From: a virus
Lineage: Duplodnaviria > Caudoviricetes
Direction: 5' to 3' (one strand)
DNA length: 51,789 bases
Virus record (IMG/VR): IMGVR_UViG_3300037155_000029
Span: 1-51,789 of that record
Part shown: positions 1 through 51,789 of the stretch, piece by piece
Numbering within the stretch: the stretch's first letter is position 1
Layout: the number at the start of each line of letters is the position of its first letter
Made by a program: the position numbers and the translations under genes
Notes under the pieces: generated by a model
The model's database searches: none
Told to the model about the DNA's origin: nothing
What the model saw: the letters and a program-made list of their open reading frames with translations, nothing else

Positions 1-127
1 TTTCATTAGCTTTTGCTTATTATAAGGTAACCACTTGACGGATTGCCCGTCATATCAAAATGAATTGTATCTAAAAGACCGTCAATAAATGTGAATAATG
101 GCATCTGTTGAAGTTGGTAACTATTAT
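1..127. repeat. Terminal direct repeat (circular assembly overlap), copy 1
   Basis: Identical to 51663-51789. The stop of ORF 6..677 overlaps the start of the fibre gene at 51668 (TAATG on minus), so gene order is continuous across the junction. Confidence 0.95.
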
Positions 128-677
128 TTGCGTCCAAAACAATTATACACCGAACATTTGGATCTTCGCCGTAAATCTCAGCGTAATTAATCGTTTTCGC
201 TGCATCTTCTGGATCGACCTGAGTAGTTTGGTAATTTACAATTGTGGGGTTATCAATAGAGGTGAAGGGAACTTTTTTAGCGTTCGCAGTATTTCTCCAA
301 AGCACTTCTAAATTGATCGTTTCAATATAGCTTCTGGCTGATCTGTCAAGAATCTCATAGCGAATAGGTGGCATCCATTGTGATTTACCGTCACCAATTG
401 ACCGAAAAACTATTCCTGCGAATCCTGTTGTCGGTGGTATTCCGGTTTCAAAATCGTCATGTACGGTTAGGTCGCTTCCACTTACTCCGGTAATTGAATA
501 TATTCCACCCCAATTAGCAACAAAGTAATCATTTACCACCTTAATCCCCGCCCCTGGTTCTGCAATATTCAAAGGATGAGTAGTGATGGTATAATCCCAA
601 GCAGATACTTGTTTCACGTTTCCGGCCAATGTTGACCATGCAACGATAGGAAGTATATTTTTGGGTGTTGTTATCAT
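6..677 (-). CDS. Hypothetical tail/baseplate-region protein
   Basis: 223-aa ORF translationally coupled to both neighbours in the tail module; no recognised motif. Confidence 0.55.
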   Translation of the reverse strand: MITTPKNILPIVAWSTLAGNVKQVSAWDYTITTHPLNIAEPGAGIKVVNDYFVANWGGIYSITGVSGSDLTVHDDFETGIPPTTGFAGIVFRSIGDGKSQWMPPIRYEILDRSARSYIETINLEVLWRNTANAKKVPFTSIDNPTIVNYQTTQVDPEDAAKTINYAEIYGEDPNVRCIIVLDANNSYQLQQMPLFTFIDGLLDTIHFDMTGNPSSGYLIISKS

Positions 678-1696
678 TATGAAGGTTGAGTAATGATGGA
701 CGATCCGAAAAACAGGTGTACTAATACTTGTGTTTCTATTGTGGCGAAACCTTTAATGGTGGCTACATTGCCATAACGATCATTTTTAAAGTTCATATAG
801 GCTAAGCCTCCGGTCAAATTAGTTGAATCAAAAGTCGCTCCATCGACTGATTCAACAGACATCAAGCACATTTTACGGTGTAGATTGTGAGTAACAACTA
901 AATCTTCCGGTACAACTCCGGCAGCAACGGTAAATCCGGTAGGTACAACAATGGTACCCGCACAACGTCCGGCCACAGTTGAGGCAGATGGTAGGGTAAT
1001 TTGGTATTCGACTTGAATAGCGGCCGCCACCTTTGCTTTTTCTGCATCCGAATAATCGTTTTTTGAAAGCCCGTAACCCGTTACTTTGTCAACCTTTCCG
1101 GATAAATCCTGATCACCTGTATTGTCTCCTGAAAGCGTAGTAATTGAAAGTTTTGATTTTATTGAAGCTAATGTTTCGTCGCCCGTATTTGATCCGCTTA
1201 AGATTGTAATTGACAGCTTGCTTTTGATTGAACTTGTAGTTTCATCGCCCGTGTTCGATCCCGAAAGAGTCATTATTCCTAACTTAGTTTTAATTGTTGC
1301 AGTTGTTTCGTCGCCTGTATTTATGTTAGATAATTCCAATATGACTTTAAACGCTGCAAAAGTAATATATTGAGGTGTGGCCGAAGATCCTGAAGTATTG
1401 CCAATGATTGAAAGTGCATCCATTGAAGCCATTTTTACCAAAGTAACCTGACCATTGGAAAGCGATAATGTACCTATTTTTTCAACCAATGTCTCTAAAA
1501 GAGGGTCGGAATCAACAAACACCCATTCCACACCCGCAATATTAACCGTCAACCATGCGGCACGTGACGCAAAAGGCAGCAAGGATAAAACCTGGGCGGC
1601 ATCCACATAGGGAACGCCGTTATTAAATTTTCGTTCGTCAATATCTGGCAACTGCGAACCGCAATAAAAACCTATTACAATCGGTGTACCTTCCAT
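677..1696 (-). CDS. Tail fibre-like protein with 21-aa repeats
   Basis: About four LSGSNTGDETxxxIKSKLSIT-type repeats plus 'LSGKVDKVTGYGLSKNDYSDAEKAK', a segment typical of phage fibres. Confidence 0.6.
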   Translation of the reverse strand: MEGTPIVIGFYCGSQLPDIDERKFNNGVPYVDAAQVLSLLPFASRAAWLTVNIAGVEWVFVDSDPLLETLVEKIGTLSLSNGQVTLVKMASMDALSIIGNTSGSSATPQYITFAAFKVILELSNINTGDETTATIKTKLGIMTLSGSNTGDETTSSIKSKLSITILSGSNTGDETLASIKSKLSITTLSGDNTGDQDLSGKVDKVTGYGLSKNDYSDAEKAKVAAAIQVEYQITLPSASTVAGRCAGTIVVPTGFTVAAGVVPEDLVVTHNLHRKMCLMSVESVDGATFDSTNLTGGLAYMNFKNDRYGNVATIKGFATIETQVLVHLFFGSSIITQPS

Positions 1697-1699
1697 TTT

Positions 1700-2350
1700 T
1701 TAAAATTTAAAGAGTACATTAAAATTTGTTTGTGTTGTCGGTCTGGTAAGCGTATATCCATAATACAAAACCAAACTTCCCGAAACGGTGAAATAAACCG
1801 TTGACTTAGTAAACCCTGATTTAATTTCAAAATCATTTGTATCTTTTATGCTCGAAAGATTTCCGTAAACAGCTGGATAAAAGAACGCAAAACGTTTAAA
1901 ATTAACAGTATAATTGATGCTTTGATCTGCTTTTAGACCGTTTAAAACGGTCATTGCCTTGACCTCTGACTCTGAAGGTGTAAGACTATCAACCGATCCG
2001 ATATAAGAAGGATAATTGCCCGATGGAGTTATTTCGCCTCCCGGTTGTCCCTGTTCGTTATTTCCGGCTATCACAATCCCAGAAGATCCATTTTGAACCG
2101 TTCCAACAGCCGGACTGTTTGCTAAGAATTTAGTTGCATAAACAATATTACTGTTTTGAGAAATCTGATTAACAAGCTGATCAACCGTTAATGTTTCGTC
2201 CCACGTGAACAATTGACCAGAAATAGGCGAAACATTGATATTATCAATGTCATTATCTTGTAATAACTTAATCATAAAATCTAAACTGCCATAGGTATTC
2301 AGGCAAATATCCAATAGATTCTGACCTTCGACCGCTTTATATTGTAACAT
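1700..2350 (-). CDS. LysM/tail-X-like baseplate protein with C-terminal extension
   Basis: N-terminal 'EGQNLLDICLNTYGSLD...LLQDN' is LysM-like; baseplate context. Confidence 0.6.
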   Translation of the reverse strand: MLQYKAVEGQNLLDICLNTYGSLDFMIKLLQDNDIDNINVSPISGQLFTWDETLTVDQLVNQISQNSNIVYATKFLANSPAVGTVQNGSSGIVIAGNNEQGQPGGEITPSGNYPSYIGSVDSLTPSESEVKAMTVLNGLKADQSINYTVNFKRFAFFYPAVYGNLSSIKDTNDFEIKSGFTKSTVYFTVSGSLVLYYGYTLTRPTTQTNFNVLFKF

Positions 2351-2639
2351 TTGTTTCGATTATTAGTTTTCCTGTATTATCGTAGTTCACTTTTGGACTC
2401 GCCTTGTATCCATCTGACTGAAGTTGTATTTTCATTGACCGCTCTAATTCTTGTTGAATATCCCGGCCTTTAAGATAACTCATAATTGAAACACCGTCTG
2501 ATGGGTTTTCCTTCCACCATCCCGGAGCCGCATTAATAGTGTCAACAATATGCTGATCGTCACTTTCAACAAGGATTAAATCGCTGTTGGAAATAACAAT
2601 ATCGTTATCGTTTAACTGTATGTCAAATCTATTTGCCAT
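2337..2639 (-). CDS. Baseplate wedge/sheath initiator (gp25/gp46-like)
   Basis: 100 aa with 'PGWWKENPSDGVSI' motif, located after the spike gene. Confidence 0.6.
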   Translation of the reverse strand: MANRFDIQLNDNDIVISNSDLILVESDDQHIVDTINAAPGWWKENPSDGVSIMSYLKGRDIQQELERSMKIQLQSDGYKASPKVNYDNTGKLIIETNVTI

Positions 2640-3174
2640 GTTTAATTACCGGATTTTCAATGTCAGATATTTTTGTCTCTTTTATTCTGTCTACCATCCA
2701 TTTTGCAGCTATCATTTTTAATGCGGCCCCGCCATCTGAGGGAATTACAGCCCATGTCGAAAAGGCTGTTTTTAATGAGTTTAAATCCTTTTCAACAGCA
2801 TTCAATCTATCGACTGTCTCTTTGATTTTCAACAGTCCCCCAAATGAACCATCGTTTAGTTTTATCAGCGTTTTAGCATCTAAAGTAATATTTTCAATTT
2901 CTGAATATTGACAAACGAACGGTTCAATATTTTGTGAAAAGATTACTTTTACGGTTGATCCAATTACAGGCTCAAACAAAATACCATCATCTACAACAGC
3001 CATTAATTTAACGGTCGGCAGTTCATATTCAGTGTGACCATCAATAGCAGTGCAGGAGCAGATTCTTTTCGATACATCTACGCTACTAACGGTAACGTTG
3101 ATATAACAAACCTGATCGACCTTATGCAAGCCTAACAATCTTTCAAGTGCCTCTCTTATTCCCCTGTCACTCAT
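2629..3174 (-). CDS. Baseplate spike (gpV-like)
   Basis: OB-fold-like N-terminus ('PVIGSTVKV'), 'LNDGSFGGLLKI' and C-terminal 'IENPVIKHG'; follows the hub gene. Confidence 0.6.
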   Translation of the reverse strand: MSDRGIREALERLLGLHKVDQVCYINVTVSSVDVSKRICSCTAIDGHTEYELPTVKLMAVVDDGILFEPVIGSTVKVIFSQNIEPFVCQYSEIENITLDAKTLIKLNDGSFGGLLKIKETVDRLNAVEKDLNSLKTAFSTWAVIPSDGGAALKMIAAKWMVDRIKETKISDIENPVIKHGK

Positions 3175-4376
3175 ACTAATATACGATAATGCAATTCGAT
3201 AACTTGTCTTAATCCGCCCATTCCACCAGAATATTCTACACCCTTAACCTTATATAGTCCATTTCGTTCCGGTAAAACGGGGTCAATTAACTGTACGTTG
3301 TCACCCATTTTTACAAATGGTATTCCAAAAGTAGTAAATTTTCCTTTAAATCCTGTATAATAAAATTTTCTTAAAAACTCAGTTCCAACGGATATTAATT
3401 CTTTGATTGACTTTGCACCCGGGAAAGGCTGGGTGATTCGTTCGCCCCCTGTATTTGGTGGATAGTCTTCACCTTTTTTCTTAATAAAAACAGTCGGTTC
3501 AGCTGCTCCATTTTGAAATGTAATCAAAACTTCCATTCTGTTGCATTTTGTTTTCGGGTTGCCATCTTTTGTCATTTCGCCCGTTTCTTCTTCGTTTTTA
3601 TTTGAAGCAACGCAACTTAAAACCAAATCATCTTTTCTTCGATAATCAAGTTCATCGCTTATGATTGTATGCTGAAATGTAAAGGTATGCTTCTGTGCTT
3701 CACTTTCGATATAAATATTCATTCCGCAACGCAATTCATCGCCTCGAAAAGTCGATTCAAAATAGTATTGTTTTTGAAGTCGTGCTAATACTTCGGCGAC
3801 CGTTTCATTTCCTACCATAAAAACGCCAAATGTCGTCTCGGTTAAAGAATTAACCGTGTATTTTGTCCCTTTTAATAGAAATTTTAAAATACTTTCCAGC
3901 GTATCGGTCGCCTTAAATGTGTGAATCGGTGCAGGGATCTGTTTTAATTTCCACATATTGTCTTCAATCAAAAATTCAATAGGTTTTTTGGATGTAACCT
4001 TTGAAATAAAGCCAGTAAACAAATGTGAATTTTTCTTGCTATTGTAAGTGCCTTCAAACCTTTCTTTGTTGTCTCTGAAAAATTTATAACCGTAATCAAT
4101 CGTAACAGCGTCCCCTCGCATTAATAACGGCGAAGACGTGAAACCTCCAATGTTTACATTTGTACCCCAAAGCGGCTGCCGTTTGCCGTTTGTATTGACA
4201 TAATATAAATTTTTAGGAATGATTATTTTGCCGTCATTCGTCATATCTCTCCATGTATCTGCGCATTCAAATTCATTCACAAAATCAAAATAAAGCGTTT
4301 TGTTTCTCGGTAACGCCCCTGGTGTTTTGAGTTGCGTCAACTGCTGAATTGTTATATTTGTAAATACTCTATACAT
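3171..4376 (-). CDS. Baseplate hub / late control D-like protein
   Basis: 'LFTGFISKV...IEDNMWKLKQ' and 'GKFTTFGIP...GDNVQLID...GLYKVKGV' pattern. Confidence 0.7.
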   Translation of the reverse strand: MYRVFTNITIQQLTQLKTPGALPRNKTLYFDFVNEFECADTWRDMTNDGKIIIPKNLYYVNTNGKRQPLWGTNVNIGGFTSSPLLMRGDAVTIDYGYKFFRDNKERFEGTYNSKKNSHLFTGFISKVTSKKPIEFLIEDNMWKLKQIPAPIHTFKATDTLESILKFLLKGTKYTVNSLTETTFGVFMVGNETVAEVLARLQKQYYFESTFRGDELRCGMNIYIESEAQKHTFTFQHTIISDELDYRRKDDLVLSCVASNKNEEETGEMTKDGNPKTKCNRMEVLITFQNGAAEPTVFIKKKGEDYPPNTGGERITQPFPGAKSIKELISVGTEFLRKFYYTGFKGKFTTFGIPFVKMGDNVQLIDPVLPERNGLYKVKGVEYSGGMGGLRQVIELHYRILV

Positions 4377-4380
4377 TTGA

Positions 4381-4551
4381 CTGTAAATTCGTTATATGTA
4401 GAATTGTGTTGGTGAAATATTTCATTCGATTGTCAGACACATATTGTTTGTTGATAATCAGCAACTTACAAATTAAGCTCTTAATATTATGTAGTTTCTT
4501 TACTCTCGTTTCTTAACTCGTTGATAATCAGCGTATTTAGTTTTTGTATTT
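4381..4551. repeat. Intergenic element copy 1 (homologous to 18576-18746)
   Basis: Colinear at a constant offset of 14195; two TTGATAATCA boxes 70 nt apart and AATTCGTTATATGTAG are shared. Confidence 0.8.
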
Positions 4552-4586
4552 TACTCAAAATATTGAACATCAGACAATATACATTG

Positions 4587-5261
4587 TTACATTCCTGCAA
4601 TTCTTAATTCTTGCGGTGTATCTGAAATGGCGTTTAAACTAAAAACCTGATAGGAATAACTACCCTCTTCCTGTTCAAAACTCCGATCTTCAAAAACAAC
4701 GGACTGAATACCCATATATCCAAGATGACGGGAAATCACGGGAATGGCACACGGTGCTTTAATTACTTCCATTAATTGAGCAACCTGTTCTCCCGGATAG
4801 TGTCCATTTCCGCCCGTCATAACGCCCCTGAATGATATTTGAGCGTCTCCCTCTCCGATATACTCTTTTACCGTTCCGTTTCTGCCTTGTATTTCGGTTT
4901 TGACAATATTTCTGGGAAAAGAAACGCTAACTAAAATTGATTCAAAGCTCAATCTTGGGGTTGTGATTTCTTTATTGTTTACATCTGTATATTTAACGGA
5001 GACAAATGTAACCTGAGTCCAAACAGGCAAACCGAAGTCATTTGAAAGTGCATTTCCATGTGAGTCTTTTAACGGTTCATCTGGTGAGTTGGCATATTTT
5101 TGATAAGACGTAATTTTCCCAACATAAGGATTATTGTCTGGTGCGTATTTGCGTGAATCCTGAGCTATGCCAGTGGCAATAATACCTGCCGTTCTTGCAC
5201 CGATTAATACAATCTGCTGTGGTGTCACCCTTGGGATAATAAATTCTTTTACTGTTGTCAT
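4587..5261 (-). CDS. Tail tube initiator-like protein (DUF6046-like)
   Basis: 'RNIVKTEIQGRNGTVKEYIGEGD' motif; immediately after tape measure. Confidence 0.7.
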   Translation of the reverse strand: MTTVKEFIIPRVTPQQIVLIGARTAGIIATGIAQDSRKYAPDNNPYVGKITSYQKYANSPDEPLKDSHGNALSNDFGLPVWTQVTFVSVKYTDVNNKEITTPRLSFESILVSVSFPRNIVKTEIQGRNGTVKEYIGEGDAQISFRGVMTGGNGHYPGEQVAQLMEVIKAPCAIPVISRHLGYMGIQSVVFEDRSFEQEEGSYSYQVFSLNAISDTPQELRIAGM

Positions 5262-5264
5262 AAC

Positions 5265-6911
5265 TTACATAGTAGCATTAACTAAACTATTGTTTGCCGC
5301 ACCCGTGAAAACAGCGGTTAATTTTTCCTTGAGGCTTCCGATGCCCTCTTTAATATTCATTGTCGAAATGGTAAGATTTGGCATTATTGCGCCGTTATAG
5401 GCAACGTGAATATTGATTGTTTTTTGCCCCTCTGCTTTTGTTTTGGGAGTTGCTACCGGACTTTCGGGTTTTGTGGGAGTTGCTCCGGCTTTGTTTTTAG
5501 GGATTAATCCGCCTGTTAAATCTAATCCTTTTATTCCCGGCATAACTGCAAGTCCACCCATCATACCATAGCCGCCCTGATCTCCTGAACCAATTACAGA
5601 AGCGTTTTGATAATCTTTTGATTTATTATGCCAAATATCAGCGGCCTGATTTGCAGAATCTCTTACATTGTCAACATAATCCTTTAACCCTTGTTTCAGC
5701 ATTTTGCCCCTATCAATAGGAATCATCAAAACACCCAAAATTATTTCACCGGTTGCCTTCCACAGTTTTATAGCAAAATTAAGAGCTAATTTCATATAAT
5801 CCCAAGTTGCGCTCATTGCATTTGTGAAACCGCCGAAATGATGAGATAAGGCAATTACGCCCGCCGTTAATGCAGCCACAGCGAGAACAATCTCAGGAAT
5901 ACCCGTTGACCAAAGAGCCGCACTAAAAAGCCATGTAACCGCTGTTAATGCCGTCCCTGCAATAGTGAGAAAATTGGCCGCTATGCCTAATGCCCATAAT
6001 CCTATTGCGCTCGCATGAGTGTAAATTGTAATAGCCATTAATGCTGTACTAACCGATGCAAGCTCAATAGCTGTATCTGTAATTATTTGTTTGTGATCAC
6101 TCATCCAGCCATACATTTCTTTAATCCATCCGACTAATGAACTTATGCCGCTTGCTATTCCCTCAATAGTTGGAAGCAACTCTTTCATCATTGATTCAAC
6201 CCATTCACCCGTCACAAGTTTAGCCCGCTCCATGAGTTTGTTATACTTTGACATAATATCAGCGTTGAACATCTTTTCGGCAACGCCGGCATAACCAGAA
6301 TGCGCTATTGCTTCCATCATAAATTTTTGCGCTTGAATAAGTTTGCCGCTTGCTTGCAACGTTTCAATAGTTTTCTTTTCCTGAGCCGTAAACATCACAC
6401 CGTATCGCATCATTTTTTGAAGACCTTCAGCCGGATCGTTTAACGCTTTGCCATACATAATTGCAGTTTCAGAAAGCCCGTGATTTGTCTGTTTTGCAAT
6501 ATCGGCAACCAATCCCATAGACTGAGCGAAAACGTCTTTAGTGATTGCGGGAAAAGTCAACATCTGAGACTGCATATCTGTAACCTCGGCGCGACTGGCT
6601 TGTATTTTATTTGAAAGTTCAACGGCGTAGCCTTGCAGGTCTTTCATTCCCATTCCTGCGGCTCCATTTGTTGATTCTAAGTTGGCCTCAACTTTTGCCG
6701 TTACCTGTTCAAGAGCATGAAATGCCTCAAAGCTTTCTTTAGCAAACGAAACGATTTGATAGGCACCAAAAGCCAACCCTATCGCGCCCGCTATTTTCTG
6801 AACACCCGAAAGTGAGCTTTCAAGTTTATTCGCGTGTTCGGTTGCCGACTGAATGCCGGATGAAAGGTTCCCCTTCATATTGAGGACATATTCAACTAAG
6901 GTGCTACTCAT
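5265..6911 (-). CDS. Tape measure protein
   Basis: Ala-rich helical protein with 'GKALNDPAEGL' motif and hydrophobic segments; follows the chaperone. Confidence 0.85.
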   Translation of the reverse strand: MSSTLVEYVLNMKGNLSSGIQSATEHANKLESSLSGVQKIAGAIGLAFGAYQIVSFAKESFEAFHALEQVTAKVEANLESTNGAAGMGMKDLQGYAVELSNKIQASRAEVTDMQSQMLTFPAITKDVFAQSMGLVADIAKQTNHGLSETAIMYGKALNDPAEGLQKMMRYGVMFTAQEKKTIETLQASGKLIQAQKFMMEAIAHSGYAGVAEKMFNADIMSKYNKLMERAKLVTGEWVESMMKELLPTIEGIASGISSLVGWIKEMYGWMSDHKQIITDTAIELASVSTALMAITIYTHASAIGLWALGIAANFLTIAGTALTAVTWLFSAALWSTGIPEIVLAVAALTAGVIALSHHFGGFTNAMSATWDYMKLALNFAIKLWKATGEIILGVLMIPIDRGKMLKQGLKDYVDNVRDSANQAADIWHNKSKDYQNASVIGSGDQGGYGMMGGLAVMPGIKGLDLTGGLIPKNKAGATPTKPESPVATPKTKAEGQKTINIHVAYNGAIMPNLTISTMNIKEGIGSLKEKLTAVFTGAANNSLVNATM

Positions 6912-7098
6912 TAGGAAAATTTAACCTGGTGTATTGTTTCTAAATAAAACTTTGTTTGTCCCCACGCTTCGTAAAACTCATCCTCTGTCATTGCTTCGAT
7001 TTCAGATTTTGATAAACGAAAACAGCCCTTAATCAGAGCTGTCATTCGTGGGTGCGACGCACTCGAATTTGTTATTTCGTAATCAGCTATTTTTTTTT
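6911..7098 (-). CDS. Tail assembly chaperone -1 frameshift extension (G-T type)
   Basis: A9 run at 7090-7098 before the chaperone stop. The -1 frame reads IADYEITNSS...HQVKFS* and its stop overlaps the tape measure ATG. Confidence 0.75.
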
Positions 7099-7470
7099 AT
7101 AGCTGTTCTTAACAACTTCAATAATCTCAACACAAGTACCGACAACTCCAAGCCTGTAATCATCATTTGCCGGATAGTCTTCGTATGTACGTGGATCGCT
7201 TTCTTCTTGTAGTGTGATAATTTCCCGCAAAGCATCTCCAGCCGAAAACATACCAACAGAGGCAACCTTATCCAGAATGTAAATCTTTTGAACAAAAATA
7301 GGCTCTTTTAAATAGGCAACTACTCGCTCGTTTGTAGCCGGATTGATTCCAATGTGAAGATGAACTTTCGGGACACTGTATTTCTTTGCCAATTCAGCGG
7401 CGATAGCTTCAAATTCGGCAATTTCTTCCGGTGTCAAATTCTTTGATAAAATGGGTTCTGCTTTTTTCAT
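7087..7470 (-). CDS. Tail assembly chaperone
   Basis: Lies between tube and tape measure; ends in a slippery site (YKKK). Confidence 0.75.
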   Translation of the reverse strand: MKKAEPILSKNLTPEEIAEFEAIAAELAKKYSVPKVHLHIGINPATNERVVAYLKEPIFVQKIYILDKVASVGMFSAGDALREIITLQEESDPRTYEDYPANDDYRLGVVGTCVEIIEVVKNSYKKK

Positions 7471-7880
7471 CGTGTAATTGCTCCAATGATTAATGGTATT
7501 TTAACAGTCAATTTAGTGTCACCCTCTTTTGCGGTAAAGGGATCTTCCAAAAATTCAACTGCTCTCAGGGTGTCTTTTGTCGCATCTGCAACAGAATTAC
7601 CGTAAAGAACCGGAATATCAAACCATCCAATTGCCAAAGGGTCGCGCGACGGAGCGGCCTTAATTACTCGCTTCCATTCATCGAGATAAATTTCAATTGA
7701 ACCGTCGTATTCCTTTTTGCCGTAACCACGCGAAACGGGTTCTGTACCCGCTCCGTAGTTGTTTGTCTTAGCCTGTTTGCGTTTGTATTCAATATTCACA
7801 ATCCCGGCAACAGGAACGCCAAAGAGAACAAAAGATATTGAACTCCAAGAATATGCGACTCCGTTAATAAGTGGTGTCAT
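7467..7880 (-). CDS. Tail tube protein
   Basis: 'LINGVAYSWSSI...YGAGTEPVSRGYG' motif; follows the sheath gene. Confidence 0.8.
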   Translation of the reverse strand: MTPLINGVAYSWSSISFVLFGVPVAGIVNIEYKRKQAKTNNYGAGTEPVSRGYGKKEYDGSIEIYLDEWKRVIKAAPSRDPLAIGWFDIPVLYGNSVADATKDTLRAVEFLEDPFTAKEGDTKLTVKIPLIIGAITR

Positions 7881-7886
7881 AATATT

Positions 7887-9413
7887 TTATTTAAAAGAGA
7901 TTGGTACTTGAATATTTCTTGCAATGCCGTTGGCATTTAACTGAACATTAATAACCAATAAACTTGTGGTTACAACGTTCTGAGTAGGATCAATGTAAAC
8001 ATCTGACTCGACAACCTCGCCTAAATCCTGATCGCGTGCCATTTGATACAGCGGTTGCAAGGCTGTATTTTCAAAGAAAGCAACCGAAGTGTCTGCAAGT
8101 GTTCCGTCTGCATTTTTCAGAATCTTACTTTTTAGGTAGGGAACTAAAGCGGCATAAATCCCGCGAATAGCTTTATCAATTACCCTGTTGTCATTGATAT
8201 AGGCATAGTCAGAACTTAAAGCAACAGCACAATGATTGTCATTAAAGTAAGTCCCGGCATAACCCCCGTACTTTTGTCCGAAGATATGCCTATTTGCATC
8301 AATCGCATCGAGAGCGGCATCCGACAAAGCGGCGGCACTCAAAAGTTGACCATTTGCAAAGGCGGGAACATCATTCTCTATTCCGTTTGAAATATTGAAT
8401 TTTGCAGGTTGCCCGAAATCTTCAGAAACGGCACTCAAAGAAAGCATACCCAATGCAATGCCCAAATGAGTAACCGATTTACCTGTCACATAGAAAAGAT
8501 AAGCACCTAATCCGGCACCATCCTGACCAATGATCGAACTGACTTTATTTGCAGTCAATACTGTGAGGTCTGCAATGGTTGTAATGTCGGCGGTAGCCTG
8601 TAAATTGGCTGCATAAAGAGCCGAAAGAGGTTTATGCCTTGCATCATTGTAAATTTTGATTATTCCGTCAATTGCGGTCAAATCTCCACTTGCATAAGCT
8701 GCTGAATCTTTGAAAATACCAACCTGGCGAATCTTTCCGGCGGCGGCTGTTTGCAAAAGTGTAATTTCTGCAAATGTGTAAGGCGAAGGAACTGGAAAGA
8801 ATCCAACCCAAAGAATTGAGTTTGGATTACCTCTGAAAAATTCAGCAATATGATAATGCCAAACAGCCTGTTTTGAAGCAACACCCGCTGAAAATTGGGT
8901 AATTGTGTTTGTCATCGTTGCACCGGCTGACAATGTAACTACAATTGGAGTGCCTGAATTTAGGAAAACACCTAATCCGGGACGTGCGGTAATTGCGACA
9001 GATCCAGAAGTATCAACAGAGGTGTAACCATGCGTTTTGGTTCCTGCGTTGATTATTGCGGCGATTGCATCACCCACCTTTGTAACGGTTGAATCGCCTG
9101 AAATCTTTGTATAAGTTCCCAGATCGACAATAACGCCAAGCGGCTCAGTAACCTTAATGTTGATTGTGTCGCCATTGGTGCCAATACCCGTAATCACAAT
9201 AGCGCCCGCCGCCTTTGTTTCGTCTGCATAATCTGCCAGTATTCCGGCACTTTCAGCGTCAACAATAGAGAAAAACTGCTTTGTGTTATTCGTAGTTGTA
9301 AAACCCGAAGGCAAAGAGCCAGTATATAAAATAAGCCCCGAAATGAAATCTTCGCCGGCTGCTACCCGATTACTCGCTCCTCGTCCTTTGATAAATGTGA
9401 TATTACTTCTCAT
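7887..9413 (-). CDS. Contractile tail sheath protein (DUF2586-like)
   Basis: 508 aa; 'GTYFND...SDYAYINDNRVIDKAIR' and C-terminal 'GIARNIQVPISF'. Confidence 0.8.
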   Translation of the reverse strand: MRSNITFIKGRGASNRVAAGEDFISGLILYTGSLPSGFTTTNNTKQFFSIVDAESAGILADYADETKAAGAIVITGIGTNGDTINIKVTEPLGVIVDLGTYTKISGDSTVTKVGDAIAAIINAGTKTHGYTSVDTSGSVAITARPGLGVFLNSGTPIVVTLSAGATMTNTITQFSAGVASKQAVWHYHIAEFFRGNPNSILWVGFFPVPSPYTFAEITLLQTAAAGKIRQVGIFKDSAAYASGDLTAIDGIIKIYNDARHKPLSALYAANLQATADITTIADLTVLTANKVSSIIGQDGAGLGAYLFYVTGKSVTHLGIALGMLSLSAVSEDFGQPAKFNISNGIENDVPAFANGQLLSAAALSDAALDAIDANRHIFGQKYGGYAGTYFNDNHCAVALSSDYAYINDNRVIDKAIRGIYAALVPYLKSKILKNADGTLADTSVAFFENTALQPLYQMARDQDLGEVVESDVYIDPTQNVVTTSLLVINVQLNANGIARNIQVPISFK

Positions 9414-9417
9414 TTAT

Positions 9418-9636
9418 TTATTTTTTTGGTCGTCCTTTCGAACGTGGTTTATCTTCTTTGAGACTTTCGTCCCCATTATCAACAATCAGAAGTTCATCGC
9501 CTCGGTTTATTTCTTCACCTCCGTTATGTGGATGCAGGTGAAAATTGCCGTCTTTTGTTACCCAAATGGTTTCAACATTGGGTAACGCTGCGAAAACATC
9601 TTTAGGATCGTGATACATCTTAATTGATCCTTGCAA
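9418..9636 (-). CDS. Small hypothetical virion-module protein
   Basis: Coupled ORF ending in KGRPKK; the true start may be the second Met. Confidence 0.5.
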   Translation of the reverse strand: MQGSIKMYHDPKDVFAALPNVETIWVTKDGNFHLHPHNGGEEINRGDELLIVDNGDESLKEDKPRSKGRPKK

Positions 9637-10750
9637 GGGTTGCAGCCGTTGTGCTGATAAAAGTTATTCTAAATACCGCAATACCAACAGTTGCACTATT
9701 TGCAAGCGTCAAGGTATTAGTACCCGGAAAACCAGAAGCAGTCATTCCCGCACTTACCGCAATTGTGACAGTATTTGAGCCAGCTGCATTATTAACCACA
9801 AAATCAATAGTAGTTCCGGCAGTGGCGCCAGAAGCTGTGACCAAGTCAACAACAGTAGGCAGTGTGATAGTAGTTGCCTGTGCTGATGTAGAAGTAATTA
9901 AACCTCCCATAATATCAGCGGCGGCGGCTGTTGCGGTTGCATCTATTGCGGTTGCAGTTCTCTTTATCACATTAGTAGTAGTTGTTACAACATTGCCCGT
10001 AATTCCAAGTCCAGTCGTTTTAATGTCTAAAACCTTTGCGCCGTTAAGAGCATATCCATCGTTGTTTGCACCAATACGATATAAACCACAATCGGGATCA
10101 CTAATAAAAGTATGAGCCGGTAAACTTACGGTTCCATCGCCCGTTTTTAAAATTGTAGATGTTGAAGTAAATCCGGTTACCGTTAATCCAGTTGTTGATA
10201 AACCAGCAGTCTTAACTCCACCAGCGGTAAATCCTAATTCAGTCGCCGAAACTTTATAAAGTCCCATATCCGGCTGTCCTGTGAATCCTATCCCTGCGGC
10301 TGCGGCTGAACCATCACCCGCCAACCCTGTGACTAAATCTTGTCCTGATAATTGAAACCATCCAACACCATTAAATACAAAAAATAAACTCGCGTTACTG
10401 GATGCTTGCATTGTAATATTTCCACCAGAAGTAAAACCAGTTGAAAAAGTAACAACACGCCCTGAACCGTCATCGGTTAAGAGAATATTCAAACGGTCGC
10501 CAACATGATTCCCGGTTACAACAGATTTTAATGTCAATGCCCCGGTAAGTGTTCCGATTTTATAGGTATAATCATATACCCTTGTTTTAACCGTATCAAC
10601 AGCTTGATATGCTTTTGCTTTGTAGCCCCAGGTGAGAACGCGCCCTGTATTGTCAGAGTTTGCGGTTGTGCCAAATCGAGGGACTGTGCTTTGTCCGAAA
10701 GATGCGAAAACAAAACACATTAAGAAAACTAAAGATAAAAACTTTTTCAT
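9620..10750 (-). CDS. Putative head decoration/fibre protein with signal peptide
   Basis: Directly after the capsid gene; Thr/Gly/Ala-rich; two 'GDGSAAA..F...PD.GLY' fibre repeats; N-terminus MKKFLSLVFLMCFVFASFG-Q. Confidence 0.55.
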   Translation of the reverse strand: MKKFLSLVFLMCFVFASFGQSTVPRFGTTANSDNTGRVLTWGYKAKAYQAVDTVKTRVYDYTYKIGTLTGALTLKSVVTGNHVGDRLNILLTDDGSGRVVTFSTGFTSGGNITMQASSNASLFFVFNGVGWFQLSGQDLVTGLAGDGSAAAAGIGFTGQPDMGLYKVSATELGFTAGGVKTAGLSTTGLTVTGFTSTSTILKTGDGTVSLPAHTFISDPDCGLYRIGANNDGYALNGAKVLDIKTTGLGITGNVVTTTTNVIKRTATAIDATATAAAADIMGGLITSTSAQATTITLPTVVDLVTASGATAGTTIDFVVNNAAGSNTVTIAVSAGMTASGFPGTNTLTLANSATVGIAVFRITFISTTAATLARIN

Positions 10751-10786
10751 AATATTGAATTTAAGGGAGTGCTACCTCCCATATTT

Positions 10787-11797
10787 TTAAACACTAAAAT
10801 CACCAATCACCAAAGTAGTAAACAAAAATGCTTGCTCGCTGAAACCGTACTGAACATCAAATTTCATCAACCCTTTCAGGAAGAAAAGCTCTGAATTGTT
10901 CTGAAGTCTCATTAACTGAAGGTTGTTGTCTTCGGTTGAGTTCATGCCTACATAAAGATTTGAAGATACATCGTCCAATCCTTCGCAGAAAAGAATAGTG
11001 TCATCAGCCATCCCTGCAAGCGGAACAATCTCATAACCTTTGAATTTATTAATACCCTGCTCGGTTGTGTTAACGCCCTTAAAGGTTAAAGTTGTGGTAA
11101 TAAATGTTTGATAAATCTGTTCGGTATTGATCGAGACAAAGAATTTCAAACGCGTATAACGAGATGGACGACTCAAAAGAGCTTTCTTATTTGTTGCAGC
11201 CAATTGCAAAAGAGCGTTCATAGCATCAACAATATTGTAATGAGTAGCATCCGAAGCCCCCGCGATTAACGGGAAAGGACTTGCAACCTTTAACAAAGCT
11301 GCGTCTGCGATCATTTTTTTCAAGAAGCCGTCAAAGAAACAAATTTGACCGTTTCCGGCTGCTCCAGGAGCGGCGGTGTAGGTTGTCGAACCCATCCAAA
11401 GTCCAAGCTCGATTTGTTCAAATGCTCTTGCAAGCCCGATTTGCATCATGTAGTTTTCAGCCGTTACCGGAAGCTCACGAGCTAACAAGGTTGGTGAAAG
11501 CTCTTCTGCCAACCAGTGCTGCTCGTAATCACGTGGATTAAATTCGGTATAAACCATTAAATCCTGAGGAACCAAGACGCGACCATCGACGGTAAAAGTA
11601 CCGGAAGTCGTAGGCGTTGCTGTACGTGCCTGTAAAGGCTGTGCAAAATCAACACGGCCAATGGTGTGCTGTTTCTTTATTCCATCCTGAACATATACAC
11701 CACCCTTTTGAAGGGTGTCCATGCCGAAAGTTGCGGGTAACCAGAAGTAGGAAGCGAATGTTCCTGCGTAAGTGGTATCATTAATTACTAAAGCCAT
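10787..11797 (-). CDS. Major capsid protein
   Basis: 336 aa, directly downstream of the protease/scaffold gene; composition fits a capsid protein. Confidence 0.8.
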   Translation of the reverse strand: MALVINDTTYAGTFASYFWLPATFGMDTLQKGGVYVQDGIKKQHTIGRVDFAQPLQARTATPTTSGTFTVDGRVLVPQDLMVYTEFNPRDYEQHWLAEELSPTLLARELPVTAENYMMQIGLARAFEQIELGLWMGSTTYTAAPGAAGNGQICFFDGFLKKMIADAALLKVASPFPLIAGASDATHYNIVDAMNALLQLAATNKKALLSRPSRYTRLKFFVSINTEQIYQTFITTTLTFKGVNTTEQGINKFKGYEIVPLAGMADDTILFCEGLDDVSSNLYVGMNSTEDNNLQLMRLQNNSELFFLKGLMKFDVQYGFSEQAFLFTTLVIGDFSV

Positions 11798-11815
11798 TTT
11801 ATTAAGTATTAAAGA

Positions 11816-13024
11816 TTAAATTTTACCTTCACGTTTGAGGCGATTTTTTGCCATCAGTCCAATTGCAGAAGTAGGAAGCTGTCCTTTTTCAAGTTTGTTA
11901 GCTTCGACATCAGTAATGACAGGTGCAACCTTATTCAAAGGAAGTTCTTCGATCATTGCTTTTGTTCCATCAAAATCAGCAACGGCCAGTTTTGACCATT
12001 TCAGAATAACGGTAGCATCATTCTTGATACGACCGATTTTTGCAAAGCCTTCGACCATGTTTTTAGCTTTGTCCTCATTCAGTTTGTCCTCGGCTTTTTT
12101 CTTTTCCTCGGTCATTGCATCCAGTTCGGATTTGCAAGCGTCATACTCAGATTTAGCCTTGTCGGCCTCGGCTTTTTTCTTTTCAAACAATGCTTTCAGT
12201 TTGTCGAGTTCGTCGGCATCTGATTTGGCTTTGTCCTGAGCGTCCTGAATAGCTTTGTCTCTTGCCTGTTCGGCGGACTTAGCTTTATTCTGGATGTCGG
12301 TAATGGCGGCTACGATAGAATCTTCTGGGGTGCCATCTACTAAGCCCAGTTTCATACATACTTTAATCATTGTATTAATTTTTGGGTTATTATTTAAAAT
12401 CGAATTTAAAACCAAATTACATTCTTTGTGAAACTCTGAATAATTAGTAATCTTTTTCAGATATTTTGTATTCTCGCCAACTGAAGGGGTAATTTCATCG
12501 CAAAGCTTAAGCTGTTTTGCTTCGTCAGCTGTGATAAAACTTGTACGTGCCATCATTCGGGCAACTTCATCTTCTGACATTCCGCAACGCTGCTCAATCA
12601 TTTTGATAATTGAGTCTTTCATTGTTTTTAAAATGCCGTCACTGCCGCCGAAAGGATTGTGATACATTAACCACGCATAATCAGCCATAATCCGTTTGCG
12701 TCCGGCCTGAAAAATAACACCCGCAATTGAGGCACAAGCCCCAATGGCAACCGTATCAACGGGGGTAATAGATTTGAGAATAGCTGAATAAATGTTGTAA
12801 CCATCAGTTACTACACCGCCGGGAGAATTGATCCATATTTGGATTCTCTTCTTTCCCATTGTGTCAAGAGTAAGAAGTTCTTGCATGAACAAAGCTCCAT
12901 CAATGCCTTGACCGTCTCCGGGAATAATGTTCCCTTTGTCGTCTTTTGAGTCGGCGTCATAGCCTATATGCTTATTAATTAGCATTATCGGTTCATTAAC
13001 GGATGGGTCTATACAGTAAATCAT
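11816..13024 (-). CDS. ClpP-type head maturation protease fused to scaffold
   Basis: 'INSPGGVV', 'GACASIA', 'LMYHNP' ClpP motifs and a C-terminal coiled coil. Confidence 0.9.
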   Translation of the reverse strand: MIYCIDPSVNEPIMLINKHIGYDADSKDDKGNIIPGDGQGIDGALFMQELLTLDTMGKKRIQIWINSPGGVVTDGYNIYSAILKSITPVDTVAIGACASIAGVIFQAGRKRIMADYAWLMYHNPFGGSDGILKTMKDSIIKMIEQRCGMSEDEVARMMARTSFITADEAKQLKLCDEITPSVGENTKYLKKITNYSEFHKECNLVLNSILNNNPKINTMIKVCMKLGLVDGTPEDSIVAAITDIQNKAKSAEQARDKAIQDAQDKAKSDADELDKLKALFEKKKAEADKAKSEYDACKSELDAMTEEKKKAEDKLNEDKAKNMVEGFAKIGRIKNDATVILKWSKLAVADFDGTKAMIEELPLNKVAPVITDVEANKLEKGQLPTSAIGLMAKNRLKREGKI

Positions 13025-13082
13025 GCCTTAAAATTACATCTATGCAAATAGGCATTAATTGAATAGCTTAATTTTAGCTTAT

Positions 13083-13112
13083 AAAAAAGTCCCTCCATTT
13101 CTGAAGGGACTT
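13083..13112 (-). terminator. Intrinsic terminator
   Basis: AAGTCCCT/AGGGACTT stem followed by a T run on the minus strand. Confidence 0.55.
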
Positions 13113-13155
13113 AAAACTAAACTTAAAAACCTATGAAAAACCAGAAAAAAAGGAT

Positions 13156-13377
13156 TTACTTTTTAGTGAAACTCAATATCTTTTCCCGTTCCTGAATTGA
13201 CATATCGTCAAAACGAGCTTTTACCGCTGCGGCAATTACGGCACTTTCAGACATTCCGGTATATTCTGCATACCCCTTTGTCAGCCGATTGTAAAGGGGT
13301 GGCAAAGATGTTCTTAATTGAGGGGTTGGTTTTTTCTCAGCACTCATTTTGTTGAGGTGTTGGTTTGTAATATTCAA
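13156..13377 (-). CDS. Ribbon-helix-helix-like DNA-binding protein
   Basis: 'LRTSLPPLYNRLTKGYAEYTGMSESAVIAAAVK' fits a strand-helix-helix pattern. Confidence 0.55.
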   Translation of the reverse strand: MNITNQHLNKMSAEKKPTPQLRTSLPPLYNRLTKGYAEYTGMSESAVIAAAVKARFDDMSIQEREKILSFTKK

Positions 13378-13663
13378 TCATTAATGATTTACCAGAAATT
13401 AAAGTTTCTTTGCGAATCTGAATACCATCAATATAAAACTCTTTTAGAGCTGTTTCCTCGCCGTATTCCTTTGCCGCCCATGCCTGAAACATTTGATAAT
13501 AGGCCGGGTGTAAAATTATGGCTTTCGGCTCAACTCCTTGTTTGCGGGTGTAAATAATCGCTTCGCAAGTCATATCGACTGCCAAACATCCGACTTTCTT
13601 GTAGTTGTCTAAATCCAATCTGGTCGCTGTTCTTTTTTCTTTGTTTAGGATTAATAAGCTCAT
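13337..13663 (-). CDS. Hypothetical protein
   Basis: 108-aa ORF coupled to the upstream gene. Confidence 0.55.
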   Translation of the reverse strand: MSLLILNKEKRTATRLDLDNYKKVGCLAVDMTCEAIIYTRKQGVEPKAIILHPAYYQMFQAWAAKEYGEETALKEFYIDGIQIRKETLISGKSLMIEYYKPTPQQNEC

Positions 13664-14466
13664 TTTGCAAAAATTATATATTCAAACGAAACATTTTGGG
13701 AATGATTGCCGCTTTCCTGTAATCGTAAGATAAAACCCGCCGAAGTTCTTGATCGAACAGTCCAAAACAGTGTGGTATCTTCATTTGGTGCGGTGCTTGC
13801 CGGATTACTTACGATTGTGCCGACTATGTAATAATTTCCTGTTGCAAGAGCAGAAGGAAACGTGATCGTATAATCCTGACCACCCGCCGAAACGTCACCA
13901 ACATTTAAACTACCTGCAAATAAGGCAGGATAGTTATTTGAAGCAATAGGAACATCAAAACGCAAATTCGGATAAGTTCCCGTAATAGCTAAAGCCCCCG
14001 TACCAACCGCGTTTAATTGCGCCGGAATATATTCGAGAATCCCTTTTGCAGTTAAATAATTCATTGTCCCTGTCGTTCCTGCCACAACTGCCATTTTACG
14101 AATATCATGGATGTTGTGAACTGAACTATCGGAAAATGTTACTGGGTCTGCATTGGTTTGGTATTGCGTTGTGACGAGTGAGAATATCGCCACATTGGCG
14201 TTTAATGAGAATGTAGTTGCATCGACTAAATAAATTTCCCCCGCATAAAATACAGCCCCTGCCGAAACAATATAACTGTCACCTGTGCCTGTATTAATAC
14301 ATCCCCAAAGGATATAAACCTGAGCAGAACTATAATTGACTCCGATTAATGCCTGACAAAGTGCAGCAAAAGCCTCTGAATTGGCATCCTGCAAAAATTG
14401 AAGTGTGCCGCTTTTAAATTTGAATTGAGCGGAATCAGAAATTCCACTTACTGTTAGTTTTTTCAT
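13660..14466 (-). CDS. Baseplate-attached tail fibre-like protein
   Basis: 'ILWGC...VSAGAVFYAGEIY' N-terminal domain and a fibre-tip-like C-terminus ('ITFPSAL...RTSAGF'). Confidence 0.6.
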   Translation of the reverse strand: MKKLTVSGISDSAQFKFKSGTLQFLQDANSEAFAALCQALIGVNYSSAQVYILWGCINTGTGDSYIVSAGAVFYAGEIYLVDATTFSLNANVAIFSLVTTQYQTNADPVTFSDSSVHNIHDIRKMAVVAGTTGTMNYLTAKGILEYIPAQLNAVGTGALAITGTYPNLRFDVPIASNNYPALFAGSLNVGDVSAGGQDYTITFPSALATGNYYIVGTIVSNPASTAPNEDTTLFWTVRSRTSAGFILRLQESGNHSQNVSFEYIIFAK

Positions 14467-14954
14467 GTTCGTACTATTGTGAATTTGATTGAAGCCGGGA
14501 TATATTGATTAACAAAGTTTCTTATTGTCTGATCGGTTGCCGTTACCGCCGTGGGAACGCTGATATAAAAGTGATTCAAATAGACAAATGTCCAATTAGA
14601 CCCGATGTAATCACTCGATGTTGTTGCACCAACACTTGAACAATACGGCTCTGTAATTCCAATGAAAAAGCCATCCTGAACCGCTGCAACATTGGTTATG
14701 AAAATATCGCTTACTGAATCGGGTTGCCTAAAAGTCGTTTCAAATTGCTTGTTTAAAGCATATTCCAAAACCAATTTTGTGCCATTGAATAAAATCCTTT
14801 CTTTTAAGTCATCGTAATAGGTGATAAACAAAGCATCGTGCGCCCACTGACAAGCCGACAAAAGCGACTGAACTAATTTAATAGTGTTTGTCTTTCGCTT
14901 GTCTGGTGGAAGTAGCTCGACTACTAAAGGGTCTATGTTAAGATTGTAGTTCAT
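14463..14954 (-). CDS. Baseplate wedge protein (gpI-like position)
   Basis: 'ELLPPDKR...LEYALNKQF' pattern; downstream of baseplate J. Confidence 0.6.
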   Translation of the reverse strand: MNYNLNIDPLVVELLPPDKRKTNTIKLVQSLLSACQWAHDALFITYYDDLKERILFNGTKLVLEYALNKQFETTFRQPDSVSDIFITNVAAVQDGFFIGITEPYCSSVGATTSSDYIGSNWTFVYLNHFYISVPTAVTATDQTIRNFVNQYIPASIKFTIVRT

Positions 14955-15243
14955 AGCTTATTTTGAGATATGGAGCGGCAAAAATGTTTTTAGAAAAATC
15001 TGAATCGTTAACAATATCGGACTCCATTAAAAACAGTTGATTTTTTTTACCGTAATCAAGCCAGTAAAATTGGTGATTCGGGTTTAAGCTATTACATGTC
15101 GCCGTAATTCTTTTACCCATTTCGCCATTTATTTCAAGACCTAATTCTTTGCATCTTTCTTTGAGTGCCATTTGAATTTTTTTGGTAGTTTCTTTTATGA
15201 TTCTACTTACTATTCCGTCAATATTAATTGAAACGTTTTCCAT
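14938..15243 (-). CDS. Hypothetical protein (possible moron)
   Basis: AT-rich 101-aa ORF between baseplate genes. Confidence 0.5.
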   Translation of the reverse strand: MENVSINIDGIVSRIIKETTKKIQMALKERCKELGLEINGEMGKRITATCNSLNPNHQFYWLDYGKKNQLFLMESDIVNDSDFSKNIFAAPYLKISYELQS

Positions 15244-15245
15244 TT

Positions 15246-16109
15246 CTATTCAGCGATGAAATTTAATGAATCTGCAAATGTTTTACCCGAAGTATTTTCT
15301 TGGCCGACATATCCGGCAACTGTTTGCCAAAGCCTCAATATAGTTGTTTGATTCAAAATTAAATCAATTCCCGCACTAAAAATAGAAGTATCTTCACGAC
15401 CCCTGACGTTAAGCAATACAACATCATTAACACCTATCACGTTTCTAATAGTCGCCTCAAGATCGGTCATTTTAAGTGACCCGTCAAAATTATTAACCGA
15501 TAAATTTTGAAGGAATAAGTTTAAAGCTGCGATTACATTGGTTTGGATTACCGCTGAATATTGACCCTGATAGTAAATGTTCGCATTCACGTAGATTTTA
15601 TCTGAGTCCTTTGATGCAACTATGTAGTTAATTCCGGCTGATCCTTTCAGATTAATAAATCCCTGAGCAGCGGCAAGCTCTGGGGAAGATAACGCCGCAA
15701 ATGGACTACCTTTAGCAACCTTAATTGTGACGTCATTAGGAGTGACCGAGGTGACGGAACAGGCTGTAATAATTCTTAGCGTAGAATCAATTACCGGATA
15801 TTGTGGCACAGTATTTATTAACTGCAAAATCTGCGGATTAGTTGCGGAGTATTGAAATAACAACATTTGAGCCTGAATCCAAAGAGGCGAAGCGGCGGCG
15901 GCCTGACTTGCTGTTGTTTCAATTGACAGCTTTAAAACATCCATTAACTGCTCCAAATAAGCCGAAACAGTGGCAAAAGTAAAGCAAAGTAATCTGAGAA
16001 TGTTTCGTTTGCTCCACTTTGTCGGATCAATCGTTAATCCAATAGCCGCAAAGTTGGCGACTAATTCGACTTCTATTGCGGTTTGGATATCGTTTACGGT
16101 TCGTGCCAT
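15246..16109 (-). CDS. Baseplate J-like protein
   Basis: 'MARTVNDI' start and C-terminal 'FDGSLKMTDLEATIRNVIGVNDV'. Confidence 0.75.
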   Translation of the reverse strand: MARTVNDIQTAIEVELVANFAAIGLTIDPTKWSKRNILRLLCFTFATVSAYLEQLMDVLKLSIETTASQAAAASPLWIQAQMLLFQYSATNPQILQLINTVPQYPVIDSTLRIITACSVTSVTPNDVTIKVAKGSPFAALSSPELAAAQGFINLKGSAGINYIVASKDSDKIYVNANIYYQGQYSAVIQTNVIAALNLFLQNLSVNNFDGSLKMTDLEATIRNVIGVNDVVLLNVRGREDTSIFSAGIDLILNQTTILRLWQTVAGYVGQENTSGKTFADSLNFIAE

Positions 16110-16111
16110 AG

Positions 16112-16699
16112 TTATTGCGGTATTATAAATTCATCTGTTTCAACTCCTGCCGCTGCCGGAACTCCACCCTTCACAATCGAGGCATCCAAATCAGGATCGG
16201 CAGTGTCAATGTATATCCCTGTTTCTGGATCGTATTTACTCCCCTTGCTGTCGGTAAAGTTACAAATAAAATTCAGAATATAATGATACAAATTATCATG
16301 ATCAAAATCCTGTTCTTCGCCTATGCAATTCATCGCTCCGCAAGCTGTCGGGCAATATTGGCTTAATCCTGTTTTTGCCGAAAGTATCTGATCCCTTAAA
16401 TCAAAGATGGTTAAATCCTGCTCAAATGTACTGTCTGCATTAAAATAATCATGTATTAAATGTATTCTTATTCCTATGTCAGCCGACCGGAAACCAAGCC
16501 CGATAATTTCAAAGTTTGTCGCCACCTCAACAAAAGCCGCCGGACGTGGCCATTCATAACTTTTACCGTCTCGAATGTCCCGAAGATGGTTATTCCATAT
16601 CCGCGAAAATAAATTAACGGTTTGATGATCCTGATTGACGACTTGAATAGTTGCCAATCTGGTGAGAATATCTTGAATTGGTTGACGTATTCCGCTCAT
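16112..16699 (-). CDS. Tail terminator/completion protein
   Basis: 'IWNN...WPRPAAFVEV...IHLI' pattern; follows the gpG-like gene. Confidence 0.6.
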   Translation of the reverse strand: MSGIRQPIQDILTRLATIQVVNQDHQTVNLFSRIWNNHLRDIRDGKSYEWPRPAAFVEVATNFEIIGLGFRSADIGIRIHLIHDYFNADSTFEQDLTIFDLRDQILSAKTGLSQYCPTACGAMNCIGEEQDFDHDNLYHYILNFICNFTDSKGSKYDPETGIYIDTADPDLDASIVKGGVPAAAGVETDEFIIPQ

Positions 16700-17244
16700 T
16701 TTAAAATAGTATTTACTGTTATTCCCCTCATGCTCGTTTTGCCGCTATTAGCTAATCTGCTCAGTGTTTTATTTGGCTCTCCCGTGTTTCTGTTTGCATC
16801 CGACAATGAATAATATTCTCCAATGAATTTCCCATTCCTGAATATTCTGTATAGTCTTTTACTCATTCCCTTAGCCCTATGGAGTATATGTATTTCCGAT
16901 TGATGCGTCCCGATTTTTGCCAATTTAAATCTATTCTTTAAGTCGGACGTAAATCCATAATCCATATCCGAGTTTAATAACTTAAATCCCCACGACCTAC
17001 ACAGTGACATCCAAAACTTTTCATCAAATGAATTTAAATCATCGCCACATTCCAACTCTTCGATAATTGGGTGTAATCCCTGTTCAATTAATTGTTTTAT
17101 CCAGTCGCTTTTAGGGCTCTTTTCTTTATTCCTGTCGCAAACATGAACATTTAAACGATGCTGTAAACTATTGGTAGTTTTGCCAATATATTTTATTTCC
17201 CCACTAATGGGGCAGCTCAAAGAATATATTTTAATTCCGGCCAT
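16696..17244 (-). CDS. GIY-YIG homing endonuclease
   Basis: 'IKIYSL...IKYIGKT...RLNVH', conserved Glu/Asn, and a NUMOD-like C-terminus ('EYYSLSDANR'). Confidence 0.8.
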   Translation of the reverse strand: MAGIKIYSLSCPISGEIKYIGKTTNSLQHRLNVHVCDRNKEKSPKSDWIKQLIEQGLHPIIEELECGDDLNSFDEKFWMSLCRSWGFKLLNSDMDYGFTSDLKNRFKLAKIGTHQSEIHILHRAKGMSKRLYRIFRNGKFIGEYYSLSDANRNTGEPNKTLSRLANSGKTSMRGITVNTILK

Positions 17245-17295
17245 GTTAAAATATTTTTGTGATTATTTCGTTAATTTTCTTCGTTTGCATCTCTG

Positions 17296-17646
17296 TCAAT
17301 CGCGCCTTATGCCATATTTCAAATATACATCTCTTTCTTCAGGAGAAAGTCCTTGACACCTCTCTATTTTAAGAGCCATAATAGCATTCCTGCTGTCAAT
17401 CATTCCGTTTGAAGTAGAATTAATTTTTATGTATTCTTCTGCTGTAACTTCATTCATCATTTTAGTTGTTTTTATTTTAAAATCAGGAATTGCATCAAAT
17501 ACATATTGGAATTTTGAGTTTTTCTCCTCTGATACTATCGAAATAATATTATTGATTTCGGTTTTTTTTGTTACCCTAAAAGGTATTTCCGCCCAAAACG
17601 TATCACCCACTTCAAGATTCTTTACTTTAATTTTTAAGTTTTCCAT
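17296..17646 (-). CDS. Hypothetical protein (possible moron)
   Basis: AT-rich 116-aa ORF. Confidence 0.5.
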   Translation of the reverse strand: MENLKIKVKNLEVGDTFWAEIPFRVTKKTEINNIISIVSEEKNSKFQYVFDAIPDFKIKTTKMMNEVTAEEYIKINSTSNGMIDSRNAIMALKIERCQGLSPEERDVYLKYGIRRD

Positions 17647-17658
17647 ATCCCATAATTT

Positions 17659-18141
17659 TTATTTAAAAATTTTACTTATTATTTGATTGATCTTTTCAGT
17701 CTGCATCTCTGTTAATTCCGGTGTTTGCTTTATAAAAGACCTTGCCACCATATTATCCGTGCCATCATTCAAATATGAAGCATAGGGAACATCAACTATC
17801 ATTCTAAACCCATTCTCTGATGTTGCGGTTGTTCGTGCCATTGTGCTGACTGCCCGGCGAAGTGTGCCGCCCCTTTTCTTCCAACCTGCACCAATCAATA
17901 TTGGACTCGTTCGTCTTTGAAGTCCTTTTGTTTTCGGATATTTGTATGCTTTGTCACCCGGAATACGCCTCTGTACTTCCTTCCACGGCTTACCACCTAT
18001 TCCCTGATCGGTAAACGACTTTACAAAATAATTTTGCGCCTGATTTGGTAAGATGGTAAGTATTTCCCGTCTCGCCTGAACCAGTTTCTTTTGAACGTCT
18101 GCAAAATTAAGATGGTCTGCCATTGCTTTTACTTGTTGCAA
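17659..18141 (-). CDS. Virion morphogenesis protein (Mu gpG-like neck protein)
   Basis: 'SFTDQG...PW...IL...GTLRRAV...VPYASYLNDG..MVARSFI' pattern; the start may be 18123. Confidence 0.75.
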   Translation of the reverse strand: MQQVKAMADHLNFADVQKKLVQARREILTILPNQAQNYFVKSFTDQGIGGKPWKEVQRRIPGDKAYKYPKTKGLQRRTSPILIGAGWKKRGGTLRRAVSTMARTTATSENGFRMIVDVPYASYLNDGTDNMVARSFIKQTPELTEMQTEKINQIISKIFK

Positions 18142-18204
18142 TAATTACGCATCCGACAATAAATAAACAAATTAAACAAAGATTGACAATGTGGCTATCC
18201 ATTT

Positions 18205-18567
18205 TTATTTCAAAGTTAATAAATAAAGTGTTTGATTGATTAATTGCTTCATGTCTGCAATAATATTGTCAAGATCAGAATCAACAACCGGATCAAAGAT
18301 ATTCAAAATATCATCATTAAGGTATGCCATTAACTCAACTAAATAAGTCCTGGCATTGGTTCCTGAATTTACTTCAATGGTTATTGTGCCGCCAATCCTG
18401 CCGTATTTACCTTGAAACGTTTCAATGAATTTATCGACCTGATCGAGCCAACCTTCATAGAATTGATTCAGTGCTTTGTGTTCGCTGTATGATGTCGTAT
18501 TGAGGTGAATCAAATGGATCTGATCCCTTACTTCAAATAGTTTCTGTTGTACTTTTTGCGGTGTCAT
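18205..18567 (-). CDS. Ferritin/Dps-like four-helix protein (DUF5856-like)
   Basis: 'HLIHLNTTSYSEHKALNQFYE...DKFIETFQGKYGR...INQTLYLLTL'. Confidence 0.75.
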   Translation of the reverse strand: MTPQKVQQKLFEVRDQIHLIHLNTTSYSEHKALNQFYEGWLDQVDKFIETFQGKYGRIGGTITIEVNSGTNARTYLVELMAYLNDDILNIFDPVVDSDLDNIIADMKQLINQTLYLLTLK

Positions 18568-18575
18568 ATTATTAG

Positions 18576-18746
18576 CTGTGAATTCGTTATATGTAGTATT
18601 GTGCGATTAAAAAAATCTATGCGATTCTCAGCGCGGTATTGTTCATTGATAATCAAACAGTTATAAATTAACCCTTTATTATTATGTAATTTTATTGTAC
18701 TCATTTCGCAACTAATTGATAATCAATATATTTAGATTTTATATTT
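18576..18746. repeat. Intergenic element copy 2 (homologous to 4381-4551)
   Basis: TTGATAATCA at 18646 and 18716; AATTCGTTATATGTAG at 18581. Confidence 0.8.
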
Positions 18747-18747
18747 G

Positions 18748-18984
18748 CTAATATTCTCCGTCTTTTTTAGCTTTTTCAGTGGCTTTATTCATTGATCTCC
18801 ACTGATCTAAGTTGTTTTTTAGGTCGTTTAAAGTCACATTATAGACATCACAAGCCCAGTTTGAATCGACACTGTGGATGTTGCCGTTTAAAACAGATAA
18901 CGCCGTAAAAGCACTGTTTTGCTTATCTACCGAATGAGACACAACGAATTCACTGTGCATCGCCGTTGTTAGTTCTTCTTTCAT
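18748..18984 (-). CDS. Small protein coupled to MuF (candidate immunity protein)
   Basis: ATGA overlap with the MuF stop; 78 aa. Confidence 0.5.
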   Translation of the reverse strand: MKEELTTAMHSEFVVSHSVDKQNSAFTALSVLNGNIHSVDSNWACDVYNVTLNDLKNNLDQWRSMNKATEKAKKDGEY

Positions 18985-20528
18985 TTTTTCTTATTCAAGT
19001 AACTTTCAAAGATAGTCTTTTGTTCTTTATCTGCTAAATTTAAACCGCCATTCCAGTCGGATTCAAGTAACATATCTTTACCAAATTTGGTGTTTGCCCA
19101 CTTATCCATTGGAAAAACCTTTGTGTATGGATCTTCTTTAAAATGCCTGTTAAAGATTGTTTGAGCATCTTTAAAAAATGGTTTTCCCTTCATTGAATTT
19201 AAAATACCTTCGGCGCTTTTCTTTTCAGCGCTAAACCCATATTTTCCCCAAGCGTAACCACCCACATCAATATTGGCGTGAATGCTGATATTATTAATCC
19301 CTGCCTTTTCATATTGTTTGTAAAAAGTCGAAAGCACATCCTTACTCATTCCGTTGCCTTGTAATGCTTTTGGAAGGGTAAATAATTCATGTTCAACATA
19401 CCGCTTACCATCCCTGACATAAAATGAACGCACTAATCGAACAGGGGAATTTTCAGCATCGAAACCACGATAAACAATGTCCATGCCTTTTCTAAATGCC
19501 GTTTCTTCAATAGACTTAAACTTCCATGTGATACCGTTCTTTTCGGCTATTGCATTCATTTCTGAATCTAATTGCCCAACATCCAAACCAGATAAATACG
19601 ACTTGAAATTTTTAGCAAATGCCGCCTCTTCTTTTTTATCGAGCTTTCTGAATTTAGAATCTGGGTTTTTCATGTACTCTTCCGTTTCCTTTGCGTCCTT
19701 CGTAGATTTGAAAACAGGCTCTTTAATACCCATTTCTTTTTCAGCTGAAGGAATCGGAAGCCCAAAATTCTCCTTTGCAAATGGAATATCTTTTTTGGCA
19801 ACATCAAAATATGGGTGGTCTGGTGAAAAAATATACCCGTCTTTCCCTGAGTTCATTTTGAAAGTGTCACTCATTTCTTTGTTGACCAAATCGAAAGTAG
19901 CATCTTTTTCGTTTGCCGGGGTTAAGTCCTTTTCGCCTTCTTCGTGTTGTGTTACGATGCAAAGACAATTAAAATGGTTAGTTGGATAAACGCTATCCCA
20001 AATTGGATCGTCAACAGGTGCTGTCAAACCGTCTAAGGGGGCGCAAATATCGCAAGCATCCCCGATGGTTGAATAACTCAATACAGGAAGTAAGTCTTTG
20101 TTCTTTTCGATCTCATTCCATTTGTTTGCCATTGTCGCCTGAGAGATGGCGGTATTCCGTTCAGTCAATCCCCAGCTTTCGTTCCACTTTTCAAACTCAG
20201 CGGCTCCCAGTTGGCTGAATTCGCGTGCCGATCGCAATTCGCCTGATTCAGGATTAATCATTAAAGAACCAATTTCCTTTAGTTCCTGAAATGACTTCGC
20301 TGCCGAAAACATATAAGTATTTTCCCTTAATTCAGTCAGCAACTCCAAGTCCTTGCCCTTAAAGTCGGTCAAATTACCACCAAAACCAGAATAAACCCCA
20401 GATTTCAAATAATCAGCGATTGACAAATATAGGTCTTCCGGGATATTGTACTCAGTAATTTCGCCTGAATAGATACCGTCCAGAAGTTTTTTAAGATCGC
20501 CGTCACTATATTTGAACTTTTCGGCCAT
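18981..20528 (-). CDS. MuF (gp30/SPP1 gp7-like) minor head protein with GNAT-like C-terminal extension
   Basis: 'CDICAPLDG...DDPIWDSVYPTNHFNCLC' MuF motif; C-terminal 'LQGNGMSK...ANIDVGGYAWGKYGF'. Confidence 0.85.
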   Translation of the reverse strand: MAEKFKYSDGDLKKLLDGIYSGEITEYNIPEDLYLSIADYLKSGVYSGFGGNLTDFKGKDLELLTELRENTYMFSAAKSFQELKEIGSLMINPESGELRSAREFSQLGAAEFEKWNESWGLTERNTAISQATMANKWNEIEKNKDLLPVLSYSTIGDACDICAPLDGLTAPVDDPIWDSVYPTNHFNCLCIVTQHEEGEKDLTPANEKDATFDLVNKEMSDTFKMNSGKDGYIFSPDHPYFDVAKKDIPFAKENFGLPIPSAEKEMGIKEPVFKSTKDAKETEEYMKNPDSKFRKLDKKEEAAFAKNFKSYLSGLDVGQLDSEMNAIAEKNGITWKFKSIEETAFRKGMDIVYRGFDAENSPVRLVRSFYVRDGKRYVEHELFTLPKALQGNGMSKDVLSTFYKQYEKAGINNISIHANIDVGGYAWGKYGFSAEKKSAEGILNSMKGKPFFKDAQTIFNRHFKEDPYTKVFPMDKWANTKFGKDMLLESDWNGGLNLADKEQKTIFESYLNKKK

Positions 20529-20578
20529 TTGCTTACAATCGTTTGTCTCTGATCGGGTACATTTTTACAAATTGTTAC

Positions 20579-20890
20579 TTAATTACGGCAAAGCTCCTTC
20601 AAGACTTGCAATCTGAAAGTTTCCTTTGTCTTACTCATTACCTCTTCCGGTGTCATGTTCTCCTTTTTTGCCACTTCGTCAACCCCATAAACCTTAACGA
20701 GTCTTTCCCATTGAACCCGTGTTCTGTTGATCTGATTAACCCCAAAAGCCTTTTCAAACTTTGCCTTGGTGTCGATCAATAGTTTAGGATTGCTCAAAAG
20801 TCCGGCTTTAATCTTGTTGTAAGCCTTTGTTTGCGCCCTTTTGCGGAAATATTCTTTAATGAATGTGAACATGGTTATAGATTTTTTCAA
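20579..20890 (-). CDS. Hypothetical protein
   Basis: Basic ORF between portal and MuF. Confidence 0.5.
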   Translation of the reverse strand: MKKSITMFTFIKEYFRKRAQTKAYNKIKAGLLSNPKLLIDTKAKFEKAFGVNQINRTRVQWERLVKVYGVDEVAKKENMTPEEVMSKTKETFRLQVLKELCRN

Positions 20891-22196
20891 GTTTGTTTTT
20901 TACCGTCTCGTCAAGTTTTGGCTTGTTAAAAGTTGGCGCAGCTGGTACAACAGGCGGTGCGACCGGAATCCCTGTTTGTTCTGTGAAATAAGCCCCGTCC
21001 ATAATTAAACCGGCCTTATTCATTTCAACGGCCTGAGCGATAATGGAGTTATTTGTTTCCATTATCTCGGCATCATTCTTTAAAACCGCCTTAACATCGT
21101 CGGGAATTGCAAATCCTAAAGCCCTCATGTTTACTATTAATCCAGTATTGATCACATTGGAAATAAAAGCACCGTCTTTGGTTTGTTTATCTTCCATTGC
21201 GATTTCAGCAGGTGATTTTTTACCTGAGTTCCCAAGCTTACCAGGTATCGAGTCAATCGCATCAGAATGACCAAGAATGATTTTACTGATCTTCTTTTCA
21301 AGTCGCTGTTCAAAATTATCATACCCCTGCCAACCGGTGCCGCCTAAAGCTGTTTCAAGAAAGGCGATTTCATCTTCTGGGTCAATCAAAGCCCATCCGG
21401 CTGATCCCATTTGCTGTATTGCTTCGGCTAATTGAGCGCGTTCTTTTTCTTCTGTTTTGGTTGTTTTGCCAACTCTGTAAGGCTGAGAATAAAGCTCTAC
21501 AAAATCACCGTTAAACCCCAAAATGTTACGAAGGAATGTCTCATAAAGAGCAACTTTATAAAGCAGTCCATAACCGCTCTTTGAAGTGCCTATGTCGTTG
21601 TAGGTCTTTATGTAAACGTGCCAATCTTTGTATGGTTCTTCCAAAAATAAAGCCCCTGAAATTGAGTATGTAAAGTTTGTTACATTCAGTCTGTCGGGGG
21701 AAACATTCCACCGCTTAATTATATCTAATTCTGGAAACTCATCATTTATCACGTCACCCAAAGAAACAAGCGTGTAACCAAAAAAAAGCGAATCTAAAGA
21801 AAAGTTCAGGAATTTATTGAACCATTCTTTGTTTTGGCTTTGTCCTTTTACGGTATCTAAAAAATAATCGGTCGTTTTCTGATCAATGTCGCCGTTTTTA
21901 TTGACAAACTCCCATTTTCTCAGAAGGGTTAAATCCTTGCGCCTCTCCATGCAAGCGAATACATGACCGTTATTTACGGTGTCAATGAATAACTTTTGAG
22001 CTTTCACACGATGAGGGAACCAAACATTTTCTGCCTCGGTCAGCACTTCGCGCCAACTTTGAATATCTTGGCGTATTCGCTGAAGTTGAACAGGTGCGAT
22101 AAAATTACGCAAATCCTTTTTGACGACTTCGGGATTTTGCGACCTGCCAAATGGATTTAAAGCAGAAAAGGCGGCTTTTATGTTTGGTGTTTTCAT
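20856..22196 (-). CDS. Portal protein (Mu gp29/DUF935-like)
   Basis: 'GLLYKVA...FVELYSQPYRVGKT...ISKIILG' motifs. Confidence 0.85.
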   Translation of the reverse strand: MKTPNIKAAFSALNPFGRSQNPEVVKKDLRNFIAPVQLQRIRQDIQSWREVLTEAENVWFPHRVKAQKLFIDTVNNGHVFACMERRKDLTLLRKWEFVNKNGDIDQKTTDYFLDTVKGQSQNKEWFNKFLNFSLDSLFFGYTLVSLGDVINDEFPELDIIKRWNVSPDRLNVTNFTYSISGALFLEEPYKDWHVYIKTYNDIGTSKSGYGLLYKVALYETFLRNILGFNGDFVELYSQPYRVGKTTKTEEKERAQLAEAIQQMGSAGWALIDPEDEIAFLETALGGTGWQGYDNFEQRLEKKISKIILGHSDAIDSIPGKLGNSGKKSPAEIAMEDKQTKDGAFISNVINTGLIVNMRALGFAIPDDVKAVLKNDAEIMETNNSIIAQAVEMNKAGLIMDGAYFTEQTGIPVAPPVVPAAPTFNKPKLDETVKNKLEKIYNHVHIH

Positions 22197-23137
22197 TAGT
22201 ACGAATTAATTAGTTTTTGATTGCCTCCGAATCGAATCCTGTTGCCCTGTAATGGCTGCAAAATTGGAAGCGAAGGCGTAATATCGTCGCCGATTACACA
22301 TGCTTGTAGCCAACCCAATGCACAGTATGTGGGATATAATACCCTTTGCCCTCTAATTCCCCGATCTTCGGCATTGCCCATATATTGTATCACCCTAAGT
22401 TCCGGCACATTTCGTGGTGAAATACGAAGGTGAGCTTTGTAAAGGACAATATTTATACAAATTTCAAGTAACTTCTGATCCCTGTTGTCGCCCTGTGTCC
22501 ATTTTGAATCTGTGATTACAGTGTTGGCGGCAACAGAATAAGCAACACCGGAACCCCAATACTGAACGCCGCTTATGGTGTCATCCGGGAAAATGTTTCT
22601 TATTTGATTAGTCTCCGACTGACCGATCTGGAGCATCGCTTCATGGTCGAGTATTTGCGTGGCCATTCGGCAGGTATAAACCTTATCTTTCCAAAATACC
22701 TGATTCCCAACCGCATAAATAGTTTGATAATCAAATAGATCATTAGGATAAGCGGCATAATAAATCGTATATTGTGGATTGATTATGGTCCAGTGTGCGG
22801 CGGTAAATGCTTCGTGTGCGATAATTGCAGTAGTACAAACATAAACGCTTCCGGCCTGTAAAACCATAGCCCCTAAAGCATAGTTTGAAGTTGCTGAATA
22901 AGAAGTAGCATTAAGATAAACAGTTTGCCCGGCTTTGTAGGTTTTGGTTTTGTCGTGCTGCGTGATTGACTGGAAGGCTTTCGAAACATCATATTTTTGC
23001 TTTAAATAACTCATACACTCTTCAACTGCGGCCTTTCGAATTGAGTCTAAAATTGTTTGATCTGATCCGATAATCTGCTGTAGATTGTCTGTTTGGATTT
23101 GTTTTGCGTAGTCGCCGTAAAATAGGAAGCTGTCCAT
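22196..23137 (-). CDS. Head-tail adaptor (Mu gp36/DUF1320-like) with internal aromatic repeats
   Basis: 'AVEECMSYLKQKYDV' and 'GDNRDQKLLEICINIVLYKAH...P..VPELR...ALGWL' flank three 'Y..G..V....VY.C' modules. Confidence 0.7.
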   Translation of the reverse strand: MDSFLFYGDYAKQIQTDNLQQIIGSDQTILDSIRKAAVEECMSYLKQKYDVSKAFQSITQHDKTKTYKAGQTVYLNATSYSATSNYALGAMVLQAGSVYVCTTAIIAHEAFTAAHWTIINPQYTIYYAAYPNDLFDYQTIYAVGNQVFWKDKVYTCRMATQILDHEAMLQIGQSETNQIRNIFPDDTISGVQYWGSGVAYSVAANTVITDSKWTQGDNRDQKLLEICINIVLYKAHLRISPRNVPELRVIQYMGNAEDRGIRGQRVLYPTYCALGWLQACVIGDDITPSLPILQPLQGNRIRFGGNQKLINSY

Positions 23138-23174
23138 AATTTCACATTTTGCGTAAAAGTAAGTAATTTAAAAA

Positions 23175-23182
23175 CAAAGATA
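23175..23182 (-). promoter_or_regulatory. Bacteroidota -7 promoter element TATCTTTG
   Basis: TAnnTTTG match in the intergenic gap upstream of 23137. Confidence 0.55.
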
Positions 23183-23189
23183 CAAATTT

Positions 23190-24662
23190 TTACCAACTAT
23201 TTTTCGAATAGTTTTTACCAACCAGAGGAATTGACACTTTGCCGCCTCGCTGATAATTCAGATATTCATTTGCAAATGTATAACAAATGAAATACCTGGT
23301 TAAATCAACAAAGTGTCCGTATGGCTGATAAGAAACCTTTGTGACCGGATCAGTAACGGTTTTTTTATCAACCTTCCCATTTTTATCTTCTTTTGTATTT
23401 TCATAATCAAGAATAGCTGTTCGGCATTTTATATCAACTCTAAATCTAAGACCTTGCTCTTCGTTTTCAAGAATTGAATTTAAAAATTCAGCCGACATTT
23501 TCACTGATGGATTTGAATGCAAAACGGCGCGGCGCGGTTTAAATTCAATTAGATCATTCATTAGCAACCTGAATAAGTCGTGACCCTTCTCCTGTTTTAC
23601 ATCATCTTTTTGCGATGTTGCGTCACCACCGATAAAAACAACCCCTTCATGTTTCCATTCATGTAGCTTTCTGGTTATTTCACGACACATTGAGTGGGTG
23701 GTGTTTTCTGGATTTTTCAATGCTATATTGTGAATTAAAAAGATGCTTTTCTGATCGTTCCCAACTTGAAAAATACCACATGGAAAATAAGGGTTTACGT
23801 TTTCATCAAAAATCAAATGAACTGCCAAATCAGAATTATAAGGATATATTCCTGTATGCTTTTCGCTTCGCCATTGTTTCAAAAATTCACCACCAAACAC
23901 GGTTTTTCCCCATTCGCCCAAAACATTAACCTTGTAGCTGTTAGCGTTTGTGAAGGCTAATGCCTTGTATTCTGAAATCAAATTTTCATCCCTATAACCA
24001 TAATCATTATCGGGACTTCCGGTAATCCAATAATTATCTTCGTAAGTTGTTTTGATTAAAATCACTTTACCGCAAGGCGATATTTTTACAAATGAATTTT
24101 CGCAGGGCAATTCCCATTCAGTGTCAACAAACCGATAATTGTCGACTAAATCAGTTTTAACCCAACTATTCTCGTCAACAGGATTCCATGAAGCGAATAT
24201 TTTCTGTCCCTCAATCCCGCGAAGCGATAAATTAAACTGTTCATATTCGGCGTGTTCAAATTGGTTTAATTCGTCAAGATAGATATATTTATATGATTCG
24301 ATACCTTTTGCTTTTTCTGAATCATCCAGTCCCTTCATTACGATTTCAGATGCCGTGCCAATATTTGACCGACAGGCAAACCTGCGATCCATTTTATCAA
24401 AGGCTGTATATAAATATTGATTGTTTATTGCAAGGCTAAATGATTTTTTTAAGGTGGTGGGGATTATTGTTGATTCCTTGCGAAAGGCTATCGAATTAAC
24501 ACCATGAACATAACACTCTTTTGTAAGTGCCTGACAAATTGAAACCGTTTTAGCGGATGATTTACCACCGTAAACCAAGACTATTCTAATAGATGGGTCT
24601 TTGATTATTTCATTAAGTATGAAATACAGCGGGTTATACCATTTCTTATTGAACCGAACCAT
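23190..24662 (-). CDS. terL: Terminase large subunit
   Basis: Walker A-like 'YGGKSSAKT', Walker B 'IYLDE', 'WNP', 'LGEWG' and C-terminal nuclease 'HFVDLTRY'. Confidence 0.92.
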   Translation of the reverse strand: MVRFNKKWYNPLYFILNEIIKDPSIRIVLVYGGKSSAKTVSICQALTKECYVHGVNSIAFRKESTIIPTTLKKSFSLAINNQYLYTAFDKMDRRFACRSNIGTASEIVMKGLDDSEKAKGIESYKYIYLDELNQFEHAEYEQFNLSLRGIEGQKIFASWNPVDENSWVKTDLVDNYRFVDTEWELPCENSFVKISPCGKVILIKTTYEDNYWITGSPDNDYGYRDENLISEYKALAFTNANSYKVNVLGEWGKTVFGGEFLKQWRSEKHTGIYPYNSDLAVHLIFDENVNPYFPCGIFQVGNDQKSIFLIHNIALKNPENTTHSMCREITRKLHEWKHEGVVFIGGDATSQKDDVKQEKGHDLFRLLMNDLIEFKPRRAVLHSNPSVKMSAEFLNSILENEEQGLRFRVDIKCRTAILDYENTKEDKNGKVDKKTVTDPVTKVSYQPYGHFVDLTRYFICYTFANEYLNYQRGGKVSIPLVGKNYSKNSW

Positions 24663-25175
24663 TTATTCATAGATTTCATCTTCCAAATCTTTACCGACCT
24701 TTTGAATGATCACATTTGTTTTTTCTTGTAATCCTAAGTCGCGTGCTATGATATTGGCATTAAAGAATCCGGCAACAGCTCCGCTAAACTTCTGATTATA
24801 AATAATTTCCCTGATACGCGATGTGATTATATTAAAATCTTTGGACAAATCGTCTGTTTTTGCGCTTATTTCGGTTTCAAAATGATTAAGGTACATTACA
24901 TTACAATCGAGATATAAACATAGTCCCTGAATAGTAAATGGTCTTAATCTTGGAAGCTCAACAAAGTTAGGAGGAAACACCATTTTGCCGTCATCATCTT
25001 TGAATGGCTTCATTGGTGAGTATTTCACCTGTTCGACTTCGTGGTATGGCGTATCTTCACACCATTGGAAGTATTCACAGGCGGCTTCCCAAAGTAGCTC
25101 AGGAGTGGCAAATAGTTTATCTCTCCCGTGTTTGCTGCGAAGCTTCCAAAATTGGTTTCCCATTGGTGCTGCCAT
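24663..25175 (-). CDS. terS: Terminase small subunit (P22 gp3-like)
   Basis: 'MAAPMGNQFWKLRSKHGR...LWEAACEYF...NANIIARDLGL'. Confidence 0.88.
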   Translation of the reverse strand: MAAPMGNQFWKLRSKHGRDKLFATPELLWEAACEYFQWCEDTPYHEVEQVKYSPMKPFKDDDGKMVFPPNFVELPRLRPFTIQGLCLYLDCNVMYLNHFETEISAKTDDLSKDFNIITSRIREIIYNQKFSGAVAGFFNANIIARDLGLQEKTNVIIQKVGKDLEDEIYE

Positions 25176-25192
25176 AAAGTAATTATTTCCGA

Positions 25193-25200
25193 CAAATATA
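25193..25200 (-). promoter_or_regulatory. -7 promoter element TATATTTG for the packaging operon
   Basis: TAnnTTTG just upstream of the terS ATG. Confidence 0.6.
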
Positions 25201-25307
25201 CAAAATAATTTTCGAATAATGCAAAGTTTTTATTTTTCACCTCAAAACCCCGGCTCTTGGGAGAAACCGGGGCGAAGTCTCGCAGAACTTTGCGAGAAAC
25301 TGCGAGG

Positions 25308-25559
25308 CTATTCGAAAATTGTATTTGCAATTAATTGCATTGCGTCGTTAAAGGCCTCTACTTTATCCTTATCGCTACCATTGTGGCGACACTCAATTAA
25401 AATAGTCATTCCGGGTGTCCCTTTGCTGAATAGCCCTTGGTTCCCAATTGTTAGATTTGCATCCTGATACATAGTAATACCAGTTTGGCGATCTGTTTTG
25501 TAAGTTGTGTCAATTTCGCAACTTACGGGTCTTTTCTCAATAATCTCTGAAATTTTCAT
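25308..25559 (-). CDS. Hypothetical protein
   Basis: 83-aa ORF with A-rich leader. Confidence 0.5.
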   Translation of the reverse strand: MKISEIIEKRPVSCEIDTTYKTDRQTGITMYQDANLTIGNQGLFSKGTPGMTILIECRHNGSDKDKVEAFNDAMQLIANTIFE

Positions 25560-25611
25560 TTTTTTATTTATTTGTTACGCGGTTAACTGAGGCCTCGCGT
25601 TATTCTCATTT

Positions 25612-25851
25612 TTATTTTAGTAACTCAAAGGTTGATTTCCCAATAAAGTATGTTTCGCCTGCTCCACCCTTTTTCGATTCAAAATGAATCGTACAATAAG
25701 CGCGTAGGGTTGATGTTGCTTTGTAAGAAGCAAGTGAATAATAAGAATGATTTCCTAATTCAATGATTGCGTTGATCTGTTCAATAGTTTTCATTTTCGG
25801 ATTGCGGATTTCCCCTTTGACTGGTGGTATTATATTTTCAGGATGCGGCAT
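25612..25851 (-). CDS. Hypothetical protein, apparently chimeric
   Basis: N-terminal MPHPENIIPPVKGEIRNPK joined to MKTIEQ...; TATATTTG on minus at 25907-25914. Confidence 0.45.
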   Translation of the reverse strand: MPHPENIIPPVKGEIRNPKMKTIEQINAIIELGNHSYYSLASYKATSTLRAYCTIHFESKKGGAGETYFIGKSTFELLK

Positions 25852-25942
25852 TTTGTCTAATCTTTATCAAATCAATTATCGTTTGCCATTTGCGTAATTA
25901 AAGGGGCAAATATATAAAACTATTCACCCGGCATGAAAAATT

Positions 25943-26746
25943 TTACCTGCGAACCTTTGCGCGAATCATACGCTCAACAAATGAGATAGTAGTTGTGCCT
26001 GTTGCAAGATTAAGTAAATACGCACCGCGATACTTTTTTGAGGTGTTCAGATTGTGGCGTAATGCAAACGCCTTGGTTCCTGCTTCACAATTTCCAGCAT
26101 TAATAGAGTCGGCGTAAGAATACTGTAATCTAAGAGCCTTTGACCATGTTTCGGCTTTCTTTGCCTCTTCTTTTGCTCTGTCAATATTGCGCTGACCTCC
26201 GATTTTTGCGGCCTCTTTAGTTTTTGCGTGAAATCCTGCAAAGATAAAACCACATTCGACGGTTAATTGGAAATTGTTTTTTGAGCCTTTTCCTACGTAC
26301 CAATAACATTTTTTGATCTGGGATTTTTGATCTGGAAAAATATGAGTAATAAGACCACCAATTACAACCGTATTACGCAAATCGGCAGGGTGCAATATGA
26401 GGTTAACTCTGCCGTGGTTTGCGCGATATTTGCACGAATTGGCATATTCCTGCGTACGATCATCGCGGCCAATCATCGAGCCGGAAGATACAACATAAAC
26501 GGAACCCATCGAAAAGCCGTCAGATGGTAGGTTTTTCGCAATGTTGCGAAGTCTGTCGATGATCAATTGATCACAAAATTGCTTAACTGTTTTTGGTGAT
26601 TGATTAAGGATTGAGCGTTCTCTCCTTTTTTTTACGATCTCAACGATTTCAGAATCAAACTTTAATTCGATAGTTTTGATGTTGACAAATTGATTGTCTG
26701 CCTTAACCGCCTTGGCATAGGTCTGAGCTACTGTTAATTGTTTCAT
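25943..26746 (-). CDS. Hypothetical protein
   Basis: 267-aa basic ORF with own promoter (TATCTTTG at 26832-26839, minus). Confidence 0.7.
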   Translation of the reverse strand: MKQLTVAQTYAKAVKADNQFVNIKTIELKFDSEIVEIVKKRRERSILNQSPKTVKQFCDQLIIDRLRNIAKNLPSDGFSMGSVYVVSSGSMIGRDDRTQEYANSCKYRANHGRVNLILHPADLRNTVVIGGLITHIFPDQKSQIKKCYWYVGKGSKNNFQLTVECGFIFAGFHAKTKEAAKIGGQRNIDRAKEEAKKAETWSKALRLQYSYADSINAGNCEAGTKAFALRHNLNTSKKYRGAYLLNLATGTTTISFVERMIRAKVRR

Positions 26747-26873
26747 CTTTTTCCGCCTTTAGCCTCAGCGACGAGGGTTCTTACTTTGTTTGATCCCGTT
26801 GTGGGTGGTGATCTATCCCCTTTTGTTGTATCAAAGATACATCATTAAATGACTGATTGCAAATAAATTCACA

Positions 26874-26885
26874 TGTTGTACAACA
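26874..26885. promoter_or_regulatory. Operator-like palindrome TGTT-GTAC-AACA
   Basis: One of five TGTT-N4-AACA sites upstream of -7 boxes. Confidence 0.55.
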
Positions 26886-26901
26886 GCTTTTCAATCTTTT
26901 T

Positions 26902-27147
26902 TCAATTAACAAACATCGTCTTTAAGTTGCTGAAAAAAAGGATAATGCGATTAAAAATTATTGGTTTGCATCCTGGACACATGAATGCAAGTTCGCTTTC
27001 TCCGTTTGAATTGTCACCGTCTTTGTACCATGCGGGATTTGAGGCGTAGGCATTATTACCAAGATTATAAGGCACGTCTGCAATAATTAACTGAGCCTTT
27101 GGAATTTGGTAAACTTTGAAATTCTGAAAGTGATCATGAATAAGCAT
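26902..27147 (-). pseudogene. Truncated N4/N6 DNA methyltransferase
   Basis: 'MLIHDHFQNFKVYQIPKAQLIIADVPYNLG...GESELA' contains catalytic motif IV, then breaks off near 26987 without the SAM-binding part. Confidence 0.75.
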
Positions 27148-27212
27148 AATATCGTAAGTTTTAAAGTATATTTCGCAAAGATGAAGCGTAAAGTAATACA
27201 ATCGTGAAAAGA

Positions 27213-27261
27213 TGTTATACAACATGAAATGTAAAATCAGCCATTTTTGATGTTATATTTG
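27213..27261 (+). promoter_or_regulatory. Early promoter with upstream operator
   Basis: TGTTATACAACA at 27213-27224 and TATATTTG at 27254-27261. Confidence 0.7.
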
Positions 27262-27303
27262 TAATGTTATCAGAAACGAATCTGAGACACAAAATTACGA
27301 CAA

Positions 27304-27567
27304 ATGACAACTACTTTTGAACAGAAAATCGAAGCACAGGTAAACATGAATAAGGTGGGTATTTATGAGGCTTTCGCAAATGAAGGCGAATTAAGAGCTT
27401 ACTGGAATCTTGGCGGCGACACAACGTCTCCAATGATGAAGAAAGTTTACATACCCGTATTTAATGGTGAAATCCTTTCTATCTCTTTTGAAAGAAGCCG
27501 CGCAATCCGCAATCTTTTGGATGAAGCCGGTGTATCAACACTTAACGAACTTGAAAATATGAACTAA
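27304..27567 (+). CDS. Hypothetical early protein
   Basis: First ORF after the promoter. Confidence 0.65.
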   Translation: MTTTFEQKIEAQVNMNKVGIYEAFANEGELRAYWNLGGDTTSPMMKKVYIPVFNGEILSISFERSRAIRNLLDEAGVSTLNELENMN

Positions 27568-27677
27568 TAGCCCCTGCCGTTCCCGTCGTAAGTTCCGGCG
27601 GTGGTTGCCTCGATAGGTTCGCTTATCGAGGCATTGGCAGTATAAGACATTATTATTCACTTTAAAAACTTTGAACG

Positions 27678-28415
27678 ATGCGAAAAATTGAAATTAAAAA
27701 CAGATGGGACGATTCAGTAATTAAGACCGTTGAAGTCGAGGACGGTGCAAGCCTGAGCGGTGCAAACCTGATCGATGCAGACCTGAGCGGTGCAAACCTG
27801 AGCGGTGCAGACCTGAGCGGTGCAAACCTGAGCGATGCAGACCTGAGCGATGCAGACCTGAGACGTGCAAACCTGAGCGGTGCAAACCTGAGCGGTGCAG
27901 ACCTGAGCGGTGCAAACCTGAGCGATGCAGACCTGAGCGATGCAGACCTGAGCGGTGCAAACCTGAGCGATGCAGACCTGAGCGATGCAGACCTGAGACG
28001 TGCAAGCCTGAGCGGTGCAGACCTGAGACGTGCAAGCCTGAGCGGTGCAGACCTGAGCGATTTACGTCTATCTGAAACCACCGGATTTTTATTGCCCTTA
28101 TGTCCGTCTGAGGGGTCGTTTATTGGATGGAAGAAAGCAGGCGGATATATTGTTAAAATTCAAATTTGCAAGGATGCAAAACGCTCAAATGCAACATCTT
28201 TAAAATGTAGGTGTTCATCTGCAAAGGTTATTTCAATTGAAAACATTGATAGTTCAAAATCTGGACTCAAAAATATTTGCAGTGATCACGACTGTAATTT
28301 TATTTACACTATTGGAAAGGTTGTTTCGGTTGAAAATTTTGATGAACAGCGTTTTAATGAATGTTCATCAGGTATTCACTTTTTTATTAGTCGCGAAATG
28401 GCAGTACAATATTAA
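27678..28415 (+). CDS. Pentapeptide repeat protein with Cys-rich C-terminal domain (DUF5758-like)
   Basis: About 21 A(D/N/S)L(S/R)x repeats, then '[12 protein letters not shown]...KCRCS...ECSSGIHFF'. Confidence 0.9.
27744..28060 (+). repeat. 15-bp tandem repeats encoding pentapeptides
   Basis: GCA(A/G)ACCTGAGCG(G/A)T units and variants. Confidence 0.9.
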
Positions 28416-28447
28416 GCCTCGAAGTTTTCAAAGTTCTTCGGGACTTG

Positions 28448-28476
28448 CCCCGCTTATCGAAAGGTAGCGGGGTTTT
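28448..28476 (+). terminator. Intrinsic terminator
   Basis: CCCCGCT...AGCGGGG followed by TTTT. Confidence 0.65.
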
Positions 28477-28600
28477 CGGGTGAGCAACGTTGCTCTTAAA
28501 AACTTTGATTATGACAACTTTTATTTTAACAATCGTAGCACCTTTGGCTTTATTGTGGATTGCTTCAAAGCTCCCAGATACAGCAACGAAATAGCCTTAG

Positions 28601-28733
28601 CGATAACGCTTGAGGCTAACCGCATGTAGCGGAATTAGAAGCACTTAACAATCAAAATACAACGAATATGGCAAAGAAAGAAAAACTTACGAAACCCACT
28701 GCCACCGCTATTGCGGTTGAGCCTGTGTTAGGG
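28601..28733 (-). other. attC-like site A
   Basis: TAAC 28604 ... GTTA 28727; stem AGGCTAACCGCATGTAGCGG/CCGCTATTGCGGTTGAGCCT with bulges; ATG 28668 lies in the loop. Confidence 0.75.
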
Positions 28734-29159
28734 TGCGTTATTGTTTCAAAATCTCTTTTTTTAGAGACCATGGAAGCAATTGAAAAACAGTATAAGCACG
28801 ACCAGAAATGTAATACTGCTTTTAAAACATTATTACCAAATGATTACACGAGCGGATATGATAATCACTGGGTAAATAATGAGCTTATTAAATATCTGCA
28901 AAAGGCAATGAATGATGAACATGCCGAAAGTTGGATTGAGTATTTTTTATGGGAGCTTGATTTTGGTAAAAAATACAGACCTGGAAGTGTAATTAGAAAA
29001 GATAAAACACATATTGATTTATCTAATGCTGGTAAACTTTACGATTATTTAATTGAGGAAAATAAATCAAAATGCTTACATCCATTAAGTGAATTAAGGT
29101 TTTGGAATGATTCAACAGTTGAATGTTTGATATGCGGTCATCGGGGGCTGACTTTTTAA
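28668..29159 (+). CDS. Cassette-borne hypothetical protein
   Basis: 163 aa; ends GTTAGGGTGCGTTA/TAATGCACCCTAAC. Confidence 0.7.
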   Translation: MAKKEKLTKPTATAIAVEPVLGCVIVSKSLFLETMEAIEKQYKHDQKCNTAFKTLLPNDYTSGYDNHWVNNELIKYLQKAMNDEHAESWIEYFLWELDFGKKYRPGSVIRKDKTHIDLSNAGKLYDYLIEENKSKCLHPLSELRFWNDSTVECLICGHRGLTF

Positions 29160-29163
29160 TGCA

Positions 29164-29257
29164 CCCTAACGAATTGGGCTATGTGCAGTTGCCCGTGTAC
29201 AAATTTTAAATATTGCACTAAACTTATCGGGCAATTGCATATTAGCCCGTGTTATAA
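29164..29257 (-). other. attC-like site B
   Basis: Stem GGGCTATGTGCAGTTGCCCG/CGGGCAATTGCATATTAGCCC between TAAC 29167 and GTTA 29251. Confidence 0.75.
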
Positions 29258-29268
29258 ACAGTAATTTT

Positions 29269-29514
29269 ATGGAAAAGATTTGTAACCAGCATTTTATAAA
29301 AGATACGCATAGGGATAAAAAATATACATCAACCCTTAAATGCTCGTGCTGTGGAGAAGAAAGTCATTTGACTCAGCCAGCTCCATTTTTGAAAGATTTT
29401 GTAAGATGGTTAAATGATTTTACAAAACTTCACAAAAATAAAGGATGTAATAAACATAAAATAGAGAACCAGGAATGGGCTGCAAAAGAAGTCTCTTTCG
29501 GAGTGGCAATCTGA
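29269..29514 (+). CDS. Cassette-borne hypothetical protein (possible Zn-binding)
   Basis: 81 aa with CSCC and HxxxGC; ends GTTATAAACAGTAAT/ATTATTGTTTATAAC. Confidence 0.65.
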   Translation: MEKICNQHFIKDTHRDKKYTSTLKCSCCGEESHLTQPAPFLKDFVRWLNDFTKLHKNKGCNKHKIENQEWAAKEVSFGVAI

Positions 29515-29521
29515 TTATTGT

Positions 29522-29654
29522 TTATAACGTTTGAGGCTAACCGCATGTAGCGGAAATTGAAACACTTAACAATCAAAATACAACAAATATGACAACGAAG
29601 ACGAAAGCAACAAGACCCACTAAACCCGCTATTGCGGTTGAGCCTGTGTTAGCA
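29522..29654 (-). other. attC-like site C (near copy of A)
   Basis: Same stem arms as A; ATG 29589 lies in the loop. Confidence 0.75.
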
Positions 29655-29903
29655 CCTGTTTTTAAATTTGGTGATTATTGCACAATTGAACAACATAGGT
29701 ACGGGTCAAATAATGAGCATTACCATCATAAGGTAATTGGAACGCTAAAATCAACAGCGTGGGTTGAAGTTCCTGTAATGTATAATCCACAAGAAAATAA
29801 CCATGATGAACTTGTTGATGTGGTTGCTTGCGTTTGCGAGGGGGTTGATGAACGGCATATATTTAGGTACAGAGCTATTGATTGCAAGCCGCTGTTTAAA
29901 TAG
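29589..29903 (+). CDS. Cassette-borne hypothetical protein
   Basis: 104 aa; ends GTTAGCACCTGTTT/AAATAGGTGCTAAC. Confidence 0.65.
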   Translation: MTTKTKATRPTKPAIAVEPVLAPVFKFGDYCTIEQHRYGSNNEHYHHKVIGTLKSTAWVEVPVMYNPQENNHDELVDVVACVCEGVDERHIFRYRAIDCKPLFK

Positions 29904-29904
29904 G

Positions 29905-30050
29905 TGCTAACGTTCGGCGGCTATCTGCCTGTTAAGGCGGGAGACGTGAGGCACGAACGGATCGATAGCCTTAATGGCAGATAATCGTTGTTCTGTGCAG
30001 TTACTTCGCGACGCGGAAATGTTTATAGGAGAGGCCGCCGAGCGTTCAGG
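29905..30050 (-). other. attC-like site D (two alternative GTT ends)
   Basis: Inner stem TATCTGCCTGTTAAGGC/GCCTTAATGGCAGATA; outer stem AACGTTCGGCGGC/GCCGCCGAGCGTT; GTT at 29990 and 30044. Confidence 0.65.
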
Positions 30051-30085
30051 TTCAATTAAAGTTTTGGGAATTTAAAATTTGAAAT

Positions 30086-30265
30086 ATGAGAACAGTTATT
30101 AGAATCACCTTTAAGGATGGACATCAGTTAATCGCTGATATTGACAAATTTGAAATGCTAACGGATAGGGAGGTTGTTACTTTATTTTCGGCCATTTATC
30201 CCGGTTGGTCCTCATTTCAAATTTTAAATGAAGAAACTTTAGGAGCGACCAAAGGAGCGACGTAA
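30086..30265 (+). CDS. Cassette-borne 59-aa protein (not in ORF track)
   Basis: MRTVIRITFKDGHQ...GATKGAT*; ends GTTCAGGTTCAATTA/TAATTGAACCTGAAC. Confidence 0.6.
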   Translation: MRTVIRITFKDGHQLIADIDKFEMLTDREVVTLFSAIYPGWSSFQILNEETLGATKGAT

Positions 30266-30310
30266 TTGAACCTGAACTCATAAATACAACCAATAAAATA
30301 ACGGCTTTTT

Positions 30311-30496
30311 ATGAAACAATATACTGAAACATACAGGATTAAGCTCTCAATAATTCAGCGGGAGAAACTGGATAAGTTGAAAACGGAATTTAAGATTTTA
30401 CCCGCGAGGTTTATTCGATTGGCAATTGAAGAGAAGTTAAAAAATGATCTTCCAAAATTAAGGGTCAAGGCGAAAAAACAATCCTGTCCGTTCTAA
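30311..30496 (+). CDS. Ribbon-helix-helix-like regulator
   Basis: 'YRIKLSIIQREKLDKLK...PARFIRLAIEEKL'. Confidence 0.6.
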   Translation: MKQYTETYRIKLSIIQREKLDKLKTEFKILPARFIRLAIEEKLKNDLPKLRVKAKKQSCPF

Positions 30497-30564
30497 ATAT
30501 GTTCTTTAACAGCTTTTGTGAATTATATTGAGCATTAAACTAAATTGCAGAAAATTTGAAAAAT

Positions 30565-30822
30565 ATGAAAAGAGAACCAATAAAAACAGTAAAATTTGAA
30601 AACAAAGGTACGTTCGAGGCATATTATGCGGCCTGTAATTGGTGTAATGAAAATGGCTACAGTTACGGAAGTATGTGTGGAAGCGAGCCTATTGCCCTAT
30701 GGATGGGTGAACGTAGTATTTCAAAATGGAAAAACTTAAGCACGAAAGAAAGGGCTACGTGTGACGGCGTAATGATGGGAGAGTTTAGGGAAGGAGCCGT
30801 AACTATTCTTATTTATAATTAA
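30565..30822 (+). CDS. Hypothetical protein
   Basis: ORF after TGTTCTTTAACA (30500) and a promoter-like TAAATTGC (30541). Confidence 0.6.
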   Translation: MKREPIKTVKFENKGTFEAYYAACNWCNENGYSYGSMCGSEPIALWMGERSISKWKNLSTKERATCDGVMMGEFREGAVTILIYN

Positions 30823-30826
30823 AACT

Positions 30827-31072
30827 ATGACACCATCAAAAAAAATAAGGGACTTTTTCACTCCTGAACGGTTGATTAAATACGATCTAATTAGTATTGA
30901 GTCATTGGCTGGCGTTAAATCTGGAGTAATTGCATTAATTTTAAGAGAAGAACTTCATGATTCATTCACTGACGATTCCGCAAACAATCTTCTTGTTGTG
31001 ACAAATAACATTTTAAAGGATGAAAAAACATCCGATAAGTTAGTAGTTCTTAAATTTGTAACTAAAAAATAA
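30827..31072 (+). CDS. Hypothetical protein
   Basis: 81-aa ORF in operon. Confidence 0.5.
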   Translation: MTPSKKIRDFFTPERLIKYDLISIESLAGVKSGVIALILREELHDSFTDDSANNLLVVTNNILKDEKTSDKLVVLKFVTKK

Positions 31073-31077
31073 ACGCC

Positions 31078-31266
31078 ATGAAAGATTTCACATTGCTTCA
31101 ATCCATTGTTTTTTATTTCCTGATTTTTTGGGGATTTGTTTCTGTTGTTTTGGACCTTTATCTCCGATCCAGAATAAAAACTCAGGAGTCTCACGATTGG
31201 GAACTGAATGAATCCGGCGAATTTGTTGATATTACCGACTATTCGAAATCTGAAGAGTGGCGATGA
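31078..31266 (+). CDS. Small membrane protein
   Basis: N-terminal hydrophobic helix. Confidence 0.5.
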   Translation: MKDFTLLQSIVFYFLIFWGFVSVVLDLYLRSRIKTQESHDWELNESGEFVDITDYSKSEEWR

Positions 31267-31460
31267 ACGCATGGTATTCGTCTCAAAATCGCTTTATTTC
31301 GAAAGTCAAAAAGGACTGGAATAAACGAGGCTTTAAACCGAATTCCGGAAATTACAACATCCTTCGGTTCGCTTACAGAAATATGATTTTTTACGCAAAT
31401 CTTAGAAATGAACGAGTAAGTAAAGTTAACAAAATCAATACACAACCAAAATTATTTTAA
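31263..31460 (+). CDS. Hypothetical basic protein
   Basis: ATGA-coupled to the previous ORF. Confidence 0.45.
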   Translation: MNAWYSSQNRFISKVKKDWNKRGFKPNSGNYNILRFAYRNMIFYANLRNERVSKVNKINTQPKLF

Positions 31461-31461
31461 A

Positions 31462-31734
31462 ATGAAAACAATTAAATTTGAATCAGCAAAGCCCATCGCG
31501 GTATTTTTACTCCTGATTATCTTCGCCTGTTGCTTTTCCTGTGCGGTTCAGGCAGAAACTCGACTTCCAATTTCGACAAGTTGGTTTTCTAATAACAACG
31601 CCAGAACGGCCAAAATGAATGCAGTCTGGGGGCACACTAAGAAACATCACAAACACCGGCATATCGTTAAGGGTGATGGAAAAACGATGAAAGTAAATCG
31701 GGTTTCAACTTGTCCGCTAAGTCGGAAGTATTGA
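31462..31734 (+). CDS. Small secreted/lipoprotein-like basic protein
   Basis: Signal-like 'IAVFLLLIIFACCFSC' followed by a His/Lys-rich tail. Confidence 0.5.
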   Translation: MKTIKFESAKPIAVFLLLIIFACCFSCAVQAETRLPISTSWFSNNNARTAKMNAVWGHTKKHHKHRHIVKGDGKTMKVNRVSTCPLSRKY

Positions 31735-31743
31735 TTTATTTTG

Positions 31744-31751
31744 TATTTTTG
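31744..31751 (+). promoter_or_regulatory. -7 promoter element for the RNA locus
   Basis: TATTTTTG upstream of the tRNA-like element and tmRNA. Confidence 0.55.
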
Positions 31752-31796
31752 CATTGATAAATGGCGCCAATATACCGCTTGTTAATAGTATATCGC

Positions 31797-31855
31797 TGAG
31801 GGGTGACAGAGTGGTAATGTTTAAACAATCGGAGGTTCGAATCCTTCCCCCTTTT
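31797..31855 (+). ncRNA. tRNA-like element lacking an anticodon arm
   Basis: Acceptor GAGGGG/CCCCTT, D arm ACA-GAGTGGTAA-TGT, T arm GGAGG-TTCGAAT-CCTTC, with only 10 nt between D and T arms. Confidence 0.65.
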
Positions 31856-31869
31856 CAATGTTCGTTGAA

Positions 31870-32198
31870 GTTATTAGTAAAATTCGTTTGGACGCGGGTT
31901 CGACTCCCGCCAGCTCCACGCTAATCGCCAATTAGATTAGCCAGATATGCCTCTCATTAAACATATACTGTGAGATATCGGTTAAAAATGATCGAATAAA
32001 GCCATCTGAAATACGACAGGTAATTAACTCGGAGGTATTTATATGATAAAAATATCTGGCTTTATATTTGGGGCTGACCGGTATTGACAGCGAAGAAATA
32101 AGGTAACGGAGAGCATTAAAGCTGTAAAAGGCAAATCTTTAGAAATGAAAATGGCTGCGTAAGACGTGGACTTTTCAGCCGGGGCTTCGGCTCCGGTT
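31870..32198 (+). ncRNA. ssrA: Circularly permuted two-piece tmRNA
   Basis: The 3' module GACGCGGGTTCGACTCCCGCCAGCTCCA (31891-31918) precedes the 5' module GGGGCTGACCGGTATTGAC (from 32070). Acceptor stem has G3-U70. Tag ORF 32130-32162 encodes GKSLEMKMAA*. Confidence 0.88.
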
Positions 32199-32199
32199 T
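32177..32199 (+). terminator. Hairpin ending the tmRNA coding piece
   Basis: AGCCGGGGC-TTCG-GCTCCGGTT followed by a short T run. Confidence 0.65.
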
Positions 32200-32223
32200 A
32201 AATTAAAACTAAAAACAAGAAAC

Positions 32224-32475
32224 ATGAAACAATTAGCAGAAGTACGATCAAATGTTTATTTTGAGAAAAAAATAAACGAACAGAAAAATGAAGTCCTTAA
32301 AAAGCGGTTTGAGTTAGTTTTTGTCACTGATGAAGCTGGCTACATAAGGACAAATGACGGTGAAATTTCGCGGGTCAGAAAACTTAAAGAGCAAAGATTT
32401 ACTGTCTCAGAAGATGGGTTAACTCAATTAATCGCCAATCTTCTTTTGATTCAAGAAAATTCTGAGGAAAAGTAG
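32224..32475 (+). CDS. Hypothetical protein
   Basis: 83-aa ORF with A-rich leader. Confidence 0.6.
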   Translation: MKQLAEVRSNVYFEKKINEQKNEVLKKRFELVFVTDEAGYIRTNDGEISRVRKLKEQRFTVSEDGLTQLIANLLLIQENSEEK

Positions 32476-32560
32476 TTTAATTCAAATTAATTTTGTAGCT
32501 TTGTCCCGTTGCCCCGTGAATAGGGGTAATTTTTGAATGAAAAATTTAAACATTTAAAGT

Positions 32561-32713
32561 ATGCCAAAAAAGGAAATACGACAGGATGTGGCAACACAAA
32601 CTGAATACGCTAAACTGGTCGGCAAAACGCCTCAGTGGGTAAATCAGCAAATCAAAGAAGGTAATTTAAACACACTCCACGTAAAGGGTGCAGTTTTGGT
32701 TAAACTTAAATAA
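32561..32713 (+). CDS. Small HTH DNA-binding protein (not in ORF track)
   Basis: MPKKEIRQDVATQTEYAKLVGKTPQWVNQQIKEGNL..., 50 aa; TAGCTTTG at 32496. Confidence 0.65.
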   Translation: MPKKEIRQDVATQTEYAKLVGKTPQWVNQQIKEGNLNTLHVKGAVLVKLK

Positions 32714-32749
32714 GCTCTTTTTTTCATCAAAAATTTACACATTTAAAAT

Positions 32750-33268
32750 ATGACTTACTCAGACAAACTTAAAAGTCCTAAATGGCAAAAGAAAAGGCTT
32801 GAAATTTTAAACCTTCATAAATTCAAGTGTGACGAATGTAAATCAGAAGTGAAAACCCTTCATGTTCACCACCGTTTTTATTTGAAAGGGCGCGAGCCAT
32901 GGGAGTACGACAATGATGTTTTTCAGGTTCTTTGCGAAGATTGCCACGAAAAAACGCACAAAAAAGAAGATATAATAAAAGAGAATATCCCAGATATTTA
33001 TCGTGAAATTTTGTCATTATTAGATGTAGCAAACGATATAAATCCAAACACACCGGAAAATATTAAATTTCTTTTAACTGTTTTTACTGAGCATATAGAC
33101 GATGTTGAATTTTTAGACAATCTATCTTCTGCGTGTAATAGTGGTTATTTAGATAAATTAAGATATGACCTTACTGCAAGGGCAGAAGCGGAATGCGACA
33201 GTATCAGGAGGTGGTCGGCAATTTACGAAATAAAAAAATTTCTTAATATAAATACCGATCCTTTATGA
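32750..33268 (+). CDS. HNH endonuclease-domain protein
   Basis: 'WQKKRLEIL...CDEC...LHVHH...LCEDCH'. Confidence 0.8.
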   Translation: MTYSDKLKSPKWQKKRLEILNLHKFKCDECKSEVKTLHVHHRFYLKGREPWEYDNDVFQVLCEDCHEKTHKKEDIIKENIPDIYREILSLLDVANDINPNTPENIKFLLTVFTEHIDDVEFLDNLSSACNSGYLDKLRYDLTARAEAECDSIRRWSAIYEIKKFLNINTDPL

Positions 33269-33963
33269 AAGATCCGGCTTTTCTCTTCTACTCAGATAAT
33301 TTTATGAGTGGCACAATGTTTTTTTCTGATGAACAAGTGGGTAAATATATTCGTCTGCTTTGTGCTCAGCATTTAACAGGTCATTTACTCGAAAATCATA
33401 TGATATTTATATGTAAAAAATATGATGAAGAAATATTTAAAAAGTTTGTAAAAGACGAGGAGGGAAAATACTATAATATTAGACTTGAAGAGGAAATTAT
33501 TAAGCGATACAACTATTCTAAAAGTCGATCAGAGAATAAATTAGGCAAGACAAAAAAGACTAAAATCATATCAAAATCACATGATAAACATATGGGAAAT
33601 GGAAATGAAGATGAAAATACAGTTGTAAATAATAAAAAAGCATTGAGCGAAAAGTTTGAGATTTTCAGAAAATCATACCCTGGTACAAAGTGCGGTTTTC
33701 AATGTGAACTTGATAAATTTATCAAAAAAAGTCAGAATGGAGATATTGATCTTTTATTACCAGCCCTTGAAAAAGAAAAATCACACAAAGCAAAATTAAG
33801 AGAATTAAATAAATTTTGTCCAGAATGGAAAAATCTATCAACATGGATAAATCAAAAATGTTGGATGCAAGAATTTCCAGAAACAGAAACAAACACTTTG
33901 CTAATTAAAGAGGAAATTACTCAAGAGCAAAAGGACTATTTAGCACGATTTAACCAAAAATAA
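33265..33963 (+). CDS. Replication initiator (DUF1376/YdaU-like N-terminus)
   Basis: 'KDPAFLFYSDNF...GKYIRLLC' and C-terminal 'FEIFRKSYP...STWINQKCW'. Confidence 0.75.
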   Translation: MKDPAFLFYSDNFMSGTMFFSDEQVGKYIRLLCAQHLTGHLLENHMIFICKKYDEEIFKKFVKDEEGKYYNIRLEEEIIKRYNYSKSRSENKLGKTKKTKIISKSHDKHMGNGNEDENTVVNNKKALSEKFEIFRKSYPGTKCGFQCELDKFIKKSQNGDIDLLLPALEKEKSHKAKLRELNKFCPEWKNLSTWINQKCWMQEFPETETNTLLIKEEITQEQKDYLARFNQK

Positions 33964-33965
33964 AA

Positions 33966-34631
33966 ATGAAACACATCTCAAAAATCATCCAACAGGGAAA
34001 CGAAAAAAAGTCGGTCAATTTAGGTAAGATTAAAACCATCGAAAAGGAATTAACTGTTGAAATTAAAAACGCCTTTATGATTTCGGCACGATCCATTTGT
34101 CCTGATTTTATTGTCACAAAAGAATTAATTCAGCCGCTGAATGATATTTGCACCTACTTTTTAGGACTTGAGGGCAATTTAAACCTGAATAAAGGCATTT
34201 ACTTATCTGGTGAGTATGGAGTAGGAAAATCTACCTTAATGAAGTGTTTCAGGCAATGGCTTGCCGACTGGTGGCCGTTTAATGGTAATGGTTTTATGGT
34301 TACTTCGATTGAGGAAATTATTGAGAGTTACAAAAAAGAAAACAACCTCAATAAGTTCACAAATTGCATTAATGAGGATGGTTTTAATAATCCCAGGCAT
34401 TTACTTATTAATGAATTTGGTAAAAAAATCGACGAAAAAATCTACGGTACAGAAGCAAAGCATATCATTAACAATCTTATGATGATTCGGTATGATATTT
34501 TTCAGAATCAGGGAAAATTAACACACATAACAAGTAACTCAATGCCTTACAATGACGATAAAGCGTTGAATGATCGGTATGTTGAAATGTTTAATTTGAT
34601 TATTATTGACGGTAAATCATTTAGAAAATAA
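33966..34631 (+). CDS. DnaC/IstB-like P-loop ATPase (helicase loader)
   Basis: Walker A GEYGVGKS, Walker B variant LLINEFG, 'THITSN', 'DRYVEMFN...GKSFR'. Confidence 0.8.
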   Translation: MKHISKIIQQGNEKKSVNLGKIKTIEKELTVEIKNAFMISARSICPDFIVTKELIQPLNDICTYFLGLEGNLNLNKGIYLSGEYGVGKSTLMKCFRQWLADWWPFNGNGFMVTSIEEIIESYKKENNLNKFTNCINEDGFNNPRHLLINEFGKKIDEKIYGTEAKHIINNLMMIRYDIFQNQGKLTHITSNSMPYNDDKALNDRYVEMFNLIIIDGKSFRK

Positions 34632-34635
34632 TATT

Positions 34636-34860
34636 ATGGACACACTTTTTAAACTTTCTGATCTTCAAAAATTACAGCGTAAAATAATTACCCTAAAATG
34701 TAAGACGTGTGAATTTTGCGAAAGATGGCAATGTGGAGGTTCTTTCTTTTTTTATTGCAAAACGAGAAAAAGTAAATTAACCCATAATGGGTTATTGAAA
34801 ATTAAAGCAAATCAGGAAGCGTGTCCGCTTCATCCAAAATTCAAAAATTCATCCCAATGA
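34636..34860 (+). CDS. Cys-rich hypothetical protein
   Basis: CKTCEFC...C...C pattern. Confidence 0.5.
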   Translation: MDTLFKLSDLQKLQRKIITLKCKTCEFCERWQCGGSFFFYCKTRKSKLTHNGLLKIKANQEACPLHPKFKNSSQ

Positions 34861-35043
34861 GAGCTTTTACGAAGTTGACAAAAAAGAGGGTAGTCCGTTT
34901 TAATTCTTTAAAGCCGCCTTAATTTTTGCGAATCAGAACAAAAAGGCGGATGGTAATTAATAATAATTTGAAACCGTTGTTAATATTTTACCCTTTATTT
35001 GTAATTGTAAGAAATATTTATTTACTTTGTGAAAATTTAAAAT

Positions 35044-35334
35044 ATGAAAATTGGAATTGCCATTAAAAAATTGCGCAAAGAACGAGTACCGCAATTAAGA
35101 CAGTCACAATTAGCCGAGGCTATTGGGATTTCACAAACTTATTTATCACTTATTGAGAAAGGTAAAAAAATACCAAGTGTTGAAATATATGAGAAAATTG
35201 CCGAATATTTCAAAATGCCCCTACCCATACTTTTTTGGTATTGTATCGAGGAGTCCGATATTCCAAAAGAAAAGTGGGAGTATTTTAGACTGCTTAAGCC
35301 GTCAATTGATAAGCTGATTGAAGTTTGTTTTTAA
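35044..35334 (+). CDS. XRE-family HTH regulator
   Basis: 'QSQLAEAIGISQTYLSLIEKGKKIPS'. Confidence 0.9.
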   Translation: MKIGIAIKKLRKERVPQLRQSQLAEAIGISQTYLSLIEKGKKIPSVEIYEKIAEYFKMPLPILFWYCIEESDIPKEKWEYFRLLKPSIDKLIEVCF

Positions 35335-35348
35335 ATATCTTTCAAATA

Positions 35349-35393
35349 ATTGACATTAATACGATCATTGACATTAATACGATCATTGACATT
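35349..35393 (+). repeat. 18-bp tandem repeat (2.5 copies)
   Basis: ATTGACATTAATACGATC twice plus ATTGACATT. Confidence 0.85.
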
Positions 35394-35770
35394 TCACCTT
35401 CAAGAGAAAAGAAGGTCTGCCAGAACTGCAAATATTTCCATAAATGGGGCGTACATCTTGGAAATTGCATTAACCGCAAAAAATATACTGAAAAATTGGA
35501 TGATCAAACTTGTAATAAATTTGAAGCAAAATGAGATACACATATTTTCCGACAACAGAAAAGATCGTCTTTAAAATAAAGATTGATCGTGGAGACGAAA
35601 GGTGGAGACCATCAATTCAAATCAACCATTGGTGGTTTGGAGAGTTTTATTATCACTTAATATTTTTGTGATTCTCAAAACATGTTCTTCAACAGCTTTC
35701 TACCGACCTATTGCTATTATGACGACATTTGTATCAGGTTCTTAAAATCAAACAATTAAATAGAAAAAAC

Positions 35771-36253
35771 ATGAAAATTACAGTAGAGGTAGATTTAAAA
35801 GATTTTTATTCCGAAGAAGATGGAGTGAGCTTCTCTAATCAAATTAAGGATTTCATTTCTTACGACGTGAAAGCGAAGGTGTTGGCAGACTGGAAGGCTA
35901 AAATTGGTGAAGAGTTTAACAAGGCGATTGTTATCGAGGTTGAAAAACACAAACAGTCACTTATTACAGACACGTTTACAGAGCTTGTCGTAAATGCAAA
36001 AGTTAAAAAACGGTACAGTTCTGGCGAAATGTGTTCTATTGCCGAATGGATGACCGAAGAATTGGAGCGCACTCAACTTGACGGGTCAAAACTCAAAGAA
36101 TTTCTGACCGCACAAACAACCAGAGCATCCGATACAATTTCCAAAACACTAAAAGAAAGATACGACATGCTTTTTGCCTCTCAGATTGTTGCGAAATTGC
36201 ATGAAAACGGGATGTTAAAAGATGACGTTGCAAAACTTCTTTTAAAAGAATAA
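35771..36253 (+). CDS. Hypothetical protein
   Basis: Helical ORF; probable start MKITVEV after an operator/promoter at 35683-35731. Confidence 0.65.
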   Translation: MKITVEVDLKDFYSEEDGVSFSNQIKDFISYDVKAKVLADWKAKIGEEFNKAIVIEVEKHKQSLITDTFTELVVNAKVKKRYSSGEMCSIAEWMTEELERTQLDGSKLKEFLTAQTTRASDTISKTLKERYDMLFASQIVAKLHENGMLKDDVAKLLLKE

Positions 36254-36486
36254 TTACCCGCCGGACTCGGATTTCGGATAAAGTTGGAGAGTTTTCGAAC
36301 TCAGCTACCAAGTCATAACGCCGAAAGTCTCAATGACAATTCGATTTGTCTCCGGCACGATTAGATTTTATATAATTCAATTTTGTAGCTCAGTCGATTC
36401 AACTGCCACCAAACAGAAAGTGAGCTTTTCATGATGAAAAACAGTCCCGGACAATTGGGTTCGGGACTACAAAAAAAACTAAGGTG

Positions 36487-36660
36487 ATGACAGAAAAAGA
36501 CAAAGATTTAATTAATAAAGCATTCGAATTACGTGCCTCCGAATGGGATTTGGTGTCAAAACTTGAAGAGCAGGCCGAATCAGACGAGGCTAAAAAAATA
36601 CTTCATAATCGGGAAATGTACCTATATCACAAAGAAGAGTATATCTCAGGATTATTATAA
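36487..36660 (+). CDS. 57-aa hypothetical protein (not in ORF track)
   Basis: MTEKDKDLINKAFEL...YISGLL*. Confidence 0.55.
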   Translation: MTEKDKDLINKAFELRASEWDLVSKLEEQAESDEAKKILHNREMYLYHKEEYISGLL

Positions 36661-36733
36661 CCTGTTTAAGCCTTAAACAATAGGATATTATAAATATTAT
36701 AAGTAAATTTGAAACAGTAAAAAACTCAAAAAC

Positions 36734-37765
36734 ATGTCAACAGAAATCAAATTAATTCAAAACCCAATTATTCAGCACAAACTTGCTGAAGTTGGCAAAT
36801 CAGTAACAGAAAGGATTGCGGGGTTAAATATTGACAACCTTGTTGCGACCGAAGACACCGTTAAATCTCTTAAAACGCTTCGCATCGAACTTAATAAGGA
36901 GTTTGAAGAGTACGAAGCTCAACGCAAGGCTATTAAAGAAGCCGTTTCAAATCCTTACCTTGAATTTGATGCCATTTACAAGGTTGAAATATCTGAGAAA
37001 TATAAAAAGGCAGTTGAAATCATAAAGGATAAAATTGCCATCGTTGAGGACAAAATTAAGGCAACCAAGAAAGCAAACGTCATGCGGTACTTCAGTGAGC
37101 TTTGCACTGTTGAAAAGATTGACTTCTTAAAATTTGAAGATGTTGGCCTCGAAATCAACCTTTCGACCACCGAAAAGGCCTACAAAGAGAAATGTAATGA
37201 GTTTGTTCAACGTGTTGCCGATGATGTACTTCTTATCAATGTTCAGGAAAATCCGGCTGAGATATTTGTAGAATATAAAAAAACATTGAACGCCTCAAAA
37301 GCAATTACAGCCGTCTCAGAACGAAAAGCATCCGAAAAATTACAGGCTGAAAGAATCAAACAGGCCGAAACCAATCGTAGACAAACACTTTTGAGAAGCC
37401 TTGCAATGGTATCACACGAAATGACGAAGTCCTTTAATTGGGTTCAGGATGTCAATGTGTTCATTACCATTTCCGATATTGAAAACCTTTCAAAAGATGA
37501 TTTTCAGAAACGATTTGTCGAGTTGGAGACATTAACCAAGCCTGTAATAATTCAACCTGCTCCCGTGGCCGAAGTTGCCAGAACAGTACAGAACGCGCCT
37601 GCGCCAACATTGTCATTCGCTGCCGAACCAATATCTGCCCCAACGGTGGCCGCACATGTTGAAAAATTAGTTTCAGCCTCTTTTGAAGTTACCGGAACTA
37701 TGTCTCAACTTATTGACCTAAAGGCGTATTTAATTGAAAATAAATTAACGTACACAAATATTTAA
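36734..37765 (+). CDS. DUF1351-like coiled-coil protein of recombination module
   Basis: 'LNKEFEEYEAQRKAIKE...PY' and C-terminal 'FEVTGT..QLIDLKAYL'; TAAATTTG at 36704. Confidence 0.7.
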   Translation: MSTEIKLIQNPIIQHKLAEVGKSVTERIAGLNIDNLVATEDTVKSLKTLRIELNKEFEEYEAQRKAIKEAVSNPYLEFDAIYKVEISEKYKKAVEIIKDKIAIVEDKIKATKKANVMRYFSELCTVEKIDFLKFEDVGLEINLSTTEKAYKEKCNEFVQRVADDVLLINVQENPAEIFVEYKKTLNASKAITAVSERKASEKLQAERIKQAETNRRQTLLRSLAMVSHEMTKSFNWVQDVNVFITISDIENLSKDDFQKRFVELETLTKPVIIQPAPVAEVARTVQNAPAPTLSFAAEPISAPTVAAHVEKLVSASFEVTGTMSQLIDLKAYLIENKLTYTNI

Positions 37766-37770
37766 TCATC

Positions 37771-38559
37771 ATGTCAAACGAAAATCAGACTCCGGCCACA
37801 CAACAGCCAAAATCAGTTGCTAATTTTTTGAATATGCCCTCAACGTCTAAATTCCTTGAAGCAACACTTCAGGAAAAAAGAGCTGAATTTGTAAGTAACC
37901 TAATCGCCATGTGTGACGGCGATACAAAACTGGCCGAATGTGATCCAGGATCGCTGATGAAATGCGCCTTAAACGCTACGGCCTTAAATCTTCCATTGAA
38001 CAAGAATCTTGGATATGCTTATATTATTCCCTACAAGGGTGTTCCATCGTTTCAGATCGGGTACAAAGGAATCATTCAGCTCGCTATCAGAACCGGTGCA
38101 TACCGCTTCATTAACGCAACCGAAATCAGAGAAGGCGAAATTAAGCGCAATAAAATTACTGGCGAATTGACCTTTTTGGGGGACAATCCAAAGGCAAACA
38201 TTGTTGGATATATTGCCTACCTCGAATTGATGTCAGGTTTTACTGCTTCGCTTTACATGACCGAAAATCAAATTGAAGATCATGCTTTGCGCTTCTCCAA
38301 AATGTATCAATCCGACAAACAGTACAAATCAATGAAAAGCAAATGGAGCGATCCGGATGCACGGCCAAAAATGGCACTTAAAACAGTTCTGAAGGGATTG
38401 CTTGGAACTTATGGACTGATGACAACTGAATTTGCAAAGGCTTTTGAATCCGACAATGACGAAGCCGAACAAGTCACGGGAAATCGTTACGAAGAGGCCG
38501 AGGTTATTCCACAGGATGAACCAAAACAGGAACCAACAATAGAAAAAATTAAACTTTAA
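37771..38559 (+). CDS. recT: RecT/Redbeta-like single-strand annealing protein
   Basis: 'LGYAYIIPY...FQIGYKGIIQLAIRTG...MALKTVLK'. Confidence 0.9.
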   Translation: MSNENQTPATQQPKSVANFLNMPSTSKFLEATLQEKRAEFVSNLIAMCDGDTKLAECDPGSLMKCALNATALNLPLNKNLGYAYIIPYKGVPSFQIGYKGIIQLAIRTGAYRFINATEIREGEIKRNKITGELTFLGDNPKANIVGYIAYLELMSGFTASLYMTENQIEDHALRFSKMYQSDKQYKSMKSKWSDPDARPKMALKTVLKGLLGTYGLMTTEFAKAFESDNDEAEQVTGNRYEEAEVIPQDEPKQEPTIEKIKL

Positions 38560-39182
38560 TGTTTAAAGTAATTTCATCGGGTAGCATTGGGAACGCCGTT
38601 CTCTATCATGGATCAATCCTTGTCGATTGCGGCATTTCCTTTGCCTCCTTGAAAAATGACTTATATAATATTCAGCTTGTTTTATTGACTCATGAGCATG
38701 GAGACCACTTCAATTTTAGCACACTTCATAAGTTGACAAAAGAGCGTCCATCGCTTCGAGTAGGTTGCTGTAAATGGATGGCAGACAAAGTGTCGTTTGC
38801 TCGTAATGTTGATGTTTATGAAATTGGACAGGTTTATGATTATGGTTCATTTTCGATCAGTCCTTTCAAGCTGTACCACGATGTTGAAAATTGTGGCTAC
38901 CGAATATTTAAAGGCGAAACGAAGATTTTCCACGCAACCGATTCGATGCACTTGGAGGGTATTACAGCAAAGGGATATGATTTGTATGCAATTGAACACA
39001 ATTATGATCCTGAAACTATACTTGAAACGATTGCAAAACTGGAGGCTACCGGACAGTTCTCACATCAAAAAGGAGCGATTAACTCTCATTTATCAGAACA
39101 GCAAGCAAGGGATTTCATCTTCGATAACCGTTCAGAACACTCAAGGGTGCTTAGGCTTCATGAAAGCACAACGAGATTATAA
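38559..39182 (+). CDS. Metallo-beta-lactamase-fold nuclease
   Basis: 'SSGSIGN', 'VDCG', 'THEHGDH', 'HDV', 'ATD', 'EHNYD'. Confidence 0.88.
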   Translation: MFKVISSGSIGNAVLYHGSILVDCGISFASLKNDLYNIQLVLLTHEHGDHFNFSTLHKLTKERPSLRVGCCKWMADKVSFARNVDVYEIGQVYDYGSFSISPFKLYHDVENCGYRIFKGETKIFHATDSMHLEGITAKGYDLYAIEHNYDPETILETIAKLEATGQFSHQKGAINSHLSEQQARDFIFDNRSEHSRVLRLHESTTRL

Positions 39183-39305
39183 TCACCCAATCACAACCGG
39201 CAAAGACCGGCTTAAATATCTCACTCCTCAAATGGAGGTGTTGGAGTCGAAGGGTCAAATCAACGACCGGAAGCAACTTGAAAAATATAAAAAATACAAA
39301 AAGCC

Positions 39306-39758
39306 ATGAAAAAGGAAAGCATTAAATTCAAATTTGAAACAAAAAAGGGTCAGACAGTTTATTTTGTTGAGGTAAATATGAGAGACGCAGCATCAATGTT
39401 AAATCGCTCAACATTTAACAAACAGGGTATTTTCATAACTGAATTAAAAATAGTTCATCAAACACCGCGTAAAATCGCACTGTCCGATGAATATATTACT
39501 CTGTTTGATCGCCAAAAAACCGACCAAGAAAAGGAGAGCTACAATCATTATATCGAGGATGTCAATGTTTCAATCGTTACGAAGGAATTATATTTTCCAA
39601 ATGGCATTTTTTCAAGCTGTTACACTTTGAATGATCCAAAAAAGTGTATCGCAAAAATTAAACAAAAAATTTGCGATAAAATCAATAAAGACTATGGTTT
39701 TTTACGATTTGTGGACATTGAGGAAACGATCAGAAATCTTGAAGTAATCAACCTGTAA
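39306..39758 (+). CDS. Hypothetical protein
   Basis: 150-aa ORF. Confidence 0.6.
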   Translation: MKKESIKFKFETKKGQTVYFVEVNMRDAASMLNRSTFNKQGIFITELKIVHQTPRKIALSDEYITLFDRQKTDQEKESYNHYIEDVNVSIVTKELYFPNGIFSSCYTLNDPKKCIAKIKQKICDKINKDYGFLRFVDIEETIRNLEVINL

Positions 39759-39934
39759 TCAGAAATGAAGCCTACAATATTTGATCTTCAGAAACTTTCC
39801 GGCAACCTTCAAACCTGGGGCGGAATGATTCGAGTTGTAATTAACGGCAAACATTCTCAAATGAGGCGAATTAGGGCTTTTCGGAGAGGGTTATGCGAGG
39901 GAGCGAATGAATTTACAGGACAAATACCGACAAG

Positions 39935-40378
39935 ATGAAAAAAATTACCGCTTTTGCAACAAAGGAAAAGGATAAGCCCCTTGAGATTCACAATAGGTCG
40001 GCTTTTAATTCCGCCTTATCGCAAATGGTCGGCAAACTTAAAATCACAGTTGAAAAGTATTACGCAAAATCAACACCAAAACAATTCGGTTGGCTGTACT
40101 CTTCAATTTATCCGCTTTCAATGATTGCGCTTAATGATGCCGGATATGAATTTGAAACGATTGACGAGGTTGATGATTTCTGGAAAACTCTCTATGCAAA
40201 TCGGCCAGTTTTAAATCGGGAAACTGGCGAAATTGTAAATGTACCGCTTAGAAAATCTAAATTTGTAACCGTTGATCAAATGGCTTATTGTAATGCGATA
40301 CGGCAATATTGCGCTGAATATTTAGGATGTGAAATCCCAGAGCCAGATATTGACTGGAAAAAATACTGCGAAAAATGA
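39935..40378 (+). CDS. NinB-like protein
   Basis: 'STPKQFGWLYS...QMAYCNAIRQYCAEYLGCEIPEP'. Confidence 0.55.
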   Translation: MKKITAFATKEKDKPLEIHNRSAFNSALSQMVGKLKITVEKYYAKSTPKQFGWLYSSIYPLSMIALNDAGYEFETIDEVDDFWKTLYANRPVLNRETGEIVNVPLRKSKFVTVDQMAYCNAIRQYCAEYLGCEIPEPDIDWKKYCEK

Positions 40379-40758
40379 AAATAAATAGAAAAAATATTTG
40401 GCTGATGTTTGATAAAAGGTGTGCATATTGCGGGTGTTTGTTATTGAACGAATCCGGAAAGTATATGCAGATAGATCATGTTACCCCTATTTATCGAGAT
40501 TGGAGTAATTTCGGTATTCCAATTAAGCCAGAAAACGACCTTGTTAAATATCCGGCATGTCCCAAATGCAATAATTACAAGTCGACTATGAGTGTTGAGA
40601 CATTTCGCAAAGAGCTACAAAAGATACCAGAACGATTATTTGATCAAAATGCAACGTATCGCAACGCCTTAAGGTTTAGAATGATCGAAGTTAAATTGTG
40701 GGACGGTATATTTTGGTTTGAAAAATATCAAAAAGATGTTACACAACATGAAATGTAA
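40375..40758 (+). CDS. HNH endonuclease
   Basis: 'RCAYCG...IDHVTP...PACPKCNNYK'. Confidence 0.88.
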   Translation: MKINRKNIWLMFDKRCAYCGCLLLNESGKYMQIDHVTPIYRDWSNFGIPIKPENDLVKYPACPKCNNYKSTMSVETFRKELQKIPERLFDQNATYRNALRFRMIEVKLWDGIFWFEKYQKDVTQHEM

Positions 40759-40800
40759 ATCGCATTATTAGGTTTTGTACTTTGCAGAAAAATTGAAGTT

Positions 40801-40965
40801 ATGGAAAAGAAACAACTGATTGAAATCTTAAACAATCCCAGAACGGTGAAAATCGAACTTCTGGAACTTGCCTGTATGGAGGCGGCACAAATGATCGAAG
40901 AACTTTCTTTGAGCGACTTCGAAAAAGCCGAGCAATTAACGGAAAATTTTCACGGGTACGAATGA
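40801..40965 (+). CDS. 54-aa hypothetical protein (not in ORF track)
   Basis: MEKKQLIEIL...FHGYE*, after operator 40737 and TACTTTG at 40778. Confidence 0.5.
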   Translation: MEKKQLIEILNNPRTVKIELLELACMEAAQMIEELSLSDFEKAEQLTENFHGYE

Positions 40966-41150
40966 AAAAATTCAATCCCGAACTAAGCGATGATGAAAAA
41001 GAACTCCAATTTGCTTATGACGATCAGCGATTGCGAAAATTAGAGGCTAAAACTGAAATCGAAAAGCAACAGGCAGAAATAGCGAATAGGGACAGGATGA
41101 TTGAAAGAATTAAGAGAAGAGCAAGAGAGTTGAACATTAAACTTTATTGA
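40962..41150 (+). CDS. Hypothetical coiled-coil protein
   Basis: 62-aa coupled ORF. Confidence 0.5.
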   Translation: MKKFNPELSDDEKELQFAYDDQRLRKLEAKTEIEKQQAEIANRDRMIERIKRRARELNIKLY

Positions 41151-41162
41151 AATGAAAACGCC

Positions 41163-41633
41163 ATGAATAAAATGATTTTACATAAACTTGAAACGCTAAA
41201 AGAATTTCAAGCAAAATACCCATTATCTCACGTAGGTGGGAGTATTGGGTTAATGATAAGAGGGGTTGATCTTAAACGGGCACTTTATGATTCTGATTTA
41301 GACATTACCGTAGATGTCTTTAATGAAATAACCATTAAAGATAATGGGTTAGAGGCGCGAAGTGATGGTAACGATTTTGATTTTTGCTTCAAAAAAAATC
41401 ATTCTGACGGTCTTTATACGAAAATTGATATTAGAATTGATCCTAAATCATTTTTTGATATTGTTGAGTTTGAGGGAGAAAATTACAACGTATCAATACT
41501 TTCTGATATTTTATCATGGAAAAAAAGGTATGCAGAAAAGGGTGTTTTAAAACATAAATTTGATATTATCGCTATAGAAACAGGAGTAAGACCACCGGAG
41601 CCACAAGATGATTTTGATGATTTACCATATTAA
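41163..41633 (+). CDS. Nucleotidyltransferase-like protein
   Basis: 'VGGSIGL...SDLDITV...KIDI' matches the GS/DxD/D signature. Confidence 0.6.
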   Translation: MNKMILHKLETLKEFQAKYPLSHVGGSIGLMIRGVDLKRALYDSDLDITVDVFNEITIKDNGLEARSDGNDFDFCFKKNHSDGLYTKIDIRIDPKSFFDIVEFEGENYNVSILSDILSWKKRYAEKGVLKHKFDIIAIETGVRPPEPQDDFDDLPY

Positions 41634-41686
41634 AAAGCCATGAGAGACGAATTAGACAGGAGAATTGAACATTAAACTTTATTAAA

Positions 41687-41869
41687 ATGAGTATATTTGA
41701 AATGCTGCATGAGCAATTAATTGATTACAGTAATCAGTTGAAAGAAGTTGAAAAGGAAATAGTCCGCAAATACAAGGCGGGCGAAGATTATCATGATGAT
41801 CTTAAAAAGGCGCGTGGTTTAAAAATGATGAAAGACGGGTGCGTTAAAATGATGGTAGAAAAGAGATAA
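41687..41869 (+). CDS. Hypothetical protein
   Basis: 60-aa ORF. Confidence 0.5.
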   Translation: MSIFEMLHEQLIDYSNQLKEVEKEIVRKYKAGEDYHDDLKKARGLKMMKDGCVKMMVEKR

Positions 41870-41872
41870 ATA

Positions 41873-42469
41873 ATGAAACTCTGCAAAAATCCAGACTGTC
41901 GCAAAGAATTTGAACCAATTTTGAATGGTTCATGTATTGCGTTGTCAAATTATTGCAGGGAATGCGACTACCAAAGGAAACTTGACAAGAGAATTGAGCA
42001 AATGGGGAAACGAATGGTTCAGGAAGAACAGGCGGTTAAAACAGCCTCTAAATCGAAAGTAAAGCGAATCAAAACCGTTAAACAATCTGAAAAAACACTC
42101 AAACGAAAACTTGACGATCTTTTTTCTCTTTTCATCCGACAACGGGATGCAGACGAAAATGGAATGATCACCTGTATTTCTTCAGGTAAAAAAATGAGGT
42201 GGCAGGATTCAGATTGCGGACATTATTTGAACCGCCGACATATGTCAACCCGATACGATGAAATAAATTGCAATGCTCAGGGACGATCCGATAATCGTTT
42301 TGATGAAGGGAACATACAGGGTTATCGCAAAGGACTGATTAAAAAATATGGGTTAAAAGCTGTTGAAGATTTGGAAATGCGAAAATTCAATAAGACAAAA
42401 ATAACTCAGTTTGAATACGAAATATTGATCAAATTATATAAAGAAAAGATCAAACAATATGAAAAATAA
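41873..42469 (+). CDS. ninG: NinG/Rap-like recombination endonuclease
   Basis: 'FSLFIRQRD...CISSG...DCGHY...TRYDEINCNAQ'; some Zn-binding Cys are replaced. Confidence 0.8.
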   Translation: MKLCKNPDCRKEFEPILNGSCIALSNYCRECDYQRKLDKRIEQMGKRMVQEEQAVKTASKSKVKRIKTVKQSEKTLKRKLDDLFSLFIRQRDADENGMITCISSGKKMRWQDSDCGHYLNRRHMSTRYDEINCNAQGRSDNRFDEGNIQGYRKGLIKKYGLKAVEDLEMRKFNKTKITQFEYEILIKLYKEKIKQYEK

Positions 42470-42662
42470 CCTTCAAGCCGGATGGTATGAAACGACTCAA
42501 TATATTGACGGAAGAACTGTAAAGACTATGGTTTTTTACGATTCTGATTCGGGAAAGTTTTACGATCTAAAATTAGATGAGGTCGTGAAGCCTTCTGGAA
42601 GTTTGAAATTTAAGTTTAAAGACGGGTTGATTTTGGTCGATAAGGAGGATGATGCGTGTTAG
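42459..42662 (+). CDS. Hypothetical protein
   Basis: 67-aa ORF whose stop lies in GTTAG at 42658. Confidence 0.45.
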   Translation: MKNNLQAGWYETTQYIDGRTVKTMVFYDSDSGKFYDLKLDEVVKPSGSLKFKFKDGLILVDKEDDAC

Positions 42663-42728
42663 TTGTCTGGGCGGTAAAACTGGCACGAATTTGATTAAAA
42701 GTGATAAAGTAAAAAAAGAAAAATAGCG

Positions 42729-43217
42729 ATGGAATACTTAATAGATAATGAAAAGCACAAGGTAATTTACATCGAATATCAAGATGGATTACCTCATAGC
42801 GTTGTTACTATATTTTTTGTAGATACGGCTAAAGAACCTTATTGGAGACCTGAATATTGGGATTTTTTCGCAAACGAAGGTGATAAAAATGATTTAAGAG
42901 CTTATAGTTCTGGTTCTGGTGGTGATGATAAAAAGATTCAAGCTCCTCAATATATTGATGGTTATTTAGGCGCAAGGTATTGGATGGCTGAATATATTGA
43001 ATTTGATGGAGAGCCAAAAAACATAAAAAGATTGAAAAGCCCTAAATTATTAAGGTGTTATGAAAATTCGAGAAACCCATTTAAAGTTGCCGAAATAACA
43101 CATAGTTGTGAATATTGCGATAGATGTGGACATTACTCTACTGAATTTTGTGATGAACACAAATATGATGATGATGAAGGAAATGTCAGATATAAAGATG
43201 ATGATTCTTACGAATAG
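42729..43217 (+). CDS. Hypothetical protein in probable truncated cassette
   Basis: 162 aa with C-terminal CxxC; flanked by GTTAGTTG (42658) and CAACTAAC (43287). Confidence 0.65.
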   Translation: MEYLIDNEKHKVIYIEYQDGLPHSVVTIFFVDTAKEPYWRPEYWDFFANEGDKNDLRAYSSGSGGDDKKIQAPQYIDGYLGARYWMAEYIEFDGEPKNIKRLKSPKLLRCYENSRNPFKVAEITHSCEYCDRCGHYSTEFCDEHKYDDDEGNVRYKDDDSYE

Positions 43218-43287
43218 CGGTGCGCTGGCTTTTTCTTTTTTGGTCAAGTTCATACGAACTTCATTAAAAGCGAAAAACCAGCCTTGC

Positions 43288-43418
43288 AACTAACGGTATC
43301 CAGCTATGTGCAGGGCGGGATGCGGAGAGAAAATTTGTCAAGCTGCACAAACCAACGGGCGGGTTAAGTCGCTCGAATTACAAACAATACCCGACTTGAC
43401 ATATAGCTGGGGTTATAA
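43288..43418 (-). other. attC-like site E
   Basis: Stem CCAGCTATGTGCAGGGCGGG/CCCGACTTGACATATAGCTGG between TAAC 43291 and GTTA 43412. Confidence 0.7.
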
Positions 43419-43431
43419 ACAGTTTTCAATC

Positions 43432-43815
43432 ATGGTAATTTATCAACACACAGACACAAACGGTTATTCAATTTTTGATACCGATCCAGATTTAAAATAC
43501 ATATCTGGAAGAAGTAGCACAATGACAAAAACAATGGAAGCCAAGCCGACTAAAAAACCACATCAAAGAAAAGAAGAAGGAGTTTATTCAATCGGAGATG
43601 TGTTTTTTGTAAATCACGGCAAAAATGGTTCTTGGTGTGAAATAACAGCATTAGAACCGATTAAGTCAAATATTGCAGACAAGATTAAAAACTGCAATAC
43701 GATGGCAGAACTTGATACTCTCAGAATAGAAATTGTGTCCGATAAAGAAAACTTTGTCGAAAATCAAAAACTATTCTTGTCCGCGAAAAACAGGATTAAG
43801 CGCAACGCTTTTTAA
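43432..43815 (+). CDS. Cassette-borne hypothetical protein
   Basis: Probable start MVIYQH; frame is open from 43306. Confidence 0.6.
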   Translation: MVIYQHTDTNGYSIFDTDPDLKYISGRSSTMTKTMEAKPTKKPHQRKEEGVYSIGDVFFVNHGKNGSWCEITALEPIKSNIADKIKNCNTMAELDTLRIEIVSDKENFVENQKLFLSAKNRIKRNAF

Positions 43816-43818
43816 ATT

Positions 43819-43964
43819 GTTTAACGCTCGGCGGCTAAACCTTCGTTTAACCCGCCTTTGAGGTACGAAAAGGAGAGAGGGTTAAATGAGGTTTAATCGT
43901 TGTTAGGGTCACGTTCGTTCGCGACACTATAAGGCCTTTAGGTACAGGCCGCCGAGCGTTAGGG
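43819..43964 (-). other. attC-like site F (two alternative GTT ends; related to D)
   Basis: Outer stem AACGCTCGGCGGC/GCCGCCGAGCGTT; inner stem TAAACCTTCGTTTAACCC/GGGTTAAATGAGGTTTA; GTTAGGG at 43902 and 43958. Confidence 0.65.
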
Positions 43965-43999
43965 ATCAATTTGAATACCGAGAATTTAAAATTTTAGTC

Positions 44000-44251
44000 A
44001 TGAAAGAAATTATTAAAGATTTAAATCAGATCAAAGTAAATCTGCAATTCGCAGTTGATTTTAGAGACGGGCTCGTTGTTATATCGGAAATTAAAAAAGT
44101 GGACGCCCTGATACTAAGGCTCTCTAAAATTTTAAATGAAGGGATTCAAGTGAACGATAAATCAGTTTGCCCTAAATGCGGAAGTAGTAATTATATAAAT
44201 ACCTACTTAATTGAAGAGTGCAAAGATTGTTGTTGGATCAGGGCAAAATGA
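44000..44251 (+). CDS. Cassette-borne zinc-ribbon protein
   Basis: CPKC...CKDC; ends GTTAGGGATCAATT/AATTGATCCCTAAC. Confidence 0.65.
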   Translation: MKEIIKDLNQIKVNLQFAVDFRDGLVVISEIKKVDALILRLSKILNEGIQVNDKSVCPKCGSSNYINTYLIEECKDCCWIRAK

Positions 44252-44272
44252 TTTGGAGCGAACGCAATTGAT

Positions 44273-44402
44273 CCCTAACGTTGGGTATATGGCAAGTTGG
44301 GGATTAAAAAGTGCTACCCTGTCGAGCCGCACGAAAGAAAATTAACAGCACAAATATTCAAATTGGAACGACACCCCCAATTTGCTATATACATTGTTAG
44401 GG
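44273..44402 (-). other. attC-like site G
   Basis: Stem GTATATGGCAAGTTGGGG/CCCCAATTTGCTATATAC between TAAC 44276 and GTTA 44396. Confidence 0.75.
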
Positions 44403-44422
44403 TGCGTTTATTCTTAATCAAA

Positions 44423-44614
44423 ATGGAACATAAAATTAAAGAGTTAGAAAACTATTTAAACGATTTAGACAACCTAATAGACACAGGGTGGTTTCCAGAA
44501 GAAAGTGTAAAAGATTGTACATTTTATCACAAGGATTTAACGCTTCGTGATTTTGTATCAAAAGGTCGTGAATATATCCGACAGTATTTAATCTCTGAAA
44601 AGGGTGTTTCTTAA
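44423..44614 (+). CDS. Cassette-borne hypothetical protein
   Basis: MEHKIKE...; ends GTTAGGGTGCGTTTA/TAAATGCACCCTAAC. Confidence 0.6.
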   Translation: MEHKIKELENYLNDLDNLIDTGWFPEESVKDCTFYHKDLTLRDFVSKGREYIRQYLISEKGVS

Positions 44615-44619
44615 ATGCA

Positions 44620-44749
44620 CCCTAACGGTCGCAGGTTTGACCAGTAAAGGAATTAAAATAACTAAATTATCAAATTATGAAAAACTTTATTAAGCGCGCT
44701 ATTGATCGCATACGCAGGAAACCTTTATTGGTTAAACCTGTTGTTAGCC
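44620..44749 (-). other. attC-like site H
   Basis: Stem CAGGTTTGACCAGTAAAGG/CCTTTATTGGTTAAACCTG; ATG 44677 lies in the loop. Confidence 0.75.
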
Positions 44750-45084
44750 ACCGTTTTATTAAACACCAAGACAAAACAAATTGGGGCGTATCAATTCACA
44801 TGCTTGAAGAAAGTGGGAGGGCTTATGCCAGAACATATTGGTATGATGATGATGAAACAGTGGTATTTTTAGAAGGATTGCATGTTGATAAAGAAGCGAG
44901 GGGGAATGGCATTGCTTCTAAATTGTTAGACTTACACATTCAGATAGCGAAAGATAATCATGCCAGTTCTCAACTAAAGGTAAAAGAAGGAACGTGGGTG
45001 TATGAATGGTATAAACGCAGGGGATATAAGGACTATGTAAAATGCAAAGAAAGCAATGACATTTGGCTGTATATGCTGCCTTAA
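44677..45084 (+). CDS. Cassette-borne GNAT acetyltransferase
   Basis: 'LHVDKEARGNGIASKLL...WYKRRGY'; ends GTTAGCCACCGTTT/AAATGGTGGCTAAC. Confidence 0.85.
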   Translation: MKNFIKRAIDRIRRKPLLVKPVVSHRFIKHQDKTNWGVSIHMLEESGRAYARTYWYDDDETVVFLEGLHVDKEARGNGIASKLLDLHIQIAKDNHASSQLKVKEGTWVYEWYKRRGYKDYVKCKESNDIWLYMLP

Positions 45085-45162
45085 ATGGTGGCTAACTCAT
45101 TGCTATACGTAATGTATATATACACCCAATTAGGCTGTATATACGCAATTAATATAATGTTT

Positions 45163-45191
45163 AAAGCCGTCCCATAATCGAGGCGGCCTTT
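45163..45191. terminator. Terminator between convergent early and late arms
   Basis: AAAGCCGTC...GGCGGCCTTT hairpin. Confidence 0.5.
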
Positions 45192-45241
45192 ATTAAACGC
45201 TTTTGCGTCGAACCGGAACTACTCATTCCGGCGTGGTGAAA

Positions 45242-45826
45242 TTATTTCACAAACGTAATATCTGTAATTGAAGTTTTACCGCATTCAGAATTTAACTTGT
45301 ATTCAGCTTTATGAGTCACCCAAAGAATCCATAAAAACCTTCTTTGCTTAGTCACAATTAACGAAGCTGAGTTATTTGCTGATCGCTCTAAGATGTCTAA
45401 CCGTGACAAACTGTCACGCGATAAGATCGCGCCACGCATAGACCAACATAGAGAGGAAAAAGACACCGGAATTTTAAAGCTATTGTCTGGTTGTTTGATA
45501 ACGTCCCGATATACGACCTTAACGCTTCCGGTGTCCTTAAATACGGTATTAATGATGGTAACCTTTTCAACATTGCGTGGCTTTAAGTTTGAAGCCTTAA
45601 AAAGACTGTCAATAATTGATTTATCTTTGAATTGAAGGTTTTTATATTCGCCTACTTTTAAATTCAAAATTTGAACCGAATCCCGGATAGTTTGAACATT
45701 TCCGGCTTGCCTGTTGTTATCTTCTTTTAGGCTGTGTGAACGGCTAATGAAATAAATCAGAAGTCCGATAATTAAAACGGAAACGATCCATTTCCAGTTT
45801 TTTAAAATAAAATTGATTGCTATCAT
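45242..45826 (-). CDS. Spanin-like protein
   Basis: N-terminal TM helix, coiled coil and 'RRFLWILW' near the C-terminus; last gene of the lysis module. Confidence 0.55.
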   Translation of the reverse strand: MIAINFILKNWKWIVSVLIIGLLIYFISRSHSLKEDNNRQAGNVQTIRDSVQILNLKVGEYKNLQFKDKSIIDSLFKASNLKPRNVEKVTIINTVFKDTGSVKVVYRDVIKQPDNSFKIPVSFSSLCWSMRGAILSRDSLSRLDILERSANNSASLIVTKQRRFLWILWVTHKAEYKLNSECGKTSITDITFVK

Positions 45827-46464
45827 TTGAATTTGAATTTTAAACCTGTTAATTTTTCCAGGTCGAATATTCCGATTTCCTTTCGTATATTAATGATATT
45901 ATTACCTGAATTTTCAAAGATATAGCAGTGTACCAGATTGAGTTTTTTGATATAAACCACCTTCCAACATTGGGTTGGAACACTTACTTTTCCAATTTTC
46001 TTAAACTCGCCGATTGAACCACAATAAATACGAATTGAGTCATAAGTTAAGGCTAATTTTTTACATTCTGATTCAAGCGTTTTCCAAGTCCCCGCATTAA
46101 GTCCATGATACTGAGGTGTCATATTTGAAAAGTAAAACGATTCTGATTCGATTTTTGCACCTTCACACATTGCGTAATCACAGGGAAAATTATGACCTTT
46201 GTCAAACCCTGACTTTTCGTAATCTTTGGTTAATCCTGTCTCTAAAGGTAGGAATGGATCGGATTTAAAATCATTCACACGGGGAACCGGATTAACACAG
46301 TTTACCATTGATTTTGTCAGCCACCACGTAACCTCGATAGGATAATGTTTTACGGTATCGAAATAGCTTGTGTAATTGGAATGAACCAATTTAATAGCAT
46401 TCGGCTGACAAAACGAGATTAGGCAAGCTAAAAGTAACGCGAAAGTTAAAAATGTTTTTTTCAT
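45823..46464 (-). CDS. Secreted DNA/RNA non-specific endonuclease (NucA/EndA family)
   Basis: 'GFDKGH...NMTPQ...N.G.WKTLE...VPTQCWKV'; signal peptide MKKTFLTFALLLACLISFC-Q; TAACTTTG promoter at 46486-46493. Confidence 0.88.
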   Translation of the reverse strand: MKKTFLTFALLLACLISFCQPNAIKLVHSNYTSYFDTVKHYPIEVTWWLTKSMVNCVNPVPRVNDFKSDPFLPLETGLTKDYEKSGFDKGHNFPCDYAMCEGAKIESESFYFSNMTPQYHGLNAGTWKTLESECKKLALTYDSIRIYCGSIGEFKKIGKVSVPTQCWKVVYIKKLNLVHCYIFENSGNNIINIRKEIGIFDLEKLTGLKFKFK

Positions 46465-46499
46465 GTTGTAGTTTTTAAATTTATGCAAAGTTAAAAAAT

Positions 46500-47033
46500 T
46501 TACACAATATATTTTTGAATCATTTTTGCTATCGTGGTTAAAGTATCAGCATAGTTTGGATCGGTTGCATAACCCGCTTTGGCGATTTCCTGAATGAATT
46601 TGAACGGATCAGATTTAACGGCCAACGCTGCGGCATAACGCGGATTTTTAAAAAAGAATTGAGCATGATCGGTGAAGCAGTCAGCGGGTGTAGCATATTT
46701 CCTAAACCAATCCTTAACCCGATATTTGAACATGTTTTTTCCATTTCGAACGCATGTCTCAATTGAAATTACAACCGGATATACATCGTTGTTTCGGGGA
46801 CTATATTCAGTTGTGGTTAATAGTTGCCTATTTGCGTCAATTCCTGAAGTGTCTTTGACTCCGAAAAACATCCATCCCGGAGATGACTGATTCCAACCCG
46901 ATTCAAGTGCTGCCTGTGCTAATGTTGCGAGTGCGGCAATTCCTGTTGTGGCTTCTGAATCTTTCGCAAATGGTAAAAATTCAGTACAAAAATCCTTTGG
47001 AGATAGCTTTGTGCTTTGTTTTAACTCGTTCAT
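46500..47033 (-). CDS. Endolysin, GH73 glucosaminidase (FlgJ-like)
   Basis: 'LAQAALESGW...FFGVK...FRKY...GYATDPNYA'. Confidence 0.92.
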   Translation of the reverse strand: MNELKQSTKLSPKDFCTEFLPFAKDSEATTGIAALATLAQAALESGWNQSSPGWMFFGVKDTSGIDANRQLLTTTEYSPRNNDVYPVVISIETCVRNGKNMFKYRVKDWFRKYATPADCFTDHAQFFFKNPRYAAALAVKSDPFKFIQEIAKAGYATDPNYADTLTTIAKMIQKYIV

Positions 47034-47485
47034 TTGTTCATTGATTTAATACCTTCCTGATAATTCTTTTCGTATTGTTTTAATACCGCTCCGTCCCTAA
47101 ACTTTGGATTCTTACCTTCACGGATCGCATTTTCCAATGTCGCAGGATCGGTTATAACCGTGTTGTCTTTTGGTTTAATGAGTGTTTCATAAGCAGTTGT
47201 CAATCCGGCTGCGGTAACAATCATAAATCCAAGCAATCCCATAAGAACTAATTGCCAATATTTTGTAGCGATAATGATCGTGCGGCAAATGGGCGTGTTT
47301 GGACATTCTTCATAGTGTTTGCCCTGTGTTTCCCATATTTCGCCAACCGTATCACTTAAATCATTTAATTTTTTTTCAAATTTTGTTTCAAATCCATCAA
47401 CTTGCTTTTCGATTCTTTCAAGCCCGGATTTGACAAGCTCCATGATTGGTATTGAAACCATTGGTTGTTCGTTATGTTCGTCCAT
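47030..47485 (-). CDS. Membrane protein of lysis module
   Basis: Coiled coil followed by a single TM helix. Confidence 0.55.
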   Translation of the reverse strand: MDEHNEQPMVSIPIMELVKSGLERIEKQVDGFETKFEKKLNDLSDTVGEIWETQGKHYEECPNTPICRTIIIATKYWQLVLMGLLGFMIVTAAGLTTAYETLIKPKDNTVITDPATLENAIREGKNPKFRDGAVLKQYEKNYQEGIKSMNK

Positions 47486-47852
47486 TTCGGTTTTTTTTAA
47501 GGATGATAATTAGGAAAAAGTAATAACAAAAAAGTGAAAATATTGTACTAAAAAGCATTAACCGGATGTAAACTATATTATTGAATAATAGCCAATTGAT
47601 CTGCAAAAACACCAAAACAGAAACTAACGCAAGGTTATAAATCAAAAGCTGATGAAAAAAACAGAACCCTAAATATTTTGAAAGCATCCACCAACCCAGA
47701 CAGGTAAATAAAGCCGCTGAAAAGTTTGGCGAAATAAGGTTGATTAATTTAGGGTTTAAAAAGGTGCAAAGAAGTCCTATCATCACTGCAATATTAGTGA
47801 TAACAGGACTTGTTTTTACAATCCAAACAACCGATGACCGGCTTATTTTCAC
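47472..47852 (-). CDS. Multi-pass membrane protein (holin/antiholin candidate)
   Basis: About four hydrophobic segments and a basic C-terminus. Confidence 0.55.
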   Translation of the reverse strand: MKISRSSVVWIVKTSPVITNIAVMIGLLCTFLNPKLINLISPNFSAALFTCLGWWMLSKYLGFCFFHQLLIYNLALVSVLVFLQINWLLFNNIVYIRLMLFSTIFSLFCYYFFLIIILKKNRNGRT

Positions 47853-48106
47853 GGCACGATTGGAGGTATTGGACTGGGAGGAACGTCTCCAACTGTTTGT
47901 TGTCCGGTTGATGGATCAATAACCTTTGTTGAACCATTTGGGTTCTTACCCTGCAAATAACCTACGATTGCAATTGATAAAACTGCTGCACCATCCAAAA
48001 TATTGGCTATTGTTGCGGGTAATACAACGCCGTTTAATTTTACTCCTGCGGCAACGGCAATAATGAATCCGCAAATTGTTGAAAGCGTGTCTTTTAAATT
48101 TTTCAT
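47849..48106 (-). CDS. Holin candidate
   Basis: 85 aa with two TM helices. Confidence 0.55.
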   Translation of the reverse strand: MKNLKDTLSTICGFIIAVAAGVKLNGVVLPATIANILDGAAVLSIAIVGYLQGKNPNGSTKVIDPSTGQQTVGDVPPSPIPPIVP

Positions 48107-48150
48107 TTGTGTAAATATTAAGGGTTAAAATTGTATTTATATCTACTAAT

Positions 48151-48663
48151 TTAACAATAATAAAAATGTAATATTCCTGAAACAATATACATTCCATAAG
48201 CCGTCCCAGAGATGAAGACTATGTAGTACCCATCGGGAGCTAATGTACAATCTGTATCCCCATTAACTCTTGAATAAACAGTAGCCCCCTCTGTAAATAA
48301 ACTCATTGTAGAAATACCTGTAAGTGAGGTAGCTGTTGCAATTGCATTACAGATATTTCCAGCCGTCAGCGTGTATGCCGTCGGGGTCACGACGTTGTTA
48401 TAAATTCCCAACGTGGTCAATCCTCCGGGTCTTGTGCAAACTGCTTGGTAATTCCTAAAATTCAGCAAATTTGTCTTACTCCCAACATAAGCAGGATCAA
48501 AAGTTCCTGTTGCATCCGCAAAGGCAGAAGTCAAATTACGTCCGCTTGCCGAATCACCATAGACGGCCATTGTAACCTGACTGAATCGAAATGTTGTGGT
48601 ATTGGGAATGTCTGGACAAAAGGCAAATAGGCCAATAACTAATATAAGTAAGTATTTTTTCAT
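48151..48663 (-). CDS. Putative fibre-tip adhesin with signal-like N-terminus
   Basis: Coupled to the S74 fibre; 'LLNFRNY' N-domain; MKKYLLILVIGLFAFC leader. Confidence 0.5.
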   Translation of the reverse strand: MKKYLLILVIGLFAFCPDIPNTTTFRFSQVTMAVYGDSASGRNLTSAFADATGTFDPAYVGSKTNLLNFRNYQAVCTRPGGLTTLGIYNNVVTPTAYTLTAGNICNAIATATSLTGISTMSLFTEGATVYSRVNGDTDCTLAPDGYYIVFISGTAYGMYIVSGILHFYYC

Positions 48664-51600
48664 TGTATAATCATTTGTTTTGAAGCGTTAATATGTTTAC
48701 GATTCTTTTTATCTTGCTTTTCGAGTGATTCAACTCTTTCTGTTAAATCTTTTATTTTTGCATCCATTTGGGCTATTTTAGTACAAAGCAAATCTATATA
48801 AAGCACACTCTTCATTCCTTTTTCATCGGTATTAACAAATTCAGGAGTAATTTCTTCAACCTCCTGAGCTATGACACCTGCTCTTTTTTGGTGTGTAGAA
48901 TCATTTTTGAGTTCAAAGTTTACAAACTTAATTTTATCTAATCCTGAAACGTTAATTGGCATAATGTTTTTCTTTAATCGACGATCAGACGAAAGGATGA
49001 AGTTTGATGCCGTTAATGTTGATGTCAGAACTCCTGCACCGTTCCCATTTATTGTCATGCCAGTTGTGGTATTTCCAACCCAAAATCCTAATTTATTTGA
49101 TGTTGCAGTTGCAGAAGGTGAATAAGTAATATAGGCATCAGAAAGTGAATTATCAGAAAGCGTAATCTTTGTTATATAACTATTTCCGTTGTTGTGAAAC
49201 CTTGCAACGGATGGAACAGATGCTAAATTTCCAGCATTTACAATACCGCCTCCAATTTGCTCACTCCCACCTGTATAACCACCAGTTGCCACGCTTCTTA
49301 ATTGACCGTTAATCAGTGCAGATGCTGTTTGTAGTCCTGTATTTTGATTTTGTATGTAGTCGCCAGAATTTGCCTTTGCCTGATATATACTATCAGCATA
49401 ACCTTTTGTAATTTTTGTTAACGTTCCAAAACGGCTATTAAGATTGTGACTATAATTATCTATCGAATCGGTAGTTAGCGCCCCATTTTGACCCAAAATC
49501 ATCCCTTTACCATTGCCTGTAAAAAACCACTTAAAACGGCCTACAACTGAGCTATTATAAAACTCAAGGGAGCCTGGATTTGAGTGGGTTGACGAATTAA
49601 GCGTTATCCCTGCATTTGAATTATCGCTTACAAATTCAAAACGACTTCTTGCCAGTGATCCTGCATTGCGATTTCTGAACGTCATCATTACATCACCATT
49701 ATAATTTCCATGCACCTCTAATTTCGATCTAACCCCATTAAAAACCGCCGTATCCCCGATCACCACATTTGTCGTATCGGTGTTTAAGCTTCCGAATTGA
49801 TACAACCCGTTTTTAAGATTAAATTTTACAGCTGATCCCATTTGTGTATTGTAAAATGGTTGTTTCCACCACGTTGCAACTGAGTCTAATTGAGCTAATC
49901 TAAAACCTGTTGATGTATGCCCGGCCATACTCCCATGAGCTGTAAATACAATAGACCGAAGTGGCAAAGATTGTCCGGCAGAACCGTATGACTGTGCATC
50001 TATTGTTAACCTATTAGATGTGACATTACTCGTGCCAATTAGGTAAGTTTGTCTATTATGATCATCCCTACCCTGAATGAAGTTGTTGCCTAATGGATTA
50101 TTATTCCGTAAAACAATCATATCTGAGTTATGACCCGTCATTGCCTGTCCCGCCTTTGATTCGATCAGTAATGCGCCGTCTGCATCATAATCAGTAAGTA
50201 GTGACATTTTTGCATAATTTCCAGCATTTAAAAGTTGAATTGCAGTAGGAGAAGTTATCGTATCACCCGCCGTTACGGGTTGAATAGTTCCGGCTGTTCG
50301 TTTCCAAACCGAATCCTGTAATGCAGATGATTTAATTCCTAAGTTCGTTCTCACTCCTGCTGCTGTCGTTGCTCCTGTACCACCGTACGAAACCGCAAGA
50401 GTACTGTCCATATTTGCCGAACCATCAATATAATGACCATAAATCTTACGTGGGGTTGTCCACTTGGCAGAGCTTCCGGTAATGTTGCCATCCGTGTATA
50501 CTAATGTCTTAATAGTAGCAACTGAACTAATATAAGGCGTAACCGTAAATGTTGAATTAGTTGTAGTTCCTACGTGGTTAATTGACCCTCCTTCGGCAAC
50601 TGAGAGTTGAGTTCCTACATCTAATTTAAGTTGTGATCCTCCGGCTGTGGCAACTGGGGCTGCGATGTTAAGATATGATGTTGCAGTAGTTTTTCTAATA
50701 CTAACATTGCCACCACTTGGATTTAACAATAAGTTGCGGTATGCCGTTGCCTGTTTAACTGCTTGTATCCAACTGTAATCGCCATTATGTATGCCGAATA
50801 CTAATTTTTCATCTGTCAGTGCACCGGTTCCTGTAGAAAGTTCAAAATGTGAACTTCTATCGGTTGCTACTTGCGACACGCCAACTACTTCCAGTTTTGA
50901 TAAAAAAGTTTTTTGTCCTGTGATAGACTGAGTTCCGGCTTTATGAACATTTAAAGTGTCTAATCCTGCCGCCGCCAAGTTTACAGAAAGATTATCTAGC
51001 TGAATTGTATCGGTCGGCGTTATATATTGACGATTTCCGGTCGGCGTTATATCGTAAGTAGTCGCATCTGCACCGGAGGTAACTAATCCTTTTACATCAT
51101 AAGTGATTTTAGTTTTGGTTGCTCCTGGGATTGCGGAATTTGAATTAACTTTTCCAGACAGCAATGTATTTTCCTGTGTTTTTGTGTATCTCGCAAGCAA
51201 AGAATCAGAAAGTGCAGTAATCGTGCTTTGCGCCTGATTATGTGATGTGTTTGCCTTGCCGTTGATTCGATTTGAAAGAGTTATTGTATCTCCTTTTTGC
51301 ATCGCGGTCAAAATTGAATCTCTTTCGGTTGTGCGAATCAATCCCTGTCCGGTAACTTTGTCAACCTTTAATGAACCCTTGTAATTTGAGAACCAACCGG
51401 ACATTAAAACGGTGTCGACTTTTAATTTATAGGCACCTGAATTTAACCGGCCTAAGCTATCAATCAATTGCCTCGCTTTTCGGTTGCTGATTAGTTTTGT
51501 ATAACCATACTTTACGCCCTTGTGGATATATACAGAGCTGTCTCGCGTATAAAAGCTGAATGAATAAGTCGGCAAAGCGTGTTTAGCCGTGTCGGAGGGT

Positions 51601-51668
51601 AGCGGGTCTTGTCCTTTGACAAATATTGTCAAGACTAAAAATGTCAATATTAAAATAGTTCTTTTCAT
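48660..51668 (-). CDS. Tail fibre with C-terminal intramolecular chaperone (peptidase S74)
   Basis: 'SSDRRLKKNI...GVIAQEVEE..PEFV' plus terminal coiled coil; fibre motifs 'TKITYDVKGLVTSG'; signal-like N-terminus. Confidence 0.88.
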   Translation of the reverse strand: MKRTILILTFLVLTIFVKGQDPLPSDTAKHALPTYSFSFYTRDSSVYIHKGVKYGYTKLISNRKARQLIDSLGRLNSGAYKLKVDTVLMSGWFSNYKGSLKVDKVTGQGLIRTTERDSILTAMQKGDTITLSNRINGKANTSHNQAQSTITALSDSLLARYTKTQENTLLSGKVNSNSAIPGATKTKITYDVKGLVTSGADATTYDITPTGNRQYITPTDTIQLDNLSVNLAAAGLDTLNVHKAGTQSITGQKTFLSKLEVVGVSQVATDRSSHFELSTGTGALTDEKLVFGIHNGDYSWIQAVKQATAYRNLLLNPSGGNVSIRKTTATSYLNIAAPVATAGGSQLKLDVGTQLSVAEGGSINHVGTTTNSTFTVTPYISSVATIKTLVYTDGNITGSSAKWTTPRKIYGHYIDGSANMDSTLAVSYGGTGATTAAGVRTNLGIKSSALQDSVWKRTAGTIQPVTAGDTITSPTAIQLLNAGNYAKMSLLTDYDADGALLIESKAGQAMTGHNSDMIVLRNNNPLGNNFIQGRDDHNRQTYLIGTSNVTSNRLTIDAQSYGSAGQSLPLRSIVFTAHGSMAGHTSTGFRLAQLDSVATWWKQPFYNTQMGSAVKFNLKNGLYQFGSLNTDTTNVVIGDTAVFNGVRSKLEVHGNYNGDVMMTFRNRNAGSLARSRFEFVSDNSNAGITLNSSTHSNPGSLEFYNSSVVGRFKWFFTGNGKGMILGQNGALTTDSIDNYSHNLNSRFGTLTKITKGYADSIYQAKANSGDYIQNQNTGLQTASALINGQLRSVATGGYTGGSEQIGGGIVNAGNLASVPSVARFHNNGNSYITKITLSDNSLSDAYITYSPSATATSNKLGFWVGNTTTGMTINGNGAGVLTSTLTASNFILSSDRRLKKNIMPINVSGLDKIKFVNFELKNDSTHQKRAGVIAQEVEEITPEFVNTDEKGMKSVLYIDLLCTKIAQMDAKIKDLTERVESLEKQDKKNRKHINASKQMIIQ

Positions 51669-51789
51669 TAGCTTTTGCTTATTATAAGGTAACCACTTGA
51701 CGGATTGCCCGTCATATCAAAATGAATTGTATCTAAAAGACCGTCAATAAATGTGAATAATGGCATCTGTTGAAGTTGGTAACTATTAT
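51663..51789. repeat. Terminal direct repeat, copy 2
   Basis: Identical to 1-127. Confidence 0.95.

Follow-up and report, generated by a model that had tools for sequence, protein, structure and literature searches.

Probable mobile gene cassettes of an integron-like system in a phage genome without an integron integrase

Integrons and CALINs, the latter being clusters of two or more attC sites that have no integrase close by, are made up of single-gene units with imperfect AAC/GTT hairpins of 57-141 nt. Each unit begins with a sequence that its own end complements, boundaries lie at AA|C, and of the two strands one forms the better fold and carries G:T pairs. In the prevailing view, Bacteroidota hardly have integrons, and these rely on an insertion that only IntI carries. 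In CTX-phage-type integration at dif, a host Xer enzyme without this insertion acts on a forked single-strand hairpin. Exchange of the promoter-early-stem-loop (PeSL) cassettes of T4-type phages has been proposed to be homologous, and the pdif modules of Acinetobacter plasmids have 28-bp double-stranded Xer sites. Regarding attC geometry, Nivina 2016 (PMC5027507) describes a bottom strand that is enriched in G:T pairs, is cleaved at the AAC of its 5' arm and has its extrahelical bases (G16 and T23/24) in the other arm. According to Smyshlyaev 2021, an insertion of ~45 aa is considered essential for integron integrases. CALINs of phages are already in print: Qi 2023 (PMC9892861) surveyed 10,705 phage genomes and reports 17 of them, with P12002L, a virulent phage of Polaribacter, among the carriers, as well as recombination of 5/6 phage attC sites by IntI1. 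A search of the literature outside subscription journals found no Xer-type cassette system, that is, no Bacteroidota or phage array run by an Xer-type recombinase.

The DNA analysed here (the window, 51,789 nt) is a complete phage genome of 51.8 kb, and its terminase has its nearest cultured relatives in Flavobacterium phages, at 33% identity. It contains two clusters of four hairpin sites each, all on the + strand, and no integrase, an architecture that fits a CALIN, the definition of which rests on an attC model. We consider it probable (about 0.72) that these arrays are mobile cassette rows of a widespread integron-like system of Bacteroidota and their phages, the enzyme likely being Xer/IntI-like and coming from a co-infecting phage or the host. 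The arrays share single-gene units, hairpin type, unit ends, strand bias and G:T pairs with integrons and CALINs. They resemble PeSL and pdif modules in having small accessory genes between repeated short elements and in module exchange, but those systems have no structure-conserved, sequence-variable hairpins with gene-specific complementary ends. The proposed enzyme would resemble the CTX-type Xer in lacking the IntI insertion, in its hairpin substrate and in acting in trans, whereas CTX-type integration puts a whole phage genome into one chromosomal site and produces no gene-unit arrays with unit-specific ends.

Array 1 (28.6-30.3 kb) comprises four consecutive genes, each preceded by an AAC...GTT hairpin and surrounded by inverted ends. 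An earlier note on this DNA had described four such end pairs, and all were located where it had placed them (14-15 nt, 93-100%). The AAC...GTT hairpins that it had seen between the genes were also found, but not at the claimed length of 90-145 nt: the eight sites of both arrays measure 86-138 nt, and the gene-flanking inverted ends 13-15 nt. Site A (28594..28740, +) is a 125-nt hairpin from AAC 28605 to GTT 28729 plus flanking boxes, and its loop holds the beginning of the following ORF, from ATG 28668 through ~21 codons. Its fold is computed; it scores 115.4 bits (E 3e-23) against the covariance model R1 and is 84% identical to 29524-29652 across 129 nt. Together with the ORF 28668-29159 (163 aa, alternative ATG 28771) it forms unit 1 (28607..29169, +), whose limits are the C of its own AAC and the AA of the AAC that follows. 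The ends of this unit are GTTAGGGTGCGTTA and TAATGCACCCTAAC, inverted over 14 nt (28727-28740/29157-29170, 93%), and its protein has a PHROG 28377 match restricted to residues 28-130. Site B (29157..29264, +) belongs to a short class, with an 86-nt hairpin at 29168-29253 (R1 41.9 bits, E 3e-7), and opens unit 2 (29170..29527, +), whose ORF 29269-29514 encodes 81 aa and whose ends, GTTATAAACAGTAAT and ATTATTGTTTATAAC, are inverted over 15 nt (29251-29265/29514-29528, 93%). Unit 3 (29528..29910, +) joins site A' (29515..29661, +; hairpin 29526-29650, 125 nt; R1 124.1 bits), with ATG 29589 in its loop, to the ORF 29589-29903 (104 aa, PHROG 18349 match at residues 26-100), between the ends GTTAGCACCTGTTT and AAATAGGTGCTAAC (29648-29661/29898-29911, 14 nt, 93%). 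Unit 4 (29911..30276, +) contains site C (29898..30057, +; hairpin 29909-30046, 138 nt) and the ORF 30086-30265 (59 aa), and its ends, GTTCAGGTTCAATTA and TAATTGAACCTGAAC, match over 15 nt at 100% (30044-30058/30263-30277). Site C, the base of which is fully paired (AACGTTCGGCGGC with GCCGCCGAGCGTT), represents a separate site class outside R1 coverage and has a relative at 43823-43960. Each of the three end pairs at 93% has one mismatch, the same G.T wobble. The array end (30275..30290, +) reads AAC|TCATAAATAC, with no hairpin behind it and no fold (z 0.52); at this position relatives have an attI-like box and a recombinase gene.

Four further genes of the same design make up array 2 (43292-45096, within 43.3-45.1 kb). 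Site B' (43281..43425, +; hairpin 43292-43414, 123 nt; R1 83.7 bits, fold computed) begins the first unit (43294..43824, +; ORF 43432-43815, 127 aa), the ends of which (43412/43825) are degraded, with 3/10 variable positions complementary. The second unit (43825..44278, +) holds site C' (43823-43960) and the ORF 44000-44251 (83 aa), with ends GTTAGGGATCAAT and ATTGATCCCTAAC, and the third (44279..44625, +) holds site D (44277-44398, R1 119.6 bits) and the ORF 44423-44614 (63 aa), with end boxes identical to those of unit 1 of array 1. In the fourth unit (44626..45095, +), the 135-aa GNAT acetyltransferase ORF 44677-45084 (PF00583, 1.3e-8) starts at ATG 44677 in the loop of site E (44624-44745, R1 102.8 bits), and the ends are GTTAGCCACCGTT and AATGGTGGCTAAC. 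The end of array 2 (45094..45125, +) reads AAC|TCATTGCTATACGTAATGTATATATAC and is not followed by a site hairpin.

R1 matched six sites in the window, all +, and its 38 matches at E<=0.01 over the window and the viral loci lay on one strand per locus throughout. The AAC triplet is present in 31/32 aligned sites and GTT in 32/32, and the eight window sites are all imperfect hairpins with AAC and GTT feet in the 57-141-nt range of attC sites. When the integron boxes RYYYAAC and GTTRRRY were compared with the same 32 sites, the inner positions agreed and the outer ones disagreed (before AAC: Y at -1 in 31, Y at -2 in 20, Y at -3 in 21 and R at -4 in 15; after GTT: R at +3 in 30, R at +4 in 16, R at +5 in 21 and Y at +6 in 12). 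Unlike integrons, which have boxes of 7 nt and spacers of 5-6 nt in both arms, these sites have end boxes of 14 nt with a GTTA...GTT periodicity of 10 nt, and spacers of unequal length, 5 nt in one arm and only 2 nt in the opposite arm. With positions counted from the outer edge of a 7-nt box, a G bulges out of the 3' arm of site A at position 15 and a T near position 23 is left unpaired, while site B has a bulged T at position 16; the automated tally of bulge positions is unreliable and was relied on for the site-A bulged G only. Because bulge positions differ between site families, the RNAalifold consensus of alignment A2 comprises only 10 pairs.

As in integrons, one strand is favoured: 33/42 sites fold better on the R1-matched strand (median difference -4.2 kcal/mol), and a G.T wobble is constant, with T at -8 in 31/32 sites opposite G at +10 in 26/32. 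The genes lie on this folding strand for all 8/8 ORFs of the window and 16/18 in the viral relatives L006 and L004, and some of them start inside the site. The window thus differs from canonical integrons, where the ORF comes before its attC and it is the other strand that recombines. The cassette genes of bacterial arrays, by comparison, are opposite the folding strand in 28/28 and 11/12 cases in two array sets, as in canonical integrons. Hairpins and gene-flanking stems acting in early transcripts as processing, stability or translation signals, with modularity as a by-product, would account for a better-folding phage strand that is the sense strand with G.U-type wobbles, and for the start codons that sites A, A' and E carry in their loops. 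We regard this explanation as very improbable, since the bacterial arrays have their genes in antisense to the folding strand, whole units are gained and lost at AAC at the DNA level, and an Rfam search of the hairpins matched no family. In phages, the sites may nevertheless have a secondary RNA role.

Eight pairs of GTT+10 nt and its complement (100-600 nt apart, at most 1 mismatch) occur in the window, 7/8 of them inside the two arrays, compared with a mean of 0.6 and a maximum of 4 in 200 first-order Markov simulations of the window. The claim of the earlier note that the two ends of one cassette are complementary to each other was borne out: at least 9/10 variable positions were complementary in 24/33 cassettes of the window and five related viral contigs, as against 2/42 for the boxes flanking one hairpin and 1.8% of 1688 other pairs. 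This end rule is also obeyed in bacterial arrays. The hairpins themselves fall into families with 80-92% identity even where the cassettes are otherwise unrelated, and this similarity stops at the AAC on one side and the GTT on the other. Which end box goes with which hairpin family is not fixed: site A is joined to at least 5 different GTT boxes, and one and the same box stands behind site A in one case and site D in another. Such independent assortment is more than exchange at AA|C alone can account for, and it counts against our preferred explanation.

Shared hairpins could also be linkers for ordinary homologous recombination, as has been proposed for the PeSL cassettes, with no need for a site-specific enzyme; the proteins using them would be RecT (PF03837, 5e-29) and NinG/Rap, both encoded by the phage. 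The family identity of 80-92% that stops at AAC/GTT would suit such a process, as would the occurrence of indels without hairpins. We nonetheless find it improbable: it leaves unexplained why complementarity flanks the genes and not the hairpins (24/33 vs 2/42), why breakpoints fall on the AAC triplet, and why, across 80 viral loci, 189/189 sites keep to one strand and directly precede a tyrosine recombinase gene. Hairpin-free gene indels do adjoin array 1 (30555->30819 and 30302-30494), and these count against the cassette reading.

Comparison of relatives showed directly that whole units are gained and lost. The cassette reading withstood the refuting comparison that the earlier note had set out for exact units among relatives: L004 and L007, the flanks of which are 99.8-100% identical, differed by exact hairpin-plus-gene units cut at AAC. 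L004 has one additional unit between ...CGCTAAC|GGT and ...TTTACAAC|GGT, and L007 has two additional ones at the end of its array, bounded by the last ...GCTAAC| on one side and by TATGGCG on the other. No PF00589 match was found in either record (15 kb, 26% complete, and 53 kb, 70% complete, respectively). The cassette reading was further supported by metagenome contigs, whose homology to the window also breaks at AAC triplets. Contig X3 retains the gene of unit 1 to 29171 and continues with a different hairpin, contig X5 equals the window exactly over 29907-30278, and contig X4 switches to other DNA at 30275. No recombination product was seen in these assembled contigs, which reveal variants but no rare excisions, and this counts against our preferred explanation. 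The breaks at 29907 and 30278 recur in the viral record L003, which is 97.7% identical to the window over 29907-30301 and has unrelated DNA on either side. The G|TT boundary of the earlier note stands as the complement of AA|C on the + strand, at the 5' foot of the hairpin, but not as G|TT at the 3' foot.

In agreement with the earlier note, which had found no integron integrase, a six-frame search of the window at E<=10 revealed no tyrosine recombinase or integron integrase. Neither a Y1 transposase nor a serine recombinase was found in the window, and tblastn for a recombinase remnant yielded none (best E 0.12). Sister arrays, on the other hand, lie beside such a gene, and this is why we read the phage as a recombinase-less member of an integron-like system. 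At E<=1e-8, R1 had matches in 76/151 sampled Bacteroidia genomes. A 396-aa recombinase lies 2.7-5 kb from the array start in G002, G424, G407, G420 and G428, homologues are found at the equivalent array end in G150, G109, G118, G130 (twice) and G011, and G001 has a recombinase pseudogene remnant at that end; the array-linked bacterial recombinases are about 370-400 aa long. Among the viral loci, 49/80 have R1 matches, and all 189/189 matches in the 80 loci are just upstream of, and co-stranded with, a phage-encoded homologue of 266-276 aa. The phage array-recombinase junction is conserved as TAAC|TAnTATATATA. As in integrons, the arrays of relatives grow at one end, beside a tyrosine recombinase gene; a difference is that in the phage relatives this gene is downstream of the array and on the same strand. 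The window shares with these recombinase-bearing phage arrays the R1-type sites, their strand and the gene orientation, and differs from them in having neither junction box nor recombinase. Two generic integrases in G447, one of five related viral records, were rejected as the array enzyme, having just 28% identity to the array-linked family over 147 aa.

The sister-array recombinases differ from those of integrons. Against TIGR02249 (cut-off 265) they reach 199 bits, and ~45 residues of the IntI of genome G282 are absent from them; the IntI-specific insertion in the catalytic domain is found in neither the phage nor the sister-array enzymes. The likely enzyme is therefore not a canonical integron integrase, and the missing ~45-aa insertion also counts against our preferred explanation. 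A canonical IntI (TIGR02249 above cut-off) was found in 1/401 sampled Bacteroidia genomes, G282, where one element of similar design lies 1 kb upstream of intI. R1 scores this element at only 10.2 bits (E 0.23), which we count against our preferred explanation. That the window holds ordinary attC sites worked by a canonical host IntI is, in our view, extremely improbable. Phage CALINs, 5/6 attC sites of which IntI1 recombined according to Qi 2023 (PMC9892861), provide a precedent, and an energy scan of P12002L revealed five comparable small AAC...GTT hairpins on the gene-sense strand. Set against this precedent are the rarity of IntI (1/401 Bacteroidia genomes, vs 76/151 with the element) and the adjacency of the arrays to recombinases without the IntI insertion. 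Moreover, R1 does not match the P12002L hairpins, and the ends of the gp54 gene of P12002L agree, by eye, over just 8 nt.

Both array ends of the window lack a TAnTATATATA box directly after AAC, array 2 reading AAC|TCATTGC...; with no junction box and no recombinase remnant, the arrays could be fossils, built by an ancestor with an array-end recombinase, static since its loss and served by nothing in trans. Besides the junctions AAC|TCATAAATAC and AAC|TCATTGC..., which are unlike the TAAC|TAnTATATATA of recombinase-bearing relatives, the degraded 43412/43825 ends (3/10 complementary) are consistent with decay. However, L004 and L007 differ by exact units despite their 99.8-100% flanks and the missing PF00589 match in their records, and 7/8 window cassettes retain 13-15-nt complementary ends, which would decay without selection and so speak against a fossil origin. 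Altogether, we consider fossil arrays unlikely.

In its anatomy, each unit begins on the + strand with the C of an AAC and stops after the AA of the following one; a structured site, read here as the recombination site, comes first and a single small gene second. A 5-nt unpaired spacer, a bulged stem of ~19 bp, a variable loop, a 2-nt spacer and the closing GTT make up the site. The 14 nt after GTT (GTTA-N6-GTT) pair with the 14 nt before the closing AAC of the unit (xAAT-N6-TAAC), so that in an excised circle these two boxes would lengthen the hairpin stem. Following the integron end rule, single-strand exchange at AA|C of the folded + strand is implied; we infer that this folded single strand, equivalent to the bottom strand of attC, is the substrate and that AA|C is the cleavage point. 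Arrays would grow by addition of units at the downstream end, and phage genes, unlike bacterial cassettes, sit on the folding strand, some with their start within the site loop. Recombination, presumably still going on in this phage, would most likely depend on an Xer/IntI-like tyrosine recombinase without the IntI insertion, supplied in trans with a co-infecting related phage or the host as its donor; candidates are the family found beside such arrays in Bacteroidia chromosomes and related phages. More specifically, the odds seem to us even that this is a distinct integron analogue of Bacteroidota and phages, in which Xer-like enzymes act on folded single-stranded DNA and phages hold an inverted cassette pool of their own, those without a recombinase borrowing it from co-infecting phages or hosts. 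Translation starts built into the recombination sites of the phage cassette pool are part of this joint reading, to which we give the same even odds.

Half of the Bacteroidia genomes sampled, and many of their phages, show this cassette logic, beside recombinases without the IntI insertion. If our reading is correct, structure-specific single-strand recombination is independent of the IntI domain, and a large cassette reservoir escapes the standard integron finders. Phages would own a device to gain and reshuffle small accessory genes, which bears on their pace against host defences. Under the joint reading given even odds above, phage accessory and counter-defence genes would form a communal, fast-moving pool.

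Sites D and A', compared by blastn with 50,697 phage records, had no match, and a DNA search of both arrays against the array-rich bacterial genomes G001, G002, G420, G424 and G407 revealed similarity to site A only and no cassette gene; we count the missing cassette genes in these five genomes against our preferred explanation. Finally, contig X6 contains a joint, 29992->43939, between the two arrays. We rejected its interpretation as a deletion, and the joint corresponds to a hybrid hairpin of the C type, the two sides of which are separated by 34 letters of other sequence.

The arrays of the window phage are probably recombinase-less members of a family of cassette arrays tied to an Xer-type recombinase. 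All four inverted-end pairs that the earlier note had described in array 1 (28.6-30.3 kb) were found in place, with one small ORF inside each. The hairpins between the genes do have the AAC...GTT form proposed there, while the 90-145 nt given for them is replaced by measured sizes of 125, 86, 125 and 138 nt (sites A, B, A' and C). A second array (array 2, 43,292-45,096) holds four further hairpins (sites B', C', D and E) and three clean end pairs, one of which carries boxes identical to those of the first cassette of array 1. Each array has a hairpin at its start and, at its end, an AAC with no hairpin after it. The window contains 8 inverted-end pairs spaced 100-600 nt apart; 200 simulated sequences averaged 0.6 such pairs and never exceeded 4.

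The earlier note had likened the inverted ends of each of the four genes to the complementary cassette ends of integrons. For each cassette, we set the 14 nt that follow the GTT of its site against the 14 nt that precede the AAC of the next site, leaving out the first four positions, which are constant, and counting the G.T pair as a match. In keeping with the integron pattern, at least 9 of 10 positions were complementary in 24 of the 33 cassettes from the window and five viral loci (mean 8.7), as opposed to 2 of 42 for the two boxes flanking one hairpin (mean 4.45) and 1.8% of the 1688 other box pairs. Boxes around a gene therefore belong together, whereas boxes around a hairpin do not. Such complementarity is the pattern that would be expected if the units were cut and joined at a single point in the foot of the folded site.

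The window and eight IMG/VR contigs that share hairpin sequences together provided 32 distinct sites, and comparing these yielded a consensus on the gene-sense strand. Its 5' part runs xAAT-N6-TAAC, then G plus 4 unpaired nt, then a stem arm of ~19 nt that often starts G(G/C)TAT(G/A); its 3' part comprises a loop (often GATTA first), a second stem arm with one or two bulges, (G/T)T and GTTA-N6-GTT. A T at -8 (31/32 sites) lies opposite a G at +10 (26/32), and this constant G.T accounts for the 'mismatch' in the end pairs first noticed. Sites fall into length classes of 122-126, 82-90, 138 and about 50-56 nt, and hairpin families and end boxes assort independently. A covariance model trained on 20 sites (R1, from alignment A2) found six sites in the window, always on the + strand, and 38 matches at E<=0.01 over the window and viral loci, on a single strand per locus; folding was better on the modelled strand for 33 of 42 sites. 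Two C-type sites (29909-30046 and 43823-43960) form a separate class outside R1, with a perfectly paired 13-bp base and no unpaired spacer. For the second of these the minus strand folds better (-36.3 vs -31.5 kcal/mol), and a hybrid of the two is borne by an assembled metagenome contig (X6). The loops of sites A, A' and E hold the start codon and first ~20 codons of the next ORF, and the PHROG profiles of two proteins starting in site loops begin only past that leader. For site A, to which this comparison is confined, the 3' arm shows a G bulged out at position 15 and a T without a partner near position 23, close to the extrahelical G16 and T23/24 of canonical attC.

The units are mobile, each consisting of a site and a gene with unit-specific complementary ends, and show exact gain and loss at AAC and growth at one end. 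Comparing relatives for such differences had been suggested as a check, and two related viral contigs, L004 and L007, differ by whole hairpin-plus-gene units at AAC between flanks that are 99.8-100% identical. There are two differences: L004 has one additional unit between ...CGCTAAC/GGT and ...TTTACAAC/GGT, and L007 has two additional units, lying between its final ...GCTAAC/ and the TATGGCG of the non-array DNA. A third contig, from a close relative (L003), has a unit 97.7% identical to unit 4 of the window, and the DNA to either side of 29907-30277 differs between the two. Homology to contigs assembled from other peat metagenome samples ends at window positions 29171, 29907, 30278 and 30275, and one of these (X3) retains the upstream site of gene 1 with another hairpin in place of the downstream one. 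Together, these indels and breaks define the unit as C-hairpin-GTT...gene...AA on the + strand, with growth at the downstream end. The geometry resembles that of the bottom strand of an integron; according to Nivina et al. (2016; PMC5027507), bottom-strand attC is cleaved at the AAC of the 5' arm, extrahelical bases lie on the arm opposite AAC, and G:T pairs are enriched. One alternative is that the arrays are fossils. The unit indels between L004 and L007, which are apparently recombinase-less but incomplete records, favour a putative enzyme acting in trans over this explanation. A second alternative is general homologous recombination at conserved linkers.

Related arrays are present in bacteria. 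A 23-nt stretch of site A recurs in two bacterial sequences, the Lutibacter MAG G002 and the complete Bacteroidales chromosome G001, where at least 52 and at least 26 R1 sites were detected, respectively (150 candidates scored per genome). R1 matched at E<=1e-8 in 76 of 151 sampled Bacteroidia genomes, a tally that takes in an unpublished genome (G096). The end rule holds in bacterial arrays as well, with 8 of 11 cassettes of G150 reaching at least 9 of 10 positions. Their longest ORF per cassette lies opposite the folding strand (28/28 and 11/12 cassettes), an arrangement shared with canonical integrons, whereas phage ORFs lie on the folding strand (16/18 in the viral contigs L006 and L004, 8/8 in the window). 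A role in RNA structure would be a further explanation for the hairpins, and the occurrence of the element in both gene orientations speaks against this as its primary meaning. The inversion of the phage cassettes could possibly reflect use of the sense strand as lagging-strand template, exposed as single-stranded DNA. Three near-identical sites of G001 (L037 2568, L037 18268 and L039 15454) start with TTAGACAGTCTGACG, GAC replacing the AAC of all other sites.

Sister arrays stand in fixed association with one recombinase family. The Lutibacter MAG encodes a 396-aa tyrosine recombinase 2-5 kb from an array, and this gene occurs as a single copy in 27 of the 41 Lutibacter genomes. In four genomes (G424, G407, G420 and G428), R1 arrays begin 2.7-5 kb downstream of the recombinase with all sites on the opposite strand, the array of G424 being about 87 kb long; as these belong to one genus, we counted them as one arrangement. 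Independent cases came from other Bacteroidia, with homologues 34-44% identical in G150, G109, G118, G130 (twice) and G011, with array end and orientation unchanged. In G118 the recombinase stop codon is 90 nt from the junction, which has the sequence AAC/TTGTATATATATG. In G001 a remnant of the gene survives as a pseudogene 2.3 kb beyond the end of a 25-kb array, with 63% identity across 70 aa. The 396-aa protein scores 220.4 bits with NF040815 (cut-off 220) and 199 with TIGR02249 (cut-off 265), and has about 45 residues fewer between its catalytic halves than the true IntI of G282. Service of the arrays by a canonical host IntI is another rival explanation; of 401 sampled Bacteroidia genomes, a single one yielded a canonical IntI. 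In at least seven Lutibacter MAGs the recombinase gene lies ~0.1-1.3 kb from a contig end, which suggests that assemblies break in the repeat-rich neighbouring arrays, leaving these under-represented in MAGs.

The association extends to phages. An alignment of three bacterial recombinases (A4) drew 188 viral relatives, from which 80 loci were kept. All 189 R1 sites in these loci (E<=0.001) lay upstream of the recombinase gene on the same strand. Sites were present in 49 of the 80 loci, and in 45 of the 61 for which 1.5 kb or more of upstream sequence was available, at a median distance of 675 nt from nearest site end to recombinase match. The recombinase ORFs are 266-276 aa long (eight extracted), and in the four of these eight loci where the junction was read, the last unit ends TAAC/TA(T/C/G)TATATATA shortly 5' of the gene. 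The window has no TA(T/C/G)TATATATA box directly after its terminal AAC triplets and no recombinase gene remnant. A six-frame search at E<=10 detected no tyrosine recombinase, integron integrase, Y1 transposase or serine recombinase in it, in line with the initial description of a phage without integron integrase. Fossil arrays, homologous recombination, an RNA role and host IntI each fail to explain jointly the end rule, the breaks at AAC and the position of sister arrays beside the recombinase. For mobile units served by an enzyme in trans, we propose that the + strand folds, that an Xer/IntI-like tyrosine recombinase would exchange one strand between A and C, and that excised circles would go back in either at the end of the array or into a different site; the window phage may obtain the enzyme from a co-infecting relative or the host.

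Integrons and CALINs (attC clusters without integrase) are the closest known kind, and the integron-like cassette reading of array 1 is supported by the end rule and the AAC-bounded units. However, the recombinases beside sister arrays are not of the IntI type that defines integrons. Smyshlyaev et al. (2021) describe the IntI insertion as essential to integron function, yet incompletely conserved in an 'integron-like' subgroup. Integrase-less attC clusters in phages are already published: Qi et al. (2023; PMC9892861) report that 10,705 phage genomes contained 17 CALINs, with the virulent Polaribacter phage P12002L among the carriers, and that IntI1 recombined 5/6 phage attC sites. Bacteroidetes are described with IntegronFinder 2 as almost without integrons, and our literature search turned up no account of Xer-type enzymes operating such arrays, either in Bacteroidota or in phages of this phylum.

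Several features adjoin the arrays. In the palindrome GAGCAAC/GTTGCTC (28483-28496), located after the pentapeptide-gene terminator and 5' of a 34-aa hydrophobic ORF (28490-28594), AAC abuts GTT; its ends are weakly complementary to the box preceding site A, and it could be an empty or minimal site heading array 1. Directly downstream of array 1 are two hairpin-free single-gene differences: a 61-aa gene (30302-30494) has another gene in its place in L003, and an 88-aa gene (30556-30822) is missing from L003 and the metagenome contigs X5 and X6. Upstream of array 2, GTGTTAGTTG (42655) and CAACTAAC (43287) share an 8-nt complementary core and bracket an ORF (42729-43217) with no R1 match upstream; 42658-43294 is possibly a further cassette at the head of this array.

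The record is complete (51,789 nt), ending in direct terminal repeats, with a G+C content of 37.9%. Its structural block is on the minus strand and includes a large terminase 33% identical to Flavobacterium phage terminases; the early block, on the plus strand from ~27.3 to 45.1 kb, encodes RecT, an MBL-fold protein, an HNH protein, NinG/Rap, HTH regulators and replication proteins. When L003 was compared with window 19810-35534, its early-gene block (window ~29.9-35.5 kb) was inverted relative to the structural block, which could represent a genome rearrangement or a different gene order. A permuted tmRNA was found at 31859-32162 (Rfam RF04321, 66.3 bits), immediately after a tRNA-like element at 31797-31855 (RF00005, 33 bits); neither a tRNA nor a tmRNA was called by ARAGORN anywhere in the window. 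Array 1 is adjoined by a gene for a pentapeptide-repeat and DUF5758 protein (27678-28415), the repeat region of which is ~81% identical at the DNA level to Rheinheimera and Bordetella phage pentapeptide genes.

What the first reader, a model, noticed from the sequence alone, without database searches (positions are those of the whole stretch)
28604..29661. Cassette genes are antisense to attC and start inside their own attC loop
Seen: array 1 begins with a hairpin and both arrays end in AAC with no equivalent hairpin, so the unit on the plus strand is hairpin+gene. Read on the minus strand, site A gives CCCTAAC-ACAG-GCTCAACC...GGTTAGCC-TCAAGC-GTTA, with the extra C on the R''/L'' arm as in classical attC. 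The ORFs are therefore inverted relative to normal cassettes. ATGs at 28668, 29589 and 44677 sit in the hairpin loop and read through the stem, giving AIAVEPVL (twice) and LLVKPVVS leaders, and most stop codons fall in or beside the distal inverted end. Inference: the recombination site doubles as translation start and N-terminal coding sequence.
Basis: partly seen in the sequence, partly recalled or inferred. Interest (0 to 1): 0.85.

Follow-up and report, generated by a model that had tools for sequence, protein, structure and literature searches.

The report
Phage cassettes starting inside recombination hairpins
This phage carries two rows of small swappable genes of the integron type, but each gene lies behind its folded recombination site instead of in front of it, and three of the eight genes appear to begin inside that site; phage-borne arrays are known, this reversed layout is not in the papers I searched.

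Summary
The window is a complete circular phage contig with eight AAC...GTT-closed hairpins, four at 28605-30046 and four at 43292-44745. Each row ends in a lone AAC|T (30275-30277, 45094-45096). Shuffled sequence gives 0-1 such hairpins.

The unit is hairpin plus downstream gene, with crossover at the AAC on the coding strand.
- A contig from another metagenome holds cassette 29911-30276 unchanged, with unlike flanks on both sides.
- Two other contigs follow the first cargo gene with a different hairpin.
- A related phage has one hairpin-gene-AAC unit at the same locus.

A genuine class 1 integron, analysed the same way, shows the mirror geometry. The genes therefore lie on the attC bottom strand.

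The loop ATGs at 28668, 29589 and 44677 have the phage's normal start context; the alternatives do not. One hairpin family is fused in frame to six unrelated proteins.

No integron integrase was found in the phage or in 301 genomes of the candidate host family. Translation and recombination remain untested.

Phage CALINs are published (Qi 2023); the reversed polarity is not in the papers I searched. This scan has noted the same layout before on other DNA.

The parts
28605..28729 (+). Hairpin A1 (A-type attC-like site; AAC to GTT). The loop holds an A-rich leader, the ATG at 28668 and 20 codons that run through the 3' arm.
28607..29169 (+). Cassette 1-1: C of AAC, hairpin A1, ORF 28668-29159 (163 aa, phrog_28377), end box GCACCCTAA.
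   Evidence: 10-nt inverted ends. (X3/X6 contigs break at 29171).
29170..29527 (+). Cassette 1-2: hairpin A2 (29168-29253), ORF 29269-29514 (81 aa), start 16 nt after GTT.
29528..29910 (+). Cassette 1-3: hairpin A3 (29526-29650, A-type, 84% identical to A1), ORF 29589-29903 (104 aa, phrog_18349), start in loop.
29911..30276 (+). Cassette 1-4: hairpin A4 (29909-30046), ORF 30086-30265 (59 aa), then the lone terminal AAC 30275-30277 followed by TCAT.
   Evidence: 15-nt inverted ends. (X4 record 7 identical over 29907-30278, unlike flanks).
43294..43824 (+). Cassette 2-1: hairpin B0 (43292-43414), ORF probably 43432-43815. The ATG at 43306 in the 5' arm has a poor start context.
43825..44278 (+). 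Cassette 2-2: hairpin B1 (43823-43960, relative of A4), ORF 44000-44251 (83 aa).
   Evidence: D6: similarity with A4 runs through GTT into the 5' end of the right-hand gene. (14-nt inverted ends).
44279..44625 (+). Cassette 2-3: hairpin B2 (44277-44398), ORF 44423-44614 (63 aa).
44626..45096 (+). Cassette 2-4: hairpin B3 (44624-44745), GNAT acetyltransferase ORF 44677-45084 (135 aa) starting in the loop, then the lone terminal AAC 45094-45096 followed by TCAT.

Best explanation
These are two arrays of four integron-type gene cassettes each, in a complete phage genome that has no integrase (CALIN-like). The phage probably infects Bacteroidota. The arrays sit at the two ends of the rightward early/replication module.

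Each cassette is the mirror image of a textbook cassette. On the coding strand it runs C - attC-like hairpin - GTTxxxxxx - ORF - stop - xxxxxxAA. The coding strand is therefore the strand that integron nomenclature calls the bottom (recombining) strand, and the crossover lies in the AA|C upstream of each hairpin.

Inferred: the arrays grew by insertion of circular cassettes at TAA|C (= G|TTA) secondary sites of the phage backbone.

Because the hairpin precedes its gene, its A/T-rich loop can carry the ribosome-loading leader, the ATG and the first 20-23 codons, which read through the 3' arm. This is so in cassettes 1-1, 1-3 and 2-4. The other five genes start 16-40 nt after the GTT.

Shown here: cassette boundaries, polarity, in-frame leaders and start contexts. 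Inferred: single-stranded recombination by a tyrosine recombinase supplied in trans (identity unknown, no canonical IntI found), and actual use of the loop ATGs.
For: Eight hairpins against 0-1 in shuffles.

Inverted ends. Each right box matches its own cassette's far end over 10, 10, 10, 15, 4, 14, 10 and 10 nt. It matches the adjacent left box over only 3-7 nt. The last value was read, because my script was one base off there. The same end logic appears in a real class 1 array: 12, 12, 8, 4, 12.

Cassette boundaries seen in other DNA.
- X4 record 7 equals window 29907-30278 with 0 differences and unlike flanks.
- X3 record 2 and X6 record 27 end at 29171 and run into another hairpin family.
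- L070 has the same A3 hairpin and cargo behind a different left flank.
- G004 has a single hairpin-gene-AAC unit in front of the same small RHH-like gene as window array 1.

Polarity.
- The control class 1 attCs lie 3' of their ORFs, with bulges on the 5' arm of the sense strand in 6 of 6 sites and 0-1 G.T pairs.
- The phage sites have bulges on the 3' arm (A1, A2, A3, B0, and two sites of G001) and 1-4 G.T pairs.
- The sense-strand stem is more stable in 7 of 8 window sites and in 8 of 9 G001 sites.

Starts.
- The PWM from 47 other genes of this phage scores the loop ATGs 4.3, 5.9 and 4.5, the 98th-99th percentile. GTG or TTG in the stem score -6.0, -6.6 and -9.9. Downstream ATGs score -1.2 and -6.2.
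- In 7 A-type copies the ATG is exactly 57 nt before GTG-TTA, although one copy has a 1-nt indel upstream of the ATG.
- Six unrelated cargos of 75-163 aa are in frame with the leader (all-against-all blastp without the leader, E >= 0.88).
- The first in-frame ATG lies inside the hairpin in 11 of 25 hairpin-cargo pairs.
- Homologues of the A3 cargo without the leader start 3-8 residues before the shared core.
- The leader is predicted to be unstructured. The model is weak (mean pLDDT 66, 5 sequences).

Loot et al. (passages): IntI inserts cassettes at 5'-GWT-3' genome sites.
Against: No PF00589 recombinase is in the window. The two tyrosine recombinases of relative G004 are not IntI: TIGR02249 scores 52 bits against a cut-off of 265. 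None of 301 genomes of the family of G005 reach that cut-off.

Only the A-type site has the canonical G and T extrahelical bases. Most sites instead have an asymmetric spacer, a 2-4 nt bulge on the 5' arm. A4 and B1 have no unpaired spacer.

A covariance model from six class 1 attCs found none of the eight sites on either strand at E <= 10.

The excess of G.T pairs on the sense strand would also be expected if the hairpins were selected as RNA.

No RNA, ribosome or protein data exist. The GTG overlapping the GTT core is in frame and cannot be excluded as a start.

Cassette 2-1 has only 4 nt of end complementarity. In the G001 array only 4 of 8 cassettes reach 9 nt or more.
Confidence: 0.75

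Rival explanations
1. Right polarity, wrong starts. The cassettes are hairpin-first, but the loop ATGs are not used. Translation starts at the GTG that overlaps the GTT core (A-type) or further downstream, and the open frame through the loop is a by-product.
For: GTG at 28725 and 29646 is in frame. It would give N-termini of the same length as the leaderless homologues P0002, P0003 and P0005. The leader's codons 2-13 are hypervariable. Its model is unstructured.
Against: The GTG and TTG contexts score -6.0, -6.6 and -9.9, against 4.3-5.9 for the loop ATGs. The ATG, the open frame and the 57-nt spacing are kept in 7 of 7 A-type copies, despite an indel just upstream of the ATG. For 4 cargos no other in-frame ATG lies within 200 nt after GTT. 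The GNAT would lose about 40 residues that lie before its Pfam match.
Confidence: 0.2
2. Integron-like but not integron. The hairpins are sites of a different recombinase supplied in trans, for example a Xer-like tyrosine recombinase of Bacteroidota. The likeness to attC would then be partly convergent.
For: No IntI over cut-off in 301 genomes of the candidate host family. The unpaired spacer is asymmetric, unlike class 1 attCs. The class 1 model finds nothing. Earlier notes of this scan propose a Xer-like enzyme; I did not test that.
Against: The A-type site reproduces the bottom-strand layout of a real aadA1 attC: the same GCTTGA spacer, then a G bulge and a T bulge. The AAC/GTT crossover core and the end logic equal those of the control array. 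Qi 2023 showed that IntI1 recombines phage-borne attCs, including one from a Polaribacter phage (section 3.4 read). My narrow searches found neither arrays beside the 4 recombinase loci I fetched nor the GGTCG-type site in 401 genomes.
Confidence: 0.3
3. Textbook orientation. The + strand is the top strand and each gene owns the hairpin to its right. The leftmost hairpin is an orphan, and the last attC of each row is truncated just after AAC.
For: Each hairpin reads RYYYAAC...GTTRRRY on the + strand too. Stops abut the next AAC as in normal cassettes.
Against: It needs the same truncation in 3 of 3 array ends. The hairpin to the right of cargo 1-1 differs between samples, while hairpin A4 travels with the gene on its right. 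The A4/B1 similarity runs through GTT into the right-hand gene (D6). The bulges are on the wrong arm relative to the control.
Confidence: 0.04
4. The hairpins are RNA elements (processing sites, terminators or translational operators) multiplied by duplication, not recombination sites.
For: There are 1-4 G.T (G.U) pairs per site, all on the transcribed strand. The start codons sit in open loops.
Against: Nothing at the RNA level predicts the 10-15 nt complementarity between each right box and the far end of its gene. Nor does it predict whole units found with unlike flanks broken exactly at the AAC, or the lone AAC ends. No Rfam family matches them at gathering score. No T-runs follow the stems.
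Confidence: 0.04

Closest known systems
Clusters of attC sites lacking an integrase (CALINs) in phage genomes (Qi, Rajabal, Ghaly, Tetu, Gillings 2023, PMC9892861; outline, section 3.4 and passages read)
   Same: A phage genome without IntI carries rows of attC-bounded single-gene cassettes. One published case is a phage of a Flavobacteriia host (Polaribacter phage P12002L).
   Different: [quoted passage not shown] The word 'antisense' does not occur in its main text. It does not report genes on the bottom strand or starts inside attC.
Classical integron cassettes and attC sites (Nivina et al. 2016, PMC5027507, passages; class 1 array of phage P1 isolate MH445380 analysed here)
   Same: An AAC/GTT core with the crossover inside it, imperfect hairpins that conserve structure rather than sequence, a hybrid box at each junction, stops abutting the site, and site lengths in the known range. 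The A-type site has the canonical G and T extrahelical bases and the same GCTTGA spacer as aadA1 attC.
   Different: The gene is on the other strand relative to the site, so the hairpin lies 5' of the ORF. The spacer is asymmetric. The loops are long (about 60-100 nt) and carry the leader, ATG and N-terminus. The inverted ends are 10-15 nt rather than about 7. No IntI, attI or Pc is present.
Cassette insertion at non-att genome sites (attG; SALIN/CALIN formation), Loot et al., bioRxiv 10.1101/2022.09.11.507474 (passages)
   Same: It explains integrase-less single cassettes and small arrays inserted at a short 5'-GWT-3' target. The junctions here are TAA|C, that is G|TTA.
   Different: It was shown for IntI1 in E. 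coli, with no phage targets. The targets here share more than GWT: TAAC-TCAT twice in the window.
Promoter-bearing cassettes of Vibrio chromosomal integrons (Richard et al. 2024, PMC13108822, passages). That TA cassettes are often reverse-oriented is my recollection and comes from no call.
   Same: Cassettes that do not depend on Pc for expression.
   Different: There they are a minority inside normally oriented arrays. Here 8 of 8 cassettes, and those in the related arrays, are reversed.

Membership tests
Integron attC site | Inverse core and core boxes RYYYAAC ... GTTRRRY with invariant AAC/GTT | tested here: met
   8 of 8 sites are closed by AAC:GTT. The boxes read (C/T/A)TAAC or TGAAC, and GTTAGGG/GTTAGCC/GTTATAA/GTTCAGG.
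Integron attC site | Imperfect hairpin with extrahelical bases on the R''-L'' arm (a G in L'', a 6-bp stem, then a T) | tested here: inconclusive
   Met in A1 and A3 (G bulge, 6-7 bp, then T). A2 and B0 have a single bulge on the same arm. A4, B1, B2 and B3 have no single-base bulge on the 3' arm. The control attCs show the feature in 6 of 6 sites.
Integron attC site | Unpaired central spacer of about 5-6 nt on each arm | tested here: inconclusive
   The 5' arm has 5-6 nt but the 3' arm only 2-3 nt, which folds as a 2-4 nt bulge. A4 and B1 pair straight through.
Integron attC site | Recognised by a curated attC covariance model (IntegronFinder or HattCI) | not testable with these tools
   Those models are not on hand. 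My stand-in model from six class 1 attCs hit none of the sites. That says little, because it was built from short, closely related sites.
Integron attC site | Recombined as folded bottom strand by an integron integrase | not testable with these tools
   Needs an attC x attI assay.
Integron gene cassette array | Units that move independently, with the crossover inside the conserved triplet and a hybrid box at each junction | tested here: met
   X4 record 7; X3 record 2; X6 record 27; L070; G004; own far end 10-15 nt in 7 of 8, adjacent box 3-7 nt. Same logic in the control.
Integron gene cassette array | ORF on the top strand, upstream of its attC | tested here: not met
   8 of 8 ORFs lie on the strand that carries the 5' AAC crossover and the 3'-arm bulges, downstream of their hairpin. 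The control array is the opposite.
Complete integron | intI gene with attI and Pc next to the array | tested here: not met
   No PF00589 match in the whole 51.8-kb genome. The flanking genes are a pentapeptide/DUF5758 protein, an RHH-like protein, DUF6549 and Endonuclease_NS.
CALIN (cluster of attC sites lacking integrase) | Two or more attC sites on one strand within 4 kb, with no integrase nearby (definition in Cury 2016, passages) | tested here: met
   Four sites within 1.5 kb, twice, all in the same orientation, and no integrase. This depends on accepting the sites as attC.

The most novel reading that the evidence does not exclude
Phages of Bacteroidota maintain their own integron-like cassette pool that does not depend on a canonical IntI. 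In it the recombination hairpin is a portable expression head: it supplies the ribosome-loading leader, the start codon and about 20 codons. Rare exchange at the second (GTT) box joins one head in frame to unrelated genes. That would be a natural route by which new cassettes are born, which is an open question for integrons.
Probability: 0.3. Interest if true: 0.85.

Novelty: new variant of a known kind. Interest (0 to 1): 0.62.

Why it matters
In integrons, cassette orientation is thought to be fixed by bottom-strand recombination so that promoterless genes face the Pc promoter. These arrays have every gene on the other strand. The attC-like site therefore precedes the gene and can double as its translation start.

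This has three consequences.
- attC-type sites can be embedded in coding sequence in nature.
- Each cassette becomes an expression unit that fits a phage operon.
- There is a concrete data set (one hairpin fused in frame to six unrelated proteins) for asking how cassettes acquire their sites.

It also raises the question of which enzyme moves cassettes in a host group where I found no canonical integron integrase.

Tried and rejected
Orientation test with an attC model. I built model R1 from six class 1 attCs and searched the whole window with filters off. There were 9 weak hits at E 1.8-9.3. None is one of the eight hairpins. One 9.2-bit partial hit lies inside B1 on the + strand. The test is inconclusive, because the model is too narrow.

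Nucleotide searches for relatives.
- 28000-31000 against phages: only the pentapeptide repeat matched.
- Hairpin A1 against plasmids: chance hits only.

The 17-mer of the A-type 5' arm.
- Viral contigs: 8 loci, of which 4 hold the full hairpin (two are the same sequence).
- Genome contigs: 40 loci, of which 1 holds the full hairpin, a 3.3-kb contig of a Lutibacter MAG. The other 39 look like chance.

Host-chromosome arrays. This was a lead from earlier notes and was not reproduced by my narrow tests.
- No hairpin at -14 or better in four 10-20 kb stretches around partial TIGR02249 matches.
- The GGTCG-type site pattern occurred in 0 of 401 genomes.

Other searches.
- A3 cargo in viral contigs: 133 pattern matches, 0 relatives.
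- No RNA holder is listed among the 24 runs, so nothing can be said on expression.
- No contig was seen that bridges an empty site across either array (contigs only).
- Structure model of the A3 protein: mean pLDDT 66 from 5 sequences. I used it only to say that the leader is unstructured in the model.
- Papers on reversed ORFs or starts inside attC: searches found none that describe this layout. I read only listings and passages, not whole papers. Supplements were closed.

Rejected candidate starts.
- The ATG at 43306 (5' arm of B0) and the TTG at 44297 (loop of B2) have poor contexts, -4.9 and -5.0.
Full report
WHAT THE WINDOW IS. The first 127 bases recur at the end, and the record is a virus contig with direct terminal repeats. 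The window is therefore a whole, circularly assembled phage genome of about 51.7 kb. Leftward genes are structural and lysis genes. The rightward module, 27.3-45.1 kb, holds a replication initiator, a DnaC-like loader, RecT, NinG/Rap and HNH nucleases. No tyrosine recombinase (PF00589) is present anywhere in it. A Bacteroidota host is likely but not proven. Relatives of one cassette protein sit in Riemerella phages. The only bacterial-assembly contig with the same hairpin is binned with a Lutibacter MAG. The start regions are A-rich, as read from the upstream stretches printed.

THE OBSERVATION. Reading the sequence shows hairpins closed by AAC...GTT in front of small rightward genes. I scanned for AAC/GTT pairs 45-165 nt apart with the triplets forced to pair. 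The scan ranks exactly eight sites on top, -14.8 to -20.7 kcal/mol for the two 26-nt arms. Four lie at 28605-30046 and four at 43292-44745. Of 20 dinucleotide shuffles, 16 gave no site at -14.5 or better and 4 gave one. Each row begins with a complete hairpin and ends in a lone box, CCTGAAC|TCAT at 30270 and GGCTAAC|TCAT at 45090, with no hairpin behind it.

CASSETTE ENDS. The box just after each hairpin (GTT plus the following bases) is complementary to the far end of the gene that follows. The perfect runs are 10, 10, 10, 15, 4, 14, 10 and 10 nt. The match to the box on the hairpin's own left side is only 3-7 nt. The last value is read, because of an off-by-one in my script. A genuine class 1 array behaves the same way: 12, 12, 8, 4, 12. 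This is the signature of units that circularise and recombine inside the AAC/GTT triplet. By itself it does not say which hairpin belongs to which gene.

WHICH HAIRPIN BELONGS TO WHICH GENE. Four independent lines agree that the unit is hairpin plus the gene to its right, with the break at the AAC on the left of each hairpin.
(a) Array ends. In 3 of 3 arrays (two in the window, one single cassette in related phage G004), the layout is hairpin first and lone AAC last. The G004 cassette sits directly before a small RHH-like gene that resembles window gene 30311-30496 (my reading; no alignment was made). I read the two loci as homologous, one holding one cassette and the other four.
(b) Contigs from other metagenomes. 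X4 record 7 (754 nt) equals window 29907-30278 without a single difference and runs into unlike sequence on both sides. That stretch is precisely hairpin A4, its gene and the two shared TAAC cores. X3 record 2 and X6 record 27 follow cargo 1-1 up to 29171 and then continue into a hairpin of another family, the GGTCGAGGCTAT type that is also found in G001. Cargo 1-1 is therefore not tied to the hairpin on its right.
(c) L070 carries the same hairpin and cargo as cassette 1-3 (94% amino-acid identity) behind a different left flank. Likeness starts at TAAC.
(d) The likeness between hairpins A4 and B1 runs through the GTT into the 5' end of the right-hand genes (family D6).

POLARITY RELATIVE TO TEXTBOOK INTEGRONS. 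Nivina et al. 2016 (passages) state three things about the bottom strand. The conserved AAC lies in R' at its 5' end, inside RYYYAAC. The extrahelical bases lie near L'' on the other arm. They consist of a G, a 6-bp stem, then a T.

As a control I analysed the cassette array of the class 1 integron in phage P1 isolate MH445380, using the accession given in Qi 2023.
- The attCs lie 3' of their ORFs.
- On the gene-sense strand the single-base bulges are on the 5' arm in 6 of 6 sites.
- G.T pairs number 0-1 per site.
- The antisense strand is the more stable in 5 of 6.

In the phage the opposite holds on the gene-sense strand.
- A1 and A3 show a G bulge, a 6-7 bp stem and then a T on the 3' arm. 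They even share the GCTTGA spacer with the bottom strand of aadA1 attC.
- A2 and B0 carry one bulge on the same arm.
- G.T pairs number 1-4 per site.
- The sense-strand stem is the more stable in 7 of 8 window sites and in 8 of 9 sites of G001.

So, in integron terms, the coding strand is the bottom strand and the genes are reversed.

DIFFERENCES FROM CLASSICAL attC.
- Most sites lack single extrahelical bases. They have an asymmetric spacer instead: 5-6 nt on the 5' arm against 2-3 nt on the 3' arm, which folds as a 2-4 nt bulge.
- A4 and B1 pair without any spacer.
- The loops are long.
- A small covariance model from the six control attCs recognised none of the sites on either strand.
- No Rfam family matches the hairpins at gathering score.

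STARTS INSIDE THE LOOP. The ATGs at 28668, 29589 and 44677 lie in the loops and open the cargo frames.

I built a position matrix of the 22 nt upstream of 47 other genes of this phage. The training median is 3.7.
- Loop ATGs: 4.3, 5.9 and 4.5, the 98th-99th percentile of all ATG/GTG/TTG on the strand.
- GTG overlapping the GTT core: -6.0 and -6.6.
- TTG at 44728: -9.9.
- Next ATGs downstream: -1.2 and -6.2.

The comparative evidence is stronger.
- The A-type hairpin occurs in seven copies (A1, A3, G001, G004, L006, L013, L070). It is nearly invariant from TAAC to the ATG, and again over the last 26 nt up to GTTA. Codons 2-13 are hypervariable.
- In all seven copies the ATG is kept, the frame is open, and the ATG lies exactly 57 nt before GTG-TTA, although G004 has a 1-nt insertion just upstream of the ATG.
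- The six distinct cargos (75-163 aa) show no likeness to each other once the leader is removed (E >= 0.88). All six are in frame with the leader M-x11-x-PAIAVEPVL.
- Homologues of the A3 cargo exist both with the leader (P0001) and without it (P0002, P0003, P0005). The latter start 3-8 residues before the shared FKFGDYC core.
- PHROG and tblastn matches begin at residues 20-28.
- The model leaves residues 1-21 without structure. It is weak.

The leader is thus an add-on contributed by the site, not part of the cargo fold.

Other hairpin families in related arrays also have an A/T-rich stretch and an ATG in the loop. The first in-frame ATG is inside the hairpin in 11 of 25 hairpin-cargo pairs. 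In the window the count is 3 of 8. B0's ATG in the 5' arm and B2's TTG have poor contexts and are probably not used.

HOW IT PROBABLY WORKS.
Shown: independent cassettes of the form C-hairpin-GTT...ORF...AA, and arrays at two backbone sites that both read TAAC|TCAT.
Inferred:
- Circular cassettes recombine through the folded coding-strand hairpin with G|TT-type sites. Loot et al. showed this for IntI1 at 5'-GWT-3' genome sites (passages).
- The enzyme comes from the host, because the phage has none.
- With the hairpin upstream, the open A/T-rich loop presents the start codon. Each cassette then brings its own translation start into the phage's rightward operon.
- The G.T excess on the sense strand may reflect selection on the single DNA strand, on the mRNA, or on both.

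I could not name the recombinase.
- The two tyrosine recombinases of G004 are ordinary phage-type integrases.
- None of 301 genomes of the family of G005 reach the IntI cut-off.
- Narrow searches for such arrays in those genomes found nothing.

WHAT IS KNOWN. Qi et al. 2023 reported 17 CALINs in phages and showed that IntI1 recombines five of six phage-borne attCs (section 3.4 read). Phage-borne integron cassettes as such are therefore known. My four literature searches turned up no description of this layout. That cassettes of chromosomal integrons can carry their own promoter is stated in Richard et al. 2024. That some are reverse-oriented is my recollection.

This scan itself has noted the same layout on other DNA many times: 98 notes hold the search words, among them e1-5595851, e1-5402818 and e1-6104127. 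I treated those as leads only.

VERDICT. The arrays are a new variant of a known kind. Interest is moderate to high, because polarity, embedded starts and in-frame reuse of one site bear on how cassettes are expressed and born. Recombination and translation remain to be shown at the bench.

Noticed in passing
window 31797-32162: Rfam finds a permuted tmRNA (RF04321, 66.3 bits, gathering 47) at 31859-32162 and a tRNA-like element (RF00005, 33 bits, gathering 29) at 31797-31855. ARAGORN reported no tRNA or tmRNA gene in the window.
   Followed up: partly
window 31886-31919: A stretch of about 34 nt inside the tmRNA region recurs in contigs of runs X3, X4 and X6, with unlike sequence on both sides (loose ends at 31886 and 31919/31920). 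It could be a conserved RNA end or an attachment-site-like core.
   Followed up: no
window 40759 joined to 28508: Contigs in runs X4 and X5 join the end of the HNH gene (40759) to 28508, just left of array 1. A 29-nt repeat, 97% identical, lies at 27207 and 40731 (D19). Relatives therefore have a different gene order around the array.
   Followed up: no
window 29992 joined to 43939: One X5 contig joins hairpin A4 to hairpin B1 with 34 other letters between them. This is a third variant of that hairpin family.
   Followed up: no
window 27678-28415: The gene left of array 1 is a pentapeptide-repeat protein with a DUF5758 domain. Its DNA shows an 18-copy, 15-nt periodic repeat (D1).
   Followed up: no
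window 4381-4551 and 18576-18746: Two 171-nt direct repeats, 74% identical, lie in the leftward late region (D2).
   Followed up: no
cassette 3' ends, e.g. window 29154-29170, 44608-44626, 45081-45096; L013; G001: Many cassettes end in TAA(A)T, then 6 nt, then TAAC, so the stop codon is part of the extended end repeat. The right box and the far end then differ at one fixed position, G against A at base 11.
   Followed up: partly
window 45104-45156 and G004 (L057 reverse complement, about 5580-5600): A TATATATACAC-like motif follows the terminal AAC both in window array 2 and in the G004 single cassette. It may be a shared feature of the insertion sites.
   Followed up: no

What the first reader, a model, noticed from the sequence alone, without database searches (positions are those of the whole stretch)
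29905..30277. Double-ended attC variant with mutually exclusive folds
Seen: sites D (29905-30050) and F (43819-43964) each have two GTT ends 54-56 nt apart, and both ends are complementary to the cassette's far end (F: GTTAGGGTCACGTTCGTTCGC and GTTAGGGATCAATT versus GCGAACGCAATTGATCCCTAAC). An outer stem AACG(T/C)TCGGCGGC/GCCGCCGAGCGTT competes with the attC-like fold, and both loops carry TGAGG(C/T)ACGAA. Inference: a conserved conformational switch, or a small element parasitising attC sites.
Basis: partly seen in the sequence, partly recalled or inferred. Interest (0 to 1): 0.7.

Follow-up and report, generated by a model that had tools for sequence, protein, structure and literature searches.

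The report
Two-ended phage gene-cassette junction site
Sites D and F are folded DNA junction elements that mark the ends of small swappable gene cassettes in a bacteriophage, and they led to an integron-like cassette system with its own type of recombinase that appears not to have been described.

Summary
D and F are two copies of a ~132-nt element. It has an outer stem, a strongly covarying inner hairpin with a conserved GAGGNACGA loop, and two GTT boxes 54 and 56 nt apart, both complementary to the far end of the cassette.

They are not canonical integron attC sites. The window is a complete phage. Seven small genes are bracketed by inverted arms (5' GTT-N7-GTT, 3' AAT-N7-AAC) with a fixed G.T pair, and are separated by hairpin sites.

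In 80 viral loci that encode a Xer/IntI-like tyrosine recombinase, 136 such brackets lie upstream of the recombinase gene and 1 lies downstream. Two near-identical genomes carry the same units in a different order, cut exactly at AAC|. Unit D is 100% identical in a phage that is otherwise 88.6% identical.

By family geometry, the internal GTT box of D/F is the canonical cassette arm. The outer stem plus terminal GTT box is an addition seen in 0 of 47 generic sites.

Best reading: these are mobile cassettes of an integron-like phage system. The window holds orphan arrays without a recombinase. The two-ended design gives two near-isoenergetic folds whose role is inferred, not shown.

The parts
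29912..30277 (+). Unit D: site D plus its cassette. Bounded by AAC| on both sides (29909-29911 and 30275-30277).
   Evidence: 0 mismatches over window 29907-30278 against G002, with flanks unrelated on the left and diverging on the right. X3 and X4 contigs diverge at 30275 and an X5 contig ends at 30277.
29909..29921 (+). D outer stem (P1), 5' strand: AAC plus a 10-nt spacer.
   Evidence: Pairs with 30034-30046.
29922..29983 (+). D inner hairpin P2, with apical loop GAGGCACGA (29948-29956).
   Evidence: 16 of 21 pairs compensatory across D, F and L134. The same loop motif occurs in short sites of Polaribacter phage P12002L.
29990..30012 (+). D internal GTT box. This is the canonical 5' arm (GTT-N7-GTT), preceded by the 6-nt spacer ATCGTT.
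   Evidence: 10/6 spacer geometry, the commonest among generic sites. Pairs with the far end at -19.5 kcal/mol.
30034..30058 (+). D P1 3' strand (30034-30046) running into the terminal GTT arm (30044-30058).
   Evidence: Perfect 15-nt inverted repeat with 30263-30277. 0/0 spacer geometry, seen in 0 of 47 generic sites.
30086..30265 (+). Cargo ORF of unit D, 59 aa, no family match.
30242..30277 (+). D far end: two GGAGCGAC motifs, then the 3' arm TAATTGAACCTGAAC (30263-30277).
   Evidence: Read directly from the sequence. Conserved in F and L134.
43826..44279 (+). Unit F: site F plus its cassette.
   Evidence: Model R1 scores 161 bits. Arms 43958-43971 / 44266-44279 form a perfect 14-nt inverted repeat.
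43902..43925 (+). F internal GTT box.
43948..43971 (+). F P1 3' strand plus terminal arm. This 24-nt run is the exact reverse complement of the 3' arm (44266-44279) followed by the site's first 10 nt (43826-43835).
   Evidence: Read directly from the sequence.
44000..44251 (+). Cargo ORF of unit F, 83 aa, C-terminal CxxC pairs, no family match.
28608..29911 (+). Three generic units upstream of D: site A 28608-26 with cassette 28727-29170; site B 29171-29250 with cassette 29251-29528; site C 29529-29647 with cassette 29648-29911.
   Evidence: Arms carry the G.T signature. Sites A and C are a 129-nt repeat, 84% identical, that holds the start codon and about 21 codons.
44280..45096 (+). Two generic units downstream of F: site G 44280-44395 with cassette 44396-44626; site H 44627-44742 with cassette 44743-45096 (GNAT acetyltransferase).
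   Evidence: Site G is conserved with covariation in L001 and L134. GNAT assignment.

Best explanation
D and F are the folded junction sites of two mobile single-gene cassettes. The cassettes belong to a phage-borne, integron-like system.

The unit of that system runs from just after one AAC to the next AAC. It consists of:
- a hairpin site;
- a 5' arm (T|GTT-N7-GTT);
- the cargo gene;
- a 3' arm (AAT-N7-AAC|G) that is the cassette-specific inverted repeat of the 5' arm, apart from one fixed G.T pair.

Folding is on the gene-sense strand. Units are cut and rejoined exactly at AAC|. The enzyme is most probably a small Xer/IntI-like tyrosine recombinase that related phages encode about 51 nt beyond the last cassette. 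The window phage has two arrays (28.6-30.3 kb and 43.8-45.1 kb) but no recombinase, so its cassettes are orphan arrays that would need the enzyme in trans.

Within this grammar the internal GTT box of D/F is the ordinary 5' arm. D/F carry an extra 54-56-nt module. Its 3' part pairs with the site's 10-nt 5' spacer to form the outer stem. It also supplies a second, perfectly matched arm.

The element can therefore fold in two ways:
- the canonical site, with the far end paired to the internal box;
- a continuous perfect helix across the AAC|G joint, formed by the outer stem plus the terminal box.

I infer that the second form masks or locks the recombination site, or stabilises the joint of an excised circle. 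That last step is inference.
For: SHOWN

1. Structure. 20 of 43 pairs are compensatory and 96.9% of cells are paired. The + strand folds better than the - strand for sites D, F, G and H, as DNA and as RNA.

2. Bracket grammar in the window. There are 8 arm pairs of 14 nt with at most 1 mismatch, against a mean of 0.54 in 100 shuffles. Five carry the single G.T at position 11, against 0.01 in shuffles. The same signature occurs in G001, G002 and Polaribacter phage P12002L.

3. Link to a recombinase.
- G001, which holds the L134 D/F homologue, encodes a 274-aa tyrosine recombinase 51 nt after its last cassette.
- In 80 viral loci with homologues, there are 137 signature brackets on the recombinase strand and 2 in the other orientation.
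- 136 lie in the 357,121 nt upstream of the gene and 1 in the 594,623 nt from its start onward.
- 50 of 60 loci with more than 1 kb of upstream sequence have at least one bracket.
- In 21 of 52 loci the last bracket ends 49-53 nt before the ATG.
- Background: 4 signature brackets in 3.9 Mb of unrelated loci, both orientations.

4. Mobility at AAC|.
- L524 and L525, whose recombinase regions are 99.9% identical, hold the same 100%-identical units in a different order, each bounded by AAC|.
- Unit D has 0 of 372 mismatches against G002, while the structural genes are 88.6% identical.
- Contigs of other runs break at 30275-30277.

5. D/F geometry. Measured to the internal GTT, D and F have 10/6 spacers, the commonest class (10 of 47 generic sites). 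Measured to the terminal GTT they have 0/0 spacers, found in 0 of 47. The far end pairs with either box at similar energy.

INFERRED
- That the adjacent recombinase is the enzyme.
- That the substrate is single-stranded DNA.
- The function of the added module.
Against: - The window genome has no tyrosine, serine or Y1-HUH recombinase. Neither do P12002L or the half-complete G002.
- No excised circle or joint was observed. Only contigs were available, not raw reads.
- The consistent G.T polarity on the sense strand would fit RNA folding as well. So would a start codon inside many sites and a stop codon inside the 3' arm.
- In P12002L some brackets abut with 3-7-nt linkers and lie inside annotated ORFs. 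So a hairpin site is not obligatory, and the integron analogy is loose.
- The D/F type was found only in this small group of peat phages: window twice, G001 and G002. It was absent from 1.14 Mb that included the 80 recombinase loci. Its added module rests on 3 distinct sequences.
- The core of the outer stem is invariant, so covariation does not test it.
Confidence: 0.62

Rival explanations
1. RNA-level element. The sites and bracket arms fold in the early mRNA. They act as punctuation and stability elements, for example through a double-strand-specific RNase as in rRNA precursors, or as leaders that control translation. D/F would be a bistable leader. On this view modules are exchanged as whole units only because arms must stay complementary.
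For: - Every non-Watson-Crick pair in true arms and site stems is G.T on the sense strand.
- The RNA folds are very stable: -62 kcal/mol, z -4 to -5.
- Many sites enclose the start codon and the 3' arm contains the stop codon.
- The apical loop GAGGNACGA is conserved while the stems covary, from a peat phage to a marine Polaribacter phage.
- The two far-end pairings are near-isoenergetic.
Against: - RNA function does not explain the 136:1 placement next to a recombinase gene or the fixed ~51-nt head.
- It does not explain permuted units cut exactly at AAC| in near-identical genomes.
- It does not explain the left junction of unit D, which joins unrelated DNA through only CTAAC.
- Brackets inside ORFs would make RNase cutting harmful.
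- The two roles are not exclusive.
Confidence: 0.18
2. These are canonical integron attC sites, and the array is a CALIN captured from a bacterial integron. They would be used by a host integron integrase.
For: - AAC...GTT boxes, unpaired spacers, an L-type stem and a 76-132-nt length resemble attC.
- Qi et al. 2023 (PMC9892861; section 3.4 and passages read) predicted attC sites in virulent phages including P12002L. IntI1 recombined 5 of 6 tested sites.
- P12002L shows the same grammar as the window.
Against: - The associated recombinase family lacks the IntI insertion and scores below the integron-integrase cut-offs: 147.8 against 265 bits.
- Arm complementarity is 14-15 nt with a fixed G.T, not 7 nt.
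- The site belongs to the gene on its 3' side and often encodes that gene's start.
- The D/F outer stem has no unpaired spacer.
- I could not map the paper's attC1 and attC2 onto my sites, because the supplements are closed.
Confidence: 0.1
3. D/F are a separate small non-autonomous element that has invaded cassette junctions. An example would be an IS200/IS605-style element moved by a single-strand transposase, or an RNA-guided element.
For: - Insertion 3' of TAAC, with an element end that is also AAC.
- Strand-specific folding.
- 100% identical copies in diverged phages.
- Restricted distribution.
Against: - No Y1 transposase in the genome.
- The boundaries, arms and 10/6 geometry are those of the generic units, so no separate mobility system is needed.
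- No Rfam family matches.
Confidence: 0.05
4. The D/F three-way junction is a new ribozyme or ligand-sensing RNA.
For: Stems covary while unpaired stretches are conserved (GAGGNACGA, AATCGTTGTT, TTCGCGAC). The element is GC-rich in an AT-rich genome.
Against: - There are only 3 distinct sequences.
- No match to any Rfam family at E up to 10.
- The conserved stretches coincide with the family's recombination grammar (spacer plus arm).
Confidence: 0.03

Closest known systems
Integron gene cassettes and attC sites, including attC clusters without integrase (CALINs) reported in virulent phages (Qi et al. 2023, PMC9892861)
   Same: - Arrays of promoter-poor single-gene units.
- Junctions with conserved AAC / GTT triplets.
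- Imperfect hairpin sites of about 60-130 nt recognised by shape rather than sequence.
- One strand folds better than the other.
- Units are reshuffled precisely at the triplet.
- A simple tyrosine recombinase sits at one end of the array, next to a half-site-like head.
- Orphan arrays occur in genomes without the enzyme.
   Different: - The recombinase is Xer-like, 266-278 aa, without the IntI-specific insertion.
- The arms are 14-15-nt cassette-specific inverted repeats that flank the cargo, with a fixed G.T at pair 11.
- The hairpin site lies 5' of its gene and often contains the gene's start codon.
- Genes are co-oriented with the recombinase, which lies downstream of the array.
- The hairpin can shrink to a 3-nt linker.
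- D/F add a second arm and a spacer-less outer stem.
PeSL promoter-terminator stem-loops that mediate modular shuffling in T4-type phages (PMC2839356, PMC4122927; search listing and abstracts only)
   Same: Conserved structured intergenic motifs flank small novel ORFs in hyperplastic phage regions and mark module exchange points.
   Different: - PeSLs are direct repeats used by homologous recombination, with no dedicated recombinase.
- They have no cassette-specific inverted arms.
- They show no conserved AAC| cut point.
Single-stranded hairpin recombination sites used by Xer recombinases (CTX phage attP) and Xer-bounded pdif modules of plasmids.
   Same: Xer-type enzymes act on folded or inverted paired sites. 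Discrete gene modules are bounded by inverted sites.
   Different: Those sites are sequence-conserved Xer binding sites. Here only triplets and geometry are conserved, and the arm interior covaries per cassette.

Membership tests
Integron attC site | Outer R boxes with conserved AAC...GTT that pair. | tested here: met
   AAC at 29909-11 / GTT at 30044-6 (or 29990-2). AAC at 43823-5 / GTT at 43958-60 (or 43902-4).
Integron attC site | Unpaired central spacer and extrahelical bases between the R and L boxes. | tested here: inconclusive
   Measured to the internal GTT there are 10/6-nt unpaired spacers. Measured to the terminal GTT the helix is continuous, with none. No consistent bulged bases were seen in D or F. 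A bulged G was seen in site C only.
Integron attC site | The site lies 3' of its cassette's ORF, which is co-oriented with the attC top strand. | tested here: not met
   The site moves with the gene on its 3' side and often holds that gene's start codon.
Integron attC site | Scores above threshold with the attC covariance model or HattCI. | not testable with these tools
   No attC model is held here, and Rfam has no hit. Qi et al. predicted attC in P12002L, but the coordinates are in closed supplements.
Integron (platform) | An integron integrase carrying the IntI-specific insertion in the catalytic domain. | tested here: not met
   - No PF00589 match in the window.
- The linked recombinase in G001 scores 147.8 bits against TIGR02249 (cut-off 265), in two stretches with about 57 profile positions missing.
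- Its best match is a XerA-type model at 193 bits (cut-off 220).
- Its best PDB matches are XerA.
Integron (platform) | The recombinase lies adjacent to the head of the array, with cassettes reshuffled at the conserved triplet. | tested here: met
   Met in relatives, not in the window itself. 136 brackets lie upstream and 1 downstream; the head is about 51 nt long; units are permuted in L524 versus L525.
IS200/IS605-type non-autonomous element (PATE) | A cognate Y1 HUH transposase and conserved subterminal hairpins. | tested here: not met
   No PF01797 match in the genome. The arm interiors are cassette-specific.
Any Rfam RNA family (ribozymes, riboswitches, bridge or omega RNAs) | A match to the family's covariance model. 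| tested here: not met
   No hit at gathering score in the window. In 29800-30400 only chance-level hits, with E of 0.2 or more.
PeSL of T4-type phages | A direct-repeat early promoter plus terminator stem-loop flanking the ORFs. | tested here: not met
   The flanks are inverted, cassette-specific arms. Sigma-70-like sites are not above shuffles: 63 against 61.9.

The most novel reading that the evidence does not exclude
These phages, and hundreds of viral contigs with the same Xer-like recombinase, carry a previously undescribed integron-like platform. In it the cargo gene sits inside the recombination hairpin. The two arms of the site flank the gene, and the hairpin site supplies the gene's start.

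D/F would be a derived, bistable version of the site. A 24-25-nt run is the exact reverse complement of the 3' arm joined to the site's first 10 nt. That joined sequence is the joint of an excised single-stranded circle. The run therefore acts as a lock or as a circle-stabilising helix, and it may be a molecular trace of the circular intermediate.
Probability: 0.35. Interest if true: 0.88.

Novelty: new variant of a known kind. Interest (0 to 1): 0.8.

Why it matters
If correct, gene-cassette capture by folded recombination sites is not confined to classical integrons with IntI. A Xer-like enzyme family in phages of the Bacteroidota/Ignavibacteriota group would run a parallel system with a different site layout.

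That would help explain three things:
- how lytic phages swap small accessory genes with base-pair precision;
- why attC-finding tools report odd attC clusters in virulent phages;
- why most integron-type recombinases in peat metagenomes have no detectable attC (PMC13323075, Methods passages read).

The bracket signature (T|GTT-N7-GTT ... AAT-N7-AAC|G) is simple enough to annotate such cassettes genome-wide. The two-ended D/F sites offer a natural test case for how site folding controls excision.

Tried and rejected
- Rfam: nothing at D or F.
- blastn of unit D against 50,697 phage records: no match.
- Pattern scans for D/F relatives:
  - Viral contigs gave only L001 and L134.
After filtering they held only chance hits. 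Absence elsewhere is therefore not shown.
- The loop-motif scan found the full hairpin in 3 of 111 loci, all P12002L-like.
- Model R1 found no further D/F-type site in 1.14 Mb.
- Sequencing runs: no RNA holder listed. Only contigs could be laid, so no circle joint could be sought and no expression data exist.
- Sigma-70 promoter scan was not above shuffles: 63 against 61.9.
- The motif TANNNNTTGTTA was not significantly enriched: 9 against 4.1, with 6 of 100 shuffles as high.
- A look-alike bracket in the late region (2922-4568) and the motif at 4578 looked like chance.
- Other indels between relatives fall at gene boundaries without arms, so arms are not a general feature of this phage's mosaicism.
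- Considered and dropped: HUH transposon, serine recombinase, restriction-site periodicity, translational bypass, group I/II introns, HDV-like or hatchet ribozymes, bridge RNA. No supporting hit for any.
- Cargo proteins: no informative family except GNAT.
- Literature searches for a prior description of inverted-arm cassettes or a Xer-like phage integron found only Qi et al. 2023.
- The P12002L genome paper does not mention repeats or hairpins.

Full report
**1. Context**

The window is a complete 51,789-bp virus record with direct terminal repeats. Structural genes lie on the - strand. A block of small early genes lies on the + strand from about 27 to 45 kb.

That block includes RecT, an MBL-fold protein, NinG/Rap and two weak HNH matches. 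The tape-measure protein is closest to those of Flavobacterium phages, at 24% identity and E 6e-19. ORFs lack Shine-Dalgarno sequences, judged from the sequence itself.

A recombinase of a close relative is filed by NCBI under a Melioribacteraceae MAG. The runs that hold the phage are peat metagenomes.

The genome has no Pfam match to tyrosine recombinases, Y1 transposases or serine recombinases.

**2. The observation**

There are two copies only. Coordinates are listed under parts.

D and F align over about 146 nt. The changes are concentrated in paired positions of an inner hairpin.

With the third homologue, L134, the consensus fold has three helices:
- an outer stem, P1;
- a long hairpin, P2, with an invariant GAGGNACGA loop;
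- a weak, invariant P3.

The counts are 43 pairs, 96.9% of cells paired and 20 pairs compensatory. None of 500 shuffles reached this. Slid controls were 30-50% paired.

The P1 core never varies, so only its outer pairs support it, including an added G-C pair in L134.

The far end pairs with either GTT box at -19.5 to -27.5 kcal/mol, against -8 to -12 for shuffled far ends.

**3. Relatives and mobility of unit D**

- L001/G002 is a phage whose structural genes are 88.6% identical to the window. It carries unit D with 0 mismatches over 372 nt (29907-30278). The left flank is unrelated and shares only CTAAC.
- Contigs of two other runs diverge from the window at 30275. One contig ends at 30277.
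- One contig of X5 joins a D-like 5' half to an F-like 3' part, with a different internal box between them.
- L134/G001 carries a third, diverged copy with a different cargo gene.
- Model R1 finds this type nowhere else in 1.14 Mb of related loci.
- The large-collection scans were saturated by chance hits, so rarity beyond this group is not established.

**4. The wider grammar**

Seven + strand genes in the window are bracketed by inverted arms that start with GTT and end with AAC. There are 8 arm pairs of 14 nt with at most 1 mismatch, against a mean of 0.54 in shuffles. One of the 8, at 2922-4568, looks like chance.

Five of the pairs have a single mismatch. It is always G in the 5' arm against T in the 3' arm, at pair 11. 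The consensus is 5' GTT-N7-GTT and 3' AAT-N7-AAC, with N7 specific to each cassette.

The brackets form two arrays (28.6-30.3 kb and 43.8-45.1 kb), separated by hairpin sites of 80-132 nt. Each array begins with a site and ends with a cassette.

Sites A, C and H contain the start codon and about 21 codons of the gene that continues into the cassette.

The same grammar and the same G.T occur in G001, G002 and Polaribacter phage P12002L. In P12002L two short sites even carry the GAGGTACGA loop. Some brackets there abut with 3-7-nt linkers inside annotated ORFs.

All four sites tested fold better on the + strand.

**5. Link to a recombinase**

G001 is 100% complete by CheckV. It encodes a 274-aa tyrosine recombinase whose ATG lies 51 nt after the last cassette's AAC.

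It is a simple Xer-type enzyme:
- XerA-type model, 193 bits;
- XerD and XerC, about 153 bits;
- integron integrase model, 147.8 bits against a cut-off of 265, in two stretches with the IntI insertion missing;
- the best solved relatives are XerA.

The residues I take to be the catalytic ones are invariant in 13 homologues. That assignment is recalled, not tested.

A profile of the close homologues retrieved 313 relatives in viral contigs, of which the 80 best were kept. In these 80 loci:
- 61 loci have brackets;
- 137 brackets carry the G.T signature on the recombinase strand, against 2 in the opposite orientation;
- 136 lie in the 357 kb upstream of the gene and 1 in the 595 kb from its start onward;
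- in 21 of 52 loci the last bracket ends 49-53 nt before the ATG, and that head starts with a conserved nnnTATATGTA;
- 45 of 83 linkers are 105-126 nt;
- the T before GTT is present in 106 of 106 distinct brackets.

As a control, 490 unrelated loci (3.9 Mb, both orientations) hold 4 signature brackets.

L524 and L525 have recombinase regions that are 99.9% identical. They contain the same 100%-identical units in a different order. Each unit is cut exactly at AAC|, with the site attached to the cassette on its 3' side.

**6. What D and F are in this grammar**

In 47 distinct generic sites, the closing helix starts after a 5' spacer and ends before a 3' spacer. The commonest geometry is 10/6 nt. 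None has 0/0.

Measured to the internal GTT, D and F are 10/6. The internal box also has the GTT-N7-GTT form and, in D and L134, the G.T pair with the far end. Measured to the terminal GTT, they are 0/0.

So the internal box is the canonical arm. The 54-56 nt between the two GTTs are an addition. The 3' part of that addition pairs with the 10-nt spacer and continues into a perfect second arm.

In F this 24-nt run is the exact reverse complement of the 3' arm followed by the first 10 nt of the site. In D there is one G.T, and in L134 it is exact over 23 nt.

**7. Mechanism**

Shown:
- folding with covariation;
- strand asymmetry;
- the bracket signature;
- tight, oriented association with a Xer-like recombinase gene;
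- unit permutation and lateral transfer with ends at AAC|.

Inferred:
- the adjacent recombinase cuts after AAC on the folded + strand and exchanges units, as integron integrases do at attC;
- the window's arrays depend on an enzyme supplied in trans;
- in D/F the outer stem plus terminal arm competes with the canonical fold. It would either mask the site or form a continuous helix across the joint of an excised circle.

**8. Rivals**

RNA-level function is the main rival. It may well coexist with DNA recombination. It explains the G.U polarity, the conserved loop and the position of start and stop codons. It does not explain the recombinase linkage or the AAC| permutations.

Canonical integron attC fails on the recombinase, the arm length and the unit polarity. 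A separate parasitic element is unnecessary. A ribozyme or riboswitch has no support beyond the conserved unpaired bases.

**9. Comparison with the literature**

- Qi et al. 2023 reported 17 attC clusters without integrase in phages, including P12002L. They showed IntI1 activity on 5 of 6 tested phage sites (section 3.4 and passages read). Their site coordinates are in supplements I could not see. The match to my sites is therefore likely but unverified.
- PeSLs of T4-type phages are an analogous shuffling device without a recombinase (listing and abstracts only).
- Smyshlyaev et al. 2021 note that the IntI insertion is essential for integron function and that simple tyrosine recombinases are rare in phages (passages).
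- A 2026 permafrost study found that 97.4% of contigs with integron-type recombinases had no detectable attC. It raised novel attC types as one explanation (Methods passages).
- My searches found no description of inverted-arm cassettes tied to a Xer-like phage recombinase. That is not proof that none exists.

**10. Verdict**

- The attC reading is partly right.
- The element is best filed as a new variant within an integron-like system that is itself apparently undescribed.
- The biological role of the second GTT end remains an inference.

Noticed in passing
window 31797-32162: A tRNA-like gene (31797-31855, 33 bits) lies directly before a permuted (two-piece type) tmRNA match (31859-32162, 66.3 bits, E 1.2e-10) inside the phage early region. 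Contigs of several runs break around 31885-31919.
   Followed up: no
window 27678-28415: A pentapeptide-repeat protein with a C-terminal DUF5758 domain. Its gene shows as an 18-copy array of 15-nt periodicity (27680-28099). Relatives in other runs differ here by in-frame repeat-number changes (joints 27805/27876, 27838/28191, 27894/28374).
   Followed up: partly
window 28603-28731 and 29524-29652: Sites A and C are a 129-nt repeat, 84% identical. It supplies the leader, the start codon and a similar 21-residue N-terminus (ending ..AIAVEPVL) to two unrelated proteins. Site H gives a comparable N-terminus (..KPLLVKPVV) to the GNAT protein, and a G001 cassette has its near-twin. This may be a shared targeting or processing peptide.
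   Followed up: partly
L509 (G001) 2-1381, minus strand: Directly downstream of the Xer-like recombinase lies a gene for an SMC/AAA-like ATPase with coiled-coil, more than 460 aa. Whether it is conserved next to the recombinase in other loci was not checked.
   Followed up: no
L397 (Polaribacter phage P12002L), reverse-strand positions 7751-9448 (record about 39240-40940): Genes gp58, gp59 (HNH) and gp60 are each built from two abutting brackets joined by AAC-GGT/GCT-GTT read in frame as N-G/A-V. The bracket grammar can therefore subdivide a coding sequence, which suggests domain-level shuffling.
   Followed up: partly
run X3 and X4 contigs at window 30275: Where the window has cassette D, these relatives have a short hairpin that ends in AAC (loose end ..TAGAAGGGAAGCCCGCAGGGATTCCCTTCT). 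It looks like an empty bracket: arms with no cargo.
   Followed up: no
G001 (L392 1932-2162 and L394/L509 region 42942-43172): The same 231-nt cassette (arms GTTGGGCGCAG...) occurs twice in one genome, at two array positions.
   Followed up: no

What the first reader, a model, noticed from the sequence alone, without database searches (positions are those of the whole stretch)
42658..45100. Second cassette array sharing end and hairpin families with the first
Seen: four more hairpins (E-H) and cassette-specific inverted ends. End types recur between arrays around unrelated genes: GTTAGGGTGCGTT at 28727 and 44396, GTTATAAACAGT at 29251 and 43412. Hairpins B and E share GCTATGTGCAG, and D and F are relatives. 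Cargo includes a GNAT and a zinc-ribbon protein. Inference: both loci draw on one cassette pool.
Basis: partly seen in the sequence, partly recalled or inferred. Interest (0 to 1): 0.85.

Follow-up and report, generated by a model that had tools for sequence, protein, structure and literature searches.

The report
Integron-like gene cassette array in phage
This phage keeps two rows of small accessory genes as swappable cassettes, each headed by a folding DNA hairpin, built like bacterial integron cassettes but turned the other way round and probably shuffled by a simpler Xer-like host enzyme rather than an integron integrase.

Summary
Window 42658-45096 holds five tiled units, each bounded by GTT...AAC inverted ends. 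Four hairpins of 116-132 nt (E-H) separate them. A matching four-unit array lies at 28608-30277.

- Related contigs carry other cassettes at the same two places (L124 for array 1, L215 for array 2).
- Hairpin families G, H and A/C recur in 30, 7 and 3 other viral records.
- The phages I compared share almost no proteins with this one.

Across 72 units the ends form a 14-15 bp stem with a G.T wobble at position 11 in 56. The hairpin travels with the gene downstream of it. In types A, C and H the hairpin supplies that gene's start codon.

No phage recombinase is needed. The window has none, and only 2 of 31 hairpin-bearing records do. In one of those two, a 269-aa Xer-like recombinase sits 36 nt past the array's last AAC. 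Relatives of it occur in 201 of 401 sampled Bacteroidia genomes. Some lie beside chromosomal arrays with the same site grammar but the opposite gene polarity. True IntI was found in 1 of 401.

Closest published kind: CALINs in phages (Qi et al. 2023).

This scan had already noted such arrays on other DNA (176 notes, at least 163 genomes).

The parts
42459..42662 (+). Left-flank backbone gene (67 aa). Its stop overlaps the GTTAG of the first unit.
   Evidence: Near-identical gene in L215, where hairpin E follows it directly. No family match.
42658..43294 (+). Unit 1 of array 2, with no hairpin of its own. Ends GTTAGTTG/CAACTAAC (8 nt only). ORF 42729-43217 (162 aa, Cys/His motif).
   Evidence: The same end family (GTTAGTTGCA) bounds an unrelated 68-aa gene in L124.
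43295..43411 (+). Hairpin E (117 nt).
   Evidence: Fold z -1.80 on + and -0.86 on -. About 95% identical copy in L215 with different flanks on both sides. Shares GCTATGTGCAG with hairpin B.
43412..43825 (+). Unit 2. 5' end GTTATAAACAGT, far end decayed (TGTTTAAC). ORF 43432-43815 (127 aa).
   Evidence: No family.
43826..43957 (+). Hairpin F (132 nt, branched), a relative of hairpin D.
   Evidence: z -5.18 on + and -5.23 on -. D5 repeat 74%.
43958..44279 (+). Unit 3. 14-nt ends GTTAGGGATCAATT/AATTGATCCCTAAC. ORF 44000-44251 (83 aa).
   Evidence: Two short contigs of an independent sample (X3) match 43961-44249 without a difference.
44280..44395 (+). Hairpin G (116 nt). Two G.T wobbles in its lower stem on the + strand.
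   Evidence: z -2.72 on + and -1.55 on -. Its right arm occurs exactly in 30 IMG/VR contigs and as a CRISPR spacer in a Paludibacter MAG.
44396..44626 (+). Unit 4. Ends GTTAGGGTGC-G-TTTA / TAAA-T-GCACCCTAAC. ORF 44423-44614 (63 aa).
   Evidence: Among the other G-type copies, at least 8 different ORFs lie between this same end pair.
44627..44742 (+). Hairpin H (116 nt). It contains the ATG (44677) and the first 22 codons of the GNAT gene.
   Evidence: z -3.10 on + and -1.29 on -. 7 other viral contigs have the same hairpin and leader peptide fused to different proteins.
44743..45096 (+). Unit 5. Ends GTTAGCCACC/GGTGGCTAAC. Body of the GNAT acetyltransferase (ORF 44677-45084).
45097..45210 (+). 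Array-terminal flank (AAC|TCATTGCTATACG..., small hairpin) and the terminator-like hairpin shared with L215.
   Evidence: An independent sample (X3) joins a different last unit to this same flank exactly at AAC.
28608..30277 (+). Array 1. Hairpin A 28608-28726, unit 28727-29170. Hairpin B 29171-29250, unit 29251-29528. Hairpin C 29529-29647, unit 29648-29911. Hairpin D 29912-30043, unit 30044-30277. It ends AAC|TCATAAATAC.
   Evidence: ORFs 28668-29159 and 29589-29903 start inside hairpins A and C, which are 84% alike over 129 nt (family D2).

Best explanation
Both arrays are rows of mobile gene cassettes of an integron-like system that Bacteroidota and their phages share.

On the coding strand one cassette reads: [C - hairpin of about 40-170 nt - GTT N7 G N3-4 - ORF - N3-4 T N7 AA]. 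Joined into a circle, the two ends and the hairpin make one long imperfect hairpin. Its base is a 14-15 bp stem carrying AAC/GTT and a G.T wobble at position 11. Only the coding (+) strand folds well, because the other strand has C.A mismatches there.

Shown: the anatomy, the families, the turnover between relatives, breakpoints exactly at AAC, and the link of each hairpin to its downstream gene.

Inferred: cassettes are cut and joined at AA|C on the folded + strand by a tyrosine recombinase. New cassettes enter at the array's last AAC.

The enzyme is not phage-encoded here. The best candidate is a host Xer-like recombinase of the P0034 family acting in trans. It sits next to the terminal AAC in one phage and in Bacteroidia chromosomes.

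In phages the genes lie on the folding strand, so the site sits in front of the gene. In types A, C and H the site also supplies the start codon and about 20 residues.
For: 1. Tiling. Units and hairpins alternate without gaps in both arrays.

2. End stems. I took 72 of 117 distinct units, chosen without regard to position 11. Position 11 is G.T on the coding strand in 56 of the 72 and Watson-Crick in 5. Positions 12-14 pair in 63-66, position 15 in 43, and positions 16-18 look random. A later set of 118 distinct units has 76 different 10-mers, each with its complement at the far end.

3. Specificity. Units with this signature numbered 124 in 1.02 Mb of array-bearing records, 2 in 1.105 Mb of unrelated viral loci, and 0 in 0.28 Mb of other phage loci.

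4. Circular-permutation logic. The G hairpin, its GTT end and the complementary AAC end co-occur around unrelated ORFs. The far-end complement was found for 26 of 31 copies.

5. Hairpin goes with the downstream gene. In three independent cases the same unit has the same upstream hairpin but different neighbours: window/L124, L178/L124, and L156+L170 against L162+L163. No case showed the reverse.

6. Exact breakpoints at AAC.

7. Strand asymmetry, measured independently of the position-11 selection. The hairpin alone folds better on the coding strand in 50 of 67 distinct hairpins, worse in 15, and ties in 2.

8. No phage enzyme. PF00589, TIGR02249 and Y1_Tnp are all absent from the complete 51.8-kb genome. 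PF00589 occurs in 2 of 31 hairpin-bearing records. Of the window's ORFs, 7 had a BLASTP hit at all, each in just one of 7 other complete array-bearing or comparison genomes.

9. Recombinase link. In phage record G011 the 269-aa recombinase P0034 starts 36 nt after its array's terminal AAC|TATTATATATC.

10. Host relatives. Relatives at E<=1e-40 occur in 201 of 401 sampled Bacteroidia genomes. Four of four extended chromosomal loci have adjacent arrays with the same grammar. The motif AAC|T[TCA][AGT]T[TA]TA lies 102-123 nt beyond the gene in 14 of 30 loci. The same motif ends phage arrays in L124, L164, L178, L149, L162, L168 and L215.

11. DNA, not RNA. In those chromosomal arrays the ORFs lie on the strand opposite the G.T strand. 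The asymmetry therefore follows site polarity rather than the mRNA.

12. Published support. Qi et al. 2023 (PMC9892861, section 3.4 read) report that IntI1 recombined 5 of 6 tested attC sites from virulent phages, including one of Polaribacter phage P12002L. The methyltransferase region of that phage shows the same hairpin/GTT...AAC layout.
Against: - No recombination product was seen. Only assembled contigs could be laid, and they showed variant neighbours, not circles or clean excisions.
- The host of this phage is unknown.
- None of the window's hairpins matched the chromosomal arrays I fetched. The 21-mer of hairpin G occurs in no chromosomal array among the genome-contig hits.
- The window's own terminal flanks (AAC|TCATAAATAC, AAC|TCATTGCTAT) match the attI-like motif only in part.
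- The 201 of 401 count may include paralogues unrelated to arrays. Adjacency was shown for 14 of 30 loci plus 4 extended loci.
- Units 1 and 2 of array 2 have poor ends, and hairpin E folds only marginally better than shuffles.
- How unrelated ORFs come to lie between identical ends is unexplained.
- Hairpin mosaics (L158) show that homologous exchange inside hairpins also happens.
Confidence: 0.7

Rival explanations
1. These are classical integron attC sites. The arrays are ordinary CALINs, and a host integron integrase (IntI) excises and inserts the cassettes during infection.
For: The overall anatomy matches: AAC/GTT triplets, complementary cassette ends, and an imperfect hairpin with an internal loop next to the AAC/GTT box. 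Qi et al. 2023 showed IntI1 can use an attC of the Bacteroidota phage P12002L, and that phage has the same layout.
Against: TIGR02249 passed its cut-off in 1 of 401 sampled Bacteroidia genomes, though only the top 5 candidates per genome were scored. It passed in neither of the two genomes linked to the G hairpin. GTTRRRY is met exactly by 7 of 118 units. The base stem is 14-15 bp rather than 7. Genes are inverted. The recombinase found beside arrays scores 129 bits against the IntI cut-off of 265, and it matches the model in two stretches around the middle part. IntegronFinder 2.0 (PMC9024848, passages) reports complete integrons in Bacteroidetes only as rare cases.
Confidence: 0.12
2. The hairpins are regulatory cassettes like the PeSL promoter/stem-loop motifs of T4-type phages. 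Genes are shuffled by homologous recombination (the phage's RecT and nuclease) between conserved hairpins, with no site-specific enzyme.
For: The phage encodes RecT (37771-38559), an MBL-fold nuclease and NinG. The arrays sit at the ends of early transcription units. Hairpins carry start codons and leaders. Mosaic G hairpins exist. PeSL papers appeared in a search listing, abstracts only (PMC2839356, PMC4122927).
Against: This does not explain the unit-specific complementary ends with a fixed G.T at position 11. It does not explain breakpoints exactly at AAC. It does not explain why the hairpin links to the downstream unit only. It does not explain the same grammar next to a tyrosine recombinase in chromosomes.
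Confidence: 0.1
3. The structures act only in RNA. Each mRNA is closed by a 14-bp stem with a G.U pair, and the hairpins are processing or stability signals. Mobility is a side effect of ordinary phage mosaicism.
For: G.T wobbles lie on the coding strand in phages, and the hairpins are transcribed as leaders.
Against: In four of four chromosomal arrays the G.T strand is antisense to the genes, so an mRNA there would carry C.A mismatches. No Rfam family matches. The conserved parts are contiguous only in a circular permutation of the DNA.
Confidence: 0.05
4. Each gene is an invertible segment (inverton) flanked by inverted repeats and flipped by a host invertase.
For: Every unit is flanked by 10-15 bp inverted repeats. 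Bacteroidales are known for invertible regions (recalled, not tested here).
Against: All units of an array face the same way in every assembly seen. No strand-changing joints appeared in laid contigs. Inversion does not explain hairpins or neighbour turnover.
Confidence: 0.03

Closest known systems
CALINs (clusters of attC sites lacking an integron integrase) in phage genomes, Qi et al. 2023, Front Microbiol, PMC9892861 (abstract, section 3.4 and passages read)
   Same: Arrays of hairpin-bounded small genes in virulent phages without an integrase. Polaribacter phage P12002L, one of their three tested phages, shows the same hairpin / GTTxxxx-gene-xxxxAAC layout ending in a bare AAC.
   Different: In what I read, they report 17 CALINs in 10,705 genomes and test IntI1. 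I did not see the 14-15 bp end stem with G.T at position 11, hairpin families shared across unrelated phages, start codons inside the sites, or a Xer-like recombinase described there. I therefore cannot say which P12002L hairpin they tested.
Sedentary chromosomal integrons with homogeneous attC sites (Vibrio-type; recalled knowledge, not tested here)
   Same: One attC family is attached to many unrelated small ORFs. Cassette ends are complementary to the start of the attC. A recombinase and a simple insertion site sit at one end of the array.
   Different: The recombinase is a short Xer-like protein below the IntI cut-off. It is co-oriented with the cassette genes in the chromosomal arrays seen. 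Phage cassettes have the gene on the folding strand.
PeSL mobile regulatory cassettes of T4-type phages (PMC2839356, PMC4122927; search listing and abstracts only)
   Same: Conserved stem-loop modules between small variable genes in plastic regions of phage genomes, proposed to shuffle genes.
   Different: PeSLs are promoter/terminator motifs thought to act through homologous recombination. Here there are unit-specific complementary ends, invariant AAC/GTT and exact junctions.
Xer-exploiting elements that present a folded single strand as a recombination site (CTX-phi type; recalled knowledge)
   Same: A host Xer-type tyrosine recombinase acts on a hairpin formed by one DNA strand.
   Different: Those elements integrate whole genomes at dif. 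Here single genes move within arrays, and the candidate enzyme is a dedicated paralogue next to arrays.

Membership tests
Integron (complete) | An integron integrase gene (IntI, TIGR02249) beside the array | tested here: not met
   No TIGR02249 or PF00589 match in the complete 51,789-bp genome.
Integron attC site | Conserved AAC and GTT triplets at the base of an imperfect hairpin, with the crossover there | tested here: met
   All eight sites A-H run from AAC to GTT. Sequence identity between relatives starts or stops at AAC.
Integron attC site | Core-site consensus GTTRRRY / RYYYAAC (consensus recalled) | tested here: not met
   Exact fit in 7 of 118 distinct units. GTTR holds in 114 of 118.
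Integron attC site | Start of the cassette is complementary to the start of its attC (circular-cassette logic) | tested here: met
   9-15 nt complements in 7 of 9 window units, with weaker ones in 42658 and 43412. Covariation across 76 different 10-mers.
Integron attC site | Strand-selective fold through extrahelical bases and an unpaired central spacer (features recalled) | tested here: inconclusive
   An internal loop next to the AAC/GTT box is present in G, H, A and C but absent in D and F. Asymmetry comes mostly from G.T wobbles, with a bulged G in A/C and a bulged T in some units.
Integron cassette | ORF on the strand opposite the recombined (folding) strand, with attC downstream of the ORF | tested here: not met
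   In the window and other phages the ORF lies on the G.T strand and the hairpin is upstream. This feature is met in the chromosomal arrays.
CALIN as defined by IntegronFinder | Two or more attC sites called by the IntegronFinder covariance model, with no integrase nearby | not testable with these tools
   The attC model is not in Rfam and not on hand. Rfam scans gave nothing on the hairpins.
PeSL regulatory cassettes | An early promoter fused to a terminator stem-loop, conserved between genes | not tested
   Bacteroidota promoters are not covered by the promoter tool. The hairpins lack T runs, by eye.
Xer-like-recombinase cassette arrays of Bacteroidia (as seen here) | AAC-G-hairpin-GTT N7 G.T N3-4 grammar and an array ending in AAC|T..T.TAT next to a P0034-type recombinase | tested here: inconclusive
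   The grammar is met by 5 window units at full stringency. The recombinase is absent from the phage. The terminal flanks match the motif only partly.

The most novel reading that the evidence does not exclude
Bacteroidota and their phages run a second, IntI-independent lineage of integrons. A short Xer-like recombinase sits by a simple insertion site (AAC|TYGTTTATA). Cassettes are bounded by long hairpins whose 14-15 bp base stem carries a strand-marking G.T. Phages that lack the enzyme keep their own pool of cassettes with reversed gene polarity. In that pool the recombination site doubles as the translation start and can fuse a common leader peptide to many different proteins. The phages borrow the host enzyme to reshuffle accessory genes during infection.
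Probability: 0.5. Interest if true: 0.9.

Novelty: new variant of a known kind. Interest (0 to 1): 0.75.

Why it matters
Integrons are the textbook device for capturing and shuffling single genes. They are thought to depend on one specialised integrase, and they are reported as rare in Bacteroidota.

These data point to a parallel system in one of the most abundant bacterial phyla and in many of its unrelated phages. Three consequences would follow:
- It would explain how virulent phages without any recombinase exchange small accessory genes so precisely.
- It offers a natural case where many ORFs sit behind one site type, which bears on the old question of how cassettes are born.
- It gives a testable enzyme/site pair: the P0034-family recombinase and sites with a defined G.T mark.

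Hairpin families shared across phages are also a practical marker. A host CRISPR spacer already targets one of them.

Tried and rejected
- A 14-mer of the D/F outer stem hit at least 120 unrelated GC-rich viral contigs. It was useless except as a 1.1-Mb control set.
- A blastn of array 2 against GenBank phages found nothing.
- NinG as bait found only distant relatives in IMG/VR. In metagenomes it found mostly short contigs, and only L215 was informative.
- The endonuclease bait gave relatives at 50% identity or less, with no signature units.
- Homologues of the 162-aa cassette protein in three distant viral contigs carry no hairpins or matching ends.
- The E-type right arm had no exact match in IMG/VR.
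- Window hairpins B, E and H had no blastn match in the G-selected loci.
- None of the window hairpins A-H had a blastn match in the chromosomal arrays.
- The one Bacteroidia genome with true IntI (L203) showed a small ordinary integron that told nothing about the phage hairpins.
- Pfam on two cargo genes of relatives gave only a sub-threshold Radical_SAM hit for L215 and nothing for the 206-aa L124 gene. I had guessed the L124 gene to be a methyltransferase, and that guess is withdrawn.
- Laid contigs gave no circular or excised forms. The parts without cover are not evidence.
- A first strand-asymmetry script had too few rows and used an approximated end. It was replaced.
- Literature searches for a description of the Xer-like system or of these phage arrays found only Qi et al. 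2023 and the PeSL papers. Supplements of Qi et al. were closed and may hold the P12002L site coordinates.


Full report
**What the window is.** The window is a complete IMG/VR virus record of 51,789 bp with direct terminal repeats.
- Structural genes lie on the minus strand.
- Early genes lie on the plus strand from 27.3 to 45.1 kb. They include RecT, an MBL-fold nuclease, NinG, HNH nucleases and replication proteins.
- The large terminase is 33% identical to those of Flavobacterium phages.
- There is no tyrosine recombinase, no integron integrase and no Y1 transposase.

Inverted ends of the form GTTxxxx...xxxxAAC tile two regions.
- Four units lie at 28727-30277 and five at 42658-45096.
- Spacers of 80-133 nt lie between them, and each runs from an AAC to a GTT.
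- The mere number of 8-mer GTT/AAC pairs in the genome is at chance. The signal is their length and their tiling.
- Chains of three or more units at k=9 were found only in the window and in L124 among the 145 loci then held.
- At k=8, 1.105 Mb of unrelated viral DNA gave two chains.

Hairpins F, G and H fold far better than shuffles on the plus strand. E is marginal.

The last unit of array 2 is a GNAT acetyltransferase. The other cargo has no family. The 162-aa protein has an invariant Cys/His motif.

**Fine anatomy.** I collected arrays from other viral contigs and took 72 of 117 distinct units. I kept those of 1,100 nt or less, with an ORF over at least half the unit and at least 2 G/C in positions 4-10. 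That dropped 45.

The ends are not 10-nt repeats but a 14-15 bp stem:

| Position | Pairing in 72 units |
|---|---|
| 1-9 | paired (by selection) |
| 10 | paired in 50 |
| 11 | G opposite T on the coding strand in 56; Watson-Crick in 5 |
| 12-14 | paired in 63-66 |
| 15 | paired in 43 |
| 16-18 | random |

A stricter signature required the G.T, at least two of positions 12-14 paired, and an ORF.
- It finds 124 units in 1.02 Mb of array-bearing records.
- It finds 2 in 1.105 Mb of control loci and none in 0.28 Mb of other phage loci.
- Five window units pass.

Among 118 distinct units there are 76 different 10-mers, each with its complement at the far end. GTTR holds in 114, but the classical GTTRRRY holds in only 7.

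The hairpins alone, which were not part of that selection, fold better on the coding strand in 50 of 67 cases and worse in 15. The base after AAC is G in 57 of 67.

**One pool, many phages.**
- *G type.* The right arm of hairpin G occurs exactly in 30 IMG/VR contigs. The whole roughly 115-nt element is conserved, loops included. Upstream of its AAC every contig differs. Downstream it is followed by a few end types, most often GTTAGGGTGCGTTTAT. The complement of that end lies 200-420 nt further on in 26 of 31 copies, with unrelated ORFs in between.
- *H type.* Hairpin H occurs in 7 other contigs. In all 8 copies the ORF starts 63-66 nt before the GTT. Six of the eight copies share a closely similar basic leader ending KPLLVKPVV; the L205 and L210 leaders diverge apart from that PLLVKPVV end. 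The protein continues differently in each.
- *A/C type.* These hairpins occur in 3 other records, twice in the same array as a G hairpin.

The conserved pieces (far end, hairpin, near end) are contiguous only if the unit is read as a circle. That is the logic of an integron cassette.

**Turnover at fixed places.**
- *L124* is a close relative. It has hairpin D and its unit 100% identical at the place of array 1. Three different units lie upstream, and identity starts at the AAC before D and stops at the AAC after the unit.
- *L215* shares the 67-aa gene left of array 2 and the terminator right of it. Between them it holds hairpin E followed by two other units.
- *Contigs of an independent sample* join a different last unit to the window's right flank exactly at AAC, and a different hairpin to the left-flank gene.

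**Which gene owns the hairpin.** In three independent comparisons the same unit keeps the same upstream hairpin while its other neighbours differ. No case showed the reverse.

Both window arrays, and many others, end in a bare AAC without a hairpin. So on the coding strand the unit is hairpin + gene, and the junction is at AA|C on the 5' arm of the folded coding strand. As I recall the mechanism, this is what integron recombination predicts if the coding strand is the recombined one. Read on the other strand, the cassettes are classical in form but their genes are antisense.

**Who does it.** The phages do not.
- PF00589 occurs in 2 of 31 hairpin-bearing records, and in 1 of 6 that are at least 90% complete.
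- Only 7 window ORFs had any BLASTP hit (E<=1e-4) in the six complete array-bearing genomes and P12002L. Each hit was in a single genome.

Classical IntI is also a poor candidate.
- It passed its cut-off in 1 of 401 sampled Bacteroidia genomes, with the caveat that only five candidates per genome were scored.
- It passed in neither genome linked to hairpin G.
- The IntegronFinder 2.0 paper reports complete integrons in Bacteroidetes as isolated cases (passages).

Earlier notes of this scan pointed to a Xer-like recombinase, so I looked at the two positive records.
- In G011 a 269-aa recombinase (P0034) starts 36 nt after the terminal AAC of a five-unit array and is co-oriented with it.
- It scores below the cut-offs of IntI (129 against 265) and of archaeal XerA (187 against 220).
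- Relatives at E<=1e-40 (37-49% identity among the matches listed) occur in 201 of 401 sampled Bacteroidia genomes. One of these genomes, G126, is unpublished. Many relatives lie 100-130 nt from a contig end.
- All four loci that I extended show arrays beside the gene: 5 units in L252, about 10 in L253, and further units in L254 and L256. Spacers are about 118 nt, the AAC-G...GTT N7 G.T grammar is the same, and the genes lie on the strand opposite the G.T strand.
- In 14 of 30 loci the motif AAC|T[TCA][AGT]T[TA]TA lies 102-123 nt beyond the recombinase. The same motif ends phage arrays in L124, L164, L178, L149, L162, L168 and L215.

The opposite gene polarity in chromosomes argues that the G.T asymmetry marks a DNA strand, not an mRNA.

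**Limits.**
- I saw no recombination product.
- The host of this phage is not known.
- The window's hairpins were not found in chromosomes.
- Its own terminal flanks resemble the insertion motif only partly.
- Two units of array 2 have decayed ends.
- The count of recombinase relatives may include paralogues.
- Mosaic hairpins show that homologous exchange also plays a part.
- How unrelated ORFs come to sit between identical ends is open.

**Comparison with what is known.** Qi et al. 2023 (PMC9892861) reported 17 CALINs in phage genomes. They showed that IntI1 recombines 5 of 6 tested phage attC sites, one of them from Polaribacter phage P12002L.

The methyltransferase region of P12002L has the same layout, though with shorter hairpins and without the G.T. 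The window is thus a new member of that published kind.

The following were not found in my searches:
- the end-stem grammar;
- hairpin families shared among unrelated phages;
- reversed polarity with start codons inside the sites;
- the link to a Xer-like recombinase and to chromosomal arrays.

I file it as a new variant of a known kind. This scan had already noted such arrays in at least 163 other genomes. That neither raises nor lowers the score.

Noticed in passing
window 31797-32162: Rfam calls a permuted tmRNA (RF04321, 66.3 bits, 31859-32162) and a tRNA-like element just upstream (RF00005, 33 bits, 31797-31855). ARAGORN found neither.
   Followed up: partly
L180 (Paludibacter MAG chromosome), about 5280-5320 of the locus: A CRISPR array holds a spacer identical to the right arm of hairpin G plus GTTAGGGGC. 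The next spacer resembles a hairpin left arm. So a host targets the shared hairpin, which gives a host clue for G-bearing phages.
   Followed up: partly
window 44677-44742 and L204-L210: Hairpin H encodes a basic leader peptide ending in KPLLVKPVV. The leader is fused in frame to 8 different proteins in 8 contigs. Hairpins A and C do the same with a leader ending in AIAVEPVL.
   Followed up: partly
L124 11937-12593: One unit carries a second, inner pair of perfect 21-nt inverted repeats (GTTTTAAAAAATTATAAAAAT) nested inside its outer GTTACC.../...GGTAAC ends. Its 206-aa gene has no Pfam family.
   Followed up: no
window 27678-28415: Pentapeptide-repeat protein with a DUF5758 tail, built on 18 tandem 15-nt repeats, just upstream of array 1.
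   Followed up: no
window 26871, 30497, 35680; also 27207 and 40731: A 20-nt motif (ATGTTnnnnAACAGCTTT type) recurs three times, one copy directly after array 1. A 29-nt repeat occurs twice at 97% identity. These are possibly early promoters or operators.
   Followed up: no
Bacteroidia genomes, e.g. L235, L251: Many P0034-type recombinase genes lie 100-130 nt from a contig end. In two loci the contig starts exactly at the AAC of the insertion motif, as if assemblies break at a variable or repeated array.
   Followed up: partly
G031:C1:1607012-1619835: Four tandem copies of a 307-aa tyrosine recombinase about 4 kb apart in the Paludibacter MAG.
   Followed up: no
window 43902 and 29990 (inside hairpins F and D): Each of these branched hairpins holds a second inner GTT site (GTTAGGGT in F). 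I only confirmed the 8-mer.
   Followed up: no
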